Shown: positions 1 through 64,000 of the stretch, piece after piece
Layout of the letters: the number at the start of each line of letters is the position of its first letter
Numbering within the stretch: position 1 is the first letter of the stretch
Assembly (NCBI GenBank): GCA_965240325.2
Contig: OZ251227.1
Coordinates: forward strand, 1,798,001 to 1,862,000
Reading direction: 5' to 3'
Source of the DNA: Rebecca billardiae RCC1528
Taxonomy: Eukaryota > Protista > Haptophyta
DNA length: 64,000 nt
Notes under the pieces: generated by a model
The model's input: the letters and a program-made list of their open reading frames with translations, nothing else
Told to the model about the DNA's origin: nothing
Database searches by the model: none
Made by a program: the position numbers and the translations under genes

Positions 1-2251
1 TCCGCCTGGTTGACCATCGACATGAAGCGGCGCATCGACGCGGACATGCCCTCCTCGTTGATCACCGCGGGCGAGTCGACGAGGCGCGAGGACATGGCGA
101 CGCCCGAGACCTTGCCCGCGAGCGCCTCGTCGGCCATCCACTTGGCCAGCGCGTCCGCCTCCTCCGCGGGCAGCGCCGGCGCCTTGTCCTCGTCGGGCAG
201 CGTGAGGTCGGCGTTGGTCGCGGACGTGAGGATCTTGCCCTCGTACTGGCCCGCATTCTGCATGACGAAATCGTCGATCTCCTGGAAGCAGTAGAGCACC
301 TCCATCTTGCGCTTGCGGAAGACCTCCATGTACGCGCTGCTCTCCGCTGCGGCGCGCGAGCTCGTCACGAGGTAGTACACCTTGTCCCCCTGCTCGGGCG
401 GCATGCGCGAGATGTAGTCGTCGAGCGAGGTGACCTCGCCCGCGTCGAGCGTGGACGTCTCAAAGCGCAGCAGCTGCATGATCTCCTTCTGGTGCATGAA
501 GTCGGTGCACACGCCCTCCTTGAAGAAGCGCTGGAACTCCGAGTAGAAGGCGAGGTACCCCCCCGGGTCCTTCTTCCCCTCCTCGGCGAACCACTTGAGC
601 AGCCGCGACGAGAGCACGCCGTTCATCCGGCGCAGCAGCGCCGAGTCCTGCATCGACTCGCGCGAGATGTTGAGCGGGATGTCCTCCGAGTCGACCACGC
701 CCACGATGAAGCGCATCCACTGCGGCAGGATGTGAGCCGAGTTGGCGGTGATCAGCACCTTGCGCGAGTAGAGCGAGACGCACGGCTCCTGCTGCCCCAT
801 CCCCATCTTCTCCTTGTGCTGCTGCGGCACGTAGAAGACCGACTTGATCGCGATCGGCGCGTCCGTCTGGAACTGCAGCGTGTACCTGCGCGCGCACGGC
901 CGAGCGACGCGGAGGGAGGGCAGGAAGGAGGGCAACGCGGCGGCGCGGCGGCCGCGGCGCTGCTGAGCCCAGGGGCGGGATCGGCGGCGCGGTGCGCTGC
1001 GCCGCGCGCGAGCGCGCGCGCGCGCGTGCACACGCACATCGGGCTGTCGTACGCGTGCGACAGGTGTCGGTACAGCTCCTCGTGCTCCTCGGTGCTCACG
1101 TCCTTCTTGGCCTTCATCCACACGGGCTCGACGTTGTTGATGCGCTCGCCGTGCAGCAGCACGGGGTACGTGACGAAGGAGGAGTGCTTGCGGATGATGC
1201 GCTCGAGGTTGTAGCGCGAGGCGAATTCGGCGGCGCCCTCCTTCAGCGTGATCTCGATCTTCGTGCCCGTGCGCACGTTCGACGCCTTGGCGAGCGAGTA
1301 GCTGCCGTCCCCAGTCGAGGTCCAGCACCAGCCCGCGCCCTCCGCGTCCTCGCTGCCCGAGTGGCGCGAGAACACGCGCACCGAGTCCGCGACCATGAAG
1401 ACGGAGTAGAAGCCGACGCCGAAGCGGCCGATGATGCTCGACGCCGCCTCGTTCACCGTCTCCGCCGAGTCGTCGCCCTTGAGCTCGTTCAGGAAGGCCT
1501 GAGACCCTGCGCGGCGGCGGCGCCCAGTGCGCGCGGCGGCAGCGCGCTCAGCGCGCCGCCTCGCTGCGCACCGCGGTGGGCGGTCGGGCGGAGCGGCACG
1601 CGGGCGCACCTGAGCGCGCGATGCAGCCTAGGTTCTCGACGAGGTCCTCCTTCGTCATCCCCACGCCCGAGTCCTGGATGACGAGCAGCCGCTTCTCAGA
1701 GTCGCACGTCACCTTCACCTCGAGCGGCGCGTCCGGTTGCGCGTCACTCGCGCTCGCCGACAGGAGCATCGCGTGCCGCCGCTTCTCGAGCGCGTCCGAG
1801 GCGTTTGACACGAGCTCGCGGATGAACACCTCCTTGTCCGTGTACAGCGACTTGGCCACGATCTCGAGTAGCTGCTTCGTCTCGGCCTCAAACTTGTGGG
1901 AGACCGTCTCGCCCTCGACGGCCTCGGCGGGCTCCGCGGGCTCCGCGGGCTTGTCGTCCGCTGCGCCGTCGTCCTTCTTGTCGATAACGCCGCTCACCAT
2001 CTTTGAGACGTCCGGCTGATCGCTCAGAGCTCGCCGCTGTGCCGCCCACTGCGGCACACGCGCACGTGCGCATGCTGCGCACGAGTGCGGAAGCGCGCGC
2101 GCGGGCAGAGGTCAGACGAGGCAGCGCCAGGAGAGAATGGACGCGACAACGACGCGTGCTCGAGCGCGACGGCGCCACGCTCGGCGCCCTGGCGCTCACG
2201 TTCGCTCGCAGCTCGCCGAACCGCGCTGCGCGCGAAGGCGCGAAGGAACAT
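1..2251 (-). CDS. TRAP1: Mitochondrial Hsp90 (TRAP1/HSP75), spliced, 3' end beyond the window
   Basis: Hsp90 motifs FEAETKQLLEIVAKSLYTDKEVFIRELVSNASDALEK, IQDSGVGMT, IIGRFGVGFYSVF and GVVDSEDIPLNISRESMQ. Presequence MFLRAFARSAVRR. GT-AG introns at about 2074-2200, 1507-1609 and 886-1037. Confidence 0.93.
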
Positions 2252-2355
2252 CGCCGTCTGGATGCACTGCGGCCTGCGCGTCCGCGCGGCCGGTTCCGGA
2301 CCGTGGTTTTCCGCCACGTGGGGACTGCACTTGTTCAGCAGGAATAAACTGCAGG

Positions 2356-3540
2356 ATGGCGGACCAGGTGGAGGAAGGCGTGAGGCAAGAGCTCATCTCC
2401 TTGGCATGTCCGGTCACGCTGAAGCGGCAGCTCCAGCCATGCCGCACGAGCGCGTGCAGCCCTCACGCGCGCACGTTCTGCGCGACCTCGGTCGAGTACT
2501 TGCGCGCAGGCCCCAGCGGCCGGCCTCGTTGCCCGATCTGCTCGGAGCCATTCGATCCGGCCACACAGCTCGCAGTTGACGGCAAGCTGGCCATCTTTCT
2601 GACGGAGCACCCTGACCACGACGTTGCCGCGGTGCGTCGACGGCCCGGGGGCATGTTCGAGTACGGCAAACCGCATCGGCTGGGCAATAAACAGGCCAAG
2701 CCGCGCGCGCGCGAGCGCACGCAGCTCGCGCAGCCTGCCACGGTGCCGCCGCTAGCAGCTCACTCGGCGCCACGCCTGCCAAGCGCCGCCGAGATCAGCG
2801 AGCGCTCGCGCAAGAACATGGAGGGGGTCGTTCTATGCCAGCGCTTTGTCCCGGCCCGTGGGGACTGCGGCCCTCGCCCAGGTCCTGCGCAGGATGCGGC
2901 GATGGGGTCTGAGCGAGCTGGGCCGCGACCGGAGGAGGCCTCACAGCACCCACCTGGCGCGGCGAGCGGCGAGCACGTGGCGGCGTTCTACGCCGCCCTG
3001 ACGCAGCAGCCTTCGGCCGCGCGTGAGGACGCGAGCGCATGTGCCGGCTGGTGGTGTGAGCCGTGCGCGCTGCTCGTGCGCGCCGAGCGCAGCGAGCACG
3101 AGCGGAGCATCGCGCATCGCTTTGCTCTCACGCGCGCGCAGCCGCCCAGGCCGGCGCCGCTTGGGATCCCAGAGGGCAACGTGGGCTACCGCATGCTGCG
3201 CGACGCGCTCGGCTGGGAGGAGGGCGCGGGCCTCGGCCGGCACTCGCAAGGCAGCACGCGGCCCGTGCCGACCCGGCTCAAGAGGGATCGGGAGGGCCTG
3301 CGCGTGATGAGCAAGCAGCGCGATGCCATGCAGCCGCTGCGCGTCACACACAGCGCCGCCGAGGTGATGGGCGCCGAGGCACGCGCTAGGCCCCGGAGCA
3401 AGGCTGAGCGGCGGTTGCAGCGGCGCGTTGCGCGCAAGCGGGAAGCGTACCTCATGCGGTGCAAGGAGCTGCTCATCCAGCGGCAGTTGCACGAGGACTC
3501 GCCGTATGACGGTGGCAGCAATGCGCTGCCACCGCCCTGA
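2356..3540 (+). CDS. G-patch protein (GPANK1-like C-terminus) with N-terminal SP-RING/RING-like zinc finger
   Basis: ISLACPVT...PCRTSAC.H...F...RCPIC resembles SP-RING. WCEPC...HERSIAH zinc knuckle. G-patch NVGYRMLRDALGWEEGAGLGRHSQGSTRPVPTRLKRDREGL. Confidence 0.8.
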   Translation: MADQVEEGVRQELISLACPVTLKRQLQPCRTSACSPHARTFCATSVEYLRAGPSGRPRCPICSEPFDPATQLAVDGKLAIFLTEHPDHDVAAVRRRPGGMFEYGKPHRLGNKQAKPRARERTQLAQPATVPPLAAHSAPRLPSAAEISERSRKNMEGVVLCQRFVPARGDCGPRPGPAQDAAMGSERAGPRPEEASQHPPGAASGEHVAAFYAALTQQPSAAREDASACAGWWCEPCALLVRAERSEHERSIAHRFALTRAQPPRPAPLGIPEGNVGYRMLRDALGWEEGAGLGRHSQGSTRPVPTRLKRDREGLRVMSKQRDAMQPLRVTHSAAEVMGAEARARPRSKAERRLQRRVARKREAYLMRCKELLIQRQLHEDSPYDGGSNALPPP

Positions 3541-3745
3541 TACTACACTATCAGACTCAGCCGTGACGAGCTCTGCCAGTGCCAGGCGGAATAATCACGC
3601 CATTACCTGTATAGCTGCATTCCTACTTCTGACGAAGTCACTGTCTCACTGACTCAGACTGTCTGAGCTACGGCTGTCCGACTCAGGTCAGAAGTCGTTA
3701 ATAACACTCACAGTCTAAGAGTCAGAGAAAGCAGTCAATACGACA

Positions 3746-3990
<245 letters not shown>

Positions 3991-4149
3991 AGTGTAATCT
4001 CTCTCGTCTCACTCTCTCTCTCTCTTGATCAAGAATGGCCAGGACCGTCGGCGCCAAGGCCCGTGCTCAGCGCGCTTGGCGCTTCCGACGACGGCAGACT
4101 GGTCTTAGCCAGACAAGACCGCACAAAGACTGCGGGCCGCCTTGTGATG

Positions 4150-4710
4150 TCATTTCTGCTCAGCGGTGATCCCAGGGTAGCCGACGTCCGCATACCGTGC
4201 CCTGATCTCTGCTGGTGTCTCCACACGCTTCACTGCACCATCGTTGAAGGTCTCCACGTTGGTGCCGATCGGAACTTGCGCAAATGCAATCAAACCGACG
4301 AGGGCCACGATGCCTCCAAGCACGGGGAGTAGAGCGGTTCCACCCTCCGACGGCTCATCCATCTCCTTCCACGATTCACTCAAGAGCTCGCTCGGCGCCG
4401 GACCCTTCTGGGCTGCCACCTTGCTCCGGAAGGAGAGTGTGGTGCTGTCGAAGCCCTCCGGTTGCGAAGCGGTGTTTGCGAGAGGCTCGGCAGCTGCTGT
4501 TGCCTCCGTCTCCGCCGGTGGCGCCTGCGCCTCTTGCGCCTTGAGCGCAGCCAGGCGCGCCTCCAGCTCTGCAATCTCCTCGTTGGGCGATGACATCATC
4601 TGCGGGTTGAACCTTGCCCGTGCTCGGTAAAGGCTCGGGCGAGCGATGCCGTGCCCATGAGCAAGTGCATGCACTGAGCAGCACTGGACGAGCACAGCGA
4701 GCATCAGCAT
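4150..4710 (-). CDS. Small single-TM protein with signal peptide plus transit-like segment (possibly plastid-targeted), function unknown
   Basis: MLMLAVLVQCCSVHALA signal peptide, basic RPSLYRARARF segment, short coiled coil and TM LLPVLGGIVALVGLIAFA. The start could instead be at 4746. Confidence 0.65.
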   Translation of the reverse strand: MLMLAVLVQCCSVHALAHGHGIARPSLYRARARFNPQMMSSPNEEIAELEARLAALKAQEAQAPPAETEATAAAEPLANTASQPEGFDSTTLSFRSKVAAQKGPAPSELLSESWKEMDEPSEGGTALLPVLGGIVALVGLIAFAQVPIGTNVETFNDGAVKRVETPAEIRARYADVGYPGITAEQK

Positions 4711-4911
4711 CCCGCCACCCTGGCACCACGAGCTGAAGATGACCATCGTGCGGGCGAAGACGAAGATTCCGCGGATTATTTTCGTCCGGATTATTTGCCT
4801 CATCCAGGGGCGTTCCCCGCGCGGGTCATGCGCCAATAAAAACTCACGCGCGAAAACAAAGCGCGGAAAATGAAAACGCGCTTGGCGCCGAAGGCGCGCT
4901 GGCGTCGATGG

Positions 4912-5813
4912 GCGCTTGGCGCGCGCGCGGCGCGGCGCGCTGCGGCCGTCGAGTTGCCATGCGAAGGCGGCGCGTTGCGTGCGTGGCATCGGAACGCTGC
5001 CGTGCTCCGCACTGCGCCCCGCAGCTCGCTCCTCGTCGACTTTGCTGCGCCTACGATCAGCGCGCACGCGAGCGTCGCCTCGGAATGAGCAGCCCGCGCC
5101 GGCCTCAGCCGTGAGCACCCGCCTGGCGCGCGATGCGATCAACTCGGGGCACGAGCTGTGGCTGAGCGAGGAAACATGTGCCTGCGCGCAAGCCGCGCCG
5201 CCTTGAGACATCGATCGTGCGCGTTGATGCAGCTTCAGACGGCTGTCGACGAATGCCCATCAGCCTGCACGAGCCTTGCATGCAGTGGAGATGAAACAAC
5301 AGACCGTGAGCGCCCTGAAGCGATGAATAGGAGTCTTCGGGTTGCGTGTGCGCACAGCAACTCGTGTACATCTATGCATCGCATGCGCGCGTGGCTGCCA
5401 TCATGCCTTGCTTAAGCAGTTGCTCTGATAAGGAGTCCTTTCAAGGACACCGCGACAATGCGCAAGGGCAAGAAGAATAGTTGCGTGCAAGGTGCGTGCC
5501 CTGCTCACGATCGGTGTCTCAAGGCGGCGCGGCTTGCGCGCAGGCACATGCTTCCTCGCCCAGCCGCAGCTCGTGCCCCGAGTTGATCGCATCGCGCGCC
5601 AGGCGGGCGCTCACGGCTGAGGCCGGCGCGGGCTGCTCATTCCGAGGCGACGCTGGCGTGCGCGCTGATCGTAGGCGCAGCAAAGTCGACGAGGAGCGAG
5701 CTGCGGGGCGCAGTGCGGAGCACGGCAGCGTTCAGATGCCACGCACGCAACGCGCCGCCTTCGCATGGCAACTCGACGGCCGCAGCGCGCCGCGCCGCGC
5801 GCGCGCCAAGCGC
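4912..5813. repeat. Long inverted repeat IR1: arms 4912-5219 and 5506-5813 (308 bp), 286 bp spacer
   Basis: The arms are reverse complements with about 7 substitutions by manual comparison. Mirrored ORF translations appear in the track. Confidence 0.95.
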
Positions 5814-5868
5814 TGGTGCGCCGCAGTCCGGGTTGGCGGCCGCCACTGCCGCAGCGCCAGTCCGGAAG

Positions 5869-5900
5869 GCAAAGCCCCCGCAGCGGGGGCTTTGCTTTTC
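5869..5900 (+). other. Perfect 12-bp GC-rich hairpin followed by TTTT
   Basis: GCAAAGCCCCCG-CAG-CGGGGGCTTTGC-TTTTC. Confidence 0.8.
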
Positions 5901-6023
5901 AGGAGCGTGTGGCAGGATCCCGGGAACGCCCTTGACTGTTTCTCGCGGCGGAAGACGTCGAACGCGACGAAAATAATATCCTGGTCAGCATGGAGGCGAC
6001 GATGCGGATGGACGACTGACAAA

Positions 6024-6488
6024 ATGGTACACCGTCGGAGCCGCTACCTGGTCGGGCGCGTCGAGTCCGCGGAGGATCTCCCCCCATCGATCTCGGCGCA
6101 AGTACTCCTCTCGCAGATCAGGGCGAGCATTGCCGACCTGCACGGGGACTTTGGCGCCGGCAGTGTTGCGCCCTCGCTCAGCGTGAAGTTCTTCCATCCA
6201 GCGTGGCGCTTGTTTGTCGTGCGCGTCGACCGCGAATTCGTGCACATGCTGCGCTCTGCGATGGTGAGCATGTCATTCCTCTCTCAGCGCGAGGTGCGGC
6301 TACGCGTGGTGCGCACGGCAGGCAGTGGGCGCTCGTGCAGGCGCCATGCTGGCAGTCTCCTCACTGCTCAAGTCCTCGAACGGCTTCGCAGCCGCGACGG
6401 TGGCTTGGCCCTGCCCCCACTGGAGCGCGACCGACTTCAGCAGCTGCGGCTCCAGGCGGAAGCAGAATTGGCGCGAATGCAGCCCTGA
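6024..6488 (+). CDS. POP5: RNase P/MRP subunit Pop5/Rpp14 family
   Basis: MVHRRSRYLV...IRASIADLHGDFGAG...LSVKFF...FVVRVDRE...VVRTAGSGRSC matches the Rpp14/Pop5 pattern. Confidence 0.82.
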   Translation: MVHRRSRYLVGRVESAEDLPPSISAQVLLSQIRASIADLHGDFGAGSVAPSLSVKFFHPAWRLFVVRVDREFVHMLRSAMVSMSFLSQREVRLRVVRTAGSGRSCRRHAGSLLTAQVLERLRSRDGGLALPPLERDRLQQLRLQAEAELARMQP

Positions 6489-6834
6489 TTCATGTGCGGG
6501 AATCCGCTGCCCTGATTCCTGTGCGGGAATCCGCACTTCTGACGATGTCGATGACTCGGAGAGTCTGAGGCTCGTCACTCGTCAGAGTCGTCAGCGAGTC
6601 TAGCAAATAAGCTATAAGTAAAATTTCGTCGAAAACCTGCTGATGCGCGCTGCTGATAAATAAACACGACATAGCTAGTTAGATAGCTGAGTCTGTTCAA
6701 GTGTGATTGCTCCGGGCAGTCGCTGCCTGACCGCAGTCTGTTCTAAAGTGTGAATGCGGCGGTCCTGCGGGCAGTCGGCGTCGCTGCCTGACTAGTGACT
6801 GACCGCCGGCCGCCACGGGGCCCGTAGTCTCGTC

Positions 6835-9800
6835 TCAATGCAGCTGCGCGCCCCCGTTGCCGCTCTGGGCGCTTTCCTGGGAGACGCCGCGCTTCCTCCT
6901 GAGCCACGACGATGGCGCAGCCGGCGCCGCGGCGGGCTCCGCAGCGGCGACAGCCTTGGCTGCCTTGCGCGGCTTGATCGTGCCGACCGGGCCAATGACG
7001 GACAGCACGACGGGCGCGAACGCGAGCCCAGAGAAGAGGCCAAGGAAGATGGTGCCCCACATGAAGATGAAGAACGTGCGGAAGACGACCGAGTCCGAGC
7101 CCGCGAGGAAGAGCGTGCCGAGCAGCGTCGAGCCGCCCGCGTTGAGGATGGACGAGCCCATCGTCTTGAGCGCGTGCGTGACCTTCGCCTCGCGGTCGGC
7201 GTACGGCGCGTTGTTGTACGCGTGGCCTAGGTGCACCGAGTAGTCGATGGCGAGGCTGCGCGCGCGCGCCGAGGACGCGCGCGCATGCCGAGGGCGCGTG
7301 GGCACCGCGCGCGCCGCGCGCGCCGCGCGCCGCGCGCGGCCGCGCGCACCCGAGCGCGATGAGCAGCGAGATGCACGAGATGCAGTTGAAGTTGAGCCCG
7401 GCGAGGCTCATCACGCTGAGCAGCTGCAGGTCGATGCACACCACCGAGAACACGGCGAGCAGCGAGATGAAGAAGGGCAGGAAGCACAGCGTGCACAGCG
7501 CGATCACGATCACAACCACCTGCGGGCGCAGAGCGCGGCGGCGCAGCGCGCGTGGAGGGCGCGGCCCGTGAGCATGGCGCCGGTCGGCCGCGCGCGTGCC
7601 GCCCGGCCTGCGCCGCCGGGGAGCGCCGCCGCCCTGGGCGCGGAGCCGGCGCGCGCGGCTGTGCGCGCGCGGCTGTGCGCGCACCAGCAGGTTCTTCAGC
7701 CCGACCCTCACGATCACGGAGTCGAACTTGCCAAACTCGAAGCGCACGTGGTACACGTACCCGTCCATCTTGTGCCCCGTGCTGTGCATGCTCTCGCGGG
7801 AGACGCTGCGCACGCACGGTGCGCGGGCACGGCGCGCGTGAGGACGCGTGAGGGCGCGCACGGCGCGCGGCGCGGCAGCCATGCGCGGCGTCGCGCCGCC
7901 GCCGGCCGCCGCGCGGCAGCCCGCCAGGCGCGCGCGCGCGCGCGCGCACGCCCCTCTTCCCCTCCTCGCCAGCCACGCATGCCCGCCCCGTTCCCTCCCG
8001 CGCGCGCACCGGTCGAACACTTCCTGCATCTCCTCCCACATGCGGTAGCACTCCACCATCACCTGCGGCAACACCGCCGAGACGACGACGCGGTGCGCGC
8101 CGATGATGCAGCCGCGCCCGGACTCGCACGCGGCCGGCACGTGCCCGCCGTCGCTCGGCTCGGTGTCGCAGCCGCCGGGCGTAAGCTCGGCAACGCGCAC
8201 GTCCATCCGAAACGCGCTGCCGCCCTTGATCAGCGGGATGTCCTCCTCCGACTCCTCCGTCGAGTTGTCCGCGCTCGCGGCGGGGTCGGGCGTGCACACG
8301 CCGCACGTGACCGGGCAGGTGGAGCGCACGATGTTGTGCCCCACGCCGCTCTCGCACCGCGACACGGCCTCGAAGCAGTGGTACCCGCCCGAGAGGTGCT
8401 GGAACTTCTCCTCCTTGTTCACGCACGGCTTGGCCTTGCGCTTGCTGTGCTTGTCCTCCTCGCCCTCCTCCTTCTCGTCGTCGCCACCACGCCGATGGCG
8501 GAGCTGGCGGCCGCGCGCGCGTGCGGCCGAGGGCGCGCGCGCGCCGCCAAAGCGCCGCCAGCGCCGCGCGTCCTCCCGCAGGTCGAGGGCGAGCGCGCTG
8601 TCGACGCCGTCGAGCTTGCGGTGGCGAGCGAGCACGCGCTCGATCGCCGCGCGCGGCACGCGCCGCTCGAGCTCGCGCCCGTACCCGCCGCCGCGCGCGC
8701 CGCGCGCCGCGCGCGCGAGCCTCCGTCCGGGCAGCTGGTCGTCCAGCGCGTCTCCCTCGTCCTCCTCCGTGGCGTTGAACGTGTCGAAGCCGCACTCGCG
8801 CATCTCGGTGTCCTCGAGGAAGTCGAGCAGGTTGCACATGGAGTAGAGCGAGGTGCCATCGCACTCGGACCACTTGATGTAGTCCTCCAGCCAGTCCGAC
8901 GCGATGTGGTGCACGTACGGCAGCTTGAGCAGCTCGTCGAGCACGTTGATCACGGTCGCAATCTCGTCCGGCACCGTCGGGTTGGTGCGCTCGAAGACGA
9001 CGGCGATCTTGCCCGGGAACTCGCCCGAGAAGTACTCGTCCACGTCGTCGAGGAAGTCCATGATGATCGAGTCCTCCGGCACCGTCTGCCTGTACGGCAG
9101 CCCGGGCTGGATCTCCTTCACGACGAAGCACGCGAACACGACAGGCGCGAGGTAGAGGAAGATGACCAGCAGCTTGACGGGCGGGGAGAGCAGCAGCCGC
9201 GCGTACGCGCCCATGAACTTGTTGCCGGGCACCTCGGCGTTGGCGGGCCAGTGGGGCTGGGCGCGCCGGCCGGCGCGGCCGGCGCGGCCGCCGCCGCCGC
9301 TGCTGTCGCCGCCGCCGCCGCCGCCGCCGCCATCGCCGCCGCCGTACGACAGCCGGGGCGGCGCGGTGGCCGTATCTCGCTTGAGGCTGCCGGGCGGTTG
9401 CAGCTCGTACTCGAGCGGCGGCGTGTGCTGCCCCGTGCTCGGCTCCGAGCTGTCGGCGGCGCCGAGCACCTCCGCGTGGTGCGCGCGGTGCAGCGAGACG
9501 CGCGACGGCACCGTGCCGCCCCAGCCCGCCTGCTGCGCGTCGTACTGCTCGCGCGCGGCCAGCACGTCGGCCGCGTGTTGCGCCTTGTGCAGCGAGACGC
9601 GTGACGGCACGGCGCCGCCCCAGCCGGCCTGCTGCTGCTGCGCGCCGAAGCCCTGGCTGTCATCGCGGACGAGCACGCCCGCCTCGCGCGCGCGGTGGAG
9701 CGAGGCGCGCGTGGGCGCGGTGCCGCCGTACGCGCCGTAGGTCGCGCCGTCGGCGTGGTGCACCCAGTTGTAGTGCGCGACGGCCTCGGCACGCGGCGTC

Positions 9801-12084
9801 GGCGGGCTGCGTCCGCGCGGCGAGAGCGCGCCGTCCGCAGCGTGCGGCTGCGCGTGCGCACCCTCCGCCTCCGCCGCCTCGAGCTGCTGCTGCCGCTCGA
9901 GCTCCTCGTCGGACAGCACGTAGCCGGCGGGGAGGAGCGCGCCGTGCTCGCTCCCGATCGACGCGCGCGGCACGTACAGCTCGCCGTTCGGCCCGAGGAA
10001 TGGGCTGGGCGGCTCGGGCTCGGCCGCGCTCACCGCGGCGACGCGCGCGTGCGTGTCGATCGCGAGCAGCGCGCAGAAGAGGGTGAGCTGCAGCACGTAC
10101 AGGCAGCCCACGCAGCACGCGGCGGTGGTGCAGAACCACGCGTACACGGGCAGGTCGACCCAGATCCCCGTGACGAACGCGACCAGCGTGGTGAACGTCG
10201 TGACGGTGATCGCGGTGCCCGACTCGCCCATCGACTGTGAGAGCCGCACGTCCACGTCCTCGTGCTCGGGGGTCCGGTCAAACGTGTCGACGATGATGAT
10301 CATGTTGTCCACCGAGACGCCGAGCAGCATGAAGGAGACGAGCGGCGTGACGGGCGAGATGGGCGTGTTCAGCAGCGCGGTCAGCCCGAACCCCGAGGAC
10401 ATCGACAGCGCCGAGCACAGCGCGCACGAGAGCGAGAGCATGATGCGCACGCTCGAGCCGCCGTGCGCACCCGAGCCGGGCGTGTGCTGCCCGTCCTTGC
10501 CGCCGTTCGGCGTGCCGTGCGCGGCGGCCGAGCTGTCGTCGTGGCAGCGGAACTTGGAGAGCGAGACGGCGACGTACACGATCACGAAGATGAACGCGCA
10601 CGCCAGCAGCGGCGCGTCCTTCTCCACGAACGAGTTGGCCTCCTCCTCGTTGAGCTTGGTCGACCACCACGTGACCTCGAGGCTCTCGCGCTGCGCGATC
10701 TGGGGCAGCCTCTCGCGCAGCTGGTGGTGCCACAGGTCGGCGCGGCCGTCGTAGTACGCCGGGCGCGAGACGTTGAAGTAGATGGAGAGGATGAACGCCT
10801 CCGCCGAGACCCTCTTGTTCGCGTCGTCCACCTGCACGTGCCGGCTCTGGCCGAGGTCGACGGTGCCGTCGCGGACCGCGTCGTACACGGTGCGCTCGAC
10901 GTCGTCGTCCGCGTCGAGCGCGCGCTGCTGGTACTTCCACAGCTCGAGCAGCGAGGAGACGGCGCAGTACTCGTCGCCGATCTCGGGGACGTACACCTCG
11001 AGGCAGAACTGCGAGAGGACGATCGGCCTGTACGGCACGACCGGCTCGAGCTCCGCGCCGCTGCCGTCGTCGCCGTCCGCGCCCGCGAGCGCGCTCGACG
11101 GCCTGTCCGACCCCTCGGTCTCCTGCGCGAGCGACAGCGGCATCTCTGCGCGGATCGTGCGCACCTCGTTGTACAGCTCGATCGCCGAGCCGAGCGAGGC
11201 CTTGTTGATGATCGAGCCACCCGCGCGCTTGCGCATCACGATGAGCAGCACGTCGGGCAGCTCGCCGAAGTTCTCGGAGAAGCGCGTGCGCATCCGCGCC
11301 ATGTCTGTCTTCTGCGGCAGGTACAGGTAGTACGAATTCGCCTCGAACGTCATGCGCGCGAGCCCGGAGGTGAGCGCGGCGGAGAGGAGGATCGAGAGCG
11401 CGATGACGCGCCACGGCGAGCGCGCGACGATGAGGCCGAGCGCGCGGAAGAAGGGCACGAGCAGCCGCTTCACCTCGCCCTCGCCCATCGCGTTGGCGGA
11501 GGGCGAGAGCACTGCCGAGTCGAGCGCGGGCGCGTCCGAGTCGTGCGAGAGGGTGGGCGACTGGAGGCTGAGGTGCACGGGCTTGGGGGCGGCGAGCTGC
11601 AGGTGCATCGTCGCGGCGTTGCCGTTGGGCGCCGCCGCGCTGCCGTCCGGGGAGTAGGGCGCGGCGCCGGGTGCGGGCCCCCAACGCGGCTGCTGCTGCT
11701 GCTGCAGCTGCTGCTGCTGCTGCAGCAGCTGCTGCTCCGCTGGCATTGGCTCTCCATGCGGCGGCGGCTGAAAGCCGACGCGGCGCGGCGCGTCCGACGC
11801 CTGCCGCTCGCGCGCCTGCCGCTGGATCGTCGTCGCCGCCATGTCGTGCACACGCCGCAGGTTCATCGCCTGCTCAATCGGCAGGCTCTGCATCCCGTCG
11901 CCGCGGCCGCCACCGTACGCCGACGCCGACACCATCGGCGTGCCGCCGCGCCCGACGCCCGGCGGTGGCCTGCGCAGGTGGGGAGGCGGCGTCGCGCCGG
12001 GAGGCAGAGCGCGCTGCTGCTGCTGCGGCGGCGGCGGCCGGGGCTGCGACGGGTGCGGCTGCGGCTGCGGCTGCTGCTGCACGA

Positions 12085-12116
<32 letters not shown>

Positions 12117-13618
12117 ATGTGCTGTGCGTACTCCTGCCGAGCGAGGGCCATCTGGCTCAGCGCCGACGCGCGCCGGCTGCCCATGGTCCGCCGCATCGGG
12201 TCGCCGTCCTCGCGCCAGGAGACGTTGGCGTGCTGCGGCGGCAGCTGCAGCGGCGGCGGGTTCGACTGCGACAGCCGCAGCCCCCCGTCCGCGTACGCGC
12301 TCATCGCTGTGCTGCCCGTGCGCGCGCGCAGCCCGAGCGGTCGGCTGCTCGCGGGCGTTTTGGGCGACGACGCTGTCGCCTGCACCTGCACCTGCCGCCG
12401 CCGCCGGCCGGCGATAAAGGCGATGAGCGCGCAGAGGCCGAGCGAGCCCACGTAGATGGCGAGGCCGATGAACACGACCGTCTCCGTCTTGTGCCGCTGG
12501 AACCACGGCATCCCCTCCTTCGGGTTGATCGTCGTGTTGGTACCCTGCGTCTCGACCGGCTTGAACTCGATCAGCTCGACCACCGACGAGTTCAGCGCGG
12601 GGATGGCCATGCCGTGGATGGGGATGGCCTCGCTCGGGCCCTTGCCGCGCTCGAGGAAGGAGAGCCCGTGCGAGTCGCACCGGAACACGCCGTCGCTCTG
12701 CACGTTCAGCCGGCCGCGCATCTCCTCCGCCACCGTCTGGCCGGGCAGCGTGTCGTGGTGCCCCTCGATCAAGAACGCGTCAGACTCGGCGATGCCGTGC
12801 GACGCCTCGGAGGCGACCTCGTACCAGCCGGTGCGCGCGGGCTTGGCGTACGCGGTCATCGGCACGAGCTTGATCATGATCAGGATCCGCGGGCACCGCC
12901 CTTCCACCAGCCGGTCGAACACCTCCTTGTGCGACGACGACAGCGCCATCGGCAACATCTGCGCGCCGCCCTTGTCCGGGCACGACGGCTGCGGCGAGCC
13001 AATCAGACAGCACTCCCACTTGGGGTGGGTCTCGACGGTGTAGCAGAAGGCGCACGAGTCCCACGAGAGCGAACGGCAGTAGTTGTGGTCGCCCAGGCCC
13101 TGCCACTCGTTGTCGGGAGTCGGGGTGTGGCTGTGCCGGTGCGGCGACTGCGAAGACCACTTCTGGCACGTGTACCCGCCGATCGTCTTGTTCACGTGCC
13201 CGCGGTAGTCCTCGCGGTCCTGCCGCGTGAAGCACTCCTGCACCCGCTCATCCGCCAGCGAGGCTGCCAGCTCCGCGGGCGAGCCGCGCCGCGCGTGCAC
13301 CACGCCGTCCTTGGTGCACATGTAGCTGCGGAACGCCTCGTGCGACTGGACTGTGTCCGCGTACGTCGTGGATTCAGAGACGATGACGCCAGCGCAGACG
13401 GAGGAGTGGACGCGCGCGGTGTGCAGCATGGCATCACATTCATCGGAGCACAGCTCCTTCTGCTTCGAAACCTTGCACACCTTCCACACCGACGACACGA
13501 GGTCGGCGCAGTGCTTGCTCATTGACGCATCGGCCGCGCACAGGGAGGCGCTGCCGAGCAGGACGAGGAGCGAAGCCACGCGGCGAGCACCGGGCGAGGC
13601 CCATGCCGTGCACGTCAT
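6835..13618 (-). CDS. Patched/NPC1-like sterol-sensing RND membrane protein with N-terminal Kringle domain and a ShK-like module
   Basis: Signal peptide, then Kringle (DYRGHVNKTIGGYTCQKWSSQSPHRH...HNYCRS...CYT), a TM and a Q/P-rich linker. SSD with GVSVD and SMGESGTAITVTTFT. Second repeat has GLAIDYSVH and MGSSILNAGGST. ShK-like CPVTCGVC. Introns 7806-8009, 7520-7684 and 7256-7349. Confidence 0.88.
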
Positions 13619-14253
13619 GCGCACCGTGCCACACCCCGCGCCGTCGCCCGCGGCAGCCGCGTCTCGCACCCACGAGCGCGAGCGCAAGAGCCCCGCACCA
13701 GCAGCAAACGGGCGCGCGCCACTGGCTTCCACCCTTGCGAGCGGCTTCAATCGAAAGGCTGGCGCTTGCTCGACTGAGATTTGCCGCCGCCATTCCGGGC
13801 GGGCTGCCCGTTGCGTTGATGACGTTGCAAGATTCGGCGCCACGGGCACGCGCCGTCGAGTGCCAGTACCCCGCGCCGCCACCCGGACTGCCGCTCATTG
13901 CATGCGAAAATTCCGATCGCCTTCGTGGTTCTGGTCTGTCGAAATCCGTCTCCGAGAGGCGAGCCGATCACACCTGATGGCACAGTTCTCGTCCGCACAG
14001 TCGCCCGGACCGCCTTGCGCAGGGTCGGCCGCGGAGTCACGCGACGGGCTCGCCTGCGGGGCGGGCCAGGCTGAGTACTAGTACTGTGCCGTCAGAAGCG
14101 CCCGCGAGCGCGTAGCCGTTGCCAGTGGCAATGGTAGCTTAGGTCGACGGTGCCCACTTGAGAAACTCACCGACCGAGGCGCACGGCACGGGCTGGCGTA
14201 GGGTCTGAACGCCCAACATCGTAGCGGGCCGAGGGCTGGGCTCCTGCACGGTG

Positions 14254-15516
14254 TCAAAGAATCGCGCAGCCCGCGCAATCCCCGCTGCTGCCGCCGCCGC
14301 CGCCACCGTCACCGCCCTGACCGATGCGCTGGGGGAGCCGTGCACTCGTGTCAAGGGTGGCGCCGCGCGGGGCGATCGCTGCGCGGATTCGCTGCTCGTC
14401 CGTAGGCGTGAACTCGTTGCGGCCGATTTTGAGCTCGCGCAGGCTCTGCAGGCCGTTGCAGACCTGCAAGATGGCATCGACGGTGCGCGAGCCCAGGTTG
14501 TTGTGCACCAGCGCGAGCGTGTGCAGCTGCGCCAGCATGCCGAGCGCCTGCGGCACGTCGTCGAGCTCGTTGGACGAGACGTCGAGCGCGCGCAGCTCGG
14601 CCAGCGTGTGCACGCCGCTGAGGTCGGTGAGGTTGTTGGTGTGCAGGCCGAGCTCGATAAGCTGCGGGCAGTGCTCAATCCCGTTGGTCGTGCCCAGCTC
14701 GTTCTCCGCCGCGTTGAGCACGCGCAGCCCCGGCGCCGAGCGGAGGCCCGCCAGCGAGGTCACGTTGGCGTGCTGCACGTTGAGCCAGCGCAGGTTGGGC
14801 GCAAACCCGAGGCCGTCCAGGTTGGTCAGGTCGTTGTCGTGCGCGTCGAGCCACTCGAGCGAGGCGACGTTGCTCGCGCCGCGGAAGTTGAGCAGGTTGT
14901 TCGTCGACACGTCGAGCCAGCGCAGGTGCGGGCACGCCGTCAGGCCCTGCAGGTTGGTCAGGTGGTTGCCGCGCAGCGTGAGACGGATCAGGTTTGGGAA
15001 GCGCCCGAGCCCGTTCAGGTGCTCGATGTCGTTCCAGAAGTAGTTGGCGTGCGTGACGAGCGTGCCGTCGCCACTGTACTGCGCGTGCGCGGTATCCGTC
15101 AGGTCGCCATTCGTGAAGCTCGCCGTCACCTCCTGCTGCGCCTGCTGCTGCCCCGCCGGCGCGGCTTGCGCTTGCGCGACGGGGACCGCGCTCGCGATGG
15201 GCGCGCCGGCCTGGGGCGCGGTGACGGGCGTGGCTGTCGCGACGGCAACGGCATACGGCGACGGCTGGAAGCCCGACGTCTGCGCGTAGTACTGCGGCGG
15301 CGGCGTCGCCGGCACCGGCGTGCCCTGCGCCACCGGCACCACGTTGGGCGTGAGGAGCACCGGTGGCGGTGCCACCTGGCCAGGGTACGCGGGCGTGGCG
15401 ATGACGGGCACCGGCGTGCCGAGGGCCATTCCGCCACCCGGCTGCGAGATGACGACACCGGTCGTCGCCACCGGCTGCGCGCTCGCGACAGGCATCCCCT
15501 TGGCCACGGGCATCAT
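14254..15516 (-). CDS. Leucine-rich repeat protein with Pro/Val/Ala-rich N-terminus and C-terminal CaaX
   Basis: About 9 SDS22-like LRRs (e.g. LRWLDVSTNNL). Ends in GDCAGCAIL*. The start could be at 15618. Confidence 0.85.
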   Translation of the reverse strand: MMPVAKGMPVASAQPVATTGVVISQPGGGMALGTPVPVIATPAYPGQVAPPPVLLTPNVVPVAQGTPVPATPPPQYYAQTSGFQPSPYAVAVATATPVTAPQAGAPIASAVPVAQAQAAPAGQQQAQQEVTASFTNGDLTDTAHAQYSGDGTLVTHANYFWNDIEHLNGLGRFPNLIRLTLRGNHLTNLQGLTACPHLRWLDVSTNNLLNFRGASNVASLEWLDAHDNDLTNLDGLGFAPNLRWLNVQHANVTSLAGLRSAPGLRVLNAAENELGTTNGIEHCPQLIELGLHTNNLTDLSGVHTLAELRALDVSSNELDDVPQALGMLAQLHTLALVHNNLGSRTVDAILQVCNGLQSLRELKIGRNEFTPTDEQRIRAAIAPRGATLDTSARLPQRIGQGGDGGGGGGSSGDCAGCAIL

Positions 15517-15790
15517 GGCTTCGGTGTCGCGGCGGCGAAGAGCCAGGCGGAAGGGGCGCGGCGGGGCGGCTTGCTTGGGCTGGCGCACCGGCACGATGGC
15601 AGCCGCCCCTATGTTCATTCAAGTCCGGGAGTTTAGCAAAGTCCGGCGCCTAAAAACGGCAGCATCTCCGGCTTGGCAGCAAGGGCCGATTTAAAAAGCA
15701 AGCAGCAGCACGGCAGCGTGGCGAGCTGAACGGCTCTGCCGGAGAGCTGCCCGACAAAGCAGCGCGAGGCCATCGCTGCCGCGCGCACTC

Positions 15791-18277
15791 ATGGGCCGGC
15801 CAAGGCCTGCCAGCTGGGCCGCAGCACGGTGGCTGGCCGTGGCTGCCCTCGTACCGCTGAGCTCGGCACACGTCTCGTGGCGCAAAACGCACCACCGCGA
15901 CCACCATGATGACTACGACGATTACAATCAGCCCGACCACCGGTATGACTACCACTCGCCGATGCGTAGCGAGGTCGGGATCGATCTGCCCGCGGAGACG
16001 CACGTGTCGTGGAGCTCGATCCCGTCGCCGTTTCGCGAGGCGATGCAGGACCTCGCCGGGAAGGGCGACGTGCATGCGACGCACGCCGTCGAGAAGTGGG
16101 ACGATTGGAAGCAATGGAAGCACAAGTACCTCAACGGATCGTACGCGAGCGCTGCGGCGGAGGTGCAGGCGTTCCGCGCCTTCATCGAGAACGACATGGT
16201 CATCGACACGCACAATGCGGACCACGCTTCGTCGTACTACTCGCTCGGCCACTCCGCGTGGAGCGCGCACAGCTTCCACGAGTTTGAGAACCTGATGTTT
16301 CCCGTCAAGTACTCGGACATCATGCCGCCCTCGTACGCGTCCGTGAGCACGCACAAGTACCTCGACCAGCACGGGCGGCCGCTTGCGCTGCCGGAGTCGG
16401 TGGACTGGACACAAAAGGGCGCCGTGTCGCCCGTGATGAACCAGGGCGAGTGCGGCAGCTGCTGGTGCGCGCCACAGCCCTGCGCGGCGGGCGGCACGGC
16501 TGCGCAGCTGTCGGCGCGCGCCGCGCGCGCGCGATCCCCGCGCTGACACTCTGCTCGCGCCGCGCCCACGCCCCGCGCCCTCGGCAGGGCGTTCGCCGCC
16601 ACCGGCGCGATCGAGAGCATCTGCTCGATCGAAGGGTTCACGCCGCACGGCAACGGCCCGGTGCAGCTCTCGCCGCAGGAGCTCACGTCGTGCGACGTCG
16701 GCACGCTGAGCAACCCATATGCCGACGACGGCTGCGACGGCGGGCTGCCGCAGAACGCCTTTGGGTACACCAAGACGACCGGCGGGCTGTGCACCAACAG
16801 CGAATACCCGTACGTCAGCGGGAACGGCCACTCGTACCCGTGCACGCACTGCACCAAGCGGCTGACGGTCGATGGGTACCGGATGGTCGAGCCTGGCAAC
16901 GAGCTCGCGCTGATGCACGCGGTCGCGCAGCAGCCGGTCGCAGTGGGCATCCAGGCCAACTCGATGCAGCTGCAGCTCTACCGCTCCGGCGTGTTCGACT
17001 CGCCCAGCTGCGGCAAGGAGCCCGACCATGCCGTGCTGCTCGTCGGCTACGGCACCACCTCCACCAACGTGCCCTACTGGAAGGTGCGCGGAAGCGTCCA
17101 ACCTTGCAGCTCATCTGCGCGTGCGCCGCCCGCGGCCCCGACGCGGCCATGCGCGACGCGACGCGACGCGACACGACGCCGCGCGCGCTCAGCCAGTCGG
17201 CCCGGCGTGCTCACCGCCCCTGGCGCCCCGCTGTGCCCCTCGCGCGTGCGGCGCAGCTCAAGAACTCGTGGGGCAGGTCGTGGGGCGACGACGGCTACTT
17301 TTACCTCAAGCGCGGCGTCAACCAGTGCGGCATCACCTCCATGCCTTCCTACCCGGTCAACTGCTCGACGGTGAACGGCGGCGACCCGCGGGGCAAGCCG
17401 ACGCCCGAGCCGCCCTCGCAGGCCGACTGCCCGGCCCCGGTCGACGGCGACATCAAGCTCACCTCGTACCCGGCGGGCAACCTGCTGATCAACTTTGAAG
17501 GCTCGTGGCACCCGCTCTGCTCGCAGCACCTCGAGATCGAGACGGCTGAGCTCATGTGCAGGGCACTGGGCTACTCGACCGCATGGTCATTCTCCGACCG
17601 GACAGTGCCGACCAAGGGTGCGCCGCGCGCGCGCGCGCGGAGCCGCGCACGCGCACGCGCGCCGCTCGTGCGCACGCCATGGCTCACCCGCGCCACCCCC
17701 TCACCGCGCCTGTGTCTGCGTTCAGTCGGGCCCATGTTCCCGAGCCTGCGGTGCAACAAGACGGCCATGTCGCTCCCGAGCGTGGGCGGGATGAATGTGT
17801 TCGACATGTGCCACTTCAAGGGCGCGCACACGAGCGACTGGTGCGTGCCGCGCGCCGCCGAGCCGCGCGCCCTGCTGCCGCCGCCGGCCTCGCGCCCTCG
17901 GAGCTCACACCGAGTGCCGCGCCGCGCCGCGCACCCCTGCGCCCCGCCTCAGGTTGTGCGAGCTTTTCGGGCCGGCGATGGCGGCGTATCTGGTGTGCCA
18001 CGGCACGACGCCTCCACAAGAGGTGCTCACGTGCGGCACGGCAGGCTGGCCCAAGCGGCCACGCAATCCGACGCCGGGGTCGACGGGCGGCTCCTCGCTG
18101 CGGCAAGAGCTGGGCGTGCGGGAGGTTGGGGAGTGGGGCACGGCGGCCGGGCTCGGCAAGCGGGCGCGCGCGGCGCTCGTCGTCGGCGCCGGCGTCGTTG
18201 GAGCGCTGGCGATCGCCGCAGGCGCCTACGGCGTCCTGGTCTCGCTGCGCACCCGTGAGCAAGGGCCAATGTTGTAA
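15791..18277 (+). CDS. Papain-family (C1A) cysteine protease with I29 propeptide, C-terminal SRCR-like domain and TM anchor
   Basis: [16 protein letters not shown]|[12 protein letters not shown] and YWK|LKNSWG give the catalytic Q/C/H/N. SRCR-like [15 protein letters not shown]...[35 protein letters not shown]. Four GTGCG...AG introns at about 16464-16587, 17084-17256, 17618-17725 and 17841-17952. Confidence 0.9.
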
Positions 18278-19350
18278 TCGCCTCTCCGCGCCGCCTCGCG
18301 CGCCATGGCCGCAGCAGCACGCGGCGCGCCATGGCCGCAGCAGCACCGGCACCGTTGGCGATCATTGCGAAGCCTGGCACGCCACGGCGCGCAGCTGCAG
18401 CACGGGGAGTCCCACAGCCGGCTCCTGAGACAGCGCGCTCGGATGGCATCATCCATCTCGGCGTCGCCGCCTGTCTGCTCTCTGCCTATTGGACGCGGAC
18501 TCCGTCGAGTCGATCGCGCAGCTCTCCCATGTCGTCGTCGATATGTGCGCTGCTGAGCTACGACGACTTGTCAGCGAGCGCACGCGTCGCACAGATTCGA
18601 TCATCGGCGCCGGCGGAGACTGGCAAAACGGAGGCGGCTGCGCCGCTGTGCGTCCTCCGTGCTGCCGCTGCGCTCGCCGCAGGCGGCTGCCAGCAGATAT
18701 ATGCCGGCGCCGCCATCATCAGATGGTTGGGCCCCGCTCTGAGTTCGACGGCGCGGTCACTGCAGCTATGACCTAGCGGCTGCTGGAGGCGGGCTGATTT
18801 TGATAGCGCTAGACGATGCATGTATATCAGCTACACAGTAAAGAAATCGATTTTCGGCGTTACCATAACCCGTCCGCACTTCCGCCCAGTGGGGATGCGG
18901 GGGATTTTTTTTCATGCCGCGTTCGCGGCACTTCGCGCCGCATAGCATGCATGATAATTGCTGATTTAGTGATATATAGCTTATAATGGTCAAATATGGC
19001 AAGTGCCAAGTCTATCTATAATGCGATGACGATGAATATATATATATATATATGGTTCAGATTGCTACTGGTACGTACGTGGTAGTATGACGCGCGATAT
19101 AGATGAATATTCATCATCAGGGATTCAGGCCGGCTGACGATCATGAATAAGTCATGATGGCGGCGACGACCAGGCGAATCACGGCACGGATCAATGTCGG
19201 ATCCGAGATGATCCGGCGGTCTACGATTGCGATCACTTGATACGATATGATGACGAGTCTTGACGATGTCAGGCACTAGCCACTAGGCAGTCAACGCGCG
19301 TGCGTACGTATCATCATGGACATAGTCATCAGAGTCCGTCCAGCGTCGTC

Positions 19351-22300
19351 CTAGTAGTCTGCTGCTCTGGGCGTAGCCGTGCTCCGATCAGCAGTCACAA
19401 CACTCGTCGCTGCCATGCTCGCGGCTGATGCCGACGCTGACGCCAAGCCCGCAAGGGAGCCGGATGGGGGCGGGGCGGCTTCCGCAGGCCGCACCGCCGG
19501 CGGCTCTGCCCCGACGATGGCGATGGCCCGGCGCTGTGCGCGCGAGAGCTCGGCCGCGAGCTCGCACGCGTCTGCGGCCACCACGCGTGATCCCGTGGAG
19601 ACCTGCTCCGCTCGCTGCGAGCAGTCGCGCAGGATGCGCAGGATCTCGGCGCGCCAGCCGGGGACCACCATGCCGCGCGGCAGCCGTCGCAGCAGCCGCG
19701 ACGCCAGCAGCGTGCGGTCCGCTCCTACGTCCTCGCCTGCGGCGCCGCGAGCGAGCGCGCGCGCGCGGCGCGGGGAGGGATGCGCGGGCGAGCGCGGGCG
19801 GCGGTGCGCGTCGGCATCGGCGGGGCGGCGGCGCGAGCATGCCTCCCCGCGCGCGCGCGGCACAGCGCGCACCTGAGAGGTGCCTGAGCAGCTCGGCGGC
19901 CCGGCTCGCCGAGTGCAGCGCGTGCGCGAGCAGCGCGTCCGTCAGCTCGGCGTCCGCCTGCTCCCGCACAAACGCGAGCGCGTACGGCACGTCGTCGAGC
20001 TCGGAGAGGATGCGGTCGAGCGCGGCGCGCTGCGCGCCCATCCGCGAGAGGATGTAGACCACCTCGCGCTGCAGCCCGTGCGCCTCGCACGTCGCGAGCG
20101 CCGCCTCGAGCGAGTACTCCGACGACTGCGCGAGGAAGAGCCGCAGCTCGGCGGGCGCGAACCGCGCGTACAGCTCCACCTGCTGCGAGTGGAAGGCAGC
20201 ACCCGCGCGCGCGTCTCGCAGGAAAAGCGCGTGGAGGTATTCGTGCACGGCGCGCGGCTCGGCGGAGAGCTGGCGCACGACCGAGGCCGGCTCGACCGTC
20301 GCGTGGTGCGCCGCGAGCAGCTCGATCGCCGCCGCGCGGTCGAGCTGCACGAGCAGCTTGGCGTGGTGGCGCACGCCGCCCACCATCGAGTGCTCGCGCA
20401 CAAACGCGAGGATGCGACGCGAGCGCAGCGCGAGCCACAGCTGCAGCGACGTGTCCAGCCGGCCCGAGCGCGCGTACAGCTCGGCGAGCGCGGAGGTGAG
20501 CGCGGCGAGCGTCGCCGCGGCGGGCTCGTCCTCCCGCCCTCGCTCGGCCGCGCGCGCGACGAACCCCGCCGCCGCCATCGCCGCCTCCTCCGCGCTCACC
20601 TCGGACAGCCCGCCCGTGCGGCCGGTCAGCCGGCGCAGCTCTGCGAGCAGCGCGGGCGTGAGCACCTCGGCCGCGCGGTACAGACCCACCGGCCACGCGC
20701 ACACCAGCCTGTATAGCTCGGACGCGTCCTGCGCGCGGGCCAGCGCCGCGCGCGCGCGCGCGCCGCGCCGTGGGCCCACCGCGCGGCGCGCCGTGCGTCG
20801 GGGCGCGCGCGGCGCGCGCGGCGCGGGCACGGCTGCGCGTCACGCGGGCACGGCTGCGCGCGCACCGTGCGCAGCAGGTGCAGCAGGACCAGTTCATAGA
20901 CGGCGCGGTCGAGCAGCGCGGGCGGGCGCGTGGGCAGCTGGTCCACCACCACCGGCAGCTTCCCCGCCTTGGCGAACTCGAGCAGCCAGCGGTTCCACAG
21001 CGCCGAGTTGACGCCGAGTAGCTCGCGCGCCATCGAGGCCGCCTTGGCAAAAGCGCCGCTGTCGAGCAGGTGCCTCAGGTAGAGCTCACTCACCTCGAGC
21101 AGCTGCTGCGCGCGCAGCGCGGGCGCGCGCGAGCGCGCAAAGGTGAGCGCGGCCTCGAACCGGCCGTGCTCGAGCAGCCAGCGCACGTGGTCGTGCACGT
21201 CCCTCGAGCGCACCACCACGATGTCGAAGGGCGAGACAACATACAGCAGGGGCTCGCGCGCGCCCTCCGCGCCCGGAGTCGAGCCGCGCGGCGGCGCGCC
21301 CGCGCCGCCGCCGTCGGCCGCGGCGCGCGCGTCGGCGGCGGGCTCGGCCGCGCCGCCGCGCGGCGGCGTCGCGCCGCCGGCTGCACCCGCGCCCGCGCCC
21401 TTGCTCGGCGGCGGCGGCTGCAGCGCGACGCAGTACGCGGCCGCCCTGTGGCGCGCGTAGTGGTGCAAGGAGAGCGCGTCCGAGGACAGCTCCACGTTCT
21501 CAGTCGTGAGCAGCCGCAGCTCGGGGCGCTCGGCGTGGCCCTCGGCGGACGCGCCGCTCGCGAAGGACTCCTCGTCGTTGCTCTCGCACGAGTAAACGAG
21601 CACGGCGAGCAGCATCTTCGCCGCCGCCGCCGCCGTCGAAGCTGAGCTCGGCTCCGCGCCGCCGGAGGCGCCGTCGCCGTCGGAGGCTGCGCCAGCGGCT
21701 GCGGCGCGGCTGCGGCTGCCGGCACTACTGCCAGCACCGCCGGCGCTGCTCGGCGAGCCCGCGGCATCCGGCGAGGCCGCGCTGGCGGCCGAGGCCGCGC
21801 TCTTGCCGCCGCCGCCCTCCCCCTCCGCCGCCGCCCCCGCCTCGAACCCGCCGAGCGGCAGCCGGACGGGCGCCACCCCGCAGATGTACCCGTCTGTCCT
21901 CAGCACGTGCACAATCTCGATGTATCTCGTCGGCGCCGACTGGCCGGTCACGCCGACGGGGAGCGGCATGCCCGCCGCGACGGAGGGCGCGGGTGTCGGC
22001 GCGCGCTGGCGCACGACGCCCACTTTGATCGTGTCCGCCCAGCCGATCACGAGGCAGCTGGCGGACGCCCACGCGAGCTGCGGCCTGAACGCGTCGGCGC
22101 TGGGCGAGTTGGGCGGCCGGTCGATGTAGCTGATCCGCTGCTGTGCGTAGCAGTCGAAGACCTTGACGCCGAGGTCGTTGGCCCAGGCGAGGAGCGCGCC
22201 GTGCCACTTGATCGCGTGGATCGTGCCCTCGCCCGCGTGCAGCACGTCGTCCTTCGCGCCGAACCAGCCGCGAGAGTTGAGGATGAGCTGACCGCCCAGC

Positions 22301-22836
22301 CCGCCGCACGCGAACACGCGCCGCCCGGCCGAGAACTCGGGATCGAGCGCAATCGCTTTGACGGGCTGGTGGTAGAAGTGCGTGGTGGCCTCAGAGGCGT
22401 TGTACAGCGAGTGGATCGCCACGGTGCCGTCCTCCGAGCAGCTGCCGACGTACTCGCCGGCCGCGTCCACACAAATGTCATTCACCACCGATGAGTGCGT
22501 GGCAAAGCGCCGCACCTCGTTGCCGTTGAAGTCGAGGAGCACCAGCAGTCCAGAGCCGGTGCCGAGCGCGAGGAAGCGCGTGTGCACCGCGAGGCAGCGC
22601 GCGGTGTCCGACTTGAGCAGCTCCGCCACGCTCGCGCCCAGCCGCTGGTACTTGAGGCGCGGCTCCTCCTCCTCCTCCTCCTCCTCCTCGCCCTCCTCCT
22701 CCTCCCCTTCCTCCTCCTCGCCTGACTCGCGAGCAGCCTCACCGTGCACGTCGGCACCGGCTTCTGCGTCTACGACGCCATCGCTCGAGGATGGCGGCAC
22801 TCCGTCGCCGTCCTCCTCCACAGCGGCCGACCTCAT
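19351..22836 (-). CDS. VPS41: HOPS subunit Vps41
   Basis: EEEPRLKYQRLG, WD40 region (HAGEGTIHAIKWHG..LAWANDLGVKVFD), RDVHDHVRWLLEH and clathrin repeat (QVELYARF...YSLEAAL...EVVYILSRMG). Introns 20729-20865 and 19737-19872. Confidence 0.93.
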
Positions 22837-23373
22837 GCTCGGTCAATCGCGTGCGCCTGCCGCGACACCATCGTTGGCGACGGCAACGCGCGCGAACTTC
22901 GGAATTGTTTTTGGTTATTGGCCTCGCGCTCACCTCATTTTTAAGCGAGCTGTCACAGAGTGTTTGTTTTTTGGTTTTTTGAGCAGCCGCAACGCGGCGG
23001 TGCACTGGGTTCAGCTAATAAGCCGCGCGTCGCGCGTGTGACTGCACGACCGACTGTCAGTGTCAGCTGTCTGTCTAGTGGTATAACAAGTATGTTCGCT
23101 GCCACGGCACTGCGACGCCGATCATCAGAATAATGGTGCCATCGGAGCTGATGGCCCTGCGTTCCGACGATTGGCGCGAGGAGCCGCGCCCGGTCCCGGA
23201 GACGGCGGAGAGGTACAGGATCGACAAGTCGCGGTACTCCAGTAGACATCAGGCGGAAAAACCTGTGAGTGTCGCTTTCGTCATCGGACTTGTTGAGGAC
23301 ATGCTGAGCCGCGGATGTCGCGGCGCTCCCCGGCCGCCGAGCCGATAGGGGGCTCGGCACGTGGTGTGCGCGT

Positions 23374-25372
23374 TCACTTCTTGAGCGGGCCCACAGCGTC
23401 GACGTTGGCAATCACCTTGCGCGCGTTCGCCTCGATTGCGCCCCAGTCCTCGGCGAGGACCTTGTCCAGCTCGAAGAGCGGCGCCTGCAGCCGGAGCGCG
23501 CGCGCGCGCACGGCCCGGGGCGCGCGGGTGAGGCGCGGCGCCTGCGGGGGCGGCGGCTGACGGGCGCGCGCGCGCGCGGGGTCGTCGCGCCCACGGGTGG
23601 CAGCGCACCACGAGCCCGACGCCAAAGGCGCCGTTGCGGAGGTAGTCGCCCGCGTTGTCCAGGTCGACGCCCGACGTCGGGTTGAGCGAGAGGCACGGCA
23701 GCGCCGCGCTGACCGCCTTGATCCAGTTCCCCGCGCCCGCCACGCCCGGGAAGATCTTCTGGATGGGCGCGCCCGCCTGGTACGCGGCAAACGCCTCGGT
23801 GGGCGTCTGGCAGCCGGGGATGACGACGATGTTGCGCATCGCGCAGAAGGTCACCACCTCGGGCACCAGGATCGGCGCGAGGATGAACTCGGCGCCCGCG
23901 TCGAGCGCCTGCTTGGCGTCCTCGATCGACAGCACCGTGCCCATGCCCACCATCACCTGGCGCGCACAGCGTGCACACGAGTGCGCGCGCGGGGAAGGGC
24001 GCGGAGGGGCGCGACGGGGCGCGGGGAGTGAGGCGCGCAGCCCTGAGGGGCAGGGGCGGGGGCGGGGGTGCCCTCGCGCCGCGTGCCGACGCGGGCGCAC
24101 CTTCGAGCCGTGCTTCGCGCGGAAGTCAGACAGGGTGTCGTGCACGCCCGGCGTGGTGAGCGTGAACTCGCAGATCTTGAAGCCACCCGACACGGCCGCC
24201 TCCATCGCCTTGGGCGCGAGCTCCTTGGTCGGCGTGCGGAGCACGGCGCACGCGCGGTACTGCGCGAAGGTGGCGATGACGCGCCTGAAGTCCTCCGTCG
24301 TCTTCATGTACGGGTCCTCCGACAGGCCCGGGTACTTGGCGAGCGAGCGGCGCGGCGCGGCCGTCGCGGGCGCGCGCTGCGCGGCCGGGCGCGGCGCCGA
24401 CGAACGGCCCGCCCACGTCGACATGAACTTGACGCCCTTCTGGGTGAGCAGCTTGCCAAGCGGCGACTCGGGCTTGATCGGCGGCTTGAAGGGGTAGTAC
24501 CTCCCTGCACGCCGGACGGCGCGCGCGGCGGCGCGATGGCGCGACAGACGGGCGGTCAGGCGCGGTGCAGGCGCGCGCGCGCAAGCGAGCGCGCGGCACG
24601 GCGCGAGGCGGCGGCGCGCACCGGGCGGCCCCGGGTTGGCGATGAGCTCATCCTTGATGATGTTCTCGATCTCCTCGCGGCCGTGCGCGATCTCGTACAC
24701 CTTCTCCGCCGCGGCCGCGGGCACGACGACCACGCCGTCCTGGTCGCCGATGATCGCGTCGCCCGGGCGGACGACGACACCGCCGCACGACATGACACCG
24801 TTGCACTCCCACGGCTGCATGATCGCCGGGCCCTGCTTCGCAGTCGTCGAGTACGAGAAGACGTTGAGCCCGTAGTTGATGAGCTCGTCGGTGTCACGCA
24901 CCGAGCCGTCCGTCACCAGGCCGCCCACCTGCCGCTGCTTCAGCCGGAGGAACTTGATGTCGCCGCCAACCGACTCCCACGGCCCGACCGAGGCCATCAC
25001 GAGCACCTCGCGCGGACCGCACAGCTCAAACGCCTCGTACTCGGGCGAGTCGACGCCGATGGGCTTGTCTGCCGCGACGTCGGGCCGGTGAGGCACGAAG
25101 CGCAGAGTCACCGCACGCCCCGCACACTTGTGGCCCTTGGCGAGCGGGCGCGCCCCCTCGATGAACGACGACGGCCAGCCCATGACCCACAGCCCGTCGA
25201 TCAGCGACTGCGTCGAGAGCGTCGCGAGCTTGTCGAGCATCGCGTCGGACACCTCGCCGCCCTTTGCGGGGCCCATGGCGAGGCACCTCGCCGCCGCAGG
25301 CTGCGCGAACGCCAGTGAGCGCGGCGCCGCGCGCGGCAGCGCGCGGCAGGCCCGGTGGAGTGCGAACGCCAT
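23374..25372 (-). CDS. Fusion of RraA-like/HMG-aldolase domain and KDPG/KHG aldolase (Eda-type), mitochondrial presequence
   Basis: RraA-type GGLVTDGSVRD and VRPGDAIIGDQDGVVVVP. Eda-type EFTLTTP, GMGTVL, GAEFILAP, PGCQTPTE, KIFP and PTSGV. Introns 24505-24621, 23957-24100 and 23485-23608. Confidence 0.88.
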
Positions 25373-25687
25373 TACGGCCAAATTGGTGCCGGGCGGCAGC
25401 GAGCTCGGCCGCCGATTGCCCGAATCGGCAATTGTCGGCACGTGGTGGGCTCGGGCGGCCGGAACGACGGTCGGCTTGCTATTGTTGTGAGTGTGCACGT
25501 TCGAAACATAGTCAACTGTAGGAATCTAGTCGGAGGTTCTCTAGTAAACCTTCGTCCGCGACGAACCAATCCGTTGCAATCCGGTGTTGTGGCCAGCTGG
25601 TTGATGAATACTTCTGCCCCGGCGGCTTGGCGGCATCACGGCCGGACGCAGACGCGTGGGGGCTTCATCATTTCGACGCTCAGGGCG

Positions 25688-27020
25688 ATGATGCGCGCGA
25701 TGTCTGCCTCCGCCGTGCGCCGCTCGGTCGCGCGGGGCGCGTCGAGCCTCGGCCTGCGCGCGCGCGCGCTCTCGTCCGTGCCGTCCACCATGAAGGCCGC
25801 CGTCATCCGCGAGACCGGCCCGGCGGAGGTGATGAAGATCGAGACGGACTACCCCGTGCCGTCGCTCAAGGACGGGCAGGTGCTCGTGCGCAACCACTTT
25901 GCGGGCATCAACTTCATCGACACGTACCACCGCAAGGGGATGTACCCGCGCGACCTGCCCTTCGTGGGCGGGCAGGAGGGTGGCGGCGAGATCGCCGCGC
26001 TCACGCCCAAGGCGGAGTCGATGGGCCTGAAGGTGGGCGACCGCGTCGCGTACTCGATCCTGCAGACATACAGCGAGTACTCGGCGGTGCCGGCTGACAA
26101 GGTGCTCAAGGTGCCGGACGGGGTGGGCCTCGACGTCGCCACGGCGTGCGTCGTGCAGGGCCTCACCGCGCACTACCTCACGCACGACGCACACGCGCAG
26201 CTCATCCAGCCGGGCGAGTGGTGCCTCATCCACGGCGTCGGCGGTGGCACGTGCCAGTGGGCCGCGCAGATGGCGCGGCTGCGGGGGTACAAGGTGATCG
26301 GCACGTGCTCGAAGGGGAAGGAGGCCGTCGGCAAGGCGACGGGCTGCCACGAGCTCATCGTCCTCGACGAGGTGCCCGGCAAGAGCTTCGAGGACTACAC
26401 GTCCGTGGACGTCGTGAAGCGCGTGATGGAGATCACCAACGGGCAGGGCGTCAAGGCGGCCATCGATGGCATCGGTGCGAAGCGGGCACACGCGCGCGCC
26501 TGCGCCGGGGGAGGGGCGTTCGCGACTGGGCGCGGCAAGAGGCGCCGGCACGCGGGCTCGGTCGCGTGATCGCATGCACGCAGCGCGCAGACGAGGGCGC
26601 ACCCGCAGCGACCACGTGCGCGCGGCCGCTACATGCGCGCATGGCCATCAGCTGACTGCCAGCGCCCGCGCGTGCACGCGCAACCCTCCGGCAGGCCTCT
26701 CGACGATGGACATCTCCATCGACTCGCTCGCGCGCCGTGGCATCTTCGTCTCGTTCGGCAACGCGTCGGGCGCCGTGCCCGCCTTCCCCGTGCTCCGGCT
26801 CATCGGCAAATCCGCCTTCGTGACTCGTCCGAAGCTGCTCGACTACACCGTCGATCGCGCCGAGCTCGACCGCCGCGCGGGGGACATCTTCGGCTGGCTG
26901 CTCGAGGGCAAGCTGAACGTGGCGATCGACCGCTCGTTCCCTCTGGATGAGGCGGTCGCAGGGCACCTGTACCTCGAGGAGGGCCGCAGCACGGGCAAGG
27001 TCCTGTACAAAATCGACTGA
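25688..27020 (+). CDS. NADPH:quinone oxidoreductase (zeta-crystallin/Qor, MDR family), mitochondrial presequence
   Basis: AGINFIDTYHRKGMYP, GLTAHYL, HGVGGG, SFGNASG, VTRP and STGKVL. Intron at about 26476-26694. Confidence 0.92.
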
Positions 27021-27605
27021 TGAGTCGGGCAGGCCACCGCACCGTCAACATCATTGCCGTGTCGTCAGCAGTTAGTCGGCCGCTGTCAGTGATGTAAGAA
27101 TTGGAGATCTTCAGACAGACAGGCTGGCAGGGAAGTTTCAAGAGGCACGGCCTCGGCCGCAGCGCCTGACGTTTCTAAGCCCTGACTGAAGCAGCGGATT
27201 CGCGCGGTAGTAAGTACACTATACGCCACCGAGTAATAATTAAACAGGTCTACGCAGAGTACCACTACCGGCGCCGCCGGCGACAACCAGTGAGTCCAGT
27301 GACGACTGTCACGTCGACTCGTCGCCGTCTCGCCGACACTCTGAGTCTGACAGTACGACCAGTCGACGATCATAAGCGCCCATTATTAAATATATATATA
27401 TACATATACAAGCGCCTGGCAATTATTGAAGCGGTCCGCGACGGCGAATTCAGCGCGCCCCTCCCCCCCAGACCGGCCAGACCCTGCTGCCGCCGCACCG
27501 GCCAACGCTAGGCCTAGCGTCACAGGTCTGACGCGCAGCGCGGCGGCGCGCCGCGCCACACGGCACACAGCGCGCGGCCCGGCATCGCAGACGAGTCCAC
27601 AACGC

Positions 27606-27772
27606 CAACGGCCAGGGCGACTACTTCCTCAACGGCCAGGGCGACTACTTAGTATTTCCCCCACGGCCAGGACGACTACTTCCTCAACGGCCAGGGCGGC
27701 TACTTTCTCAACGGCAAGAGCAACCCCGCCCGCGCACCGGCCAGGGGCGACTACTTCCCCCACGGCTAGGGA
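27606..27772 (+). repeat. Degenerate ~24-bp minisatellite (CAACGGCCAGGGCGACTACTTCCT), about 6 units
   Basis: Repeated CGGCCAGGGCGACTACTT units are visible. Confidence 0.85.
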
Positions 27773-29490
27773 GTAGGGAGTAGCAGGGTCAGCGCCATCC
27801 CCGACCGCACCGGCTGGCGTGAGCACGGACTACTTCGCACTGCGATTGCATCAACTCGGAGTCTCGGACCGTCAGCCGGGACCGACTCGCCCGGGGACCG
27901 ACGGCAGAAACGGCGTGACGACCAACGACTGCAAGTACTGAACTCTGTGACTAGGGCCTGTTTTATTTCTACCAGATTCCATTTACTATGTCACGGCGAC
28001 AAACCCGTGCTCGCCAGTGGGAATCGGTGTCACGCTCCGTTGGGTGTACCTCTCACGGCCGATGGCGGCCCCCACGTGCGCAAGGAATGCGATTCGTGCA
28101 CTCCTCGGTGACCGGTGAGTGCACGAATCCAGTTGCGGCGCTCGTCCGCCTCGTCGTTGTCGCACACGAGGTACACCCAACACCATGGGTCGGATCCCAG
28201 AACTCTCCGCGCGCTCGCGCCTGCGCGGCACTGGCAGGCTTGTTCTCATCATCTTGGCCAAGACTGCAGCCTGAAAGATGCGCGAGGGCGCGTGTGCACG
28301 CCTTTCCGCGCGTCATGGGTGCGCGTGGCACGCACCTTGTAATATTATACGCCGAGGAGGCCTGAGCATCCGGCCTACTAACCTTCCGCGATCACGTTCA
28401 AATGCAGGCAGCAAGCTGCAAGCAAGCGCACGCCGAACGGAAGCATCTCAAGCTCGACAAGGTAGTGGCGGCGGAGCGTTTAGAGCTGGTGGCGATTGCA
28501 GTCCATCTGGCTGTGAACTGGTCGCTAACTGACACGGGTGCGACGCAGCAGCCAAGGCAGAGTGCTTGCAGCTTGCAGAGGGCCTCCAGCTGCAGCGCCG
28601 GTTTGCCGCCGCTCGCCGCCGCTGCATCGTGCACACTGCCGTGCACCGCGAGTGACCCCTGTGTCAAGGCGAAGCACCACGGCAAGGCGAATCAGCATGT
28701 CTGACAACACCCTTCGCCACAGCGCAGCGCCTCAACACGAGAATGCGCGAATGACGTGCCATCACTTCTCCGGACTAGCTCCGGGGCCCGCACCAGCGGG
28801 CAAGCCGCCATTGTACCGCGTTTTGGCGAATGTCGCCTTTGGGCTCTCGTAGAAATAAAACAGGCCGAAGCGGCATCTCTGGGCACCTGGTTATGGTACT
28901 CCCTCCCTATGATCCGGCATCGGCGACGACTCCCTCACCCGCGGCCAACGCGCTGCTCACATCCTCCGTCTCCAATCAGTTCAGTGAGTTCTTCGACAGA
29001 CGAATCAGGAGAGCTGCGTCCTAGGCTCATGCCTGTGTCTTTAAGTCCTAGAATCAGCACATCAGTCATCATATATATATATATGTCTAGCCGTCCTCGA
29101 AGCGCCTGCGCCATCCAGATGCAGCGAGGAGGCGAGGCACACGCCGGGCAGGGCGGAGCCACGCGGCGAGATACCAGACTTCATACATTGTATCATATGG
29201 GATTTTGGTCCTCGGAAAACAACGTGCGAGCGGCAGCCACTTGAGCCAGCGCTCGGGCCGCGGCCCAGGAGCATCACAGCGAGTAAGTTGTTCGGGGTCG
29301 TTGTGCGAGCGCACAGAGCAGGCTCGAAAGTCCCTCGTGGCACGAGAAGAGGGTGGCCAAGATGGCAGCCGGACTTGAGCTCGGCCGCCTAGCTCGGGCC
29401 GAATGGCAGGCAGGTGTTGATACGGCGCATTGCGCTCCCACCGTCCTCCTAGACAATCAGTTATTGTGCCAATAACCCCACATATATATA

Positions 29491-29493
<3 letters not shown>

Positions 29494-29541
<48 letters not shown>
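29494..29541. repeat. (CA)n microsatellite, followed by a 2x TGTCCCAGGTTGTCC..CATCAAGATA direct repeat (about 29580-29640)
   Basis: Directly visible. Confidence 0.9.
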
Positions 29542-29544
<3 letters not shown>

Positions 29545-29695
29545 TTTTCCATACGTACGATTGAAGAAATTTTTTTTGGTGTCCCAGGTTGTCCCGTCAT
29601 CAAGATATATATAGTGTCCCAGGTTGTCCTCATCAAGATAAATGTTGCTGCTGGTACGCTCACTGCGGCTCACGCTGTCTGCGACTGCGCCAACG

Positions 29696-31234
29696 CTACT
29701 TCGAGCGCCGCGACTGCGACTGCGCCAACGCTACTTCGAGCGCCGCGATGCCGCGCGGAGGAAGCCGCGTGGTCCACTTGGCATCGACGAAGCCGGCCTC
29801 GAGCGCGCGCATGCGCAGCATCCGTGCGCGCATCTCCGCGGTCGGCTTGCTTACGTAGCCCCAGGCGGCCACGCGCTCACCGCCGTCGAGTGGAGCGCTC
29901 GCACGCGTGTGCAGCGTGGTGTGGTTGTTGTACACGACAGCCGAGCCCTCGGGCAGCTCAAAGGGTGCGGCGAGGCCCGGCGCGTGCAGCAGCTTGCACC
30001 ACGCCGCGTAAGCGCGCATGTAGTCGTGATACTCACCGAACGGCAGCTCGGCCATCACGGCGCGCTTGGACTCCGAGTGCATGATCCTGTTAACGGAGCC
30101 ATCCGGGCGCAGCTCGATGATGGGGTGCGTCTGCAGCGCCTCGTACGCGCCCTCGTGGTCGTGATCAAGGTTGCACGGCGCGCCTTCGAGCGTGTAGTGC
30201 ATCGTGCGCACGTTATGCACGATCGGAGTCTTGGTCAGCAGCCGAAATGCGTCGGGCATCGTATCGCGCAGTGCCTCGGCAGCTGTGAGGCCATTGACGA
30301 CGCTCGAGCGCACGGTCCCGCGCGCCTGCAGCAGCCACTGCATGTAGCCCGGCACGCCCGCGTAGAACGAATGGTCCGTGTGGAAGCCCAGAGGATTGCT
30401 CAGGTCGTAGTCTGTGTTGGACACCGCCACCGCCGCGCTCGAGCGGAGAACGCCTGTGCGCGTGCGGCGACGAGGGTGCTCGACCATCCGCCCAATTGTC
30501 GCCCGCACGAGCGCTTCGAGAGGGGCGCCAACTGCACTGTCGTCAGCAAGATCTGCGGCTGTGCCCACGCCGTGCACGATGGCGATGCCTTCTGTCGCCA
30601 CCGTCTCCAGAAGACGCAGCTGTTCATCGGCTCCAGCTGCGCCTGGCGCGATGAGCGCGCTCGCACTAAAGGCGGCGGGCACGTGCTCAGCGGCCCAGCG
30701 TGCGGCAGAGGTGCGCGTGAGTTCGTCGAGCGTGGTGTAAGTGGCGCGGGTACACGAAATGGAGTCCTCGGCACCAGCCTCAGCGCGCACGTCTCCGACC
30801 AGCGGCCCCATCGCGCGCAGCCAATCGGAAGGGAAGGCATGAGCCTCCTCTGACGCAGCAGCGGCGGAGCCATCCGTGTGCGACGCCGGCAGCAGCTCGC
30901 CAGACGCCGGCACGAGGAGGTTGACGCGAAGGGCATCGCCACCCTGTAGGTCATAATCACTGGCGACGGACGCGTCGATCGCCAGCGCATCGAGGCTGCG
31001 CGCAAAGTCACCCGGGTGCTCGCGGCGGAAAGAGCGCGTGCAGATCGCCGGCGACGAATCGCGCAGCCACGCAGAGTGGAACGCGACGCGCAGGCCGTCC
31101 TCCCACGCGACGCAAACGTGCCGGCCAGCGGACTCGACGTGTGCTGACGCAAGAGCGGCGGCACCCCGTGGCGCTTGGGCCGCGCAGTTGGTGGCGAGGG
31201 TCGCGAAGAGGCGCCGTGGAGCGGAGAAGAGCAT
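29696..31234 (-). CDS. Fe(II)/2-oxoglutarate dioxygenase, gamma-butyrobetaine/trimethyllysine hydroxylase (TauD) family, intron-less
   Basis: FHSAWLRD N-domain, LGFHTD (HxD), HPII and YNNHTTLHTR (distal His and Arg). Mitochondrial-like presequence MLFSAPRRLFATL. Confidence 0.88.
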   Translation of the reverse strand: MLFSAPRRLFATLATNCAAQAPRGAAALASAHVESAGRHVCVAWEDGLRVAFHSAWLRDSSPAICTRSFRREHPGDFARSLDALAIDASVASDYDLQGGDALRVNLLVPASGELLPASHTDGSAAAASEEAHAFPSDWLRAMGPLVGDVRAEAGAEDSISCTRATYTTLDELTRTSAARWAAEHVPAAFSASALIAPGAAGADEQLRLLETVATEGIAIVHGVGTAADLADDSAVGAPLEALVRATIGRMVEHPRRRTRTGVLRSSAAVAVSNTDYDLSNPLGFHTDHSFYAGVPGYMQWLLQARGTVRSSVVNGLTAAEALRDTMPDAFRLLTKTPIVHNVRTMHYTLEGAPCNLDHDHEGAYEALQTHPIIELRPDGSVNRIMHSESKRAVMAELPFGEYHDYMRAYAAWCKLLHAPGLAAPFELPEGSAVVYNNHTTLHTRASAPLDGGERVAAWGYVSKPTAEMRARMLRMRALEAGFVDAKWTTRLPPRGIAALEVALAQSQSRRSK

Positions 31235-31439
31235 CTTCTGGCGTGCGAGGGTGTGAAGAGTCGTCCTCGCCGGCGCCCGGCGCGGGGAGCGGATCCCCAA
31301 TCTCGCCTGCCTGAGTTGTGTGCGTCTCTTATTCTTACCGGTAAACTGTATAACCCTCTTGATGATGAACAAGTGTGCACGTTCAATATTAATTTTGCAC
31401 GTTCAATATGAATTTGTCGTCTTGTCGATGTTTAGCTTA

Positions 31440-32037
31440 CAGGTGGATACGGGTGATCTGGACAGTGGCCGACCCAACTCACGCGGAGGCCTCCCTGGGA
31501 GCATTGGGGTCGAAGGGGCGCCAGGGACGGACTTCAGGGGGTCCCTGCCTGGAGTTCCGCCACAGCGCGCTTTCTGCGCTGCGGGCCCGTCTCCGCGCGT
31601 GGCGGCCGCAATGGCACTGTCCAATTAGCCCCTGGCACTGGCTGAGGCATGGGAATCGAGCTCAGAGACGCGCGCGCCGAGGAAAAGCGTGTGCAGCGGC
31701 TCGGACGGTTGCTCTGGGACCTACCCACGCCAGCGCAACCGCGCCTTGCCTCGGAGTCCGCCCTTCCTGAGTCCGCGCACGCGCCTTGCGGCTTGAAACG
31801 CTGGCGTTCGCCCTTGTGCGCGGGACTCACGAAACAAGGCGAAGGCGGCGAGAAGCGCGACCTGGCGCGTGCGCAGACGACGTCTCACGACCAGGTGAGT
31901 TCAGCGAACATCGTGCGCCGTCGTGGCGACCCGCCAGTGGGCGCTCGTGCTCGTTCGCCCACGAGCCCTCGCCACGAGGCCCGCCGCCCGCTGAGTGTCC
32001 AGATAGCCCCTGTGTCCAGTTAGCCCGTATCCACCTG
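31440..32037. mobile_element. MITE-like element, TA-flanked, imperfect ~25 bp TIRs CAGGTGGATACGGG...CTGGACA
   Basis: TA|CAGGTGGATACGGGtgatCTGGACA at the left end and TGTCCAGttagCCCGTATCCACCTG|TA at the right end. No credible ORF. A regulatory reading is given in the findings. Confidence 0.6.
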
Positions 32038-32262
32038 TACAATCAATTCAGCGACTCCCTCGGCCGTACTTATAATTACAATCCAGGTGCATCTAATCTC
32101 CCGTAACGGTCGCGCCCTCGTGCCTGTGTCTTTAAATCATAGAATTGGTCGAGCACCCCTCGCTAGGCGAGGGGTGCTCGACCGTTACGGGAATCCCGCT
32201 GCTCAGGAACCACGTGCTCCGCGGGTCTTGTCACAGCAGACCGTGCGCGGTCCTCGTCGCCA

Positions 32263-33738
32263 ATGAGCAGTCCGTCGGGCATCCGAGTTCGTGCGCGCGT
32301 TCACACCGCCGCGTTCGAAGGGCTCCGCGGTATCGCGGCGCTCCAGGTGAGTCTGGGTCACTTCTGCCAGTTCATGCTCTACCAACCACTCGTGTACTTC
32401 AATGGCACGGCGGCTGTACAGCTCTTTTACGTGCTGGCCGGATTCATGACGTGCCTCGCCAACAACGAGGCGCCCTCGTCGGAAGCGGGGGGCTGCGGTC
32501 CGTTCGCGCGCCGATTCTGGGCTCGCAGGGTCGCCCGTCTTGGCCCCGTCAATTGGCTTTCGATCGTAGTTGGCACGCCGATCGCCGCCCTCCTGCACCC
32601 TCGGCCCCCGTGGCTCGTGCCGCTTAACGTCCTCCTGGACGCACTCTTTGTGCAGGCGTGGGTACCCGTCTTTCATTTGGTCAACGGGCCGCTCTTCTTC
32701 ATGAATGGGCTTGCGCTGTTCTACGGCGTGTTTCCCGCCATCCAGCGCCGCACGCAACAGCCGCGCTCAGCGCAGCGTGTCGTTCAGCTATGCTGGCGGC
32801 TCTGGGTTGCATACGTGGTGCTCTTTGTGCTGATTGCGGCTGCTTTCGAGTGCACCATCTCGCCTACCCCGGGCAGTTTGCCGTCGCAGACGCCGACCAC
32901 CGCCGAGATCCTGCATCACGCGCGGCAGATGGCCCACAAGCACCCGTTGAGTAAGCTCCCCTTGTGCTTGATTGGCGCAGTGGTCGGCAGCTATGCAATG
33001 GCCCCCGCTGCCGACACCGCTGCAGGTGCCGAGGGCAGCTCTATCGCTGCGACGAAACCCGCAGCGTCCTTGCGCTGGGGCGGTGTTGCGAATGGCTGCG
33101 CTTTGGCTTACGCACTCTTCACGCTCGCCTTCCTCTGCGTGCCGCTGATCGCCTTCCAGACTTGTGGGTACGAATACGCCTGGATTGCTGAGGATGCCTT
33201 CGCATACACAGCTGATCTGCTGCCTGGGCCGGCGTTCGCGCTGTGGCTTTACGCCCTGACGCAGGCGCCCGGCTGCGCAGCGGAGCGCTTCTTATCGAAT
33301 GCGCTCCTCCAGTGGATTGGCAAGATCTCCTACTCATGGTACTGCATACATTTTCCCCTTTTCTACATCTGCGCATGGCTGAGGGGGCTGGCGCGCGCAC
33401 CTGATGACGGGATCGCTCCCCGCTATGCCGCCGGCTGGTCTGGATCCCCGCTGCTGCAATGGTGGGAGATTGTGCCCGTCATGGCCGTGGTGGCGATGGT
33501 GAGTGCTGCTGTCCATCGCTGGGTCGAAGAGCCCGCGCGGCGGATCATCTACCGTCTCGTCGACGGCACTCCTGCAACGGCCGCAACCCCCGACGATTCG
33601 ATGGCGACACGGCGTCCCTGGCGCGGCGATGATGGATCTGATGCTGGGACCGGTATCGAACGCCGGTCGCTGCAGACTATGCCTGGTAGTTCTCTGATGA
33701 CGTCGAATACGCCGAAGACGACGATGCCATTGGTCTGA
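32263..33738 (+). CDS. Acyltransferase-3 (OafA/YrhL-like) multi-pass membrane acyltransferase, intron-less
   Basis: FEGLRGIAALQVSLGH, AVQLFYVLAGF, FWARRVARL, WIGKISYSWYCIHFP and HRWVEEP. Confidence 0.9.
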   Translation: MSSPSGIRVRARVHTAAFEGLRGIAALQVSLGHFCQFMLYQPLVYFNGTAAVQLFYVLAGFMTCLANNEAPSSEAGGCGPFARRFWARRVARLGPVNWLSIVVGTPIAALLHPRPPWLVPLNVLLDALFVQAWVPVFHLVNGPLFFMNGLALFYGVFPAIQRRTQQPRSAQRVVQLCWRLWVAYVVLFVLIAAAFECTISPTPGSLPSQTPTTAEILHHARQMAHKHPLSKLPLCLIGAVVGSYAMAPAADTAAGAEGSSIAATKPAASLRWGGVANGCALAYALFTLAFLCVPLIAFQTCGYEYAWIAEDAFAYTADLLPGPAFALWLYALTQAPGCAAERFLSNALLQWIGKISYSWYCIHFPLFYICAWLRGLARAPDDGIAPRYAAGWSGSPLLQWWEIVPVMAVVAMVSAAVHRWVEEPARRIIYRLVDGTPATAATPDDSMATRRPWRGDDGSDAGTGIERRSLQTMPGSSLMTSNTPKTTMPLV

Positions 33739-33752
33739 CGACGCGACAATAA

Positions 33753-33755
<3 letters not shown>

Positions 33756-33785
<30 letters not shown>

Positions 33786-33837
33786 GCCTCATGGCCCGCG
33801 GTGCTATCTAGTATCTATCTATCTATCTATCAGTATC

Positions 33838-33885
<48 letters not shown>

Positions 33886-33908
33886 GATAGATAGATGATA
33901 GATAGATA
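33756..33908. repeat. (CAT)n plus (TATC)n/(GATA)n microsatellites between convergent genes
   Basis: Directly visible. The TATC and GATA blocks are reverse complements. Confidence 0.93.
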
Positions 33909-33984
33909 TTTACATGTGTACAATATGTGTACAGTACGTACGGTATCATACGTACGTGCACGTTGACGTGTCGCCGATCAATGA

Positions 33985-34716
33985 TTAGATGAAGCCACGC
34001 ACCAGGTAGAGTGCGCACGCGGCGATCTCGCGCACAAAATCGTGCACAGACGGACCGATATCCACCATCGCAGTGTTCGCCACGTCATCAGCATGAGCAG
34101 CAGTGGTGCCATCAGCTGCGCAGGGGACCACGAATGTACAGCCCGTCACGCCCAGGTCATGCGCGGCTTTGCGGAACGTGCGCAACGAGCGCCACTCGTG
34201 GAAGGTTGAGGTGACGAGTGCGACGGTGCCAGATGATCGGGGCGAGGCGGCACACGCGAGCATAGGGATCGTCAGCATGGCGTTTAGCCGGGTGGAGGTC
34301 GACGCGCGCTCCACGCGCAGCGTCGGCTTTCCCGTGGGCTTGAGTACGCGATACAGGAACGCGGCCATCACGTCCGCCTCTGTCGGCAGGTTGGCACGGA
34401 CGCGCCAGCCAGTGCCCCCAGAGCAGAAGATCGTTGGCCGTGGATGCGTGAAGGACCACAGATCGGCGGCGCGCTCGAGGCGGCTCTGGAGCGTACGTGA
34501 GGGGGTGCCACGCTGATGGTCGACGGCGTAGCCGAGAACGACGATCTCTCTGGGCCTATATGCGGGCGTGAGCCTTTCACATGCTGACAGCACGTGCGCC
34601 ATGCGCTGTGGTAGCTGCAGGTAGCCGACGCGCATGGCGAGCGCGAATGCGAGCGCCATCCCCATCAGCCCGGTCGTTGTGCAGCATGCTAATGCGAGCC
34701 GTACAAGGCGCGTCAT
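33985..34716 (-). CDS. DUF218 (YdcF/SanA/ElyC-like) protein with N-terminal TM, intron-less
   Basis: IVVLG, SRLERA, SGG, TEADVM, ERASTSTRLNA, LVTSTFHEWRS and VREIAA. Confidence 0.88.
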   Translation of the reverse strand: MTRLVRLALACCTTTGLMGMALAFALAMRVGYLQLPQRMAHVLSACERLTPAYRPREIVVLGYAVDHQRGTPSRTLQSRLERAADLWSFTHPRPTIFCSGGTGWRVRANLPTEADVMAAFLYRVLKPTGKPTLRVERASTSTRLNAMLTIPMLACAASPRSSGTVALVTSTFHEWRSLRTFRKAAHDLGVTGCTFVVPCAADGTTAAHADDVANTAMVDIGPSVHDFVREIAACALYLVRGFI

Positions 34717-34744
34717 GCCGTCGCGCTGCGCTGCAACGGCCTCA

Positions 34745-34844
34745 TTGCCCGTATCCACCTGTACGCCGTTACGCGCACGTGCCCGACGTTATTCATCAAT
34801 GCGTTCACGAATCACGTTCACGTTGTACAGGTGGATACGGGCAA
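34745..34844. repeat. Perfect 20-bp inverted repeat TTGCCCGTATCCACCTGTAC / GTACAGGTGGATACGGGCAA with 60-bp spacer
   Basis: Copies at 34745-34764 and 34825-34844, with the same core as the ends at 31438 and 32039. Confidence 0.92.
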
Positions 34845-35970
34845 GGGCGGTAAGGGCTGTCAACTCCCAGTGGCGCCGAGTGGCGGAGGTTGGTTGCCCC
34901 TCAACTCGTGCGGCCTCGCGGCGCAGCGGCTAAGTCTCCTGGGGCGCCGCCCAGGAGGGCGCGTGGGGTGCGCACGCCGCGTGCTCCTGCGGCCGCGGCA
35001 GCGGCCGCGGACACGGCGCGCGTGGTTGGTCGCATGCTAGACAGTATGTAGTACCCTCCCACGCCGCGCGCCGTGCTCGCCGGTGCCCTCGCCGTGCCTC
35101 AGGCCAGCCGCGCACGCGCGCCGCACCAATGGCCAGCCGTGGCCACGCGCCAGCCGCCGGCGCGCGCGCGGTGCGCGGTGCGGTCGGCGCGGGTCGGGCG
35201 CGCGCCCGGGGCGAGGCTTGTGTATGATGGGCGCGCGTCATGCCGCCTCGCGCCGCCGCGCTGGAGCCCGCATGGGTCGGCGCGCACGCGTTCTCATGCT
35301 GTCGAGTGTGCATTGCCATGTTTGAAAATGCTCATGTTGAGACGATCATGGGAAGGCAGCGACGCGTGATAGACAAGCGCAGACCACTGATATGAGCACG
35401 ACTAGCATCATACTATGGCACGCGAGCCCCCAAGTGCTCGCGTTCCTCGCACTGATGCGCTCACAGCCGCTTGTCCAAGCTCATTTCTGATGGCCGAGGA
35501 ATGCTCGACGAGCACCCTTCAGCAGCCGCGTGGAACGTGATCAAGCTCGTGTGCGGCGGCGCGAGGCGGCATGACGCGCGCCCATCATACACAAGCCTCG
35601 CCCCGGGCGCGCGCCCGACCCGCGCCGACCGCACCGCGCACCGCGCGCGCGCCGGCGGCTGGCGCGTGGCCACGGCTGGCCATTGGTGCGGCGCGCGTGC
35701 GCGGCTGGCCTGAGGCACGGCGAGGGCACCGGCGAGCACGGCGCGCGGCGTGGGAGGGTACTACATACTGTCTAGCATGCGACCAACCACGCGCGCCGTG
35801 TCCGCGGCCGCTGCCGCGGCCGCAGGAGCACGCGGCGTGCGCACCCCACGCGCCCTCCTGGGCGGCGCCCCAGGAGACTTAGCCGCTGCGCCGCGAGGCC
35901 GCACGAGTTGAGGGGCAACCAACCTCCGCCACTCGGCGCCACTGGGAGTTGACAGCCCTTACCGCCCTTG
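34842..35970. repeat. Long inverted repeat IR2: arms 34842-35259 and 35553-35970 (418 bp), 293 bp spacer
   Basis: The arms appear to be exact reverse complements. Identical mirrored ORF translations appear in the track. Confidence 0.95.
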
Positions 35971-36125
35971 GTGAAGTCGTGCCTTTGTTCTCGTGGGTTT
36001 CCAGAATATATATAATAATAGTGCTCGGCGGTGACCTCCGCCGCCGGCGATCCCGCCGGAATCCCAGTAGTGGGGACGACGTACGACGATAGGGCTCCTG
36101 AATTTTCGTCGTGCGCGGTGGTGGG

Positions 36126-37109
36126 ATGATCTCTCGACGCACGGCTCGAGCGTGCACCCGAATCCTTCCCGTGACGGCTCGTTGGCTCTCAGCCGACGCG
36201 GTGCGTGGAGCAGCCCCCTGCCGCTGGGCACGCACGCCGACGGATGACGGCACGCCCATCGCTGAGCACGTGAGCAAAGTCATCGATGAGTATGACCCAC
36301 CGCACGCGCGCAAATACTACCAGCACGTCCTTGGTGGGGGCGGGCATGGGATTCGCTACGGCATCTTTCGTTCTGCGGCAGACACCGCTCACCAGACCTC
36401 TCTGGAGACCAGCTCCAGGCTCATCACCAGCCTCGACTGGATCCGTCCGGTGACGCCAGGCTCGATGGTGCTCGACCTGGGCTCGGGCCACGGGGGCATC
36501 AGTCACGAGCTGGCGCGGCGCTTCGGATGTTCTGTGCACGGACTCAACCTGTCGGAGAATCAGAACGAAGTGAACCTTGCTGAGGCTGCGCGCCTTGGCA
36601 TTGCGGACAAGGTCCACGTGGTTTGCCACGATTTCAACAACCCGCTCCCTCCAGACTACGACGGGACGTTCACACACATCATCTCGTGCGACGCCATGTT
36701 CCATGCCTACTCCAAGCAGCGCCTCGTGGCCGAGCTCTATCGCGTGCTTGCTCCCGGAGGTGCCATCGCGTTCACCGACATGTGCCGCTCTGAAACTGCT
36801 TCCAGTGATGTGCTCGAGGTGTACACGGCGAAAACCCCGGCAGGCAAGATGACCTCTGTGTCGGAGTACACGTCCATCATGCAAAGCGCTGGCTTTCGCC
36901 ATCCTTCCTTCGTGGACTTCTCCGCGCACCTTGTGCCGTGCTTTCAGCAGATGCTCGACGCGACGCGCTCGAAGCGAGAGCTCCTTCTCGCCGAGGGTTG
37001 CCCCGCAGACTACCTTGACAAGTGGGAGTGGTCACTCGACAAGCGCATCCGTGACCAGCTCGACCATGAGATGTTGGTGTGGGGCATCTTCTCTGCCCGC
37101 AAGTTCTGA
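36126..37109 (+). CDS. Class I SAM methyltransferase, sarcosine/dimethylglycine-MT / DsyG-DSYE-like, intron-less
   Basis: VLDLGSGHGG, YRVLAPGG.IAFTD, N-terminal EYD..HARKYY..VLGGGG.GIRYGIF and C-terminal WGIFSARK. Arg-rich presequence. Confidence 0.85.
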   Translation: MISRRTARACTRILPVTARWLSADAVRGAAPCRWARTPTDDGTPIAEHVSKVIDEYDPPHARKYYQHVLGGGGHGIRYGIFRSAADTAHQTSLETSSRLITSLDWIRPVTPGSMVLDLGSGHGGISHELARRFGCSVHGLNLSENQNEVNLAEAARLGIADKVHVVCHDFNNPLPPDYDGTFTHIISCDAMFHAYSKQRLVAELYRVLAPGGAIAFTDMCRSETASSDVLEVYTAKTPAGKMTSVSEYTSIMQSAGFRHPSFVDFSAHLVPCFQQMLDATRSKRELLLAEGCPADYLDKWEWSLDKRIRDQLDHEMLVWGIFSARKF

Positions 37110-39630
37110 TGAGGTTGGGTCGCTGCCACTCCTGGCTGACATACCGCCATCTGATGAATCCGAAATTGGTCACACCGTCCAAGCGGGAGTCCCTGAGCCG
37201 CTTAGCTGCTGCGCCGCCGGCCGCCATCCCGGGCCCCGACGGGCCAGTGACTTAGACTTAGTCCAATTTCGTAGCCGGCAAGTGAGCCGGACGGCCCGGG
37301 TGGCCCGCGGCGGCGCCGCTGGCCCGCCCCGGCCGGCTGCCAGGCGGCCAGGCGGCTGGATTCCCCCGCGGCCCCCGGCCGCTCGGCCAAGCGTGCGTTG
37401 TGGCGCGTACGTGCGACGGAGAGCGCTGGTGCGGGCTGGCAGCGGCGCGCTGGCACGCCACGTGCCTGTAGTCCGTAGTCGTGCTACGCCGTTCCGTGCT
37501 CAATGAGCTCAATCCTGCAACCGCGACGGCAGGCCGCGGTGGCGCGGCGTCCGCGCCGCTCCCGGCCCGGTTGCGGGCTTGGTCAGCCCAATGGTTGGCC
37601 GCGCCGACACGAGTCACGCGCGGTGTGCTCGGCGCGATGGCCCCCGCTTAGGCGGATATGGCATGAGATGGCGGATGGGTGATGATGAAGAGACTAACTA
37701 CTGCTATGGAGGCCAGTCATTGCGCCGCAGGCGCGCTCTGCAGAGCAGTCTGTCTGGGACCACTTCCTGCACTGCGACGGCCTCGGCCCGGGCCCGTGGC
37801 GCGCGCCTGCCGAAGCGCACCCAATCGGGGCCTGCTCAATCAATCGGGGTGCGAGCACAGCCCGCGAGCCCCCTCCCCCCCCCCCTCCCCGGCCCCCTGC
37901 TGCCCATCAGCCCTTCGAGCACGGGGTGCAGTGCCTCCCGCCCCCACATAAGGACATGGCCATGGGGGGGGGGGGGGTATACTGACAGTTATCGGGACGG
38001 TCGGTAACCCTGCCAAGCTGTGTCCTTCCAAAGGACCTTTGGTCCTTCGGCTTCAGTGGGGCCTGAACGGATATCCCCCTGCAACAGATACGGGACTCAG
38101 TCGGCTATGCCATAGGACAAGATCACCAGAGCGCCAGCGCCTCAGTTCTGCGCGTACGATCATCGGTGTGGCTATATCGTACACACAACTCAACCGGCTA
38201 TTGATTGACACACACCGTCTCCGCCTGCCGCCACTGCTACAGCGATCGGGCGCGCGCGCGCGTACGCGCGCGCGCGCGCGCTCGGTTGTGGCGGACAACC
38301 GACGTCCAGGGACGGCCCCACAACCAGCACATGACAGCGTCAGTTGCTCGCCCCTGGCAGCCGAGCGGCGACCCTGGGCACGGACAGCGCAGGCGAGTGC
38401 TCGCGCCGGATGCCCGCGCCGCCGCCCGCACCGCCGCCCACGCCGCCACGGGCGCGTTGCTGCCCGTAGCACACCGATTCTGGGGCGGGGCGAAGAGAGG
38501 GCAACCGCCATCGTGCTGGGTAGGACGGAAACGAGCCTCCCGGACTCCCCCCGCCGCTGGGAGGCCGTGTTTCGATCCGCTGCGGTGCTGAGGTTGGAAG
38601 CGCCCGGCGTCTCGAAGGCGCCCACCTCGCGACCCTCCCCAACCGACCCCCGCCGCCCGCGGGCGGGCTGCTGGGCGCACGAGCGCGAGCTGGCCGCCGG
38701 CGTGAAGCCGAGGTGGAGCCAACTCGCCCTTCAGCTCGCAGGACGCCCGGCTCCTGAAGCCGACCGCCCGGTGTGCGCGCATCCGCCTGCCTGCTTTGGC
38801 GCGGAGGCAAAACCGTACGGCCCATCGGCCGCCGCCGCCACGCGGCAGCCAGTCGGGGTGTCGTGTCGCGATTTGCGGGTGCGCGCCTCGCGGGGCAGGT
38901 GGCACTGTCCCGCCCGGTCGCTTCCGATCAACGAAATTCCCTCGCAAGCGCCCGCGAACGCTGATCCTCGCCGCGGGCTCGCCGGGGCCCGCATGTGCGC
39001 ACCCGGGTGCCCCAGTCGAGCCAGTCTGGTGCGAGCATCGAACGACGGTACGGGCCGGGCGGCGTGGTGCGCGACGTCACCGAGACTGCGGGCCAGCTAG
39101 GCACCGCTTGCGCGCCCACCAGCAGCCTGTGGGCCGACCACGCGTTCAACCGTGCACCCGATGGCAGTCACGGTGCTCTTCGGCTGGAGCGCGCCGTGCG
39201 CTCAGACGCGAGCGGCCGCCAAGTTGCCGGGTAGACGCGGTGCGCACGCTCTAGCAGCTGCGGATCAGCATCGCGCGAAGCTCTGCTGCCCCCACCTGAA
39301 TGCTCGCAGCACCCACCACACGGCCAGCCGGCCGCGCGCGGCGCGCGGCCACCTCACCGGGTCTGCCGCGCACCCACCACACCGCCAAGTTGTCGGGGGG
39401 GGGGGTGTCCGGGGCTTAGGTCCGGGTCTGCAGACTGTGTTGCTGTTGTCGCTGATAGTCCGTGAGTCCGTGACCAAGGTTGGCGCAGGACTCTTCCTTT
39501 CCCCGTTGACCCCGCATGACCACCGGATCCACGTTCGGCTCGGTGCGCCAAGATGCACCAGCCACGCGCGAATGGCCTGGTGCGATGCGCGGCGCGGCCA
39601 GGAGTGGGTATCCGCCACCCGGGGCTTGGG

Positions 39631-41973
39631 ATGGCGCTGCTTGCCTTGACAACGTTGCCCCCACGCAGCACACCTACGGCGTCGCTCCCCCACTGGCACC
39701 GCGCCGTGCTCAGCCCGACGTCCAGCGTGCCGCGCGCGCGCTGCGCCGTAGCAATGGCGTACTCGGCGCCACTTCGGCGCGGAGTACGCCGACCGGCACG
39801 CGCCGTACGCGGGGCAGGGCGCTGCGCAGCTGCGATGCACGCCGATCGCGGCTCCGAGACGGGCGGCAAGGCCGCGTGCACGCTCACGCTGGTGCGGCAC
39901 GGGCAGTCCGAGTGGAATCTCGCCAACCGCTTCACGGGCTGGGCCGACGTCGACCTGACCGAGCGAGGCATCGCCGAGGCGCGGCTGGCCGGCCGGCTTC
40001 TCTCCGAGGACGGGCAGCAGCACGACATGGTCTGCACGTCCACGCTGCGCCGCGCGATCCGCACGGCGTGCCTCACGCTCTCCGTGACGGACCAGTGCTG
40101 GCTTCCCATCGTGAAGGACGCGCGGCTCAACGAGCAGCACTCGGGCCAGCTCATGGGCAAGAACAAGGCCGAGCTGGCCGAGGTGCACGGAGTGGAGCAG
40201 GTGATGCGCTGGCGGCGCACGTTTGACTGCGCGCCGCCGCCGATCGCCGAGGTGGACCCGCTGCAGTACGCGATCCTGGAGGACGAGCGGTACCGAGATG
40301 TCTGCGCCGAGCGCGTCGTGCGCGTGCCGCCCACCGAGAGCCTCCGCGACACGTGCGCGCGCGTGGCGTCGTTCTGGGACGAGACGCTCGCGCCTGCGCT
40401 GCGCGCGGGCAAGCGCGTGCTGCTCGTGAGCCACGGCAACACGCTGCGCGCGCTGGTGAAGCTGCTCGACGGCGTGTCGGACGGCGAGACGTACCACCTC
40501 GACCTGCCCACCGCGTGCCCCGTCGTGTACGAGCTGGACGCCGAGCTGCGCCCGCTGGGCGCGCACGGCACCTGGGGGACGTCCAGCACGGTGCGGCACG
40601 GCCGCTACCTGATGCCGGAGGCGAGCGTGCTGCAGGCGCAGGCGGCGATGCGCTCGCAGTGCACGCGCGACATCGCGATCACGACGGTGTCGCGCACGGG
40701 CGCGAGCGCCGTCACCACGTGCGACGCGCGCACCGCCGAGGCCGCCTCGAGCTCCAAGGTCACGCTCGACGACGGCCACTCGTACAACGTGCGCTGCACG
40801 CCCCCGTCCTACTTTGCGCTCGAGTCGGCGCGCATCCAGCAGCAGGCGCGGGACGAGCTGCTCGGCTTCCGGCTGGGCGCGGCGGCGAGCGCGGCGCCCG
40901 GCGCGGCCGCGCCGCGCCAGCCGCCCAGCTGCCTGCTGCTCCTCATGCGCCACGGCTTCTCCGACTACAACGCGCAGAACCGCTTCACCGGCTGGCTCGA
41001 CGTCGACCTCTCGAACCGAGGGCGCGAGGAGGCGCGCGTCGCCGGCTCAATGCTGCGCGAGGCGGGCGTGCGCCGGATCGAGCGCGTGTACTCGTCCTAC
41101 CTCAAGCGCGCGATCAAGTCGGCGTGGCTGATGCTCGACGAGATGGAGATGCAGTGGGTGCCGATCAGCTACAGCTGGCGCCTCAACGAGCGGCACTACG
41201 GCGCGCTGCAGGGGCGCAACAAGCGCGAGTGCTCCGACGAGTTCTCGGTGCGCCAGGTGCAGCAGTGGCGGCGCGGCGTGAACGACCGGCCGCCCGCGTG
41301 CGACGGCAGCGGCGACTGCGCCGTGTCCGACCGGCGGTACGATGGCGTGCGCGTGCCCGAGGCCGAGTCGCTCGCCGACTGCGCCGAGCGCGTGCGGCCC
41401 TTCGTCGAGGACGAGCTGCGCCCGGCGATGCTCGCCGCCGTCGAGCGCGCAGCTGCGGCCGGCGGCGGCACCGTGCGCTCCGACCAGACGCCCGTGTTCG
41501 TGATCGCCTCGTCCGAGAACCTCATCCGCGCGCTCATAGCCGACATGGAGCGGCTCGACCCGTCCAAGGTGCCGCTGCTCGACATCCCGTACGCCACGCC
41601 GCTCGTCTTCGAGCTCGACGCGCAGCTCGAGCCGCTCCCCAACGACGCGCTCGCCGCCGCGCCGCTCCGTCACGGCTGGTACCTCGGAGACGCGGAGCGC
41701 ATCAAGGAGGTGCAGGCGAACATCCGAGAGCAGGTCGTGCGCGCGCGGCCGCAGCGCACCGCCGGCGAGGCCGCCGAGCCGTACGACGGCGACTCGTGCT
41801 ACGCGCCCGCCGGCGAGGACGGCCAGTTGGAGTGGGTGTGCGGCGACGAGCGCCCGGGCGACGATGCGGACGCGGACGCGGCGGCGGCGGCGGCGGCGGC
41901 GGCGGGGCGCTCGCTCGAGGACGACGACTCGCCCAGGCGCAGGCGAGCAGGGCGGGGCGAGTATGCGGACTGA
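39631..41973 (+). CDS. Tandem two-domain 2,3-BPG-dependent phosphoglycerate mutase-like protein
   Basis: Domain 1: LVRHGQSEWNLANRFTGWADVDL...SHGNTLRAL. Domain 2: LMRHGFSDYNAQNRFTGWLDVDL...WRLNERHYGALQG. The start codon is uncertain. Confidence 0.88.
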   Translation: MALLALTTLPPRSTPTASLPHWHRAVLSPTSSVPRARCAVAMAYSAPLRRGVRRPARAVRGAGRCAAAMHADRGSETGGKAACTLTLVRHGQSEWNLANRFTGWADVDLTERGIAEARLAGRLLSEDGQQHDMVCTSTLRRAIRTACLTLSVTDQCWLPIVKDARLNEQHSGQLMGKNKAELAEVHGVEQVMRWRRTFDCAPPPIAEVDPLQYAILEDERYRDVCAERVVRVPPTESLRDTCARVASFWDETLAPALRAGKRVLLVSHGNTLRALVKLLDGVSDGETYHLDLPTACPVVYELDAELRPLGAHGTWGTSSTVRHGRYLMPEASVLQAQAAMRSQCTRDIAITTVSRTGASAVTTCDARTAEAASSSKVTLDDGHSYNVRCTPPSYFALESARIQQQARDELLGFRLGAAASAAPGAAAPRQPPSCLLLLMRHGFSDYNAQNRFTGWLDVDLSNRGREEARVAGSMLREAGVRRIERVYSSYLKRAIKSAWLMLDEMEMQWVPISYSWRLNERHYGALQGRNKRECSDEFSVRQVQQWRRGVNDRPPACDGSGDCAVSDRRYDGVRVPEAESLADCAERVRPFVEDELRPAMLAAVERAAAAGGGTVRSDQTPVFVIASSENLIRALIADMERLDPSKVPLLDIPYATPLVFELDAQLEPLPNDALAAAPLRHGWYLGDAERIKEVQANIREQVVRARPQRTAGEAAEPYDGDSCYAPAGEDGQLEWVCGDERPGDDADADAAAAAAAAAGRSLEDDDSPRRRRAGRGEYAD

Positions 41974-43221
41974 CTGACTGTCATAGCTAACTTAGGTACG
42001 ACATACGACTATAGCGCGCTAGCAGCGCGCGCGCTATATATGGCGCCGGCGCTATCTATGTATTGGCCCGCGGTGCAGGGCGGAGCGCGCAGCGTGGAGC
42101 CCGCACCAGCGGGCCCGAACAACGTTTCAAAAAGATCTTTGATCAAGAAAAAAGGGACGGGGGACGATTTTCATGGCTGGAGGAGACCGAGTTTCGAATT
42201 TTGAGACCCTCTCTAACCGATGCATCACGGCCGAAAAAGGTCGCGCCCACGGCAAGTTCATAGTAAAGCGTGGAGTGACGCCCGTCCAAAAAACTTCACG
42301 CCCTTTAGGATCCCTAACGTAACGAACCGTTACAAGCGATTTTTCCGGCCAATGAGATTGCAGCAAGGTCCAAGGAGCGATGACGTATCTAGATACAGAT
42401 TGCCGCGAACCGATGTGACCATGTACGTCCCTTGAATCAGTTGAATCAACTATTCAATCGCGCCGTGTCTGTATCAGGAGCCGACGAGGCAAGGGTCAGT
42501 AGCCGATGGGCCAACCTCGGCGAATCTCAATACTATCTGACGCGAACGGACTTGGTTGGGCGCGCGCGTGGCCCCGGGCGGCGGCCCACCAGAGGTGGCC
42601 CGCGTTTGGAGGCGAGCCACGGGCACGAGGCTGAGCGACCGACGGGTGAGGACGGCGATGGGCAGGTGCGCGCGGCGAATGGCGCCTGGAGCGCGCGGCT
42701 GCGGCGGGTCCCGACTGCCGTCGACATCGCGTTCGTCGTGCCCCCGCTCACTCCGCGCGCCCCCGCCGCCCCTGCCGCCCTGTCGATGCCTCGGCGCGGC
42801 CTTGCGCGGCCCCGGCGCGTTCGCGAGCCGGCGCCGCAGCCGCCGCCCTGTGTTCGGGCTCTCGCAAGCTCGGGGGCAGCGGCGCCTGATGCCGGACTGA
42901 TCGATCTCTGAGCCTTCGACTTCACCACGCGCCGCCCTTGCCATGCCTTTCCGGGGTGTCCCAGAACTCTTCTTGATTGAGAGAGAGCAGGCGCGCCGAC
43001 GATCCGAGTCCATCGTCGGTCGACTCTGAGCGAGGGCTACGCCTCGGAACTGAACGGTACTCTACGAGGAGGACGAGCTGCGCGGGCGACGGTGGTGCGT
43101 GACGTCCCCAGAGCTGGCCGTGCCTCTGCAACGCGTGCCGAGCCTGATCGAGGTGTGTCAGCTGCCCGTGCACGCGCGGCGAGTGCGCGAACCGGATCAC
43201 CGGTGCCCTCGCACCTCGGCA

Positions 43222-43521
43222 CCGTGCTCCCTCGGGCTGTCAGCTCCGCGTGGCCTGGCGTGCACGTAGAGTTGCGCTCATGCGTCGATCACGCCTCGCG
43301 CCCGCCTGTCGGCCGTCGCGCAGGCGCTGGTCGAACCCTACTCGGACCCTACTCCTCCAGCCCTACTCCCGGGCGCTGCCGGCGCGGGGGGTGACCCCGG
43401 GGACAGCGGTCAGCAGCAGCGGCCCGAACGAATCCGCGGCCCCGCACCGTGCTCCCTGGCTGTCAGCTCCGCGTGGCCTGGTGTGCACGTGGAGTCGCGC
43501 TCATGCGTCGATCACGCCTCG
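43222..43521 (+). repeat. ~76-bp imperfect direct repeat (43222-43298 and 43447-43521)
   Basis: CCGTGCTCCCT..GGCTGTCAGCTCCGCGTGGCCTGG.GTGCACGT.GAGT.GCGCTCATGCGTCGATCACGCCTCG occurs twice. Confidence 0.88.
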
Positions 43522-43728
43522 TCGCATCCGCCTGTACACAATCGGCGCCGCGCCGGCGGCTGCAATGGGCCCGCCCGGCGCGGCGGGCGGCGGCGCGCCG
43601 CTGATGGAGTCTAGTTGTACGGGCATATGCAACTGGTCTGTCAATAGACGACTGCGACGGAGGGTGCACCGCCACCGCGGGCCCTGAACTACGTTCGTTC
43701 TACGGAAAAAGGACCGCGGAACGCGGTC

Positions 43729-43809
43729 ATATATATATATATATATATATATTATGAATCGGACGACTGCGGTCATTACTATTAGTAAATAAGGCGCGGG
43801 CCACAGCAT

Positions 43810-43887
<78 letters not shown>
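43729..43887. repeat. (TA)n and (TG)n microsatellites
   Basis: Directly visible. Confidence 0.95.
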
Positions 43888-44525
43888 CTCACTAGACAGT
43901 ACACTAGACAGTACGACGTGTCTGCTGCACTCTGAACCTGACACTTGATGCCCGTTGCATAACTACCAGTACCACGTCGTTATGATAACTAGCAGAGTGA
44001 GAGTCAGAGAGAGAGAGATCGAGTAAGAGAGACGAGAGGGAGAGTAGAGAGATGAGATTTATAATTACATCGGCATCCGGCGCGTATGGGCATATGATAT
44101 GTAGCGGCAATTGAGCTTCGTGACGTCCTTCGTGAGTCGGCCTCCCTCTCAGATGAGTATCGCGTCACATAATTAAATTAATATTAATTCTCGTCATTTT
44201 ATTTTTTATAATAATGGATGACGAGCTGCTCGTCGTAGCAGCCGGTCATGACCAGCAATAATATGAATATCGCGACTTAATGACAATGCGGGAATGCCAG
44301 CTGGCCGGCTGGCGGCAGGCTGCGGCTGGCGGCCAGCCGCTCGGCCGCTCCGGGCCTCCGGGCCGCTCGCGCCTCGCGGTGTGCTGTTGTGTACAACTCG
44401 CCATCCATCACTCGCGCCGATGATTGACGGCGCGGCCACGCACCGACACGACGATGTACGACGGCGCGACGACGCTCGCGCGCCCCGTGCCCATGCGTGC
44501 GCGTGCAATCGCGAGCGTCGTCGGC

Positions 44526-46115
44526 TCACGAGCTGACGTGCATCCACATCGAGCCTTGGCTGTCCGCAAAGTCCGGCTCGAAGCACGTGCGCGGACCGAA
44601 CCAGCGCCCCTGGAGCATGAGGTTCCAGTCTGCTCCGCGAGGCCGGGCGGGCGTGCGGCGGCGTGATCGGGCGCGGGGAAGGGTAGGGCGTCAGTCGGAG
44701 CGCGGCTGGCCGCCACCTTGGGCGCGCGGCGCGCGCTGCCGGCGCGCACGCTCCGATGCGCTCCGGCGCGCGCGCGCGCGCGCGCGGCCGCGCGCACATG
44801 CGAGCGGGAAGAGCACGGTCTGCATGAGGCAGAAGACGGCGGACTCGCGCGCCTGGTTGACGAAGGCGGGGAACGTCTCTCGCGCCGTGCCACCGTACGT
44901 GTACTCCGCGAGCACCATCTTGCTCGGGCTCACGAACACCGGGCACGCCGTGTACCCGTCGTAGCGCGCGGACGGCTCGCGGCCCTCAATCACGCACTTG
45001 AGATTGTGCGCGAGGACCGGCGCCTGCGCGGTGATCGCGGCGGCGGTCTTGGGCGTGGGCAGGTTGGCGCAGTCGCCGAGGGAGAAGACGTTCGGGTAGC
45101 GCTTGTGCTGCAGCGTGCCGCTGTCCACCTCCACGAGCGCGTGCGCGTGCGCGGCCGTGACCAGCTTGCTCTTGCCCAGGCACGGCGGCACGCGCATCTG
45201 CGGCGTCACGTGCAGCAGGTCGTACCGCTTCGACACGCGCTCGCCCGTGGGCAGGCGGAAGACGGCGACGCGGCGGTAGCCGTCGACCTCGACGAGCTCG
45301 TGGCCGAGGTGCACGCCCACCGCGCGCTCGGCGCACAGCGCCTTGAGCCGCGCGCCAAACCGCGGCGGCGCCGTGGAGAGCACGGCCGTCTCTCCCGAGA
45401 GGTACTCCACCTGGTACTGGGGCGGGCGCTCGCGGCCGGCCGTGCCGCTGCGCCAGCAGTGCTCGGCGAGGTACATGAGCGACTGGGTCTGCGCGGTGCT
45501 GCCGTAGGTGACGCCCTCGTGCGGCTGCGTGAACAGCGCCACGCCGCCCTCGTGCGCCTCCACCGCGCTCCACGCCTCTGCCGCGAGCTTGAAGCCGTGC
45601 GAGCTGATCACGCTGCCCCTGCCGAGCGCGTCCTTCAGGCCCTTCACCGCGCTCCAGTCGGGGACGAGGCCGGTGGCGACGACGAGGTAGTCGTAGCGCA
45701 CGCGCGTGCCGTCTGCGAGCAAGACGGTGTTCTTGTCCGGCTCGAAGCGGGCCGCGGCCTGCTTGATCCAGACCGCCGATCGCGGCATCACCGATGACAT
45801 GGGCCGGCGCGACTTCTCGACGGGCGCGAGCCCGCCGGCGGCCATGGTCCACATGGGCTGGTAGTAGTGCCACTCGGAGGGCTCGACGACGGCCACGTCG
45901 GCCGCGGAGCCGCCCAGCTTGCGCGCCATCATCGACGCCGCGGTCAGCCCGCCCGCGCCGCCGCCCACCACGACGACGCGGTGGTGCTCGACGCCATTCT
46001 TCGAGATCTTGTGCGGGATGGCGTCGTGCTCCTCGGGGGCGGAGGCGGTGTACGCGAGGTACGCCGCGCCCGCGCCACCCGCCGCCACGCCCACGCGGTA
46101 CAGCGTGCGCATCAT
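44526..46115 (-). CDS. SQOR: Sulfide:quinone oxidoreductase (SQOR)-like flavoprotein, atypical active site
   Basis: VVVGGGAGG, HYYQPMWT, YDYLVVATG, LLHVTP, TLQHKRYPNVFSLGDCANLPTPKTAAA and YDGYTACP. Intron 44630-44797. Confidence 0.88.
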
Positions 46116-46407
46116 CCTGCCGGGGAGATGTGGTTTTGGCCTCGCTCAAGTCGCCGGGCCGGCGTCGGCCATGCCCGGATGGAGAGGTCCAAGCTGCTTC
46201 CACTCGAACCGCCGAGCGGATGATCCTTTGAGCGCACCGTGGCCGCCGCGGGGGCGGTGCACTCTCCACTGCCACAGCAGCCAACCGTGAACCTTTGCTG
46301 GCCTTCTCAGAAACTTCGCCCTCGACGGCCCCCGGACCCGGAAAAAGTTGACGCGCTGTGACGTCAGCACAACTTTTTCCCGGTACCCGAGTCGTGTAGT
46401 ACTATGT

Positions 46408-46938
46408 ACTAGTACTACAGGCAATCGCGGGCAATAAGGAGCTGTCACGTTAAGAAACTGGGGCTTGCTATCTGCGGATCTGGCCTAGAAACTGAGGCTA
46501 GCGATTGGCTGGTTCGCTATACGCATAGTCACACTAAGAAACCGGGACTACGTCGTCCCGGCTGACGAGTGGTCCGCCGAGGGGCGAGGCCGAGGCGCAG
46601 TCGGCCAGTCGGGGACGCGGCGCGCGGCCCGACTACGAGTACAGGCCAAGTCCCGACTTCTCCTGATGACTGACTCCTGGCCAGTGCACCGCAGCATCCA
46701 TGCAACATCATGCCAGATTTGCTCCAAAAAGGCCCAAAATTTTCGTCGGCCTCGCCGGCCGGGCCTAAAGACTCAGCGGGGGGCTCTGCCCCCCTGCGCC
46801 CCCCGCGCCTGCGCGGCGGGCGGACCTAGCTAAGAAACTGAGACTCCGTAGGCGCTCGGGCTACCGAACGGCTAAGAAACCGAGGCTAGCCGTGAGATCT
46901 CTGACTTCTTATTGCCCGCGATTGCCTGTAGTACTAGT
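46408..46938. mobile_element. MITE with perfect 31-bp terminal inverted repeats and internal TAAGAAAC repeats
   Basis: ACTAGTACTACAGGCAATCGCGGGCAATAAG (46408-46438) has its exact reverse complement at 46908-46938. Five TA(A)GAAACYGRGRCT copies lie inside. No ORF. Confidence 0.85.
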
Positions 46939-47192
46939 GAACAAGTTTGGATCAGCCTAGCAGTGGCTAGGATAGCTCGCTCATTTTCAAGGGATGCCCG
47001 CGTTCACTGCCACTTGCCACTAGACTTGAGCACGGCACTCACGGCGACAAGGCTGCTCTTGCTACTGTTAGGCCGTCCTCCAATACCACAACGTCAGCAT
47101 CAGTCAGCAAGGCAGGCATACGCACTCGCGCAGGCCTGCGCGATCGGGTGATTCGGTCCGATCCGCGACACGGCGACAACAGCGGGCATTGG

Positions 47193-48717
47193 TCACACAC
47201 GCGCGCGCTTGGCCCAGCGCCCCTGGTCGGGGACCACCGCCTCCACCACTGCCTCCATCAGCTCGAACGCCTCCACCGGGTCGTCGCGCTTGAACGCCTT
47301 CCAGCGCTCCTGCTTCATGATCACGCGGATCTGCTCCTTGGCCAGCGTGCGCACGCTCTCCACGAGCCGCGCGCACCCGCCCGCCGCCTTGGCGTGCCGC
47401 AGCAGGTCGAGGCAGGTGTCCACGTCCAGGCCGGCGAGCAGCGCGTCCTCGCACCGCCGCAAGACATCACCCAACACGTCCGCCGGCGCGCTTGCCCCCC
47501 GCTCGCCAGAGTCCACGCCAGGCGGCGGCTGCAGCTTGCTCGCCAGCCGCAGCAGCTCGAGCACCACCGACGGCTCGGCCGGCAGCGGCGCCACGCCCGC
47601 CGAATGCAGCTGGCGCAGCAGCGCCTCGTGCGCCGCCGAGCTGAAGTCCGGGTCGGCGTCCACCTCGCGCTGGCTGCCCTCGGCCAGCCCACCGCCCAGC
47701 TGGCGCTCGTAGTACTGCAAGTGCTGCGCTAGCAGCAGCCGGCATGCGCCCAGCTCGGTGCCGTCCGCGAAGCGCAGCACCACGTCCACGTCGTGCTGCC
47801 GCGAGGGCACGCCCACCGAGTCGCCCAGGGCGCACAGCCGCGCGTGCGAGCGACTGGGCTCGGCTTCGAGCACACACAGCTGTGCATGTGCAGCGCCCGC
47901 CGAGAGCAGCGCCCGCTTGCGCACAACTCCCGTGCCATCCAGCAGGACGTTCAGCATGTCTAGCGCAACCGGCAGCAAGGCTCCGGTCATCACGTCGCCG
48001 CTGCTGTCACTGGGTCTCGTCCTCGGGTCACCAAAACCCGCATACTCGTCATCGTTGCCCTCGCAGCAGTGCACGACGTGCAGCAGCGCACAGACCAAAC
48101 CAGGAGTGCTGGCAACGTCTGCGCTGCTCGTCGAGCCATTGATGAGGACGCGCTTCAGCGTCCACGCAGCAGAGCGCTCAGATCCATCAGACTTGCGCAG
48201 CAATGGCACGAGCGAGTCGACAACACCCGCAGCAGCGACACGAGCAGCGGGATGGCGCCCGCCTCAGCGATCGGTGCCCACAGATCGCAACGATCCCCGA
48301 GCCGCTTCAGAATGCATGCCGAGTGGATGTGCGCCTCGTCATCAGCCGACCGCAGCAGCGAGACGAGCGGCGGGATGGGGCCGGCTGCTGCAATAGCGTC
48401 GAGCACGCGCTTGCGAGATGCAACGGCGGCCATTGCGCAGGCTGCGAGAGCCTGCACGTCCGTGCTGCGACCGAGCGCAAGGAGCTGCACCAGACCGGGA
48501 AACGCCTGCGACCCGATGATCGACTCCTCATCGATGTTGATACAAGGGAATAAGGCTCATCGAGGTTGGAAAAATCGCCCCAGCCGCGCTTGATGCACTT
48601 GATGCAGAACGGAGCGAGGGCTGCGGCAATGGCCTCGCGGCTCGGGCTCTGGGCGCTCAGCTCCTTGACGAGTGCGGTGAGTGCCTCGGAATCGAGCCCA
48701 ACGTCGTCATCGCACAT
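47193..48717 (-). pseudogene. ARM-repeat plus BTB/POZ protein, disrupted by two frameshifts
   Basis: ARM repeats (IAAAGPIPPLVSLLRS, IAEAGAIPLLVSLL, VAAAGVVDSLVPLLRK) and BTB (DVVLRFADG...CRLLLAQH..Y...L.GGLAE) are split over three frames at about 48543 and 48240, with no intron-sized gap. Confidence 0.65.
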
Positions 48718-49282
48718 GCCACGTGCGAGTTCGCCAGCCTAGATGATAATTGAAGCCTCCTTGACCGGCATCGCTCGAGGCAGCATGAGCTGCGCCGCGC
48801 TGCGCGCCCCAGCCGACTTTGCTTGGAGCCTGGTACAGGGCGACCCGATGCAGGTGCGCGCGAGGGCGATGGGGTCGCGTGGGAGAGTGAGCCTCTGGCT
48901 CGGCGGGCAAGCCGACGCAGCACGCGAGGTGCTGAAGCATGAGTGCGCGCGGCGCGCGGCGAGTGTGCCGACCATAAACGATCCGCACTTCACGGCATCA
49001 GTGCGGATAGCTGAAGGGCGGTGGGACGTTGTGGGCAGGTTCAAGAGTCGCGAGGCCCATTGGGGGGATCGGACTTTGGATTTCTGCCGTGCGGTGCAGG
49101 CGCGCGCTCCGTGGCAGCGGCGCGCCCCGGTCACGCTGCGCGCTCGCGGCATTCACCTGCGTGGCTGGCGCTCCTTGAGGTTGCGGCCCACGTGCTCGCT
49201 TGCGCACGCGCGCCGTTGAGGCCGGACGACGACGGGGCCACCACGGTGCCTCCCGGACCGCTCTCCTCGCGCCATTTTGCGC

Positions 49283-50647
49283 ATGGCGGCCGTCGCCGCC
49301 ATCGCCGCGCTCTTTGCTCTTCCGCTTCTGCTGTGCCGGCTCGCCGCGGCGAGCCGGCGACGTCCGCAGACGGTGGGCTTCTTCCACCCGTACTGCAACG
49401 ACGGCGGTGGGGGCGAGCGCGTGCTGTGGTGCGCCGTGGCCGCGCTGCAGCGGCGCGACGCGAACGTCCGCATCGTCGTGTTCACCGGCGATGCGCTCGG
49501 CGACAGCGGCATCCTGGAGAACGCGCGCGAGCGATTCGGCATCGAGCTGCCGCGCCCGATCGAGTTTGTTCGCCTGCGCCACCGCTGGCTGATCGACGCC
49601 TCGACGCACCCGCGCTGCACCATGCTCGGCCAGGCGCTGGGCGGCGCGTTGCTCGCGCTCGAGGCGCTCGCTCGCTGCTGCCCGGCCGTGTTTGTGGACA
49701 CCATGGGCGCCGCGTTCGGCTACCCCGTCGCGCGCGGGCTCTTCGGCTGCCACGTCGCATGCTACGTGCACTACCCGACCATCTCGACGGAGATGCTCGG
49801 GGCTGTCGCGCACCGGCGCGCGGCGCACAACAACAGCGAGCGCATCGCGCGCAGCGCGTGGCGCACCGCGCTCAAGCTGGGCTACTACAGCGCGCTCGCC
49901 GTGCTGTACGCCATCGCCGGGCGGTTCGCGCACGTGGTGCTGGTCAACTCGTCGTGGACCGCCGGGCACATCCGCGCGCTCTGGCGCCGGACCGTCGAGG
50001 TCGTCTACCCGCCGTGTGACACGGCCGCGCTGCGCTCGCTGCCGCTCGCGTCCGACCGACGCGAGCCGCTGATCGTCTCGATCGCGCAGTTCCGCCCGGA
50101 GAAGGACCACGCGCTGCAGCTGCGCGCGTTCGCGCGGATGCGCGCGCTGTGGCCGGCCGAGCACGCAGGCGCGACGCTCGTGGTGATGGGCGCGTGCAGG
50201 AACGCCGACGACGCGCGCCGCGCGCACGCGCTGCGCGAGCTCGCCGTCGAGCTCGGCGTGCAGGCCAGCGTGCGCGTGCTCACCGATGTGAGCTACGCAG
50301 AGCGGCTGGCGTGGATGGCGCGCGCGGCGTGCGGCGTGCACACGATGTGGATGGAGCACTTTGGGATCGGCGTGGTGGAGCTGATGGCCGCGGGCATCGT
50401 GCCCGTCGCGCACAGCTCAGGCGGGCCGCTGGCCGACATCGTCGTGCCCGTCGAAGGTGAGCCATCCGGCCTGCTGGCCGCCGACGCCGACGAGTACGCG
50501 CACGCGATGCACGACGTGCTCGCGTGCGCGGCACGGCGCGACGGCTCGTTTGGCGCGTGGCAGGAGCGCGCGCGCGCGGCGGCGGCGCGCTTTTCGGATG
50601 AGCGCTTCGCCGAGGCTTTCACTCGCGCCCTCGCACCTGTCCTGTGA
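49283..50647 (+). CDS. ALG11: GDP-Man:Man3GlcNAc2-PP-Dol alpha-1,2-mannosyltransferase
   Basis: VGFFHPYCNDGGGGERVLW, YVHYPTIS, NSSWT, AQFRPEKDH and EHFGIGVVELMAAG. Confidence 0.96.
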   Translation: MAAVAAIAALFALPLLLCRLAAASRRRPQTVGFFHPYCNDGGGGERVLWCAVAALQRRDANVRIVVFTGDALGDSGILENARERFGIELPRPIEFVRLRHRWLIDASTHPRCTMLGQALGGALLALEALARCCPAVFVDTMGAAFGYPVARGLFGCHVACYVHYPTISTEMLGAVAHRRAAHNNSERIARSAWRTALKLGYYSALAVLYAIAGRFAHVVLVNSSWTAGHIRALWRRTVEVVYPPCDTAALRSLPLASDRREPLIVSIAQFRPEKDHALQLRAFARMRALWPAEHAGATLVVMGACRNADDARRAHALRELAVELGVQASVRVLTDVSYAERLAWMARAACGVHTMWMEHFGIGVVELMAAGIVPVAHSSGGPLADIVVPVEGEPSGLLAADADEYAHAMHDVLACAARRDGSFGAWQERARAAAARFSDERFAEAFTRALAPVL

Positions 50648-51041
50648 ACGACGCGTCAATCACCAGCGCTGCTGCGCTGCTGTGAGCTGTCGTCGCCCTG
50701 TCCGGTCGGCTGATGACTGATGACATGGGCCGACGGTCCCGGCGGCGTCAGCGTCTGATTCTGATCGGCTGCTGCCGCTGCTGATGACGCGACGACCATA
50801 TGCTGCTGGCGCGATGACCCCGCCGCCATATATTCGCCGCCGCGATTCATCCGCCATATCATATATATCGACACCGAGTCCGTACAGTATTACCGAGCGC
50901 ATGCTGACGCCTTAATTAATAATATAAGTCTTAACTACCAACCAATAAGTGTATGTGCATCACGTTATAAATCATAGTAGTAGTCGTATAAACTGTAGCA
51001 GTGCTATCGCGCGCGTCGAATAATAATCGATATCGACGATA

Positions 51042-51433
51042 CGGCGGGGGGGCATCACATTATAACGGTCAAGCTTGAAACGGCGCCCAGGCGGTTGATG
51101 GGCGAAAAAAAAGATTCGCCCCCCGTTCTCGCCCGAGCTCTCAGCATGTCAGGCATCTGATCCGTCAACGACGTGAGCCGTACCACGGCATTGTGCGCCA
51201 GCTGGAGGTCGGGCATTTGGTCGGGTGCACCCGCGCGCTGTCCGGCGCGCTTGCCGGTGGCTCCGCGGATGTCATCACGCCGGTCCGCGTTCCCCTCCCC
51301 GCGCCCGTGTCCGACCACGCCGCGCCCGCCAACGCGCGCGCGCCCCGAGATGCGCCGCCTTGGGCGTCTGGAGCTTATTCGGGCGTTTCAGACTATATAT
51401 CGACACTTATATAATACGATATGCCCCCCCCTG
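51042..51433. mobile_element. Degenerate mariner-like MITE, TA-flanked
   Basis: Left end TA|CGGCGGGGGGGCAT..ATTATA..TGAAACG..CGCCCAGGCGG. Right end reverse-complemented TA|CAGGGGGGGGCAT..ATTATA..TGAAACG..CGCCCAAGGCGG. Confidence 0.5.
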
Positions 51434-51744
51434 TATATTGTCACGCACTCTTAGGTAGAACTTAGGAGTTAGGACTGATTGGATCACGGCCGAGTTGACA
51501 TGAGTGAGTCACTGAGTACATCAATCATCATCACCGCCGTCATCATCGTCTGATATTGATGATGATGATGAAGTTGATTGGCGGCGGCCGGTCAGCTGCA
51601 CTGAGGCCGCGATGACGGATGACGGATGAGCTCGCCATGAGGCCGCCGCCCGCCAGTGACGAGGCCGCCCGCCCGCAGAGGCGTGAGGCCCGTGGCCGTG
51701 GATGAGCAGTGCCCGACGAGGGCGGGCGCCGGGCGCGAGCACGG

Positions 51745-52881
51745 CTATAGGTCCCTCAGCGGGCGCAGGCTGAACGACGCCGCCTTCTCGAAGACGCTCG
51801 CCTGGATCGTGCCCCAGTCCTGCGTCTTGATCGGCCGGCTGCTCATCAGCCGGTCGATCACCGCCATGTCCTCTGCGAGCACCTCGCCCCACACCGTGTG
51901 GCCGTGGCCCCACTCCGGGTGCTCGGCGAGCGCGATGAACGCGTCGGAGCCGCCACCGCCGCCGGCCCACGCGAGCATCCCCCTGCGGATGAGTGGCCTC
52001 GCCTTCTGCCCCTGGTCCGCCGCCGGCCTGGCCGGCAGCGCGCCGCCATGCCCGGCGTCGACGGCTGCGGGCAGGAAGGAGCCTTGCAGCAGCGCGTACG
52101 GCGGGCCCCACCTGCCGCCGTTCCAAGAGTCCGGCCACTCCTTCGAGCCCCAGTGCGCCGGGACGGGCTCGGCGCGGTAGAAGTTGCACCCCGTGCACGA
52201 GGGCGCGGCGCGGAGCACGCCGCGCACGAACGCCGCCGCGTTGGGCGCCGCGTCCGCGAAGATGCGCACCCTCGCCTCCCCCGCCTCTGTCACAATCGCA
52301 AAGTCGGGCGGCGGCAGCTCGGCCCCGCCGCCTGAGCCGCGCGCAGGCTCGCGCGGCGTGCCCACGATGCCGGAGGACCATCGGCTCGACTTGCCCGCGA
52401 GGACCTCGAGCTCGCCCCATGGCTCGTCCAGAGCCTTGAGCCAGCACTGGAGGTGCGAGGCGCCGCACGCGCCGGCTGAGCCGCACCACACCCAGACGTT
52501 GCACCTGGGCGTGGCCGAGCACGCGCCGCAGCACTCGTCGGCAGTGGGCGTGCGGTGCTCAGCGCCCCAGCGCACGACATCTCCCCCGAGCTCCGTGTCC
52601 GCGTGCACCTCGCACGCCCCTTGTGCCGCCGACCTCGCCTGCGGCACGTCCGGCGCCGCGGCTGTCGGCGATGTGTCATCGACGCGCCTCGGCGCGGCAG
52701 TGCGCATCGCGGCGGCCGCCGGCGCTGCACGGCTCAGGCGAGGCCGAACGTCGGCAGTGGATGCAGAGGAGTAGCTGAGCACCAGGGCCATCAGCGTGAT
52801 GACCACTGAGGCGAATACCACGGCCACCAGCCCCACGAAAAGGGTGACAGTGGGCCGTCGATGCTTGCCAGTGGGCGCCAT
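51745..52881 (-). CDS. Type II membrane protein with PAN/Apple domain and cyclophilin-like C-terminal domain
   Basis: N-terminal TM. Apple-type ECCGAC...CNVWVWC...CWLK. C-terminal FYRAEP, GPPYALLQG and AFIALAEHPEWGHGHTVWGEV. Confidence 0.8.
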   Translation of the reverse strand: MAPTGKHRRPTVTLFVGLVAVVFASVVITLMALVLSYSSASTADVRPRLSRAAPAAAAMRTAAPRRVDDTSPTAAAPDVPQARSAAQGACEVHADTELGGDVVRWGAEHRTPTADECCGACSATPRCNVWVWCGSAGACGASHLQCWLKALDEPWGELEVLAGKSSRWSSGIVGTPREPARGSGGGAELPPPDFAIVTEAGEARVRIFADAAPNAAAFVRGVLRAAPSCTGCNFYRAEPVPAHWGSKEWPDSWNGGRWGPPYALLQGSFLPAAVDAGHGGALPARPAADQGQKARPLIRRGMLAWAGGGGGSDAFIALAEHPEWGHGHTVWGEVLAEDMAVIDRLMSSRPIKTQDWGTIQASVFEKAASFSLRPLRDL

Positions 52882-52982
52882 CGCGGAAGAGCGCGCCGAC
52901 GAGCGAGGAGGGAGTCGGAGTCCCGGGACCAGGACCGCAGTTCGCCGAGGGTGGTCGCCGGGCGGCGCAGCCGGGCGCGGCC

Positions 52983-55139
52983 ATGGGCCTCGACGAGCCG
53001 GGCAGGTACATGCAGGTCATGGATGACGCGCCCGCGGAGGAGCATCCGCGCGTGCAGGCGAGCAAGGTGGCCGATACTGGCCGCTCAGGTAGCTCGGCGG
53101 GCATGAGGGCCCGTCCCAGCGCCATCGGGCGCGGCGGCACGCTCATGCAGTCGCGCGGCGCCACGTTTGAGCTGCGCGGAGAGGGCGACGACAAGGACAT
53201 CGACGTCGATCTCGAGAGCGCGGGCGACCTGAGCGTGCACGCGGGAGTCTTCCTCGAGTTCTTCCTGCTGCACCTGCTCGAGCCCGTCTCCATCCCGTAC
53301 GTGTACCTGCGGTACGGCTGGTCGGGCGTCCGCAACTTGCGGCTTCTATGGAACCCGCCGCGCCTCGAGCGCCCGCTGTGCACGTGGGACAACGTGAGCT
53401 GGGGGCTGGTCAAGGTGATGTACGACCTGTCGTGGCTCATGCTCGCCATCGCCATCGCGATCTACGCCGCGCGCGGCGCGCAGCTCGAGGACGCGGGCGT
53501 GACGTTCGCAGAGCTCGCGCATGCGATCCTGATTTTCGCGGTGCACCGCGCGATGGTGGGGGTGAAGTACGCGACGATGACGAGGGGAGAACTGCGGCTC
53601 TTCCTCGCGGTGCCCTTCGAGCGTGCGATGCGGTACAGCGAGCGCATCCAGCTGCTCACCGGCGTGTGGGACCCGAAGCGTGACATGGTGTACGGCGAGA
53701 TTGCGCGCGCGTGGCGGCACGTGCTCTGCACCGGCACGCTGCCGTCCACGGGCAGCTGCGCGCACACGCACGTGCACTCGTTCGCGGTGGCGAAGGGCGA
53801 GGAGGCGCGGTGGCGCGCGTTCCTCGCCGTCCTCGAGGACACCTCGCCCTTCGCGCGCCCCGGCGCCGAGCCGCCGACGCTCGTCCGGCTGGACGACGTG
53901 CTGTGCGCGCTCACGCTGCGCGCCACCGCGCGCGCCGTCACGCGCCGCTTCCGCGCCAAGGCGATGTGGATCGCGCGGCTGATCGGCGTGCTGTTCGGCC
54001 TGCTGCCGTCGTGCGTGCGCGCGTGGGCGGGGGTGCCCCCGCTCGGCCCCGACCCGCTCGCCACCGCCGCCGTCCTCTGCCTCGGCCTCGTCACGATGGC
54101 GTGGTGGCGGACGAACGTCCTCTTCCTGCTCTGCTCCGAGTCGTGGTACCGGCGCACGGCGGTGCAACGTGAGATGCTCTCGGCGCTGATCACGGAGCAC
54201 GACGGGTTCGTGAGCGGCGACGCGGGCGAGCGCGCGAGCGACTGGCCCACGCTCAGGCTCTCGGATCCGTCCACCGTCCGCGTGTACGCCATGCTGTGGA
54301 AGCTGCAGGTGTGCGCGCGGCGCGCGGCGCGCGCGGGCGCGCGGGCGCAGGCGCGTCCCGGCCTCCGCCGCCGCGGGCTCAGCCGTGGCCTCAGCCGTGG
54401 CCTCCCCCACCCCCCGCGCGGCGCAGATGGCGTACGGCAGGGCGTACTCGCTGCGCATGCACGTGTATAACGGCTTCACCTGCCTCGTCGCGGGCGTCTT
54501 CTGCGCGTACCTCTTCTACATCCTCTACGTGCGTTGCGCGCCGCGCTTGGACGCGCTGGCGGCACAGCAGCGGCCGCGTGCGCGCGCGGCGCGGCGCGCG
54601 CCGTGCGCTCGCGTGCGCAGCGCTCACGCGGCGCGCACGCGCGCACGCCGCCCCGCCCCGCGGCGCAGGTGCACGAGGGCATGGGCGACGAGGTGGTCCT
54701 GCGCCACTCGCTCCCGGTCAACCTGATGATCCTGCTCACCTTTGTGCTCGCCACCATCTTCTACATGCAGCTCCGGGCGGGCTCGCGCGCCAACGACCAG
54801 CCGCAGACGCTGCAGGTGCACCTCTCGTCCGCGCTGACGACGGCGCACGTGGAGCTCGAGGTGCTCACGCACGCGCGGCTGCGCGCGGTGGACGACGCCG
54901 CGGCGTACCGCCGCCTCGACGTGCGCTGCGACCTCGTGCGCCAGGCGATCAGCGAGCTGCTGCAGGAGAAGACAGCCCTCACCCAGCTGCACGAGCTCAA
55001 CCCGATCCTGCTGCTCGGCCTGCGCGCGTCCATGAGCCTCGCGCTCACGGTCGGCTGGACCATCGTGATGGCGGGCATCTTCCTCGTGGACCGCATGTAC
55101 GGCATCAGGCTGCACCCGTACGTGACGTCGCTGCTGTAG
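52983..55139 (+). CDS. Multi-pass membrane protein of unknown function
   Basis: Strong GC3 bias and about 7-8 hydrophobic helices. Introns at about 54309-54427 and 54529-54668 restore the frame. Confidence 0.75.
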
Positions 55140-56412
55140 GCTGCTGCCCCGGAGATGCCCCATCACTCGCAGCACGAGCTATGTGATCAGACTGGCGGGC
55201 AGCTTGAGCTGCATGCCTGTGTTGAGTGTACATGTTCATGCTGAGCATCAGACGAGATCTAGCAGATCTATCCCCTTACCGCAGTCTGCTTCTAGTTCTA
55301 TAGTGAGACTATACGAAGCAGATTTGGGTGGGCGGCGGCGTGGGAGCGCTGGGCGCGCAGGTAGACGGCGCGAGCGGGCGCGCGCACGCTTGGGGGCATC
55401 TTTGGGACCATACCCATCGATGACCCGAGCCTCGCCGCCACCGCCCTTCCCCTTCTCCCGTGCCACGGCGTCCAGACGGAGTGCCAAACGAGTCGCGTTT
55501 GAACATGCCACAAAGCAGATTTGGAATGGTGCTCAAACCGCTGCGGAGGTGATCGTCAGGCTGCGGCGTGAGGCTGGGAGGGGTATCATAACGTAATGGA
55601 TGACGGTCGTCACCCGTGCGCCGGTCGGTAGGCTGCTACTCAGCGCCCGTAGGCTCGTACGCTGCACCTCGAGCTCAAGATCCCTCACCGTGGGCTCCGC
55701 GCGAGTGACACTGAGCACGAGGAGGGTGTACTTGCGAGGGGTACGCGCGTCGCGCCTGCGATCGACGCCAGGACAAGCGAAGAAGCGATACCACCACTCC
55801 CGCGAAGCGCCTGCCTGACTTGCACTCGGTGTACACACCGCGTGCGGCGTGCCGCAAGGAAGGAGCCCGACCCGTGCCTCAGCGTGTCCCGCGCGGCTGG
55901 CTGGTGGGCACTTTCAACGTGATCGGTCATGCGAACGCGCGCAGAGTAACGCGCGCAGTATGTACACTGTCTACAATCATCTTTGTCGGTCGCCCACGTG
56001 CTTGAAGCGGCTGCAAGGAGTGCAGCCGGGTGTCGCGGGCCAGTCGAGCGCCCAGCCAGCACGACGGCAGCTCGGCGCCGCCGCGCGTTGCCATCGTGGA
56101 GGCGGTGAAGCTGGAGGTACTAGGCTGGCGGCTGTCTGAGGGTAGCTAGACCATGCCTGGGCACTCTCAAGCCGTGTTCAACGCCCAGGCGCGCGTGGGT
56201 GGGCCGCAAAGCGCGCGCAGCGGCCGCCGTCAAATCTGCTTCCATACGAAGCAGATTGAACTGCGGTAAGGGGATGAATAATCTATGATGAGACACGTGC
56301 GAGCAACAAATTGAAAATAAAACCGGTGATGAGCAAACCCGCCCCGGCCGTCCGCTGCGAAAAGAAGGCCGCGCCGGGCTGGCCCGGCCGCCCGCCGCTC
56401 GAAATTCGAGCG

Positions 56413-58278
56413 ATGGGCTCCTGTGCCAGCGCCCCCGCCTCACCTGACACGCCTCGCAGCTACATCCTGCCGCGGGGTGCCTCGAGGAGCGATGGTGCCT
56501 CCCAGTCTGCTCCGGTGATGCTCACGATGACGGTCCAGATCCCGCCGAACGCCGTCCCCGGCCAAGTCCTCGACGTGGTCGCGCCGGACGAGCGCGTGTT
56601 CCGCGTGCCCGTCCCACCCGGCCTCGCGCCGGGGAGCACGTTCCAGTACCAGTACCCGCCGATCGACGCTCCCGATCCGCGTATCGTGCAGACGGACATG
56701 GGCCCGGCCTGGTACGTCTCGCCGACAGAGCGCCAGGTGGTCAAGCTCATGGCTGTCGAGACTGGGAGCGCGGCGGAGACCGTCGTTTCGGACGAGCTGG
56801 CGCAGCCCACACGGCCGCCATTCGGCCGTGCGCCCGACGATCGAATCACCTACTTCGTGGTGCGCGCGCCGCAGAGCACGACTACGGGCTCCATCGTCGA
56901 GTTCCGACACTCCACGCAGTCGCAAGCCGCAGAGGCTGGAGGTGCGCGCGCCAGGCCCCCGCGTGCGCAGCCTGCAAATACGCGTGCGCGTGCGCGTTTC
57001 GCGCTCCTCGTGCGCTGCGCGGGCGGGCGGGTCCCACGGGCGTGCGCTCGCGATAGCAGCCGATGCACGTCGCACGCGCTGGATGGAGCGGCGCCACCAC
57101 CTCGCGAGGGTGCGCCTCGCCGCCAACCTTGCGCGCGTGCGCTCGGCGCCCCGTCCGCGCTCGCCGCGCCTATCGCGCCCATCCCGCGTGGTTGCGTGGC
57201 TGCAGCGTCGCCAGCGGCCGCCGGCAGCGTGGCCGCCGGCAGCGTGGTCTCCAGCTCCACCCTCGTCGTGCCCGAGGGCGTGCCGACCGCGCCGGGCACG
57301 CTCTACGTCACGCCGGTGCTGACGTCGGCCAGGGCCAGAGCCCGGCCCGCGGGCGCTGCGCAGGCCGCCACGGCACCGGCGGCGGCGGCCGCCGCCGACC
57401 AGTCTTTGAGAAGGTTCTACGCGTTTGTGCTGCTCGCGCCCGCCGTCGGCTGTGCGGTCGGGGCGGCGGCGCTGCCTGCGCACAGTGCGGGCTCGGGCTT
57501 CTCGTCCGGCTCCCTGAAGGTGGTGCTCTTCGCAGTGGCCGTCAGCTGCGCTCTCATCTCCCTCCATCTGGGCCTGCTCAACTCGTCGGTCCCCCTCGCG
57601 CTCCCGCCGCGCGGCGGCGCGCTGCGCGGCCGGATCCGCGCGGTCGGCGTGGCGACGGGCTGGGGGCGAGGCCTCGCGCGCGTGCTGAGCGGCGGCAACT
57701 GGGGGGCGCTGCGGCGCGAGCATGCCCGCGCGCCCCCCCACATCCGCACGGGCGTCATGCGCGTCACAGGGACCGCCCTCGACGGCATCGGCTCGGCGGG
57801 TGGGACCACCGCCTGGTCTCGGCGACGCGGCGGGGCCACGGCCGCCGTGGCCGCCGTTGGCATGGCAGGGGCAGGCGTCGTGGTGCTGCGCTACGGCGGA
57901 GCGTGCGCCGGAATGCGCGGCGAGACGTACGACCACTTCGACCTCGGTGACCTGGACGACGCCGGCGACGGCGAGGATGGCGGCGGTGGCCTGGATGCTG
58001 ATGGTGGCGGCTTCGCAGCCGATGGCGGCGACGCAGGCGACGGCGGCTTCGGCGGAGGCGATGGAGGCGGCGCCGGCGGTTTCGGGGGGTGGGGTGGCGG
58101 AGCAGCCGATGGCGGCGACGCAGGCCACGGCGGTTTCGGCGGAGGTGATGGAGGCAGCGCCGGCGGTTTCGGGGGGTTGGGGGGCGGAGCAGGCGGCGAC
58201 GGCGGTTTCGGGGGGTTGGGTGGCGGAGATGGCGGAGGAGGTGATGGTGGCGGAGATGGTGGTGGCGATGGTGACTGA
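56413..58278 (+). CDS. Putative N-myristoylated membrane protein with Gly/Asp-rich C-terminal repeats
   Basis: MGSC start, VQIPPNAVPGQ...VPVPPGLAPGSTF modules, 2-3 TMs and a GGFGGGDGG tail. Probably one intron starting near 56942 (GTGCGC). Confidence 0.65.
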   Translation: MGSCASAPASPDTPRSYILPRGASRSDGASQSAPVMLTMTVQIPPNAVPGQVLDVVAPDERVFRVPVPPGLAPGSTFQYQYPPIDAPDPRIVQTDMGPAWYVSPTERQVVKLMAVETGSAAETVVSDELAQPTRPPFGRAPDDRITYFVVRAPQSTTTGSIVEFRHSTQSQAAEAGGARARPPRAQPANTRARARFALLVRCAGGRVPRACARDSSRCTSHALDGAAPPPREGAPRRQPCARALGAPSALAAPIAPIPRGCVAAASPAAAGSVAAGSVVSSSTLVVPEGVPTAPGTLYVTPVLTSARARARPAGAAQAATAPAAAAAADQSLRRFYAFVLLAPAVGCAVGAAALPAHSAGSGFSSGSLKVVLFAVAVSCALISLHLGLLNSSVPLALPPRGGALRGRIRAVGVATGWGRGLARVLSGGNWGALRREHARAPPHIRTGVMRVTGTALDGIGSAGGTTAWSRRRGGATAAVAAVGMAGAGVVVLRYGGACAGMRGETYDHFDLGDLDDAGDGEDGGGGLDADGGGFAADGGDAGDGGFGGGDGGGAGGFGGWGGGAADGGDAGHGGFGGGDGGSAGGFGGLGGGAGGDGGFGGLGGGDGGGGDGGGDGGGDGD

Positions 58279-58453
58279 GCAGCAGGCTCGTCGAGCATCA
58301 ACGCAGTATGCATGCGATACTCTAGCGCTGACTCTCCGCGCAGGAAGTCGCCGGCGACTGCGCCAGTCGGCAGGATATATATATAGAGAATATAGAATAT
58401 GCCTAATAACCGTACATGATTGATGGGCGGGGTATTCTTTGTCGTAACTTTGC

Positions 58454-58502
58454 TATATATATATACATACATATATATATATATATATATATGTATAGCA
58501 GA

Positions 58503-58534
<32 letters not shown>
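58454..58534. repeat. (TA)n/(AG)n microsatellites at a convergent junction
   Basis: Directly visible. Confidence 0.9.
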
Positions 58535-58537
<3 letters not shown>

Positions 58538-58604
58538 ACTACGACATAGTAGCCGCGCGTCGTATAGTCGTCATACTCATATCGATCGGATCGTCGACTC
58601 GTCA

Positions 58605-60007
58605 TCAGCCCTGTCGCCTGTCGCCGACAATCTGCGCCCACTGCCGCTGCCGCTCGACCACGGACGCCACGCGCGCGCGGTGCTCGTCTCCCACCGTCGA
58701 GCGGTCCGCCGGCGATGCCGTTTGCGCGGCGCGCCCATCGAAGTAGGGCGAGCTCGAGGCGTGAGCACCGTCGCGCGGTCCACCCCACGCCGGCGCGAGC
58801 GCACCGCCGCCGTGCGCGCCGGCTGCCTTGGCGGCGGCCGCGAGCTGAGCGGCCTGTGGGACGTTGGGCGTGCGCGCTGGGCTCAGGGGCGAGACCGCGC
58901 GCACGTGCTGCGCGCCGCCGTGCGTTGCGCTGCTCGTATTCAGCGCGCTCGGCGCCGCAGGGGCGAGCGCACGCCGCCGCGGCGAGCGCGCGCCCGCGCC
59001 CGGCTGCGCCGCGGCGCGCAGAGGTGAGGCGGCGCGCTCGGCTGGCGCGGGCGAGCGGCTGCGGTGGCCACCGGCCGGAGCGGCGTGTTGGTGCGCGGCG
59101 AGCTCGCGCTCCTTCGCCTCGAGGGCTGCGGCGTGCTGCGCCGCCTCGCGCGCGAGGTGCTCCCGGATCGCCGCCACGTGGCCGCTGTATTCATCGATGG
59201 TGGCTTGCAGCATGGCTGCCGCCGGCGTGGCGGGGCGCGCACGCACAAGCACCCGAGCGCGCGGCGCGGGCGCGCGGCACGCGCTCAGCCGAGGGCACGC
59301 GCGCGCCGGCGTGGCACGCTCGCGCCGCGACGCGCGCGGCCGCGCGCGGAGCCGGGCGCGTGTGCCTCGGCGCTCGCGCACTCGCGTCGCGCGCGCGCGC
59401 GCGCGCGCGCGCACCCGCGCTCTCGGCTTGGTGCGCCGCCACGGCCTCCGCCACCGCCCGGTCTGCGCGCACGCGCACCGCGCGGCCGAGAGCGCGCGCG
59501 ACCTCGGACGCGTCGGGCTCGGCGGCGGAGACGGAGGCGAGCACCGCGGCGCGCGCCGCCGCCGCGCCGGCCGGGTCGACGAGCGCGCCGCCGCCGTCGC
59601 CGCCCGGCGCGCCGCTCGGCGGCGGCGCGAGCGCATCCTCCGCCGCGCGCCGCACGCCGGCCGCGAGAGACTCACACGCGGCGCGCGCGGCGCTCAGCTC
59701 GGCGGCGCGCTTGCTGCGCGCGGCGGAGCGGCGCAGCGCGGCGCGGCGGCGGGGGCGGCGCGGGGACTCAGCGCGGGCGCGCAGCCGAGGGCGGACGCAG
59801 CGCGCGCACGGAGCCCGCGGCTGTCTCGCGGCGCGCGAGCGCTTCGGCGGCGCGGGCGAGTGCTTCCGCGCTCCCGCGCGGTCGCGCCGCGCGCGCGCAC
59901 CGCACGCGCGCCTGAACTCGCCTCGCCGCGGCCGCGCTTGCGCCGTTCGCGTCGTTGCCGCCTGCCGCGCCGGGCGGCGGCGCGCGCGGCAGCGCCGCCG
60001 AGCCGCC

Positions 60008-60049
<42 letters not shown>

Positions 60050-62988
60050 CCGCTGCTGCGCCTCCTGCTGCAGCGCCTCCGCGCGCGCGGCCGCGGCGCG
60101 CGCGGCCTCGGCGCTGCGCGCGGCGTCGGCGCGCGCCGAGCGCACGGCCGCGGCCGCGTCGGCGCGCGCGCGCTCCTCTGCGGCGCGCACGGCGGCGGCC
60201 TGCTCCGCCGCGGCGCCGTCGAGCTTGGCGCGCGCGTCGGCGAGCGCGCGCGCCTTGCGCGCCAGCTCCGCCGCGGCCGCCTTCGCGCGCTCCTCCGCCG
60301 CGGCCGCGGCCGCCGCGGCCGCGCGCTCGGCAGCGGTGGCCCTCTCATAGCCCTCGCGCGCGGCGCGCGCGCCGTGCTCTCGCGCGCGCGCCTCGCGCGT
60401 CGCGCGCGCCGCCTTGGCCTCCGCGTCGGCGGCGGCGGCCTCCGCCTTCTCCGCGCGCGCGCGCGCCTCGCCCAGCGCGCGCGCGCCGCCCTCCGCCTCG
60501 GCGCGCGCCGCCGCCGCGGCCGCGTCGGCGGCGCGCGCGCGCTTGCGCGTCGACGCCAGCTGCGCAGCCGTGTGCGTTGCCGCCTCCGCCACCTCCGCCG
60601 CGCGCGCGGACGCGGCGTCGCGCTCGGCCTCGGCGGCGCTCGCGGCGGCCTCGGCGGCGCGCACGCGCGCGGACGCCGCCGCCTCCGCCTCCGCGCGCGC
60701 GCGCTCCGCCGCGTCCGCGGCCGCCGCCTCCGCGCCGCCCGCGGCGGCCGCGGCGGCCGCGTCCGCGTCCGCGCGCGCGGCCGCGAGCGCGTCCGCCGCG
60801 CGCACACCCTCGGCCTCAAGCGCGCGCGCTTTGGTGCGCAGCGCGTGCGCCTCGGCCATCGCGCGCGCGCCCTCCGCCTGCGCCTCCGACAGCCTCGCCG
60901 CCAGCGCCTTCAGCTCCTCGTCCGAGGCGGCGAGCTCGGCGCCGAGCGCGGCCGCGCGCTCGTCGGCAAGCGAGGCCGCACGCTGCGCGGCGCGCGCGCA
61001 CTCCGTCTGCTGCTCTGCGCGCGCCAGCGCGGCCGCCAGCGCCTCTGCGGCGGCGTGCACGCCGCTCGCGTCGTGCGACGCCGCCGGCGCGGCGTCCGCC
61101 GCGCTGCCCGTCGCCGGCTCGCCGGCCGTGCCCACGCACGCGTCACGCGTGGGCGCGCGGCGCGGCGCGGCGGCGCGCGTCGCGCGTCGCGCGGCCGAGG
61201 CGGCGCGGCGCGCGCGCGCGGTGCGGCGCGCGGCGGCACGCGGCGTGGCGGCGTGCGCGCCGCCCTCGGCCCCGGCCTCCTCCGCGTCCGCGTCCGCGCG
61301 GGCCTCGTCGTCGGTGGGCGCCTCGCTCTCCGACTCGGCGGCCGAGCGCTCGCCCGGCTCCGTCGGCTCCGCCTCGGCGCGCGCGTACGCGCGCGCGGCG
61401 TCGGCGACGGCGGTGGCGCCGTGCGCGCGCGCGGCTGCGTGCATGCTCGCAAGCGCGCGCTGCGCACGCTGCAGCTCGCGCTGCACGGCGCGCGCGCCCT
61501 CGTCGCGCGCCTCCGCGTCGCGCGCGCCGCGCCGCGCCTCCACCTGCGCCACCGCCGCCTCGGCGCGCGCCTCCGCCACCGCCGCGCCCAGCGCCTCCAC
61601 GCGCAGGGCGTGCGCGGCGGCGCGCGCCTCGGCCTCGCGAAGTCGCGCGCGCAAAGCCGTCGCCTCCGCCGCCTCGCCCTCCGCCGCCGCGCCGCCTGCC
61701 CCGGCGTGCGCGCCGCCGGCGTGCCGAAGCGCGCGCAGCTCGCGCGCCAGCGCCGCCGCGTTCTCGCGCGCGGCCGCGGCGCCCGCGCGCGCGTGCGCCA
61801 CCTCCGCCTCCAGCGCGGCGGTGGCGTTGGCGGCGGCGGCCGCGACCATTCCGCCCGCGCCGTGCGCGCGCCGCGCGGGCGAGGGCGGCGCCGCGCGCGC
61901 CTCGGCCGCGCCGCGCTCGGCGCCGAGCACACCGAAGAGCGACCCGACGCGCTCGAGCTGCGCCTGGCACGCGGCGAGCTCAGCCTCGGCCGCGTCCGCG
62001 CGCGCGCTTGCGGACGCCGCGTCGCGCCGCGCCGCCGCCGCGGCCTCGGCCGCGTCCGCGCGCGCGGCGCGCTCGGCGCGCAGCGCGCCCGCGCCCGCGC
62101 CCGCCGCGCTTGCAATCTCGCGCTCGAGATCGCGCGCGCGCGACGCGGCGGCGGCGCCGTCCGCGCGCGCGGCGGCGGCCGCGCGCTCCGCCTCCGCCGC
62201 GCGCCGCTCGGTGGCCTCGAGCGCCGCGCCAAGGGCGGCGAGCCGCTGCGCGCCGGCCTCGGCGCTGGCCTCGGCGGCAGCGACGGCGGCCGGCTCGGCG
62301 GCGGCGCCCGCGAGCGCGCCGCTGTGCGCGGCGCGGGGCGTCCGCGGCAGCAGCGCCGCCGCCGCGTGCGCGCGCGCCGCCTCGGCGTCCGCGCGCGCGC
62401 CGGCGAGCGCGCCGCGCGCCGCCTCCGCCTCCGCCTCCGCCTCCGCCAGCGCCTCTCGCAGCGAGCAGTTCTCCGTGGCCAGCGCCGAGGCGGCGGCGCC
62501 CTCGCCGAGCGCGCCGCCGCGCGCGCCCTCCGCCGTCGCCTCCGCCTCTGGCGCTGCCTCTGCACGCGCCCGCTCCGCGCGCGCGTCCGCCTGCAGCCGC
62601 GCGTGCCGCTCGGCCAGTGCCCCATGCGCCGCCTTCACCAGCGAGTGCCGCTCGTGCGCGGCCGACAGCTCGATGGCCGCCACCTGCCGCGCGGACGCGA
62701 GCTCCGCCGCGCCCATCTCGCGCGCGCTGCGCAGCTCACGACTCAGTCGCTCCGCCTCCGCCCGCGCCGCGCGCAGCTCGGCGCCGCCCGCGCCCGCGTC
62801 CGCGCCGCCCGCGTCGGCGGCGGCGGCGGCGTCCGCGGCGGCGCTCGCGTCCGCGCGCCCGCGCGCCGCGCGCCGCGCCTCGGCCAGCGCGCGCTGGCAG
62901 TGCCTCAGCGCGCTGAGCAGGGCGAGCACGTTGGCGCGCGCGTCGGCGCCGAGCGCGCCGCTCGCGCGCAATGCGGCCTCGGCGCGCG

Positions 62989-63029
<41 letters not shown>

Positions 63030-64000
63030 CCCGCGCCGGCTGCCGCCTCGTCGGCGCGCTCGTCGTCGGCAGCGGCGCGCGCGGCGCGCGGCCGCGACGC
63101 CGGCGCCGCCGCGTGCCGCGCCGCGCGCTCGACGGCGCGCCGCAGCCGCTCGAGCTCCGCAGCCGCCGTCGTCGCGGCGGCGGCCGGGCTGCGAGCCGTG
63201 CCGCGCGCGCGCCGCGCGCCGCCCGGCGTGCGAGTGCGCGCCGCCGCGCCACCGCCGCCGCCGCCGCCGCCCGCGCGGCGCGGCTGCGCCCACCGACCCG
63301 ACGGCGGCGCGTCGGCGTCGGCGTCCGCGTCGGCGTCGTCGGCGTCGTGCTCGGTGTGCGCCTCGTCGGAGTCGGAGTGTGCGCGGACGCGCGCGCCGGC
63401 AGCGCCGCCGTCGCGCAGCTCGGCGGCGGCACCGTCGTCCGCGCCGGCGCGCCGCGCTCGCTCGCGCGAGAGCGCCGCGCGCGCCTCGTCCAGCGCGATG
63501 CGCAGCGCGTCGGCCGCGCGCTCGGCGAGCGCGGCGCGCGCGAGCGGCGGCAGCGCGGCGCGGTCGACGCTGCCGCCGTCCTCGTCCGCAGCGGCGCTCA
63601 GAGCGGTCGGGTCCGAGCTCGCCACAGCGTCAGCCGCCGCGAGGAGACGGCGGCGCAGCGCGGCCGAGTCGGCGTGCGCCGCCGCCGCGCGCGCCTCCGC
63701 CTCCGCCGCCGCGACGCGCGCGCGCACGAGCGCGCGCGCGAGCCGCTCGGCCGCCGCCGCGGCCGGCGGCGCGGCGTGCGCCCCCGCCCGCCCCTGCTGC
63801 TGCGCGCCCGCGCCGCCCGCGCGCATTGCTCCGGCGAGCTCGGCGCGCAGCAGGGCGAGTGCGTGCGCCCTCGCGTCCGCCGCCGTGCGCGCCTCGGCTA
63901 GCTGCGAGCGCGCGGCGCCGAGCTCGGCGTGCAGCGTGGCGAACTCTGCAGCGAGCCAGCCCTCGCGCGCCGCACAGCCCGCGGCCGCCGCCGAGCCCGC
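58605..64000 (-). CDS. Very long Ala/Glu/Arg-rich coiled-coil protein, 5' end beyond the window, spliced
   Basis: More than 1300 codons of heptad-like AEAR-rich sequence in one minus frame, and a terminal exon ATIDEYSGHVAAIREHL...IVGDRRQG*. Exon boundaries at 59.2-60 kb are uncertain. Confidence 0.7.

What the first reader, a model, noticed from the sequence alone, without database searches (positions are those of the whole stretch)
6835..13618. Kringle ectodomain fused to a complete Patched/NPC1-type RND transporter, with an inserted ShK-like module
Seen: one continuous frame encodes signal peptide, Kringle, TM, a long cytosolic poly-Q/P linker with an IQ-like AATTIQRQAR, and a 12-TM Patched-like unit with both GxxxD motifs. 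The second luminal loop holds RRL/RKL/RQL motifs followed by a Cys-rich ShK-like CPVTCGVC. Known: NPC1 has a sterol-binding N-terminal domain at this position, Patched has none, and Kringles bind protein or lysine ligands. Inference: a ligand-gated, possibly calmodulin-linked sterol/lipid transporter-receptor analogous to Patched signalling in a unicellular alga. I do not recognise this architecture.
Basis: partly seen in the sequence, partly recalled or inferred. Interest (0 to 1): 0.75.

Follow-up and report, generated by a model that had tools for sequence, protein, structure and literature searches.

The report
Kringle-headed NPC1-like lipid transporter gene
A GC-rich marine alga carries one real gene that puts a blood-clotting-type "kringle" binding module on an NPC1/Patched-type membrane lipid transporter; this domain combination turned up in only a handful of unnamed sequences from relatives, and its function is untested.

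Summary
A minus-strand gene (13618 to 6835) encodes about 2106 residues. In order they are: signal peptide, Cys-rich head, Kringle (Pfam E 9e-13), a conserved unassigned domain, an extra membrane helix, and a roughly 320-residue cytosolic linker. The linker carries an invariant IQ-like motif. A 12-helix sterol-sensing RND core follows, with both GxxxD motifs and a borderline ShK-type six-cysteine module in the second outer loop.

One correction: it is not one continuous frame. There are three short GC-rich introns. Two stay in frame and are read through; the third shifts the frame and splits the second GxxxD.

The whole layout recurs in three relatives at 41-58% identity, one of them a complete MMETSP transcript, so it is one gene. 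In 1.84 billion representative proteins, Kringle and RND co-occurred only in this family (three full-length proteins plus three fragments, none named).

By profile, the core is closest to NPC1/NPC1L1, and the 13-helix topology matches NPC1. The Kringle head sits where NPC1 has its sterol-binding domain.

Calmodulin binding gets only weak in-silico support. Ligand gating and Patched-like signalling are untested. No RNA runs were listed.

Verdict: a new variant of a known kind, of moderate interest.

The parts
8010..13618 (-). Exon 1. Start Met at 13618; 1869 codons plus 2 nt. Encodes signal peptide through most of outer loop 2.
   Evidence: ORF and translation. tblastn of P0002 and P0003 is colinear from 13534 to 8012. 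GC3 is 0.85-1.00 throughout.
7806..8009 (-). Intron 1. 204 nt, GTGCGCGC...CAG, in frame with no stop, so ORF callers read through it.
   Evidence: DNA reading. There is a gap against the transcript-derived P0002. The relative's genomic contig L001 has an intron at the same position.
7685..7805 (-). Exon 2. End of outer loop 2 (GYVYHVRFEFG... block).
7520..7684 (-). Intron 2. 165 nt, in frame.
   Evidence: L001 has an intron at the same position.
7350..7519 (-). Exon 3. TM8-TM10, ending ...SLLIALG.
   Evidence: 88% identity to P0003.
7256..7349 (-). Intron 3. 94 nt, shifts the frame and splits the second GxxxD (G|LAID). Absent from L001.
6835..7255 (-). Exon 4. LAIDYSVHLGH..., TM11-12 and the C-terminal tail. 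Stop at 6837-6835.
   Evidence: Pfam MMPL E 7e-5. The NPC1 TM segment aligns GISVEFCSH to GLAIDYSVH.
13529..13618 (-). Probable signal peptide, aa 1-30.
   Evidence: Basic residues followed by a hydrophobic stretch at aa 14-32. It aligns with the N-terminus of the complete transcript ORF P0002. No signal-peptide predictor was available, so this is an inference.
13238..13528 (-). N-terminal Cys-rich region, aa 31-127. Conserved, with no known family.
   Evidence: Conserved Cys columns. No Pfam hit. No paralogue in the own genome.
13001..13219 (-). Kringle domain, aa 134-206.
   Evidence: Pfam PF00051 E 9e-13. PDB kringles down to E 1e-13 for single domains. 44-51% identity to deuterostome kringles.
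12548..12976 (-). Post-Kringle conserved alpha/beta domain, aa 215-357. Unassigned.
   Evidence: Strongly conserved. It is the only confidently modelled part of the ectodomain, at pLDDT 70-91. No Pfam, Atlas or fold match.
12404..12487 (-). Extra transmembrane helix TM0, aa 378-405, followed by RRRR.
   Evidence: Hydropathy 2.47. Conserved in the homologues.
11441..12403 (-). Cytosolic linker, aa 406-726. The low-complexity poly-Q/P is specific to this genome.
   Evidence: Length and sequence vary among homologues apart from one motif. GC3 is about 0.9-1.0.
11810..11857 (-). Invariant IQ-like motif RRVHDMAATTIQRQAR, aa 588-603.
   Evidence: R588 to Q601 and R603 are invariant in four taxa. No Pfam IQ hit. 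Predicted complex with the own calmodulin exon scored 0.54 against a best control of 0.01, graded 'weak support'.
10634..11440 (-). TM1 (aa 727-756) and outer loop 1 (aa 757-995).
   Evidence: Part of loop 1 aligns to the NPC1/NPC1L1 middle luminal domain. Pfam NPC1_MLD matches are only E 0.013-0.1 in the homologues.
10052..10633 (-). TM2-TM6, the sterol-sensing domain, with GVSVD at 10307-10321.
   Evidence: Pfam PF12349 E 7.5e-26 and PF02460 E 2.8e-21. Nearly invariant across homologues.
9203..10051 (-). Middle cytosolic loop, aa 1190-1472. Low complexity, with an internal repeat.
   Evidence: Variable among homologues. GC3 0.90-1.00.
9107..9202 (-). TM7, aa 1473-1504.
   Evidence: Hydropathy 2.55.
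8720..8725 (-). Conserved dibasic RR (aa 1632-1633) inside the variable insert of outer loop 2.
   Evidence: These are the only invariant residues in that insert. A role as a cleavage site is an inference only.
8294..8425 (-). ShK/ShKT-like six-cysteine module, aa 1732-1775.
   Evidence: Pfam ShK scores 21.1 bits against a cut-off of 20.9 when the module is scanned alone. It is sub-threshold (E 0.017-0.053) within the whole proteins. All six Cys are conserved. The top two PDB profile hits are the ShKT peptides AcK1 and aurelin, at E 0.27 and 0.47.

Best explanation
Shown:
- This is a single four-exon gene for a protein of about 2106 residues.
- It has 13 membrane helices and belongs to the eukaryotic sterol-sensing RND family. 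Among solved proteins it is closest to NPC1/NPC1L1.
- The N-terminal luminal domain of NPC1 is replaced by a different head: a Cys-rich region, a Kringle and an unassigned alpha/beta domain.
- The head is tethered by an extra helix (TM0), so it lies on the same, non-cytosolic side as the two large loops.
- Both intramembrane GxxxD motifs (TM4 GVSVD, TM10 GLAID) are intact.
- The layout is conserved across several divergent relatives.

Inferred:
- The core works like NPC1, Patched or Dispatched. It would use a cation gradient through the TM4/TM10 acidic pair to move a sterol or other lipid along its outer domains.
- The Kringle head and the ShK-like module in loop 2 are protein-contact or ligand-contact modules. 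They would capture or present a partner or cargo, much as the NPC1 head takes cholesterol from NPC2.
- The invariant IQ-like motif in the otherwise free-drifting cytosolic linker is a docking site for calmodulin or a related EF-hand protein, which would couple transport to calcium.
For: One gene:
- The ORF is continuous, with GC3 of 0.85-1.0 across the linkers.
- A complete MMETSP transcript ORF (P0002) and two genomic or metagenomic ORFs (P0001, P0003) have the same order of parts.
- Fragments P0011, P0014 and P0037 bridge the parts.
- Exons 3 and 4 abut seamlessly on P0002 and P0003.
- Introns 1 and 2 are conserved in L001.

Family:
- Pfam SSD and Patched hits.
- PDB profile hits: NPC1L1/NPC1 E 1e-23 to 1e-20 against PTCH1 1e-11 for the N-half. 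NPC1, PTCH1 and NPC1L1 score 1e-16 to 1e-15 against DISP1 1e-12 for the C-half.

Topology:
- Hydropathy profile and positive-inside residues.

Kringle:
-.

ShK-like module:
-.

IQ-like motif:
- Invariance across homologues.
- Weak support from the complex test: score 0.54, best control 0.01. That mark was reached by 51 of 78 solved complexes and 2 of 108 mismatched pairs. At 0.60 or under, however, only 5 of those 78 solved complexes and all 4 passing mismatches fall. Runs agree in at least 79% of contacts, and partner pLDDT is at least 65.
Against: - There is no expression data for this genome; no RNA run was listed.
- No substrate, localisation or binding data exist.
- The canonical kringle lysine pocket is only partly kept. 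Against plasminogen K4 (alignment), one of the two Asp residues becomes Ser, Lys35 becomes His and Tyr74 becomes Cys, so lysine binding is doubtful.
- The ShK assignment is borderline.
- Pfam IQ does not match, and the motif lacks the G and the second basic residue of IQxxxRGxxxR.
- The calmodulin chain used lacked its first exon, and CaM-peptide complexes can score from memory.
- The AlphaFold models were poor: ectodomain mean pLDDT 49.7 and loop 2 36.6. No structural test of the head or the ShK module was therefore possible.
- An in-frame intron hidden inside a low-complexity linker cannot be excluded without RNA.
Confidence: 0.6

Rival explanations
1. Patched-type receptor. The Kringle head binds a secreted protein ligand, and this gates the sterol-pumping activity of the core, so that the protein works mainly as a signalling receptor.
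For: - A protein-binding module sits on the outer face of an intact SSD transporter.
- The cytosolic docking motif is conserved.
- Kringles are reused in several mosaic surface receptors of this genome, with at least 33 matches (notes).
Against: - No ligand, no Smoothened-like effector and no Hedgehog-like partner was looked for or found.
- The profile is nearer NPC1/NPC1L1 than PTCH1.
- Nothing distinguishes gating from simple cargo capture.
Confidence: 0.15
2. Dispatched-like exporter. The protein releases a lipid-modified or membrane-bound cargo from the cell surface. It would be activated by proteolysis at the conserved RR in loop 2, as Dispatched is cleaved by furin.
For: - RR is the only invariant feature of the variable insert that precedes the ShK-like module.
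- DISP1 is a significant match for the C-half, at 4e-12.
Against: - DISP1 scores below NPC1 and PTCH1 for the C-half, and is absent from the N-half hits at E <= 0.001.
- Cleavage is pure inference.
- Dispatched is cleaved in loop 1, not loop 2.
Confidence: 0.1
3. Gene-model artefact. Two neighbouring genes, a Kringle membrane protein and an RND transporter, are joined by a chance open frame, which is easy to get in DNA of 70% GC.
For: - Very GC-rich DNA here gives long spurious ORFs. Antisense ORFs of 1087 and 785 aa have no family match.
- No RNA from this organism was available.
Against: - The same fusion occurs in a complete transcript ORF of a relative and in two other taxa.
- The linker holds an invariant 14-residue motif.
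- Fragments bridge the parts.
- GC3 periodicity is unbroken.
- The topology needs TM0 plus the linker to place the head outside.
Confidence: 0.04
4. Adhesion or structural surface protein. The RND core would no longer transport and would serve only as a membrane anchor for the Kringle and ShK-like modules.
For: The long disordered linkers and mosaic outer modules resemble adhesion receptors. No transport data exist.
Against: - The membrane core is the most conserved part. TM4-TM6 are nearly invariant, and both GxxxD motifs and the TM10 His are kept.
- This pattern points to selection on transport chemistry.
Confidence: 0.05

Closest known systems
NPC1 / NPC1L1 (Niemann-Pick C1 family, eukaryotic SSD-RND transporters)
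   Same: - Best profile matches among solved structures: E 1e-23 to 1e-20 for the N-half and 4e-16 for the C-half.
- 13-helix topology. An extra first helix carries an N-terminal luminal or extracellular domain ahead of a 12-TM core.
- Sterol-sensing domain with a GV(S)VDN-type TM4 motif, and a TM10 G-x-x-x-acidic motif followed by His.
   Different: - The N-terminal domain is not the NPC1 sterol-binding NTD. There is no PF16414 hit. Instead there is a Cys-rich region, a Kringle and an unassigned domain.
- The loop between the extra helix and TM1 is about 320 residues long and carries an invariant IQ-like motif.
- Loop 2 carries an ShK-like insert.
- The NPC1_MLD match is only marginal.
Patched (PTCH1) and Patched-related / PTCHD proteins
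   Same: SSD-RND core with two large outer loops and acidic TM4/TM10 residues. The C-half matches about as well as it matches NPC1.
   Different: - Patched has 12 helices and no extra N-terminal outer domain.
- The N-half match is nine or more orders of magnitude weaker than to NPC1/NPC1L1.
- No Hedgehog-type partner is known here.
Dispatched (DISP1)
   Same: Same superfamily. The C-half matches at E 4e-12. A conserved dibasic site in an outer loop recalls the furin activation of Dispatched.
   Different: It matches more weakly than NPC1 and PTCH1, and no N-half hit reached E <= 0.001. The dibasic site is in loop 2, and cleavage is unproven.
Kringle-bearing animal receptors (ROR1/2, Kremen, plasminogen family)
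   Same: A bona fide Kringle on the outer face of a membrane protein, 44-51% identical to deuterostome kringles.
   Different: - Those receptors are single-pass or secreted proteins. None is fused to a transporter.
- The lysine-binding pocket is only partly conserved here.
Other Kringle mosaics of the same genome (LNR-kringle pair; LRR/FG-GAP/kringle polycystin-like receptor; earlier scan notes)
   Same: The same shuffled extracellular module. There are at least 33 Kringle matches at roughly 20 loci in this genome.
   Different: - Only this locus joins a Kringle to an SSD core.
- Its Cys-rich head and post-Kringle domain have no paralogue.

Membership tests
Eukaryotic SSD-containing RND transporters (Pfam Patched PF02460 / Sterol-sensing PF12349) | Significant match to the sterol-sensing five-helix bundle | tested here: met
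   PF12349 at 91.3 bits (cut-off 22.3) and PF02460 at 76.3 bits (cut-off 23). The three homologues give the same result.
Eukaryotic SSD-containing RND transporters (Pfam Patched PF02460 / Sterol-sensing PF12349) | A 12-TM core built as two 1+5 halves, each with a large extracytoplasmic loop after its first helix | tested here: met
   Hydropathy on the exons and on the complete homologue P0002. Both halves align to NPC1, PTCH1 and DISP1.
Eukaryotic SSD-containing RND transporters (Pfam Patched PF02460 / Sterol-sensing PF12349) | Intramembrane GxxxD/E motifs in TM4 and TM10 (cation relay) | tested here: met
   GVSVD at aa 1100-1104 is invariant. GLAID appears after removal of intron 3 and is identical in P0002 and P0003. 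It aligns to NPC1 GISVE.
NPC1 family proper | N-terminal cholesterol-binding NPC1_N domain (PF16414) | tested here: not met
   There is no PF16414 hit in the window protein or its homologues. The distant hits P0004 and P0005 do carry it.
NPC1 family proper | Extra N-terminal helix giving 13 TM, with the head domain on the luminal or outer side | tested here: met
   TM0 at aa 378-405 is followed by RRRR, and a signal-like N-terminus is present. This is a hydropathy inference, not an experiment.
NPC1 family proper | NPC1-type middle luminal domain | tested here: inconclusive
   PF22314 reaches only E 0.013 and 0.1 in two homologues, below the cut-off. The profile alignment to NPC1/NPC1L1 does extend into that domain.
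Patched (Hedgehog receptor) | Binds a Hedgehog-type ligand and regulates a Smoothened-type effector | not testable with these tools
   No ligand or effector was examined.
Kringle (PF00051) | Match above the Pfam cut-off, with the triple-disulfide cysteine framework | tested here: met
   48.8 bits against a cut-off of 34.3. The cysteines align with plasminogen kringles, and there are two extra conserved Cys.
Kringle (PF00051) | Canonical lysine-binding pocket (two Asp, basic pair, aromatic walls) | tested here: not met
   From the alignment to plasminogen K4: Asp55 to Ser; Asp57 kept; Lys35 to His; Arg71 to Lys; Trp62 to Phe; Trp72 kept; Tyr74 to Cys. The K4 residue numbering comes from established knowledge.
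ShK / ShKT domain (PF01549) | Six-Cys pattern ending C-x3-C-x2-C, with a Pfam match above the cut-off | tested here: inconclusive
   All six Cys are conserved and the ending is CP(V/I/L)xCGxC. The module alone scores 21.1 bits against a cut-off of 20.9. Within the whole proteins it reaches only 14.5-16.1 bits. The best PDB profile hits are ShKT peptides, at E 0.27 and 0.47. No usable structure model was obtained.
IQ calmodulin-binding motif (PF00612) | IQxxxRGxxxR consensus or a Pfam match | tested here: not met
   No Pfam hit even at E <= 10 on the isolated 41-aa stretch. Only the IQxxxR half is present.
IQ calmodulin-binding motif (PF00612) | Binds calmodulin or a light chain | tested here: inconclusive
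   The predicted complex with the own-genome calmodulin exon scored 0.54 against a best control of 0.01, graded 'weak support' and possibly from memory.

The most novel reading that the evidence does not exclude
A unicellular alga has built, independently of animals, a Patched-style ligand-gated lipid pump. An extracellular protein ligand caught by the Kringle/ShK modules would switch an NPC1-like sterol transporter. Its output would be read in the cytosol through a calmodulin-type protein docked on the invariant IQ-like motif, directly joining lipid transport, extracellular sensing and calcium signalling in one polypeptide.
Probability: 0.1. Interest if true: 0.8.

Novelty: new variant of a known kind. 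Interest (0 to 1): 0.5.

Why it matters
SSD-RND proteins (NPC1, Patched, Dispatched) move sterols and lipids, and what differs between them is the outer domain that decides what they meet. This gene is a natural domain swap at exactly the NPC1 head position. A protein-binding Kringle head replaces the sterol-binding one, a toxin-type ShK module is added to loop 2, and a conserved cytosolic docking motif is present.

If studied, it could show how such transporters acquire receptor-like behaviour outside animals. It could also show what the many SSD (at least 32 matches) and Kringle (at least 33 matches) genes of this algal lineage do, for example in sterol handling, cell-cell contact or virus interactions.

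There is a practical lesson too. The in-frame, stop-free GC-rich introns make ORF-based gene callers insert junk residues or truncate the protein, as happened in P0001.

Tried and rejected
- **RNA evidence.** The look-up of sequencing runs was busy at first and then listed no RNA run.
- **AlphaFold2, ectodomain.** With a 5-sequence alignment the mean pLDDT was 49.7. The Kringle itself was not modelled; only aa 224-357 were confident. VIA-align wide was dominated by the low-confidence N-terminal helices, with Z <= 6.1 and no meaning. Foldseek against the PDB gave no hit at E <= 0.001. The ESM Atlas shape search gave TM <= 0.26. The post-Kringle fold therefore stays unassigned, which is not evidence that it is new.
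- **AlphaFold2, outer loop 2.** P0003 was the first row. Mean pLDDT was 36.6, which is unusable, so there is no structural test of the ShK-like module.
- **ESM Atlas feature search of the post-Kringle domain.** No usable hit.
- **Pfam on short pieces.** The IQ stretch, the N-terminal Cys-rich region and the post-Kringle region gave nothing.
- **A mis-framed alignment.** A5 was discarded and redone as A6.
- **Literature.** No paper joins kringle with haptophytes or Emiliania, or kringle with Patched in algae. Two E. huxleyi transcriptome papers list Patched/SSD genes that are life-stage-specific (PMC2784329) or induced in virus-recovered cells (PMC12489294). These are not shown to be this gene.
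- **Neighbouring genes.** An LRR protein lies at 14254-15618 on the minus strand and a Pop5/Rpp14 gene at 5481-6488 on the plus strand. They give no functional link. Synteny with L001 is not conserved.
- **Organism.** It could not be named with these tools. 'Haptophyte/pavlovophyte' comes from earlier scan notes only.
- **Complex test.** It gave weak support only and is not used as evidence of binding.

Full report
**What is in the sequence.** The stretch holds a 2379-codon open frame on the minus strand, 13882 to 6743. The first ATG is at 13618. Residues are numbered from that Met below.

A Pfam scan of the frame gives three hits:
- a Kringle at aa 134-206 (E 9e-13, 48.8 bits, cut-off 34.3);
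- a sterol-sensing/Patched domain at aa 1058-1191 (E 7.5e-26 and 2.8e-21);
- a sub-threshold ShK hit at aa 1747-1775 (E 0.053).

The last 400 residues of the long frame alternate between hydrophobic, family-like stretches and Arg/Ala-rich nonsense. That pattern pointed to introns that happen to stay open.

**Gene model.** Reading the DNA shows three short GC-rich introns with GTGCGCGC...CAG ends:
- 8009-7806, 204 nt, in frame;
- 7684-7520, 165 nt, in frame;
- 7349-7256, 94 nt, which shifts the frame.

tblastn of two homologues places their C-terminal parts on exactly these exons. Exons 3 and 4 abut without a gap on the homologues around ...SLLIAL-G-LAIDYSVH....

The coding sequence is 5609 + 121 + 170 + 421 nt, which is 2106 codons plus a stop at 6837-6835. 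The second GxxxD motif exists only after splicing.

GC3 is 0.85-1.00 along all of exon 1, low-complexity linkers included. The third-position signal moves to another frame after intron 3.

All searches used exon references or the homologues.

**One gene or two.** The word search over 5.8 billion proteins found three proteins with the same order of parts, all carrying Kringle plus SSD:
- P0002, an MMETSP transcript ORF marked complete, 2039 aa;
- P0003, from a JGI metagenome contig, 1856 aa;
- P0001, from a Logan genomic contig, 1536 aa, which ends in a read-through intron.

Identity is 41-58%, depending on the region. The full alignment shows strong conservation of the head (aa 64-320), the RND core and loop 2. 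The cytosolic linkers drift freely, except for one invariant block, RRVHDMAATTIQRQ.

The genomic contig of P0001 (L001) has introns at the same two positions as introns 1 and 2, and none at the position of intron 3.

A transcript in a relative, conserved intron positions and a conserved motif inside the linker make a chance fusion of two genes very unlikely. No RNA run for this genome could be listed.

**How rare is the layout.** I searched a profile running from the Kringle to the end of the SSD against 1.84 billion cluster representatives. Only P0001 and P0002 matched over the whole profile.

I then scored all fetched proteins locally with sub-profiles:
- Kringle and RND together occur only in P0001-P0003.
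- Three fragments belong to the same family: P0011 (post-Kringle end plus RND), P0014 (motif plus RND) and P0037 (Kringle plus post-Kringle).
- 46 proteins were RND-only and 107 were Kringle-only.

The nearest RND-only relatives are unnamed metagenomic proteins at 32-36% identity. No NCBI or UniRef protein with this layout appeared in any search. The word searches see only proteins of 0.55-1.75 times the query length, and two of them scored only the 8000 candidates that shared most words with the query.

In the alga's own 72-Mb assembly there are at least 33 Kringle matches and at least 32 SSD matches, but only this locus has both. The Cys-rich head and the post-Kringle domain have no paralogue.

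**Topology and closest family.** Hydropathy gives the following order:
- a signal-like N-terminus;
- an extra helix at aa 378-405, followed by RRRR;
- TM1 at about aa 727-756;
- TM2-6 at aa 996-1189;
- TM7 at aa 1473-1504;
- TM8-12 in exons 3 and 4.

That makes 13 helices, with the head on the same side as the two large loops. This is the NPC1 solution.

Profiles against all PDB sequences rank the families as follows:
- N-half: NPC1L1/NPC1 first (E 1.8e-23 to 3.7e-20), against PTCH1 at about 3e-11 to 2e-10.
- C-half: NPC1, PTCH1 and NPC1L1 roughly equal (4e-16 to about 3e-13), ahead of DISP1 at 4e-12.

NPC1 GISVEFCSH aligns with GLAIDYSVH.

The protein fails one defining NPC1 feature, the NPC1_N sterol-binding head. 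I therefore call it NPC1-like in build and not a member of NPC1 proper.

**The outer modules.** The Kringle is genuine. It is 44-51% identical to kringles of hemichordate and echinoderm proteins, and it aligns to all five plasminogen kringles. Read against plasminogen K4, only part of the lysine pocket survives, so its ligand is open.

The six-cysteine module in loop 2 scores 21.1 bits against a Pfam ShK cut-off of 20.9 when scanned alone. All six Cys and the CPxxCGxC ending are conserved. Its best PDB profile hits are two ShKT peptides, AcK1 and aurelin, at non-significant E-values. I call it ShK-like and borderline.

It sits between two variable stretches. The only invariant residues of the preceding insert are RR at aa 1632-1633.

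The post-Kringle domain was the only part of the head that AlphaFold modelled with confidence (pLDDT 70-91). No family or fold match was obtained for it.

**The cytosolic motif.** It has the AAxxIQxxxR half of an IQ motif, but no Pfam IQ match.

I tested it against the alga's own calmodulin. The test used exon 2 only, residues 36-149 of a typical calmodulin, taken from L028. The complex test returned 'weak support':
- score 0.54, best control 0.01;
- the mark was reached by 51 of 78 solved complexes and 2 of 108 mismatched pairs;
- scores of 0.60 or under were reached by only 5 of those 78 solved complexes, and by all 4 mismatches that passed;
- runs agree in at least 79% of contacts, and partner pLDDT is at least 65;
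- the tool warns that such a pass may come from memory of solved CaM-peptide complexes.

I treat this as showing likeness to a calmodulin-binding helix, not as showing binding.

**Most likely working.**
- Shown: an intact, conserved SSD-RND core with both acidic motifs; a conserved outer head; and a conserved cytosolic motif.
- Inferred from the established mechanism of NPC1, PTCH1 and DISP1: cation-driven movement of a sterol or lipid along the outer domains. The Kringle and ShK-like modules would supply protein or ligand contacts. The IQ-like motif would supply a calcium-sensor docking site.

The Patched-like signalling reading, a Dispatched-like exporter with RR cleavage, a pure adhesion role and a gene-model artefact are kept as rivals, with lower odds.

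**Context and novelty.** Earlier scan notes describe other Kringle mosaics in this genome and call it a haptophyte or pavlovophyte. My Kringle count agrees with the first point. The organism's identity was not tested here.

No paper in the library joins Kringle with Patched/NPC1 in algae.

The finding is a new domain architecture within a well-known transporter family. It is restricted, as far as these searches see, to a few related algae. It is real and unusual, but no function is shown.

Noticed in passing
window 7256-8009 (minus strand); L001 about 6780-7040: The three introns all start GTGCGCGC, are about 80-90% GC and contain no stop codon. Two have lengths that are multiples of three. 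ORF-based callers therefore read through them: the public protein P0001 carries such intron-derived junk and is truncated.
   Followed up: partly
window 10262-13525 (+) and 7247-9604 (+): There are antisense open frames of 1087 and 785 aa opposite the gene, with no family match. They look like spurious ORFs caused by the 70% GC content.
   Followed up: partly
G000:C32:898145-899121 (L028, L029): Two calmodulin-like exons with identical EF-hand scores lie head to head about 600 bp apart on opposite strands. This appears to be an inverted duplicate of the calmodulin gene, and each copy lacks its first roughly 35 codons in the same frame, so an intron lies upstream.
   Followed up: no
G000, many contigs: Dozens of EF-hand pair matches lie inside very long open frames of 4,000-12,000 aa, for example C10:2860319, C11:861286 and C18:664320. 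This suggests a large family of giant EF-hand-bearing proteins, or long GC-driven frames.
   Followed up: no
G000: Both the Kringle family (at least 33 matches at about 20 loci, some tandem as at C14:465046-466603 and C15:2212754-2214718) and the SSD family (at least 32 matches) are strongly expanded in this 72-Mb genome.
   Followed up: partly
window 9440-9700 (minus strand, aa about 1305-1390): The middle cytosolic loop contains an internal direct repeat (…AGWGG-VPSRVSLH-A-H…, twice) that is absent from the homologues. It looks like a recent local duplication in low-complexity coding sequence.
   Followed up: no
window 5481-6488 (+) and 14254-15618 (-): The flanking genes are a Pop5/Rpp14 RNase P/MRP subunit (Pfam E 3e-19), convergent with the 3' end, and an LRR protein (LRR_4 E 2e-18) upstream on the same strand.
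   Followed up: partly

Follow-up and report, generated by a model that had tools for sequence, protein, structure and literature searches.

Four adjacent genes and their genomic setting

Genes for a dioxygenase, an acyltransferase, a DUF218 protein and a methyltransferase lie side by side in the window (the whole stretch of 64 kb that was analyzed, from a GC-rich haptophyte alga). The question raised by this locus is whether the four genes belong together, and whether they form a single biosynthetic pathway, as a reading of the sequence alone had proposed. The four adjacent intron-less genes in two divergent pairs that this sequence-only reading had described were found as intact ORFs of four different families within 7.4 kb, and its family assignments were right. 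Under the usual description of a eukaryotic metabolic gene cluster, at least three adjacent non-homologous enzyme genes, the block qualifies by its gene content. The first head-to-head pair consists of a 2OG/Fe(II) dioxygenase gene of the GBBH/TmpA fold (29696..31234, minus strand; 512 aa from the first ATG; Pfam TauD, 1.1e-16, with a sub-threshold match to GBBH-like_N) and an acyltransferase-3 (AT3) membrane protein gene (32263..33738, plus strand; 491 aa; PF01757, 80 bits with a cut-off of 31, model positions 3-321 of 326). The second consists of a DUF218 (YdcF/SanA-type) gene (33985..34716, minus strand; 243 aa from the ATG; PF02698, 66.2 bits versus 27.6) and a gene for a divergent DSYE-like SAM methyltransferase (36126..37109, plus strand; 327 aa). 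The AT3 and DUF218 genes are convergent, with 246 bp from stop codon to stop codon, and microsatellites (TCA, CTAT, TAGA; 33755..33908) fill this gap. A perfect 35-bp tandem duplication (29679..29748; TRF, 2.0 copies, 100%) lies across the stop codon of the dioxygenase gene, whose product ends in ...SQSRRSK with the duplication, whereas a single copy would give ...SQTA.

The absence of introns was supported by the dioxygenase and the methyltransferase, which align with their homologues end to end. However, long uninterrupted ORFs also occur elsewhere in the window, one of 2,383 codons and several of 450-800, and the lack of introns is not distinctive for the block within the window. The GC3 of the four genes was 0.74-0.79 in comparison with 0.85-0.95 in the nearest clear genes, which agrees with the excess of A/T-ending codons reported earlier. 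However, GC3 values of 0.71-0.81 were also found for HSP90, G-patch, Rpp14 and one further ORF in another low-GC stretch (0-6.5 kb). The bias thus follows regional GC and is no sign of foreign origin, and it does not mark the block as special. The left flank (27021..29695), which has lower GC (0.59-0.62), and the right flank (37110..39500) contain no recognisable gene; no Pfam-recognisable ORF, coding GC pattern, tRNA or Rfam match was found in 27.0-29.7 kb and 37.1-39.5 kb. These flanks had been called repeat-rich and gene-poor: they are indeed gene-poor, but repetitive to a modest degree only. All four genes look like diverged eukaryotic nuclear genes and not like a bacterial or viral island.

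A 16-mer common to the four upstream regions

The exact 16-mer CCCGTATCCACCTGTA, with the E-box-like core CACCTG, occurs four times, with one sense-oriented copy upstream of each gene. No fifth site was present in the 64 kb even with up to 3 mismatches (0.15 expected). In each of the two divergent promoter regions, two copies form an inverted pair, and the geometries of the two pairs are opposite. Between the dioxygenase and AT3 genes, copy 1 (31438..31453, minus strand) is in the sense orientation for the dioxygenase, about 204 nt upstream of the ATG, and copy 2 (32024..32039, plus strand) is in the sense orientation for AT3, 223 nt upstream of the ATG; both lie in the arms of a 27-nt inverted pair. 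Between the DUF218 and methyltransferase genes, copy 3 (34748..34763, plus strand) points toward the methyltransferase at 1,362 nt upstream of the ATG (233 nt after subtraction of an inverted-repeat structure), and copy 4 (34826..34841, minus strand) is in the sense orientation for DUF218, 109 nt upstream of the ATG, and abuts the inverted repeat. This repeat (34842..35970) has 426-nt arms that are 99% complementary and a 277-nt spacer, and it ends 125 nt from the DUF218 ATG on one side and 155 nt from the methyltransferase ATG on the other.

Similarity flanking the 16-mer copies ended at the 16-27-nt core, and none was significant in the adjoining segments, which argues against a recent segmental copy. 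The presence of the 16-mer in all four upstream regions lends independent support to the view that the four genes belong together. The arrangement TA/CAGG...CCTG/TA looks like a terminal inverted repeat flanked by a TA target duplication. A second large inverted repeat, similar in geometry to the one at 34842..35970 but not related to it in sequence, is located between the genes of another divergent pair (4912-5813).

The four proteins and their predicted compartments

The AF2 model of the dioxygenase (pLDDT 82) was compared with known structures by Foldseek. The best matches were human BBOX1, TmpA and DfmD (E 6.5e-20 to 5.8e-15, TMt 0.72-0.80), and a second tier followed only at E 1e-8. The modeled fold is thus clearly that of GBBH/TmpA/DfmD. 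The protein has a DUF971-like N-domain and a TauD fold, in which the facial triad H285/D287/H442 and the 2OG-binding R454 are conserved. In BBOX1, Y177, W181, Y194 and Y366 form the aromatic cage for the trimethylammonium group. In the profile alignment, two of these four cage positions, both Tyr, have a counterpart in the dioxygenase (Y276 for Y194 and Y460 for Y366), and a clade-invariant QHPxR takes the place of the Y177/W181 loop. The protein scored far below the NCBIfam equivalog cut-offs for gamma-butyrobetaine dioxygenase (TIGR02409, 93.7 versus 414.75 bits) and for TmpA (NF049936, 74.2 versus 400). Its family is eukaryotic, with members in Florenciella, Chromera, Didymoeca and Bolivina, and it belongs to a protist clade whose closest members are fusion proteins that also contain a TPP 2-oxoacid-decarboxylase-like domain and an aldo-keto reductase (AKR). 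Neither a TPP enzyme nor an AKR was found in the 64-kb window.

The best relatives of the methyltransferase, at 41-51% identity and 80-88% coverage, included P0015, P0029 and P0038, which are DSYE entries in Supplementary Table 3 of Wang et al. 2024 (PMC11306096), where DSYE is the algal MTHB S-methyltransferase of DMSP synthesis. By identity and coverage the protein falls within DSYE, and the earlier DSYE-like call agrees with this. However, conservation of the DSYE-invariant residues was incomplete: only 64 of the 96 positions with a conservation of 95% or more were kept, and the 32 changes were clustered in three blocks. In the tree, which was built without clade D (pavlovophyte) sequences, the protein joined the DSYE group (support 83/82 versus bacterial outliers) within a polytomy that did not assign it to any of the clades A-E, on a terminal branch of 2.06 in comparison with a median of 0.16 (about 13 times longer). 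The methyltransferase is thus a relative of DSYE that evolves very fast. When it is compared with P0015, one of the listed DSYE sequences, its PDB similarity has moved from SDMT toward plant PMTs. The exact protein was also present on two Logan contigs, which were colinear with 35983-37564 of the window.

Mitochondrial-type presequences had been assigned to the dioxygenase and the methyltransferase. The first 33 aa of the dioxygenase and 23 aa at the N-terminus of the methyltransferase contain no acidic residues and have a high content of Arg, Ala, Ser and Thr; Arg-rich N-termini also open many dioxygenase homologues, and the methyltransferase has gained an extra segment of about 45 aa relative to DSYE. 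This composition fits mitochondrial targeting, but is not proof of it. The predicted compartments differ, since the dioxygenase and the methyltransferase would be soluble proteins with presequences and AT3 and the DUF218 protein would be membrane proteins with hydrophobic segments. AT3 has at least six strongly hydrophobic segments, and the DUF218 protein has a single N-terminal hydrophobic anchor (residues 7-25). Homologue searches gave no informative close homologue of either protein, and no sequence similarity of the DUF218 protein to any solved chain was detectable. The nearest language-model clusters were eukaryotic AT3 proteins for AT3 and bacterial for the DUF218 protein, whose relatives are labeled as SAM-binding YdcF in the Atlas clusters.

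Explanations for the block and comparison with known systems

We tentatively prefer to regard the block as a co-regulated neighbourhood of four ordinary nuclear eukaryote-type genes, and not as a demonstrated biosynthetic cluster. One DNA-binding factor would control all four genes through the 16-mer, which is the only, indirect sign of co-expression; because the copies are inverted in pairs, two per bidirectional promoter, every gene has one sense copy upstream. The methyltransferase would be derived from DSYE, or sister to it, and its substrate is probably other than MTHB, because several DSYE-invariant motifs are rewritten. The dioxygenase would be a hydroxylase, probably acting on a small zwitterion. 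These two enzymes would act on small charged metabolites, while a membrane or lumenal substrate is more likely for AT3 and the DUF218 protein. A pathway would be shared at most between the methyltransferase and the dioxygenase. The block may belong to a stress or nutrient response. Several observations count against this preferred reading: the 16-mer pairs could be transposon ends, the 1.1-kb inverted-repeat structure lies between copy 3 and the methyltransferase, the window contains neither the TPP nor the AKR partner typical of the dioxygenase clade, AT3 and the DUF218 protein lack informative close homologues, and the linkage was not seen in ten other contigs, none of them from a close relative.

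A somewhat unlikely alternative is that unrelated genes have come together by chance and that the 16-mers mark the termini of small transposons (MITE or foldback) which inserted into the two promoter regions. Copies 1 and 2 bound a TA-flanked 602-bp segment with 27-nt inverted ends, copy 4 abuts a foldback-like repeat, the divergent pair at 4912-5813 has its own inverted repeat, and conserved linkage was not found in ten contigs, none of which came from a close relative. However, the 64 kb contain no further 16-mer, and each of the four copies can be taken as a sense copy upstream of a gene. The segments next to the copies show no significant similarity, in contrast to members of a single transposon family, and the two large repeats are not related. 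A recently acquired bacterial or giant-virus island is highly improbable. The low GC3 in comparison with the immediate neighbours, the lack of introns, the gene-poor flanks and the bacterial clusters nearest to DUF218 would suit it, but eukaryotes supply the nearest relatives of the methyltransferase, the dioxygenase and AT3, and the N-terminal extensions are eukaryotic in type. GC3 also matches that of housekeeping genes at 0-6.5 kb, where GC is likewise low, and pattern scans of viral contigs and 185,579 prokaryotic genomes showed no relative.

The pathway of the sequence-only reading, in which all four genes would methylate, hydroxylate and O-acylate to give an acylated hydroxy-betaine or sulfonium compound or a betaine-lipid head group, is in our judgment unlikely. 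The adjacency of the genes and their common 16-mer, the descent of the methyltransferase from a sulfonium-forming enzyme family, the use of the dioxygenase's fold for trimethylammonium substrates and the SAM-binding label of the DUF218 relatives speak for it. However, comparative support was lacking: none of ten contigs with a dioxygenase or DSYE homologue (eight dioxygenase contigs of 3-9.6 kb and two DSYE diatom loci of 20 kb; none from a close relative) had partner families nearby. In addition, the closest relatives of the dioxygenase are fused to TPP and AKR domains and not to a methyltransferase or acyltransferase, the predicted locations are split between presequences and membrane segments, and the family distributions differ, with the dioxygenase also found in a choanoflagellate and a foraminifer. 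A second DMSP-type route, in which the methyltransferase would be an organellar DSYE isoform that S-methylates MTHB and the dioxygenase would process DMSHB toward DMSP, is quite improbable. DMSHB is a close analogue of gamma-butyrobetaine. This route agrees with the identity and coverage of the methyltransferase relative to the listed DSYE, with the binding of onium-butyrate substrates by the GBBH fold, and with the fusion partners in the dioxygenase clade (AruI-like decarboxylase of a cationic 2-oxoacid, and AKR), which would suit 2-oxo/2-hydroxy acid steps. However, one third of the DSYE-invariant positions are altered, and these changes fall in the motifs that all DSYE clades conserve most strongly. 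The dioxygenase family is also present in heterotrophs not known as DMSP makers. In Wang et al. 2024 (PMC11306096), there were DsyG-like proteins at about 39% identity that showed no activity.

In comparison with known systems, the dioxygenase shares with BBOX1, TmpA and DfmD the two-domain fold (DUF971-like N-domain and TauD-type jelly roll), the HxD...H triad and the 2OG-binding Arg. However, its identity to them is only 16-21%, it is about 120 residues longer, its N-domain has lost most of the Zn-binding cysteines, and its closest relatives, unlike these enzymes, carry the fused TPP and AKR domains. The methyltransferase keeps SAM motif I, the conserved His and the C-terminal WG(I/L)F motif of DSYE, but the GGGGxDIHYG, SCEVLCHAA and TDIMGADGADEKxLKDFTDRNATT blocks are rewritten, and a presequence-like extension replaces the usual TGDFKGKQF N-terminus. 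AT3 resembles acyltransferase-3 proteins of the OafA/OatA/NolL type in its full-length PF01757 match, its multi-pass form and its N-terminal ...GLRGIAAL...H motif, but it has no SGNH partner domain and no close homologue was found. The DUF218 protein matches PF02698, as do YdcF, SanA and ElyC, and like the latter two it has a membrane anchor at its N-terminus; unlike all three, it is eukaryotic.

Layout and composition of the block

The most interesting results of this analysis are a fast-evolving DSYE paralogue, a protist dioxygenase clade with TPP-AKR fusions and a promoter word shared by four neighbouring genes. The sequence-only reading had placed four ORFs at 29696-37109; all of them lay exactly there, and Pfam confirmed each family call. 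The dioxygenase gene (29696-31234, minus strand) encodes 512 aa, with the first ATG (31234) taken as the start and the stop codon at 29696-29698. The acyltransferase-3 gene (AT3; 32263-33738, plus strand) encodes 491 aa, the DUF218 gene (ATG at 34716, minus strand) 243 aa, and the class I methyltransferase gene (36126-37109, plus strand) 327 aa. The gene order was divergent, convergent, divergent, with intergenic gaps of 1,028 bp, 246 bp and 1,409 bp; the 246-bp gap between AT3 and DUF218 was microsatellite almost throughout.

The window is very GC-rich for eukaryotic DNA (about 0.68 overall; 0.85 in the last 5 kb). The bias of the block towards A/T-ending codons, claimed earlier, was seen against the immediate neighbours, but it did not set the block apart from the whole window. 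GC3 was 0.74-0.79 in the block genes and 0.85-0.95 in the nearest clear genes (the aldolase fusion, ADH, histidine phosphatase, Vps41 and Patched-like genes), whereas values equally low, 0.71-0.81, were found in HSP90, G-patch, Rpp14/Pop5 and one more ORF at 0-6.5 kb, a second lower-GC stretch. Because of this second stretch, the codon bias appears to follow local base composition and gives no sign of foreign origin; the origin of the block is probably eukaryotic. The block ORFs were uninterrupted, as had been said, but so were many others across the window, including a Patched-like gene of 2,383 codons. At 59000-64000, GC was 0.84-0.87 with long overlapping ORFs in every frame, an extreme that no other part of the window showed.

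The flanks (27.0-29.7 and 37.1-39.5 kb) had been called repeat-rich and gene-poor. They contained no Pfam-recognisable ORF, coding GC periodicity, tRNA or Rfam match, but their repetitiveness was only modest. The block itself likewise had no match to an RNA family and no tRNA. About 2.7 kb to its left, at 23252-27020, there was an RraA-like/KDPG-aldolase fusion gene together with a zinc alcohol dehydrogenase gene that runs over two frames, with the frame change between two ORFs. Since this pair had a GC3 of 0.87 and lacked the word shared by the block promoters, it was left out of the block.

Shared word and repeats in the promoters

The 16-mer CCCGTATCCACCTGTA, beside which a 20-mer word, GCCCGTATCCACCTGTAC, was also named, occurred in four exact copies, at 31438 (-), 32024 (+), 34748 (+) and 34826 (-), which form an inverted pair in each divergent promoter. 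It was found nowhere else in the 64 kb, even when three mismatches were allowed (expected 0.15). The distance from the sense copy to the ATG downstream of it was 204 nt for the dioxygenase, 223 nt for AT3 and 109 nt for DUF218. The copy facing the methyltransferase was 1,362 nt from its ATG, or 233 nt when a 1,129-bp inverted-repeat structure was subtracted. This word is the strongest evidence that the four block genes belong together, and the block is probably a co-regulated neighbourhood. Should a role as cis-element be borne out, the 16-mer would offer a rare means to study haptophyte gene regulation and would mark a co-regulated algal gene neighbourhood.

The inverted repeat at 34842-35970 has 426-nt arms, 99% complementary, around a 277-nt spacer, so that one and the same 426-nt sequence lies ahead of both genes, 125 nt from the ATG of DUF218 and 155 nt from that of the methyltransferase. 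It resembles a mirror-image bidirectional promoter and could give equal regulation of the two genes. A second inverted repeat, at 4912-5813 (311-nt arms, 97% complementary, 280-nt spacer), lies between a divergent unknown ORF and Rpp14/Pop5; kinship of the repeats at 34.8-36.0 and 4.9-5.8 kb was rejected, since their geometry was similar but their sequences were unrelated.

ACGT-core words accompanied the 16-mer in both promoters (31376-31415 and 34770-34825): TTGAACGTGCA occurred twice upstream of the dioxygenase and CACGTG upstream of AT3, while AACGTGAACGTG and CACGTG were present in the DUF218/methyltransferase promoter. A 29-nt direct repeat, 90% identical between 29026-29054 and 32117-32145, had one copy that precedes the AT3 ATG by about 118 nt and another about 640 nt past the dioxygenase stop, in the gene-free left flank.

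The dioxygenase clade and the question of one pathway

The nearest NCBIfam models of the dioxygenase were gamma-butyrobetaine dioxygenase and TmpA, both matched far below their equivalog cut-offs. A word-based homologue search found no match, and an exhaustive HMMER search found 346 relatives, of which 24 had E < 1e-30. These 24 were 29-43% identical to the query, and the apparently complete ones were about 500 aa long. The named relatives came from Florenciella, the choanoflagellate Didymoeca, Chromera and the foraminifer Bolivina, and the language-model neighbours were also eukaryotic. A metagenome scan with a profile from a 9-sequence alignment detected 40 loci, most of 1.6-2.1 kb, a size consistent with transcripts. 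Clade-specific pattern scans of prokaryotic genomes and viral contigs revealed no relative.

The family alignment identified H285, D287 and H442 as the facial triad and R454 as the 2OG-binding residue. An AlphaFold model made from the alignment (pLDDT 82, pTM 0.84) best matched three 2OG dioxygenases of the GBBH-type fold, human BBOX1, TmpA and DfmD (E 6.5e-20 to 5.8e-15, target TM 0.72-0.80), ahead of a next tier at E about 1e-8; the family profile aligned with BBOX1 over its full length (E 2e-27). In the profile alignment, Y276 and Y460 corresponded to BBOX1 Y194 and Y366, but a clade-invariant QHPxR replaced the loop that carries Y177 and W181 in BBOX1. All four of these BBOX1 residues belong to its aromatic cage for the trimethylammonium group. 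D275, E388, K390 and R391 were invariant in the nine closest sequences. Judged from sequence, a small, charged and probably zwitterionic substrate is plausible. The literature searched held no DMSOP-forming dioxygenase and no algal butyrobetaine metabolism. The dioxygenase stop codon lies within a perfect 35-bp tandem duplication (29679-29748), which looks recent and harmless because only the last residues are altered (...SQSRRSK-stop instead of ...SQTA-stop).

Several relatives were long proteins in which a complete TPP enzyme (N, M and C domains) and an aldo-keto reductase (AKR) are joined to the dioxygenase. P0213 (1,441 aa) and a single ORF at L009:197-4582 (1,461 aa) had this architecture, P0076 (1,318 aa) lacked the TPP N domain, and the gene of P0067 had a TPP gene immediately upstream on two contigs. 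Such TPP, AKR and GBBH-like dioxygenase proteins of about 1,450 aa (also on contigs L006/L007) were observed in marine protists. The TPP part scored 374 bits with its nearest subfamily, 5-guanidino-2-oxopentanoate decarboxylase, whose cut-off is 500. In the family tree, the dioxygenase of the window fell in a seven-member clade (99% support) that holds all the fusion proteins; because of this, its nearest relatives appear to act together with a reductase and a TPP enzyme of decarboxylase-like type. The fusions, which look like an uncharacterised three-step enzyme, point to 2-oxo or 2-hydroxy acid chemistry. The uncharacterised clade occurs widely across metatranscriptomes of marine protists, and its recurrent fusions provide a concrete pathway context. 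No TPP or AKR gene was found anywhere in the window when such fusion partners were sought.

The two remaining products seem to be membrane or lumenal proteins, whereas the methyltransferase and dioxygenase are soluble. AT3 matched PF01757 over its full length and had at least six strongly hydrophobic segments; a homologue search gave only three weak partial matches, and its language-model neighbours were eukaryotic AT3 clusters. The DUF218 protein had a single hydrophobic anchor at the N-terminus, and its nearest language-model clusters were bacterial YdcF. It matched no solved structure by sequence, and a pattern scan of prokaryotic genomes found no close relative. Viral contigs were scanned for the methyltransferase, dioxygenase and AT3 as well, with no match.

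Our preferred reading, held tentatively and with considerable doubt, is that the four genes share their control, that the methyltransferase and dioxygenase act on small onium-type metabolites, and that AT3 and DUF218 serve a separate membrane function. The sequence-only reading had joined all four products in one methylate-hydroxylate-acylate pathway, which we consider improbable even though the four genes share a promoter word. The fusions of the dioxygenase clade gave this scheme no support. The other three families were absent (tblastn, E 1e-3) from eight dioxygenase contigs of 3-9.6 kb (L005-L009, L027, L036 and L045) and from two 20-kb diatom loci, L003 and L004, that carry DSYE, the algal MTHB S-methyltransferase of DMSP synthesis. 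This argues against one conserved pathway, though weakly, because none of the ten contigs came from a close relative. The family distributions also differed, in that the named DSYE matches were algal whereas the dioxygenase reached into heterotrophs.

The genes may instead be adjacent by chance, amid transposon-derived repeats, which seems rather unlikely. The 16-mer pairs, reading TA/CAGG...CCTG/TA, may be the terminal inverted repeats of a transposon, flanked by a duplicated TA target. Significant similarity around the copies ended at a 16-27-nt core, however, which makes a recent duplication, segmental or of a transposon body, less likely. The geometry of the pair was opposite in the two promoters, outward-facing in one and inward-facing in the other. 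A narrower version of shared control, which we also hold to be improbable, is a mitochondrial module of methyltransferase and dioxygenase, controlled through the 16-mer, that makes or transforms an onium zwitterion; as substrate one would expect a 2-hydroxy/2-oxo acid or a butyrate-type compound, in sulfonium or ammonium form, such as a relative of DMSHB. If that were true, the dioxygenase clade with its TPP-decarboxylase-like and AKR partners would supply missing algal osmolyte steps, one candidate being oxidative and decarboxylating steps after S-methylation.

The DSYE-like methyltransferase

The nearest NCBIfam model of the methyltransferase was sarcosine/dimethylglycine methyltransferase, matched far below its equivalog cut-off. 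A large-database search found 46 proteins, the best of which (self excluded) were 41-51% identical over 80-88% of the query; the named relatives were from diatoms and pelagophytes. Three of them, P0015 (Synedropsis MMETSP1176), P0029 (Chrysocystis MMETSP1165) and P0038 (Chrysoreinhardia MMETSP1166), are listed as DSYE by Wang et al. 2024 (PMC11306096, Supplementary Table 3), so the earlier call of a DSYE-like protein was correct. In a diatom, at L004:10001-11913 on a 1.6-Mb contig, the DSYE-type gene of P0004 adjoins a class II aldolase gene (PF00596), and P0004 falls in the same 90% cluster as an Epithemia clementina protein.

In a maximum-likelihood tree built without pavlovophyte clade D sequences, which are printed in the supplement of Wang et al. 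2024 (PMC11306096), the methyltransferase joined the DSYE group in a polytomy, with a terminal branch of 2.06 changes per site (median 0.16). Of 96 positions conserved in at least 95% of 37 DSYE-type proteins, 64 were kept and 32 changed. The changes clustered in three places: the GGGGxDIHYG block, SCEVLCHAA (here SCDAMFHAY), and TDIMGADGADEKxLKDFTDRNATT (here TDMCRSETASSDVLEVYTAKTPAG). No change was seen in SAM motif I (VLDLGSGHGG) or in the conserved His. The open reading frame and its coding-type GC pattern show a gene under selection rather than one in decay. In exact-sequence look-ups, the methyltransferase alone of the four was found, on two Logan contigs colinear with window positions 35983-37564, both beginning 13 nt beyond the right end of the inverted repeat, a start that fits neither an RNA nor a DNA origin of the contigs well; they independently confirm its sequence, though not its transcription.

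DSYE serves as a marker gene for counting DMSP producers in ocean 'omics data. Wang et al. 2024 (PMC11306096) saw no MTHB methyltransferase activity in DsyG-like proteins of about 39% identity, and counted survey matches from 40% identity and 70% coverage upwards. The methyltransferase would pass this filter, and a diverged DSYE paralogue with rewritten conserved motifs could thus be miscounted as a DMSP producer. It also offers a natural experiment in substrate-specificity change within the DSYE family.

Against solved structures, the methyltransferase gave 80 bits with plant phosphoethanolamine N-methyltransferases (PMT) and 72 bits with Galdieria SDMT; for the listed DSYE P0015 the order was reversed, with 89.5 bits for SDMT and 44 bits for PMT. 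SxDxxxH and TDxCRS were common to the methyltransferase and the PMTs. Its T237 and A239 align with the phosphate-binding R179 and Y181 of Plasmodium PMT, and for this reason it was rejected as a PMT despite the raised scores. In place of the usual DSYE N-terminus, it carries a 45-residue extension rich in Arg, Ala, Ser and Thr, with its first acidic residue not before position 24.

What the first reader, a model, noticed from the sequence alone, without database searches (positions are those of the whole stretch)
31438..34841. A 16-bp word (CCCGTATCCACCTGTA) occurs once upstream of each of the four island genes, always on the sense strand
Seen: exact copies at 31438-31453, 32024-32039, 34748-34763 and 34826-34841, and I found no other exact copy in the window. 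On each gene's coding strand it lies about 204 bp before the dioxygenase ATG, 224 bp before the acyltransferase and 110 bp before DUF218. It would lie about 234 bp before the methyltransferase if the 1129-bp IR2 is removed. It contains an E-box (CACCTG). Inference: three readings are possible. It may be a cluster-specific co-regulatory element, the TA|CAGG terminus of a Tc1/pogo-like family whose ends assembled the cluster (31440 and 34761 would bracket acyltransferase plus DUF218 as cargo), or a cassette recombination site. These readings are not mutually exclusive.
Basis: partly seen in the sequence, partly recalled or inferred. Interest (0 to 1): 0.8.

Follow-up and report, generated by a model that had tools for sequence, protein, structure and literature searches.

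The report
Ends of a pogo-like MITE
The 16-base word is the end of a small jumping-DNA family, with about 144 copies of the word across this alga-like genome, so it is ordinary transposon debris in two gene-flanking spacers and not a switch private to the four-gene island.

Summary
The window holds four exact copies at the stated positions, and none is expected by chance.

The word is not specific to the island. The 72-Mb genome holds 144 copies (at most one mismatch), and nearly all sit in inverted pairs 582 bp apart. These pairs are the TA-flanked terminal inverted repeats of a roughly 598-bp MITE whose copies average 98.9% pairwise identity.

- **31438-32039** is one intact copy.
- **34748-34763 and 34826-34841** are two 16-bp end stubs lying back to back, 62 bp apart. 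The right stub is cut off by a second transposon (IR2: about 1130 bp, 426-bp arms, 7-bp target duplications, at least 40 copies). IR2 sits at a site that IR2-type elements also hit in MITE ends elsewhere.

A 3974-bp element elsewhere in the genome has the same ends. It encodes a divergent pogo/DDE_1-like transposase with a Mos1-like predicted fold, and it is the likely parent.

"One sense-strand copy upstream of each gene" follows from geometry. Two inverted pairs sit in two spacers between divergently transcribed genes.

- **Transposon-terminus reading:** supported.
- **Cluster-specific regulator:** not supported.
- **Cassette site:** not supported.
- **Ends carried in acyltransferase plus DUF218 as cargo:** no positive evidence, but not excluded.

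The case is ordinary and of low interest.

The parts
31438..32039 (.). Intact copy of the ~598-bp MITE (602 bp here, counting the TA at each end). It lies in the spacer between the dioxygenase (-) and the acyltransferase (+).
   Evidence: full-length matches at 98-99% identity to 39 other genome places; it differs from the consensus of the 14 compared copies by one 4-bp insertion and 2 substitutions. (I4): 27-nt imperfect inverted termini.
31438..31453 (-). 16-mer copy 1: TA plus the first 14 nt of the MITE's left inverted repeat.
32024..32039 (+). 16-mer copy 2: the last 14 nt of the MITE's right inverted repeat plus TA.
34748..34763 (+). Solo end stub (a right-end type terminus whose element body would lie to the left). 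Only 16 bp remain. It lies 31 bp from the DUF218 ATG. The inner flank reads CATTG.
   Evidence: the junction is one mismatch away from the IR2-end+stub junction CCTTG+stub; no MITE-like sequence inside it.
34764..34825 (.). 62-bp unique spacer between the two outward-facing stubs (55% GC).
   Evidence: no other copy in the genome or in the fetched loci. GC content.
34826..34841 (-). Solo end stub (a left-end type terminus whose body would lie to the right). It is truncated after 16 bp by the IR2 insertion.
34842..35970 (.). IR2: a copy of an unrelated transposon family of about 1130 bp (426-bp inverted arms, 277-bp loop, termini CAAGGG...CCCTTG). This copy lacks the family's 7-bp target duplication (ATACGGG on the left, GTGAAGT on the right).
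   Evidence: I1; at least 40 full-length genome copies at 91-100% identity; 14 of 17 inspected copies have perfect 7-bp duplications.
29696..31234 (-). TauD/BBOX-type dioxygenase gene.
   Evidence: PF02668, E 1.2e-16.
32263..33738 (+). Acyltransferase-3 gene. A 97.8%-identical paralogous segment lies about 80 kb downstream on the same contig.
33751..33752 (.). A TA that is unoccupied here. In the acyltransferase paralog the same TA is followed directly by the end of the long pogo-like element, which gives a one-junction empty site.
33985..34716 (-). DUF218 gene.
   Evidence: PF02698, E 3.1e-18.
36126..37109 (+). SAM-dependent methyltransferase gene. Transcript-like public contigs start at 35983, 13 nt from the IR2 end.

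Best explanation
The 16-mer is the TA target dinucleotide plus the outermost 14 nt (CAGGTGGATACGGG) of the terminal inverted repeat of a non-autonomous cut-and-paste transposon (MITE) of about 598 bp. The MITE belongs to the Tc1/mariner superfamily on its pogo-like side. About 70 elements are spread over the 72-Mb genome and are nearly identical to each other, so the family amplified recently. Its likely source of transposase is a 3974-bp element on another contig. That element has the same termini and encodes a divergent DDE_1-type enzyme.

The family inserts at TA in locally AT-richer patches, which in this 68-70% GC genome are mostly the short spacers next to genes. One intact copy landed between the dioxygenase and the acyltransferase.

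Inferred step: two more copies landed 62 bp apart between DUF218 and the methyltransferase, and both were later reduced to 16-bp stubs. The right stub was made when an IR2-type transposon inserted into the 7-bp site ATACGGG inside the repeat, a site that IR2-type elements also hit elsewhere. The DNA beyond IR2 was then lost, which is why IR2 has no target duplication here. The left stub ends at exactly the same base and probably had the same history, but this is not shown.

Each spacer lies between divergent genes and holds one inverted pair, so every gene has a sense-strand copy upstream without any selection for that arrangement.
For: - **Copy number and pairing:** one search gives 144 hits (71 forward, 73 reverse; reversed-pattern control 0). 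Among the first 100 listed places, 45 conventional (-,+) pairs account for 90 hits. Of these pairs, 29 are spaced exactly 582 bp and 7 more are spaced 572-589 bp.
- **Flanks:** one search shows all 14 elements flanked by TA on both sides with otherwise unrelated flanks.
- **Homogeneity:** one search gives 40 scored full-length copies at 98-99% identity. One search gives a mean pairwise identity of 98.9%, with several copies identical.
- **Target dinucleotide:** the paralog junction shows the element end abutting a TA that is present and unoccupied in the window.
- **Insertion sites:** one search gives flank GC of 51-57% within 50 bp, against 67% farther out.
- **Parent element:** searches show the 3974-bp element with identical 16-bp ends, and the MITE shares only about 46-61 bp with each of its ends.
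- **Transposase:** one search shows a coding-like GC pattern for its 554-aa ORF. One search places it nearest to DDE_1 clusters. Searches find 161 relatives, and among the ten scanned, three pass the PF03184 cut-off. One search shows invariant D241, D364 and D410. Searches give Mos1, SETMAR and Sleeping Beauty transposases as best fold matches (E 3e-5).
- **IR2 as a separate transposon:**
- **IR2-type insertions in MITE ends elsewhere:** (L067 at the same site with duplication CCCGTAT; L068 4 bp further in with duplication GTTAGCC).
- **Subterminal motif:** one search finds TGTCCAG near both MITE ends, as in the Lemi1/Emigrant system (PMC1636448).
Against: - The transposase ORF itself gives no Pfam hit even at E 10, and the word-index search found nothing. 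Its family assignment is therefore transitive and structural.
- The spacing between the second and third invariant aspartates is 45 residues, outside the 30-35 reported for pogo groups (PMC7325037).
- The structure model is only moderate (mean pLDDT 65), and whole-chain TM-scores are low.
- No complete empty site with both junctions was found for any copy. TA as a duplication rests on one junction plus the invariant TA.
- The history of the two stubs is inferred. No reciprocal junctions were found. Two independent insertions 62 bp apart, both cut at the same base, is a coincidence that requires the hot-spot argument.
- A regulatory effect of the inserted DNA on the neighbouring genes was not tested and is not excluded.
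Confidence: 0.9

Rival explanations
1. Cluster-specific co-regulatory element: the 16-mer (with its CACCTG E-box) is a binding site that co-ordinates expression of the four island genes.
For: There are four exact copies within 3.4 kb. Each gene has one sense-strand copy 110-234 bp before its ATG. MITEs are known in plants to carry transcription-factor sites (PMC5950925, title and abstract seen).
Against: The genome holds 144 copies, almost all of them as ends of dispersed MITEs. All four window copies are element termini. The sense-strand pattern is forced by two inverted pairs lying in two divergent spacers. The methyltransferase's sense copy lies about 1.2 kb from the likely transcript start at 35983. 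No conservation data exist.
Confidence: 0.03
2. Cargo or composite transposon: the left end at 31438 and the right-end stub at 34763 acted together and moved a 3326-bp unit (MITE + acyltransferase + DUF218) into a former dioxygenase-methyltransferase spacer. Transposon ends would then have assembled the island.
For: The two ends are in the correct relative orientation and each is followed by TA. An 18-nt direct repeat brackets the two genes (D12). Earlier scan notes report MITE-bounded composite Tc1/mariner elements in this genome. The acyltransferase paralog also ends exactly at a pogo-like element end.
Against: DUF218 and the spacer are single-copy. The paralog holds only the acyltransferase and is not bracketed in the same way. 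The right end is a bare 16-bp stub without the subterminal motif. The composites noted earlier have two complete modules in direct orientation, and the window does not. No related genome was available to show an empty site.
Confidence: 0.07
3. Cassette recombination site: the word is an attC-like or recombinase target at which gene cassettes were joined.
For: The word sits at the borders of gene-sized segments.
Against: Genome-wide, the word bounds a 598-bp non-coding element and not genes. The orientations alternate, which fits inverted termini. The enzyme associated with these ends is a DDE-type transposase.
Confidence: 0.01

Closest known systems
Emigrant MITE with its pogo-like partner Lemi1 (Arabidopsis; PMC1636448)
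   Same: A short, homogeneous non-coding element shares its inverted termini with a rare longer element that encodes a pogo-type transposase. Repeated subterminal motifs sit next to the termini (TGTCCAG here).
   Different: The host lineage differs (a GC-rich alga-like genome). The terminal sequence is unrelated. The transposase is so divergent that Pfam DDE_1 does not score it directly. Binding and mobility are untested here.
Stowaway-type / Tc1-mariner MITEs with TA target duplication (ITm superfamily; PMC7325037)
   Same: TA flanks, short inverted termini, cut-and-paste DDD-type enzyme, and best fold matches to Mos1, SETMAR and Sleeping Beauty.
   Different: There are 45 residues between the second and third invariant aspartates, not the 30-35 (pogo) or 34 (mariner/Tc1) reported. 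No Transposase_1 hit in the genome (that search's controls were silent, so it is uninformative).
Reversed Ac/fractured-Ac termini in maize (PMC3744419)
   Same: Two element ends lie close together and face away from each other, and each belongs to a broken element.
   Different: A different superfamily (hAT). Here both elements are reduced to 16 bp and only 62 bp separate them. No rearrangement produced by them is shown.
MITE-bounded composite Tc1/mariner elements noted earlier in this same genome (scan notes)
   Same: The same genome, TA-flanked ends, and MITE-like modules associated with larger units.
   Different: Those have two complete ~780-810-bp modules in direct orientation around a transposase and satellite. 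The window has one 598-bp MITE plus two inside-out 16-bp stubs. Those elements' sequences were not compared here.

Membership tests
Tc1/mariner-superfamily MITE (pogo-like branch) | TA target-site duplication | tested here: met
   TA lies on both sides of 14 of 14 elements, with otherwise unrelated flanks. At the acyltransferase paralog the element end follows a TA that is present and unoccupied in the window. No two-junction empty site was found.
Tc1/mariner-superfamily MITE (pogo-like branch) | Terminal inverted repeats | tested here: met
   16 nt are perfect and 27 nt are 89% complementary (I4). The termini are identical in all inspected copies.
Tc1/mariner-superfamily MITE (pogo-like branch) | Small, non-coding, many near-identical copies | tested here: met
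   About 598 bp. 144 end hits. 40 scored full-length copies at 98-99% identity. Mean pairwise identity 98.9%. No Rfam family in the region.
Tc1/mariner-superfamily MITE (pogo-like branch) | A longer element with the same ends that encodes the transposase | tested here: met
   L061 (3974 bp) has identical 16-bp ends, and the MITE shares only about 46-61 bp with each of its ends (87-91% for the window copy; 92-94% for the closest MITE subfamily). Its 554-aa ORF has a coding-like GC pattern and a Mos1-like predicted fold.
pogo family (Pfam DDE_1, PF03184) | The protein scores as DDE_1 | tested here: inconclusive
   The ORF itself has no Pfam hit even at E 10. Its relatives P0002, P0004 and P0012 (E 1e-61 to 1e-24 to the ORF) pass the PF03184 cut-off. 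The nearest Atlas feature clusters are all DDE_1.
pogo family (Pfam DDE_1, PF03184) | DDxD triad with about 30-35 residues between the second and third D (PMC7325037) | tested here: inconclusive
   D241, D364 and D410 are invariant in 16 sequences, but the spacing is 45 residues.
Cluster-specific cis-regulatory motif | Occurrence restricted to, or strongly enriched at, the co-regulated genes | tested here: not met
   144 copies are spread over many contigs as MITE ends.
Cluster-specific cis-regulatory motif | Bound by a host factor, and needed for expression | not testable with these tools
   Needs EMSA or DAP-seq and promoter mutagenesis.
Composite / cargo-carrying transposon (31438-34763) | Evidence that the unit moved: a second copy or an empty site | tested here: not met
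   DUF218 and the spacer are single-copy. The paralog covers only 32175-33751. No close relative was available.
Composite / cargo-carrying transposon (31438-34763) | Two ends in proper orientation with TA | tested here: met
   The right end is only 16 bp and lacks the subterminal motif.
Integron-like cassette site | Sites in one orientation at cassette borders, with an associated site-specific recombinase | tested here: not met
   The orientations alternate as inverted termini. The associated enzyme is a DDE-type transposase. No search for recombinase genes was made.

The most novel reading that the evidence does not exclude
Pogo-like element ends did more than land here. The left end at 31438 and the stub at 34763 (or aberrant events at the back-to-back stubs) brought the acyltransferase-DUF218 pair in between the dioxygenase and the methyltransferase. 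On this reading a candidate biosynthetic island of a eukaryotic alga was assembled by DNA-transposon ends, and the retained transposase-binding termini may now act as shared promoter elements.
Probability: 0.06. Interest if true: 0.6.

Novelty: new member of a known kind. Interest (0 to 1): 0.17.

Why it matters
The result removes a tempting false lead. The repeated word gives no evidence that the four genes are co-regulated or form a functional cluster.

It also gives a clean description of a young MITE family and its likely, very divergent pogo-like parent in a GC-rich alga-like genome. This is useful for repeat annotation.

It shows that both spacers of the island are mosaics of transposon pieces. 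The proximal promoter regions of DUF218 and the methyltransferase consist largely of transposon DNA. That matters for anyone who wants to study how these genes are expressed.

Tried and rejected
- **The genome's only DDE_3 hit as the parent.** The Tc1/IS630-type element at C31:420119 has unrelated 246-bp inverted ends beginning TA-CTACTCG and no copy of the word.
- **Mariner Transposase_1 search.** No hit, but the controls were silent too, so the result is uninformative.
- **Homologues of the L061 ORF.** The word-index protein search was blank. The PDB profile search gave nothing useful.
- **Recombination between IR2 copies as the cause of the missing IR2 target duplication.** No reciprocal junction of either kind exists in the genome.
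- **The extra hit of CCTTG+stub at C5:2166730.** It has no MITE or IR2 sequence around it and lacks the TA. It remains unexplained.
- **Empty sites among all fetched loci.** None found.
- **Presence/absence in other assemblies or relatives.** Exact-protein look-ups for dioxygenase, acyltransferase and DUF218 found nothing. An acyltransferase homologue search was blank at E 1e-20. Methyltransferase relatives are at most 51% identical, and the two long contigs show no shared neighbours.
- **The 62-bp spacer as part of any repeat.** It is not.
- **Inversion or inverted-duplication models for the back-to-back stubs.** The matching arms extend only 20 nt (I5/I10). No single inversion of a normal element reproduces the observed order, so I left the origin open.
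- **Rfam scan of 27000-38000.** Nothing found.
Full report
**Observation.** The word CCCGTATCCACCTGTA occurs exactly four times in the window: 31438-31453 (-), 32024-32039 (+), 34748-34763 (+) and 34826-34841 (-). No further copy appears even at 2 mismatches, and none is expected in shuffled sequence.

- a TauD-type dioxygenase (minus strand, ATG 31234);
- an acyltransferase-3 (32263-33738);
- a DUF218 protein (minus strand, ATG 34716);
- a SAM methyltransferase (36126-37109).

The stated distances to the start codons hold.

**What the word is.** The window is C10:1798001-1862000 of a 72-Mb, 41-contig genome with about 68% GC. Earlier scan notes call it a GC-rich alga; I did not verify the taxon.

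The genome holds 144 copies of the word at one mismatch or fewer (71 forward, 73 reverse), while the reversed-pattern control gives 0. Of the first 100 places listed, 90 form 45 pairs in the order minus-then-plus. Of these pairs, 29 have a start-to-start spacing of exactly 582 bp and 7 more fall between 572 and 589 bp.

Fourteen extracted elements all begin TA-CAGGTGGATACGGG and end CCCGTATCCACCTG-TA, and their flanks are unrelated to each other. Forty scored places match the window's 31438-32039 over its full length at 98-99% identity. Mean pairwise identity among the 14 is 98.9%, and several are identical.

The element is about 598 bp. It has 27-nt imperfect inverted termini (I4) and carries a subterminal motif, TGTCCAG, once near one end and twice near the other. 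This is a classical MITE that amplified recently. The window's first two copies of the word are simply the two ends of one intact member.

**TA as target.** The acyltransferase has a 97.8%-identical paralogous segment about 80 kb away (C10:1910758-1912342, equal to window 32175-33751). In the paralog the sequence ...GCGACAA-TA is followed directly by CAGGTGGATACGGG and an element interior. In the window the same TA is followed by unrelated native sequence.

This is a one-junction empty site, and it shows that the TA belongs to the target. I found no two-junction empty site.

**Parent element.** One pair of the word is 3958 bp apart (C5:2742558-2746531, locus L061). The window MITE matches L061 only over about 46-61 bp at each end, at 87-91%. 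The closest MITE subfamily matches the first 49 and last 59 bp at 92-94%. L061's interior is essentially single-copy.

L061 holds a 554-aa ORF with a gene-like GC1/GC2/GC3 pattern of 0.64/0.48/0.83. The evidence on this ORF is as follows:
- Pfam does not score it even at E 10, and the word-index search is blank.
- The Atlas feature search places it among DDE_1 clusters at 0.93.
- An exhaustive phmmer search finds 161 relatives. Among the ten relatives scanned, three pass the PF03184 DDE_1 cut-off.
- A 16-sequence alignment has invariant D241-E242, D364 and D410.
- An AlphaFold model (mean pLDDT 65) matches the Mos1, SETMAR and Sleeping Beauty transposases best (E 3e-5).

I therefore read L061 as a divergent pogo-like member of the Tc1/mariner superfamily and the probable source of transposase for the MITE. 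Two caveats apply: the aspartate spacing is 45 residues, and the Pfam link is only transitive. The closest described system is Lemi1/Emigrant of Arabidopsis (PMC1636448). The family framework is that of PMC7325037.

**The second pair.** The copies at 34748 (+) and 34826 (-) are in the opposite order to every other listed pair. They are two element ends facing away from each other across a unique 62-bp spacer, and each is only 16 bp long.

Directly after the right stub begins 'IR2' (34842-35970). IR2 is an independent transposon family:
- at least 40 full-length copies at 91-100% identity;
- 426-bp inverted arms (I1);
- termini CAAGGG...CCCTTG;
- perfect 7-bp target duplications in 14 of 17 inspected copies.

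The window copy has ATACGGG on its left and GTGAAGT on its right. It has no duplication, so DNA next to its right end was lost after insertion.

IR2-type elements have also entered MITE ends elsewhere:
- In L067 a 75%-related subfamily sits at exactly the same base, with duplication CCCGTAT.
- In L068 another sits 4 bp further in, with duplication GTTAGCC.

Three hits in the terminal 20 bp of about 70 small elements is far more than random insertion would give. My rough estimate of the expectation is about 0.01.

The left stub ends at the same base, and its inner flank CATTG differs by one base from the IR2 terminus CCTTG. My preferred history, which is inferred, runs as follows. Two MITE insertions landed 62 bp apart. 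Each was hit by an IR2-type element at this hot spot. Deletions then removed the MITE bodies on both sides and the IR2 copy on the left.

I could not find reciprocal junctions, and no simple inversion model fits. I put this step at about even odds.

**Why the pattern looks regulatory.** Both spacers lie between divergently transcribed genes, and each holds one inverted pair of the word. Each gene must therefore see one sense copy.

The family inserts in locally AT-richer DNA. Flanks are 51-57% GC within 50 bp, against 67% farther away. In this genome such DNA is mainly the short spacers beside genes.

Two public contigs that look like transcript assemblies (ERR14847148 and ERR14847151, both 100% identical to the window) start at 35983. 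The methyltransferase's sense copy is therefore about 1.2 kb from the likely transcript start. That these contigs are transcripts is my inference. It rests on their shared 5' end, their differing 3' ends, and their stopping 13 nt short of IR2 and not running about 30 nt into the repeat.

**Rivals.**
- **Cargo reading (31438 to 34763 moving acyltransferase plus DUF218).** It is geometrically possible. Earlier notes of MITE-bounded composites in this genome raise its prior. However, the unit is single-copy, its right end is a bare stub, the paralog holds only the acyltransferase, and no related genome was available. I give it 0.07.
- **Cassette-site reading.** It has no support, and I give it 0.01.

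A generic, not cluster-specific, influence of the inserted DNA on neighbouring promoters remains possible and was not tested.

**Verdict.** This is a real feature that is correctly described but over-interpreted. It is a new member of a known kind (a pogo-like MITE family and its parent), and its interest is low. The side observations are worth a note but do not change the verdict. They are the IR2 hot spot in the MITE end, the back-to-back stubs, and the transposon-built promoters.

Noticed in passing
window 34842-35970 (IR2), and loci L031-L050: IR2 is a transposon family of about 1130 bp with 426-bp inverted arms, termini CAAGGG...CCCTTG and 7-bp target duplications (perfect in 14 of 17 copies). 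The genome holds at least 40 copies. Its superfamily is not identified. The window copy lacks its duplication.
   Followed up: partly
window 34835-34842; L067:1107-1120 and 2216-2230; L068:1075-1085 and 2205-2215: Three independent IR2-family insertions fall within the terminal 20 bp of the pogo-like MITE, and two of them are at exactly the same base. This looks like one transposon family preferentially targeting the end of another.
   Followed up: partly
window 35983-37564 (L081, L082): Two public Logan contigs from different runs match the methyltransferase locus at 100%. Both begin at 35983, 13 nt from the IR2 end. If they are transcripts, the core promoter of the methyltransferase lies inside IR2.
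   Followed up: partly
window 31298-31337: A 40-bp stretch ending ...GTGTGCGTCTCTTATTCTTA lies 64-100 bp upstream of the dioxygenase ATG. It is the end of a very abundant repeat: the 22-mer has 1252 genome hits at one mismatch or fewer, mostly solitary. A truncated copy with a T-run sits inside a MITE in L067, which hints at a retroposon.
   Followed up: partly
window 32098-32192 and 29026-29054: A small palindromic element (ends CCCGTAACGGTCG / CGACCGTTACGGG) lies just upstream of the acyltransferase, next to the left limit (32175) of homology with the paralog. Part of it recurs at 29026-29054 and in other loci.
   Followed up: no
G000:C10:1910758-1912931 (L076, L077): A second acyltransferase copy (97% protein identity) ends 13 nt after its stop codon at the end of a broken long pogo-like element. 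Homology with the window does not resume within 10 kb. This is another rearrangement breakpoint that coincides with an end of this family.
   Followed up: partly
G000:C5:2166730-2166748 (L080): An exact 19-nt match to the IR2-end+stub junction (CCTTG plus 14 nt of the repeat, without TA) sits in otherwise unique sequence with no MITE or IR2 around it. At about 5e-4 expected, it is too long for chance. It is unexplained.
   Followed up: partly
G000:C31:416910-421309 (L078:911-5309): A 4.4-kb TA-flanked element with perfect 246-bp inverted ends encodes a 460-aa DDE_3/HTH transposase. It is the only DDE_3 hit in the genome and is unrelated to the 16-mer family.
   Followed up: partly
G000:C22:457936-458042 and 477695-477801 (L072, L073): Two identical 107-bp internally deleted derivatives of the MITE, with identical flanks, lie 20 kb apart. 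They mark a recent segmental duplication.
   Followed up: no
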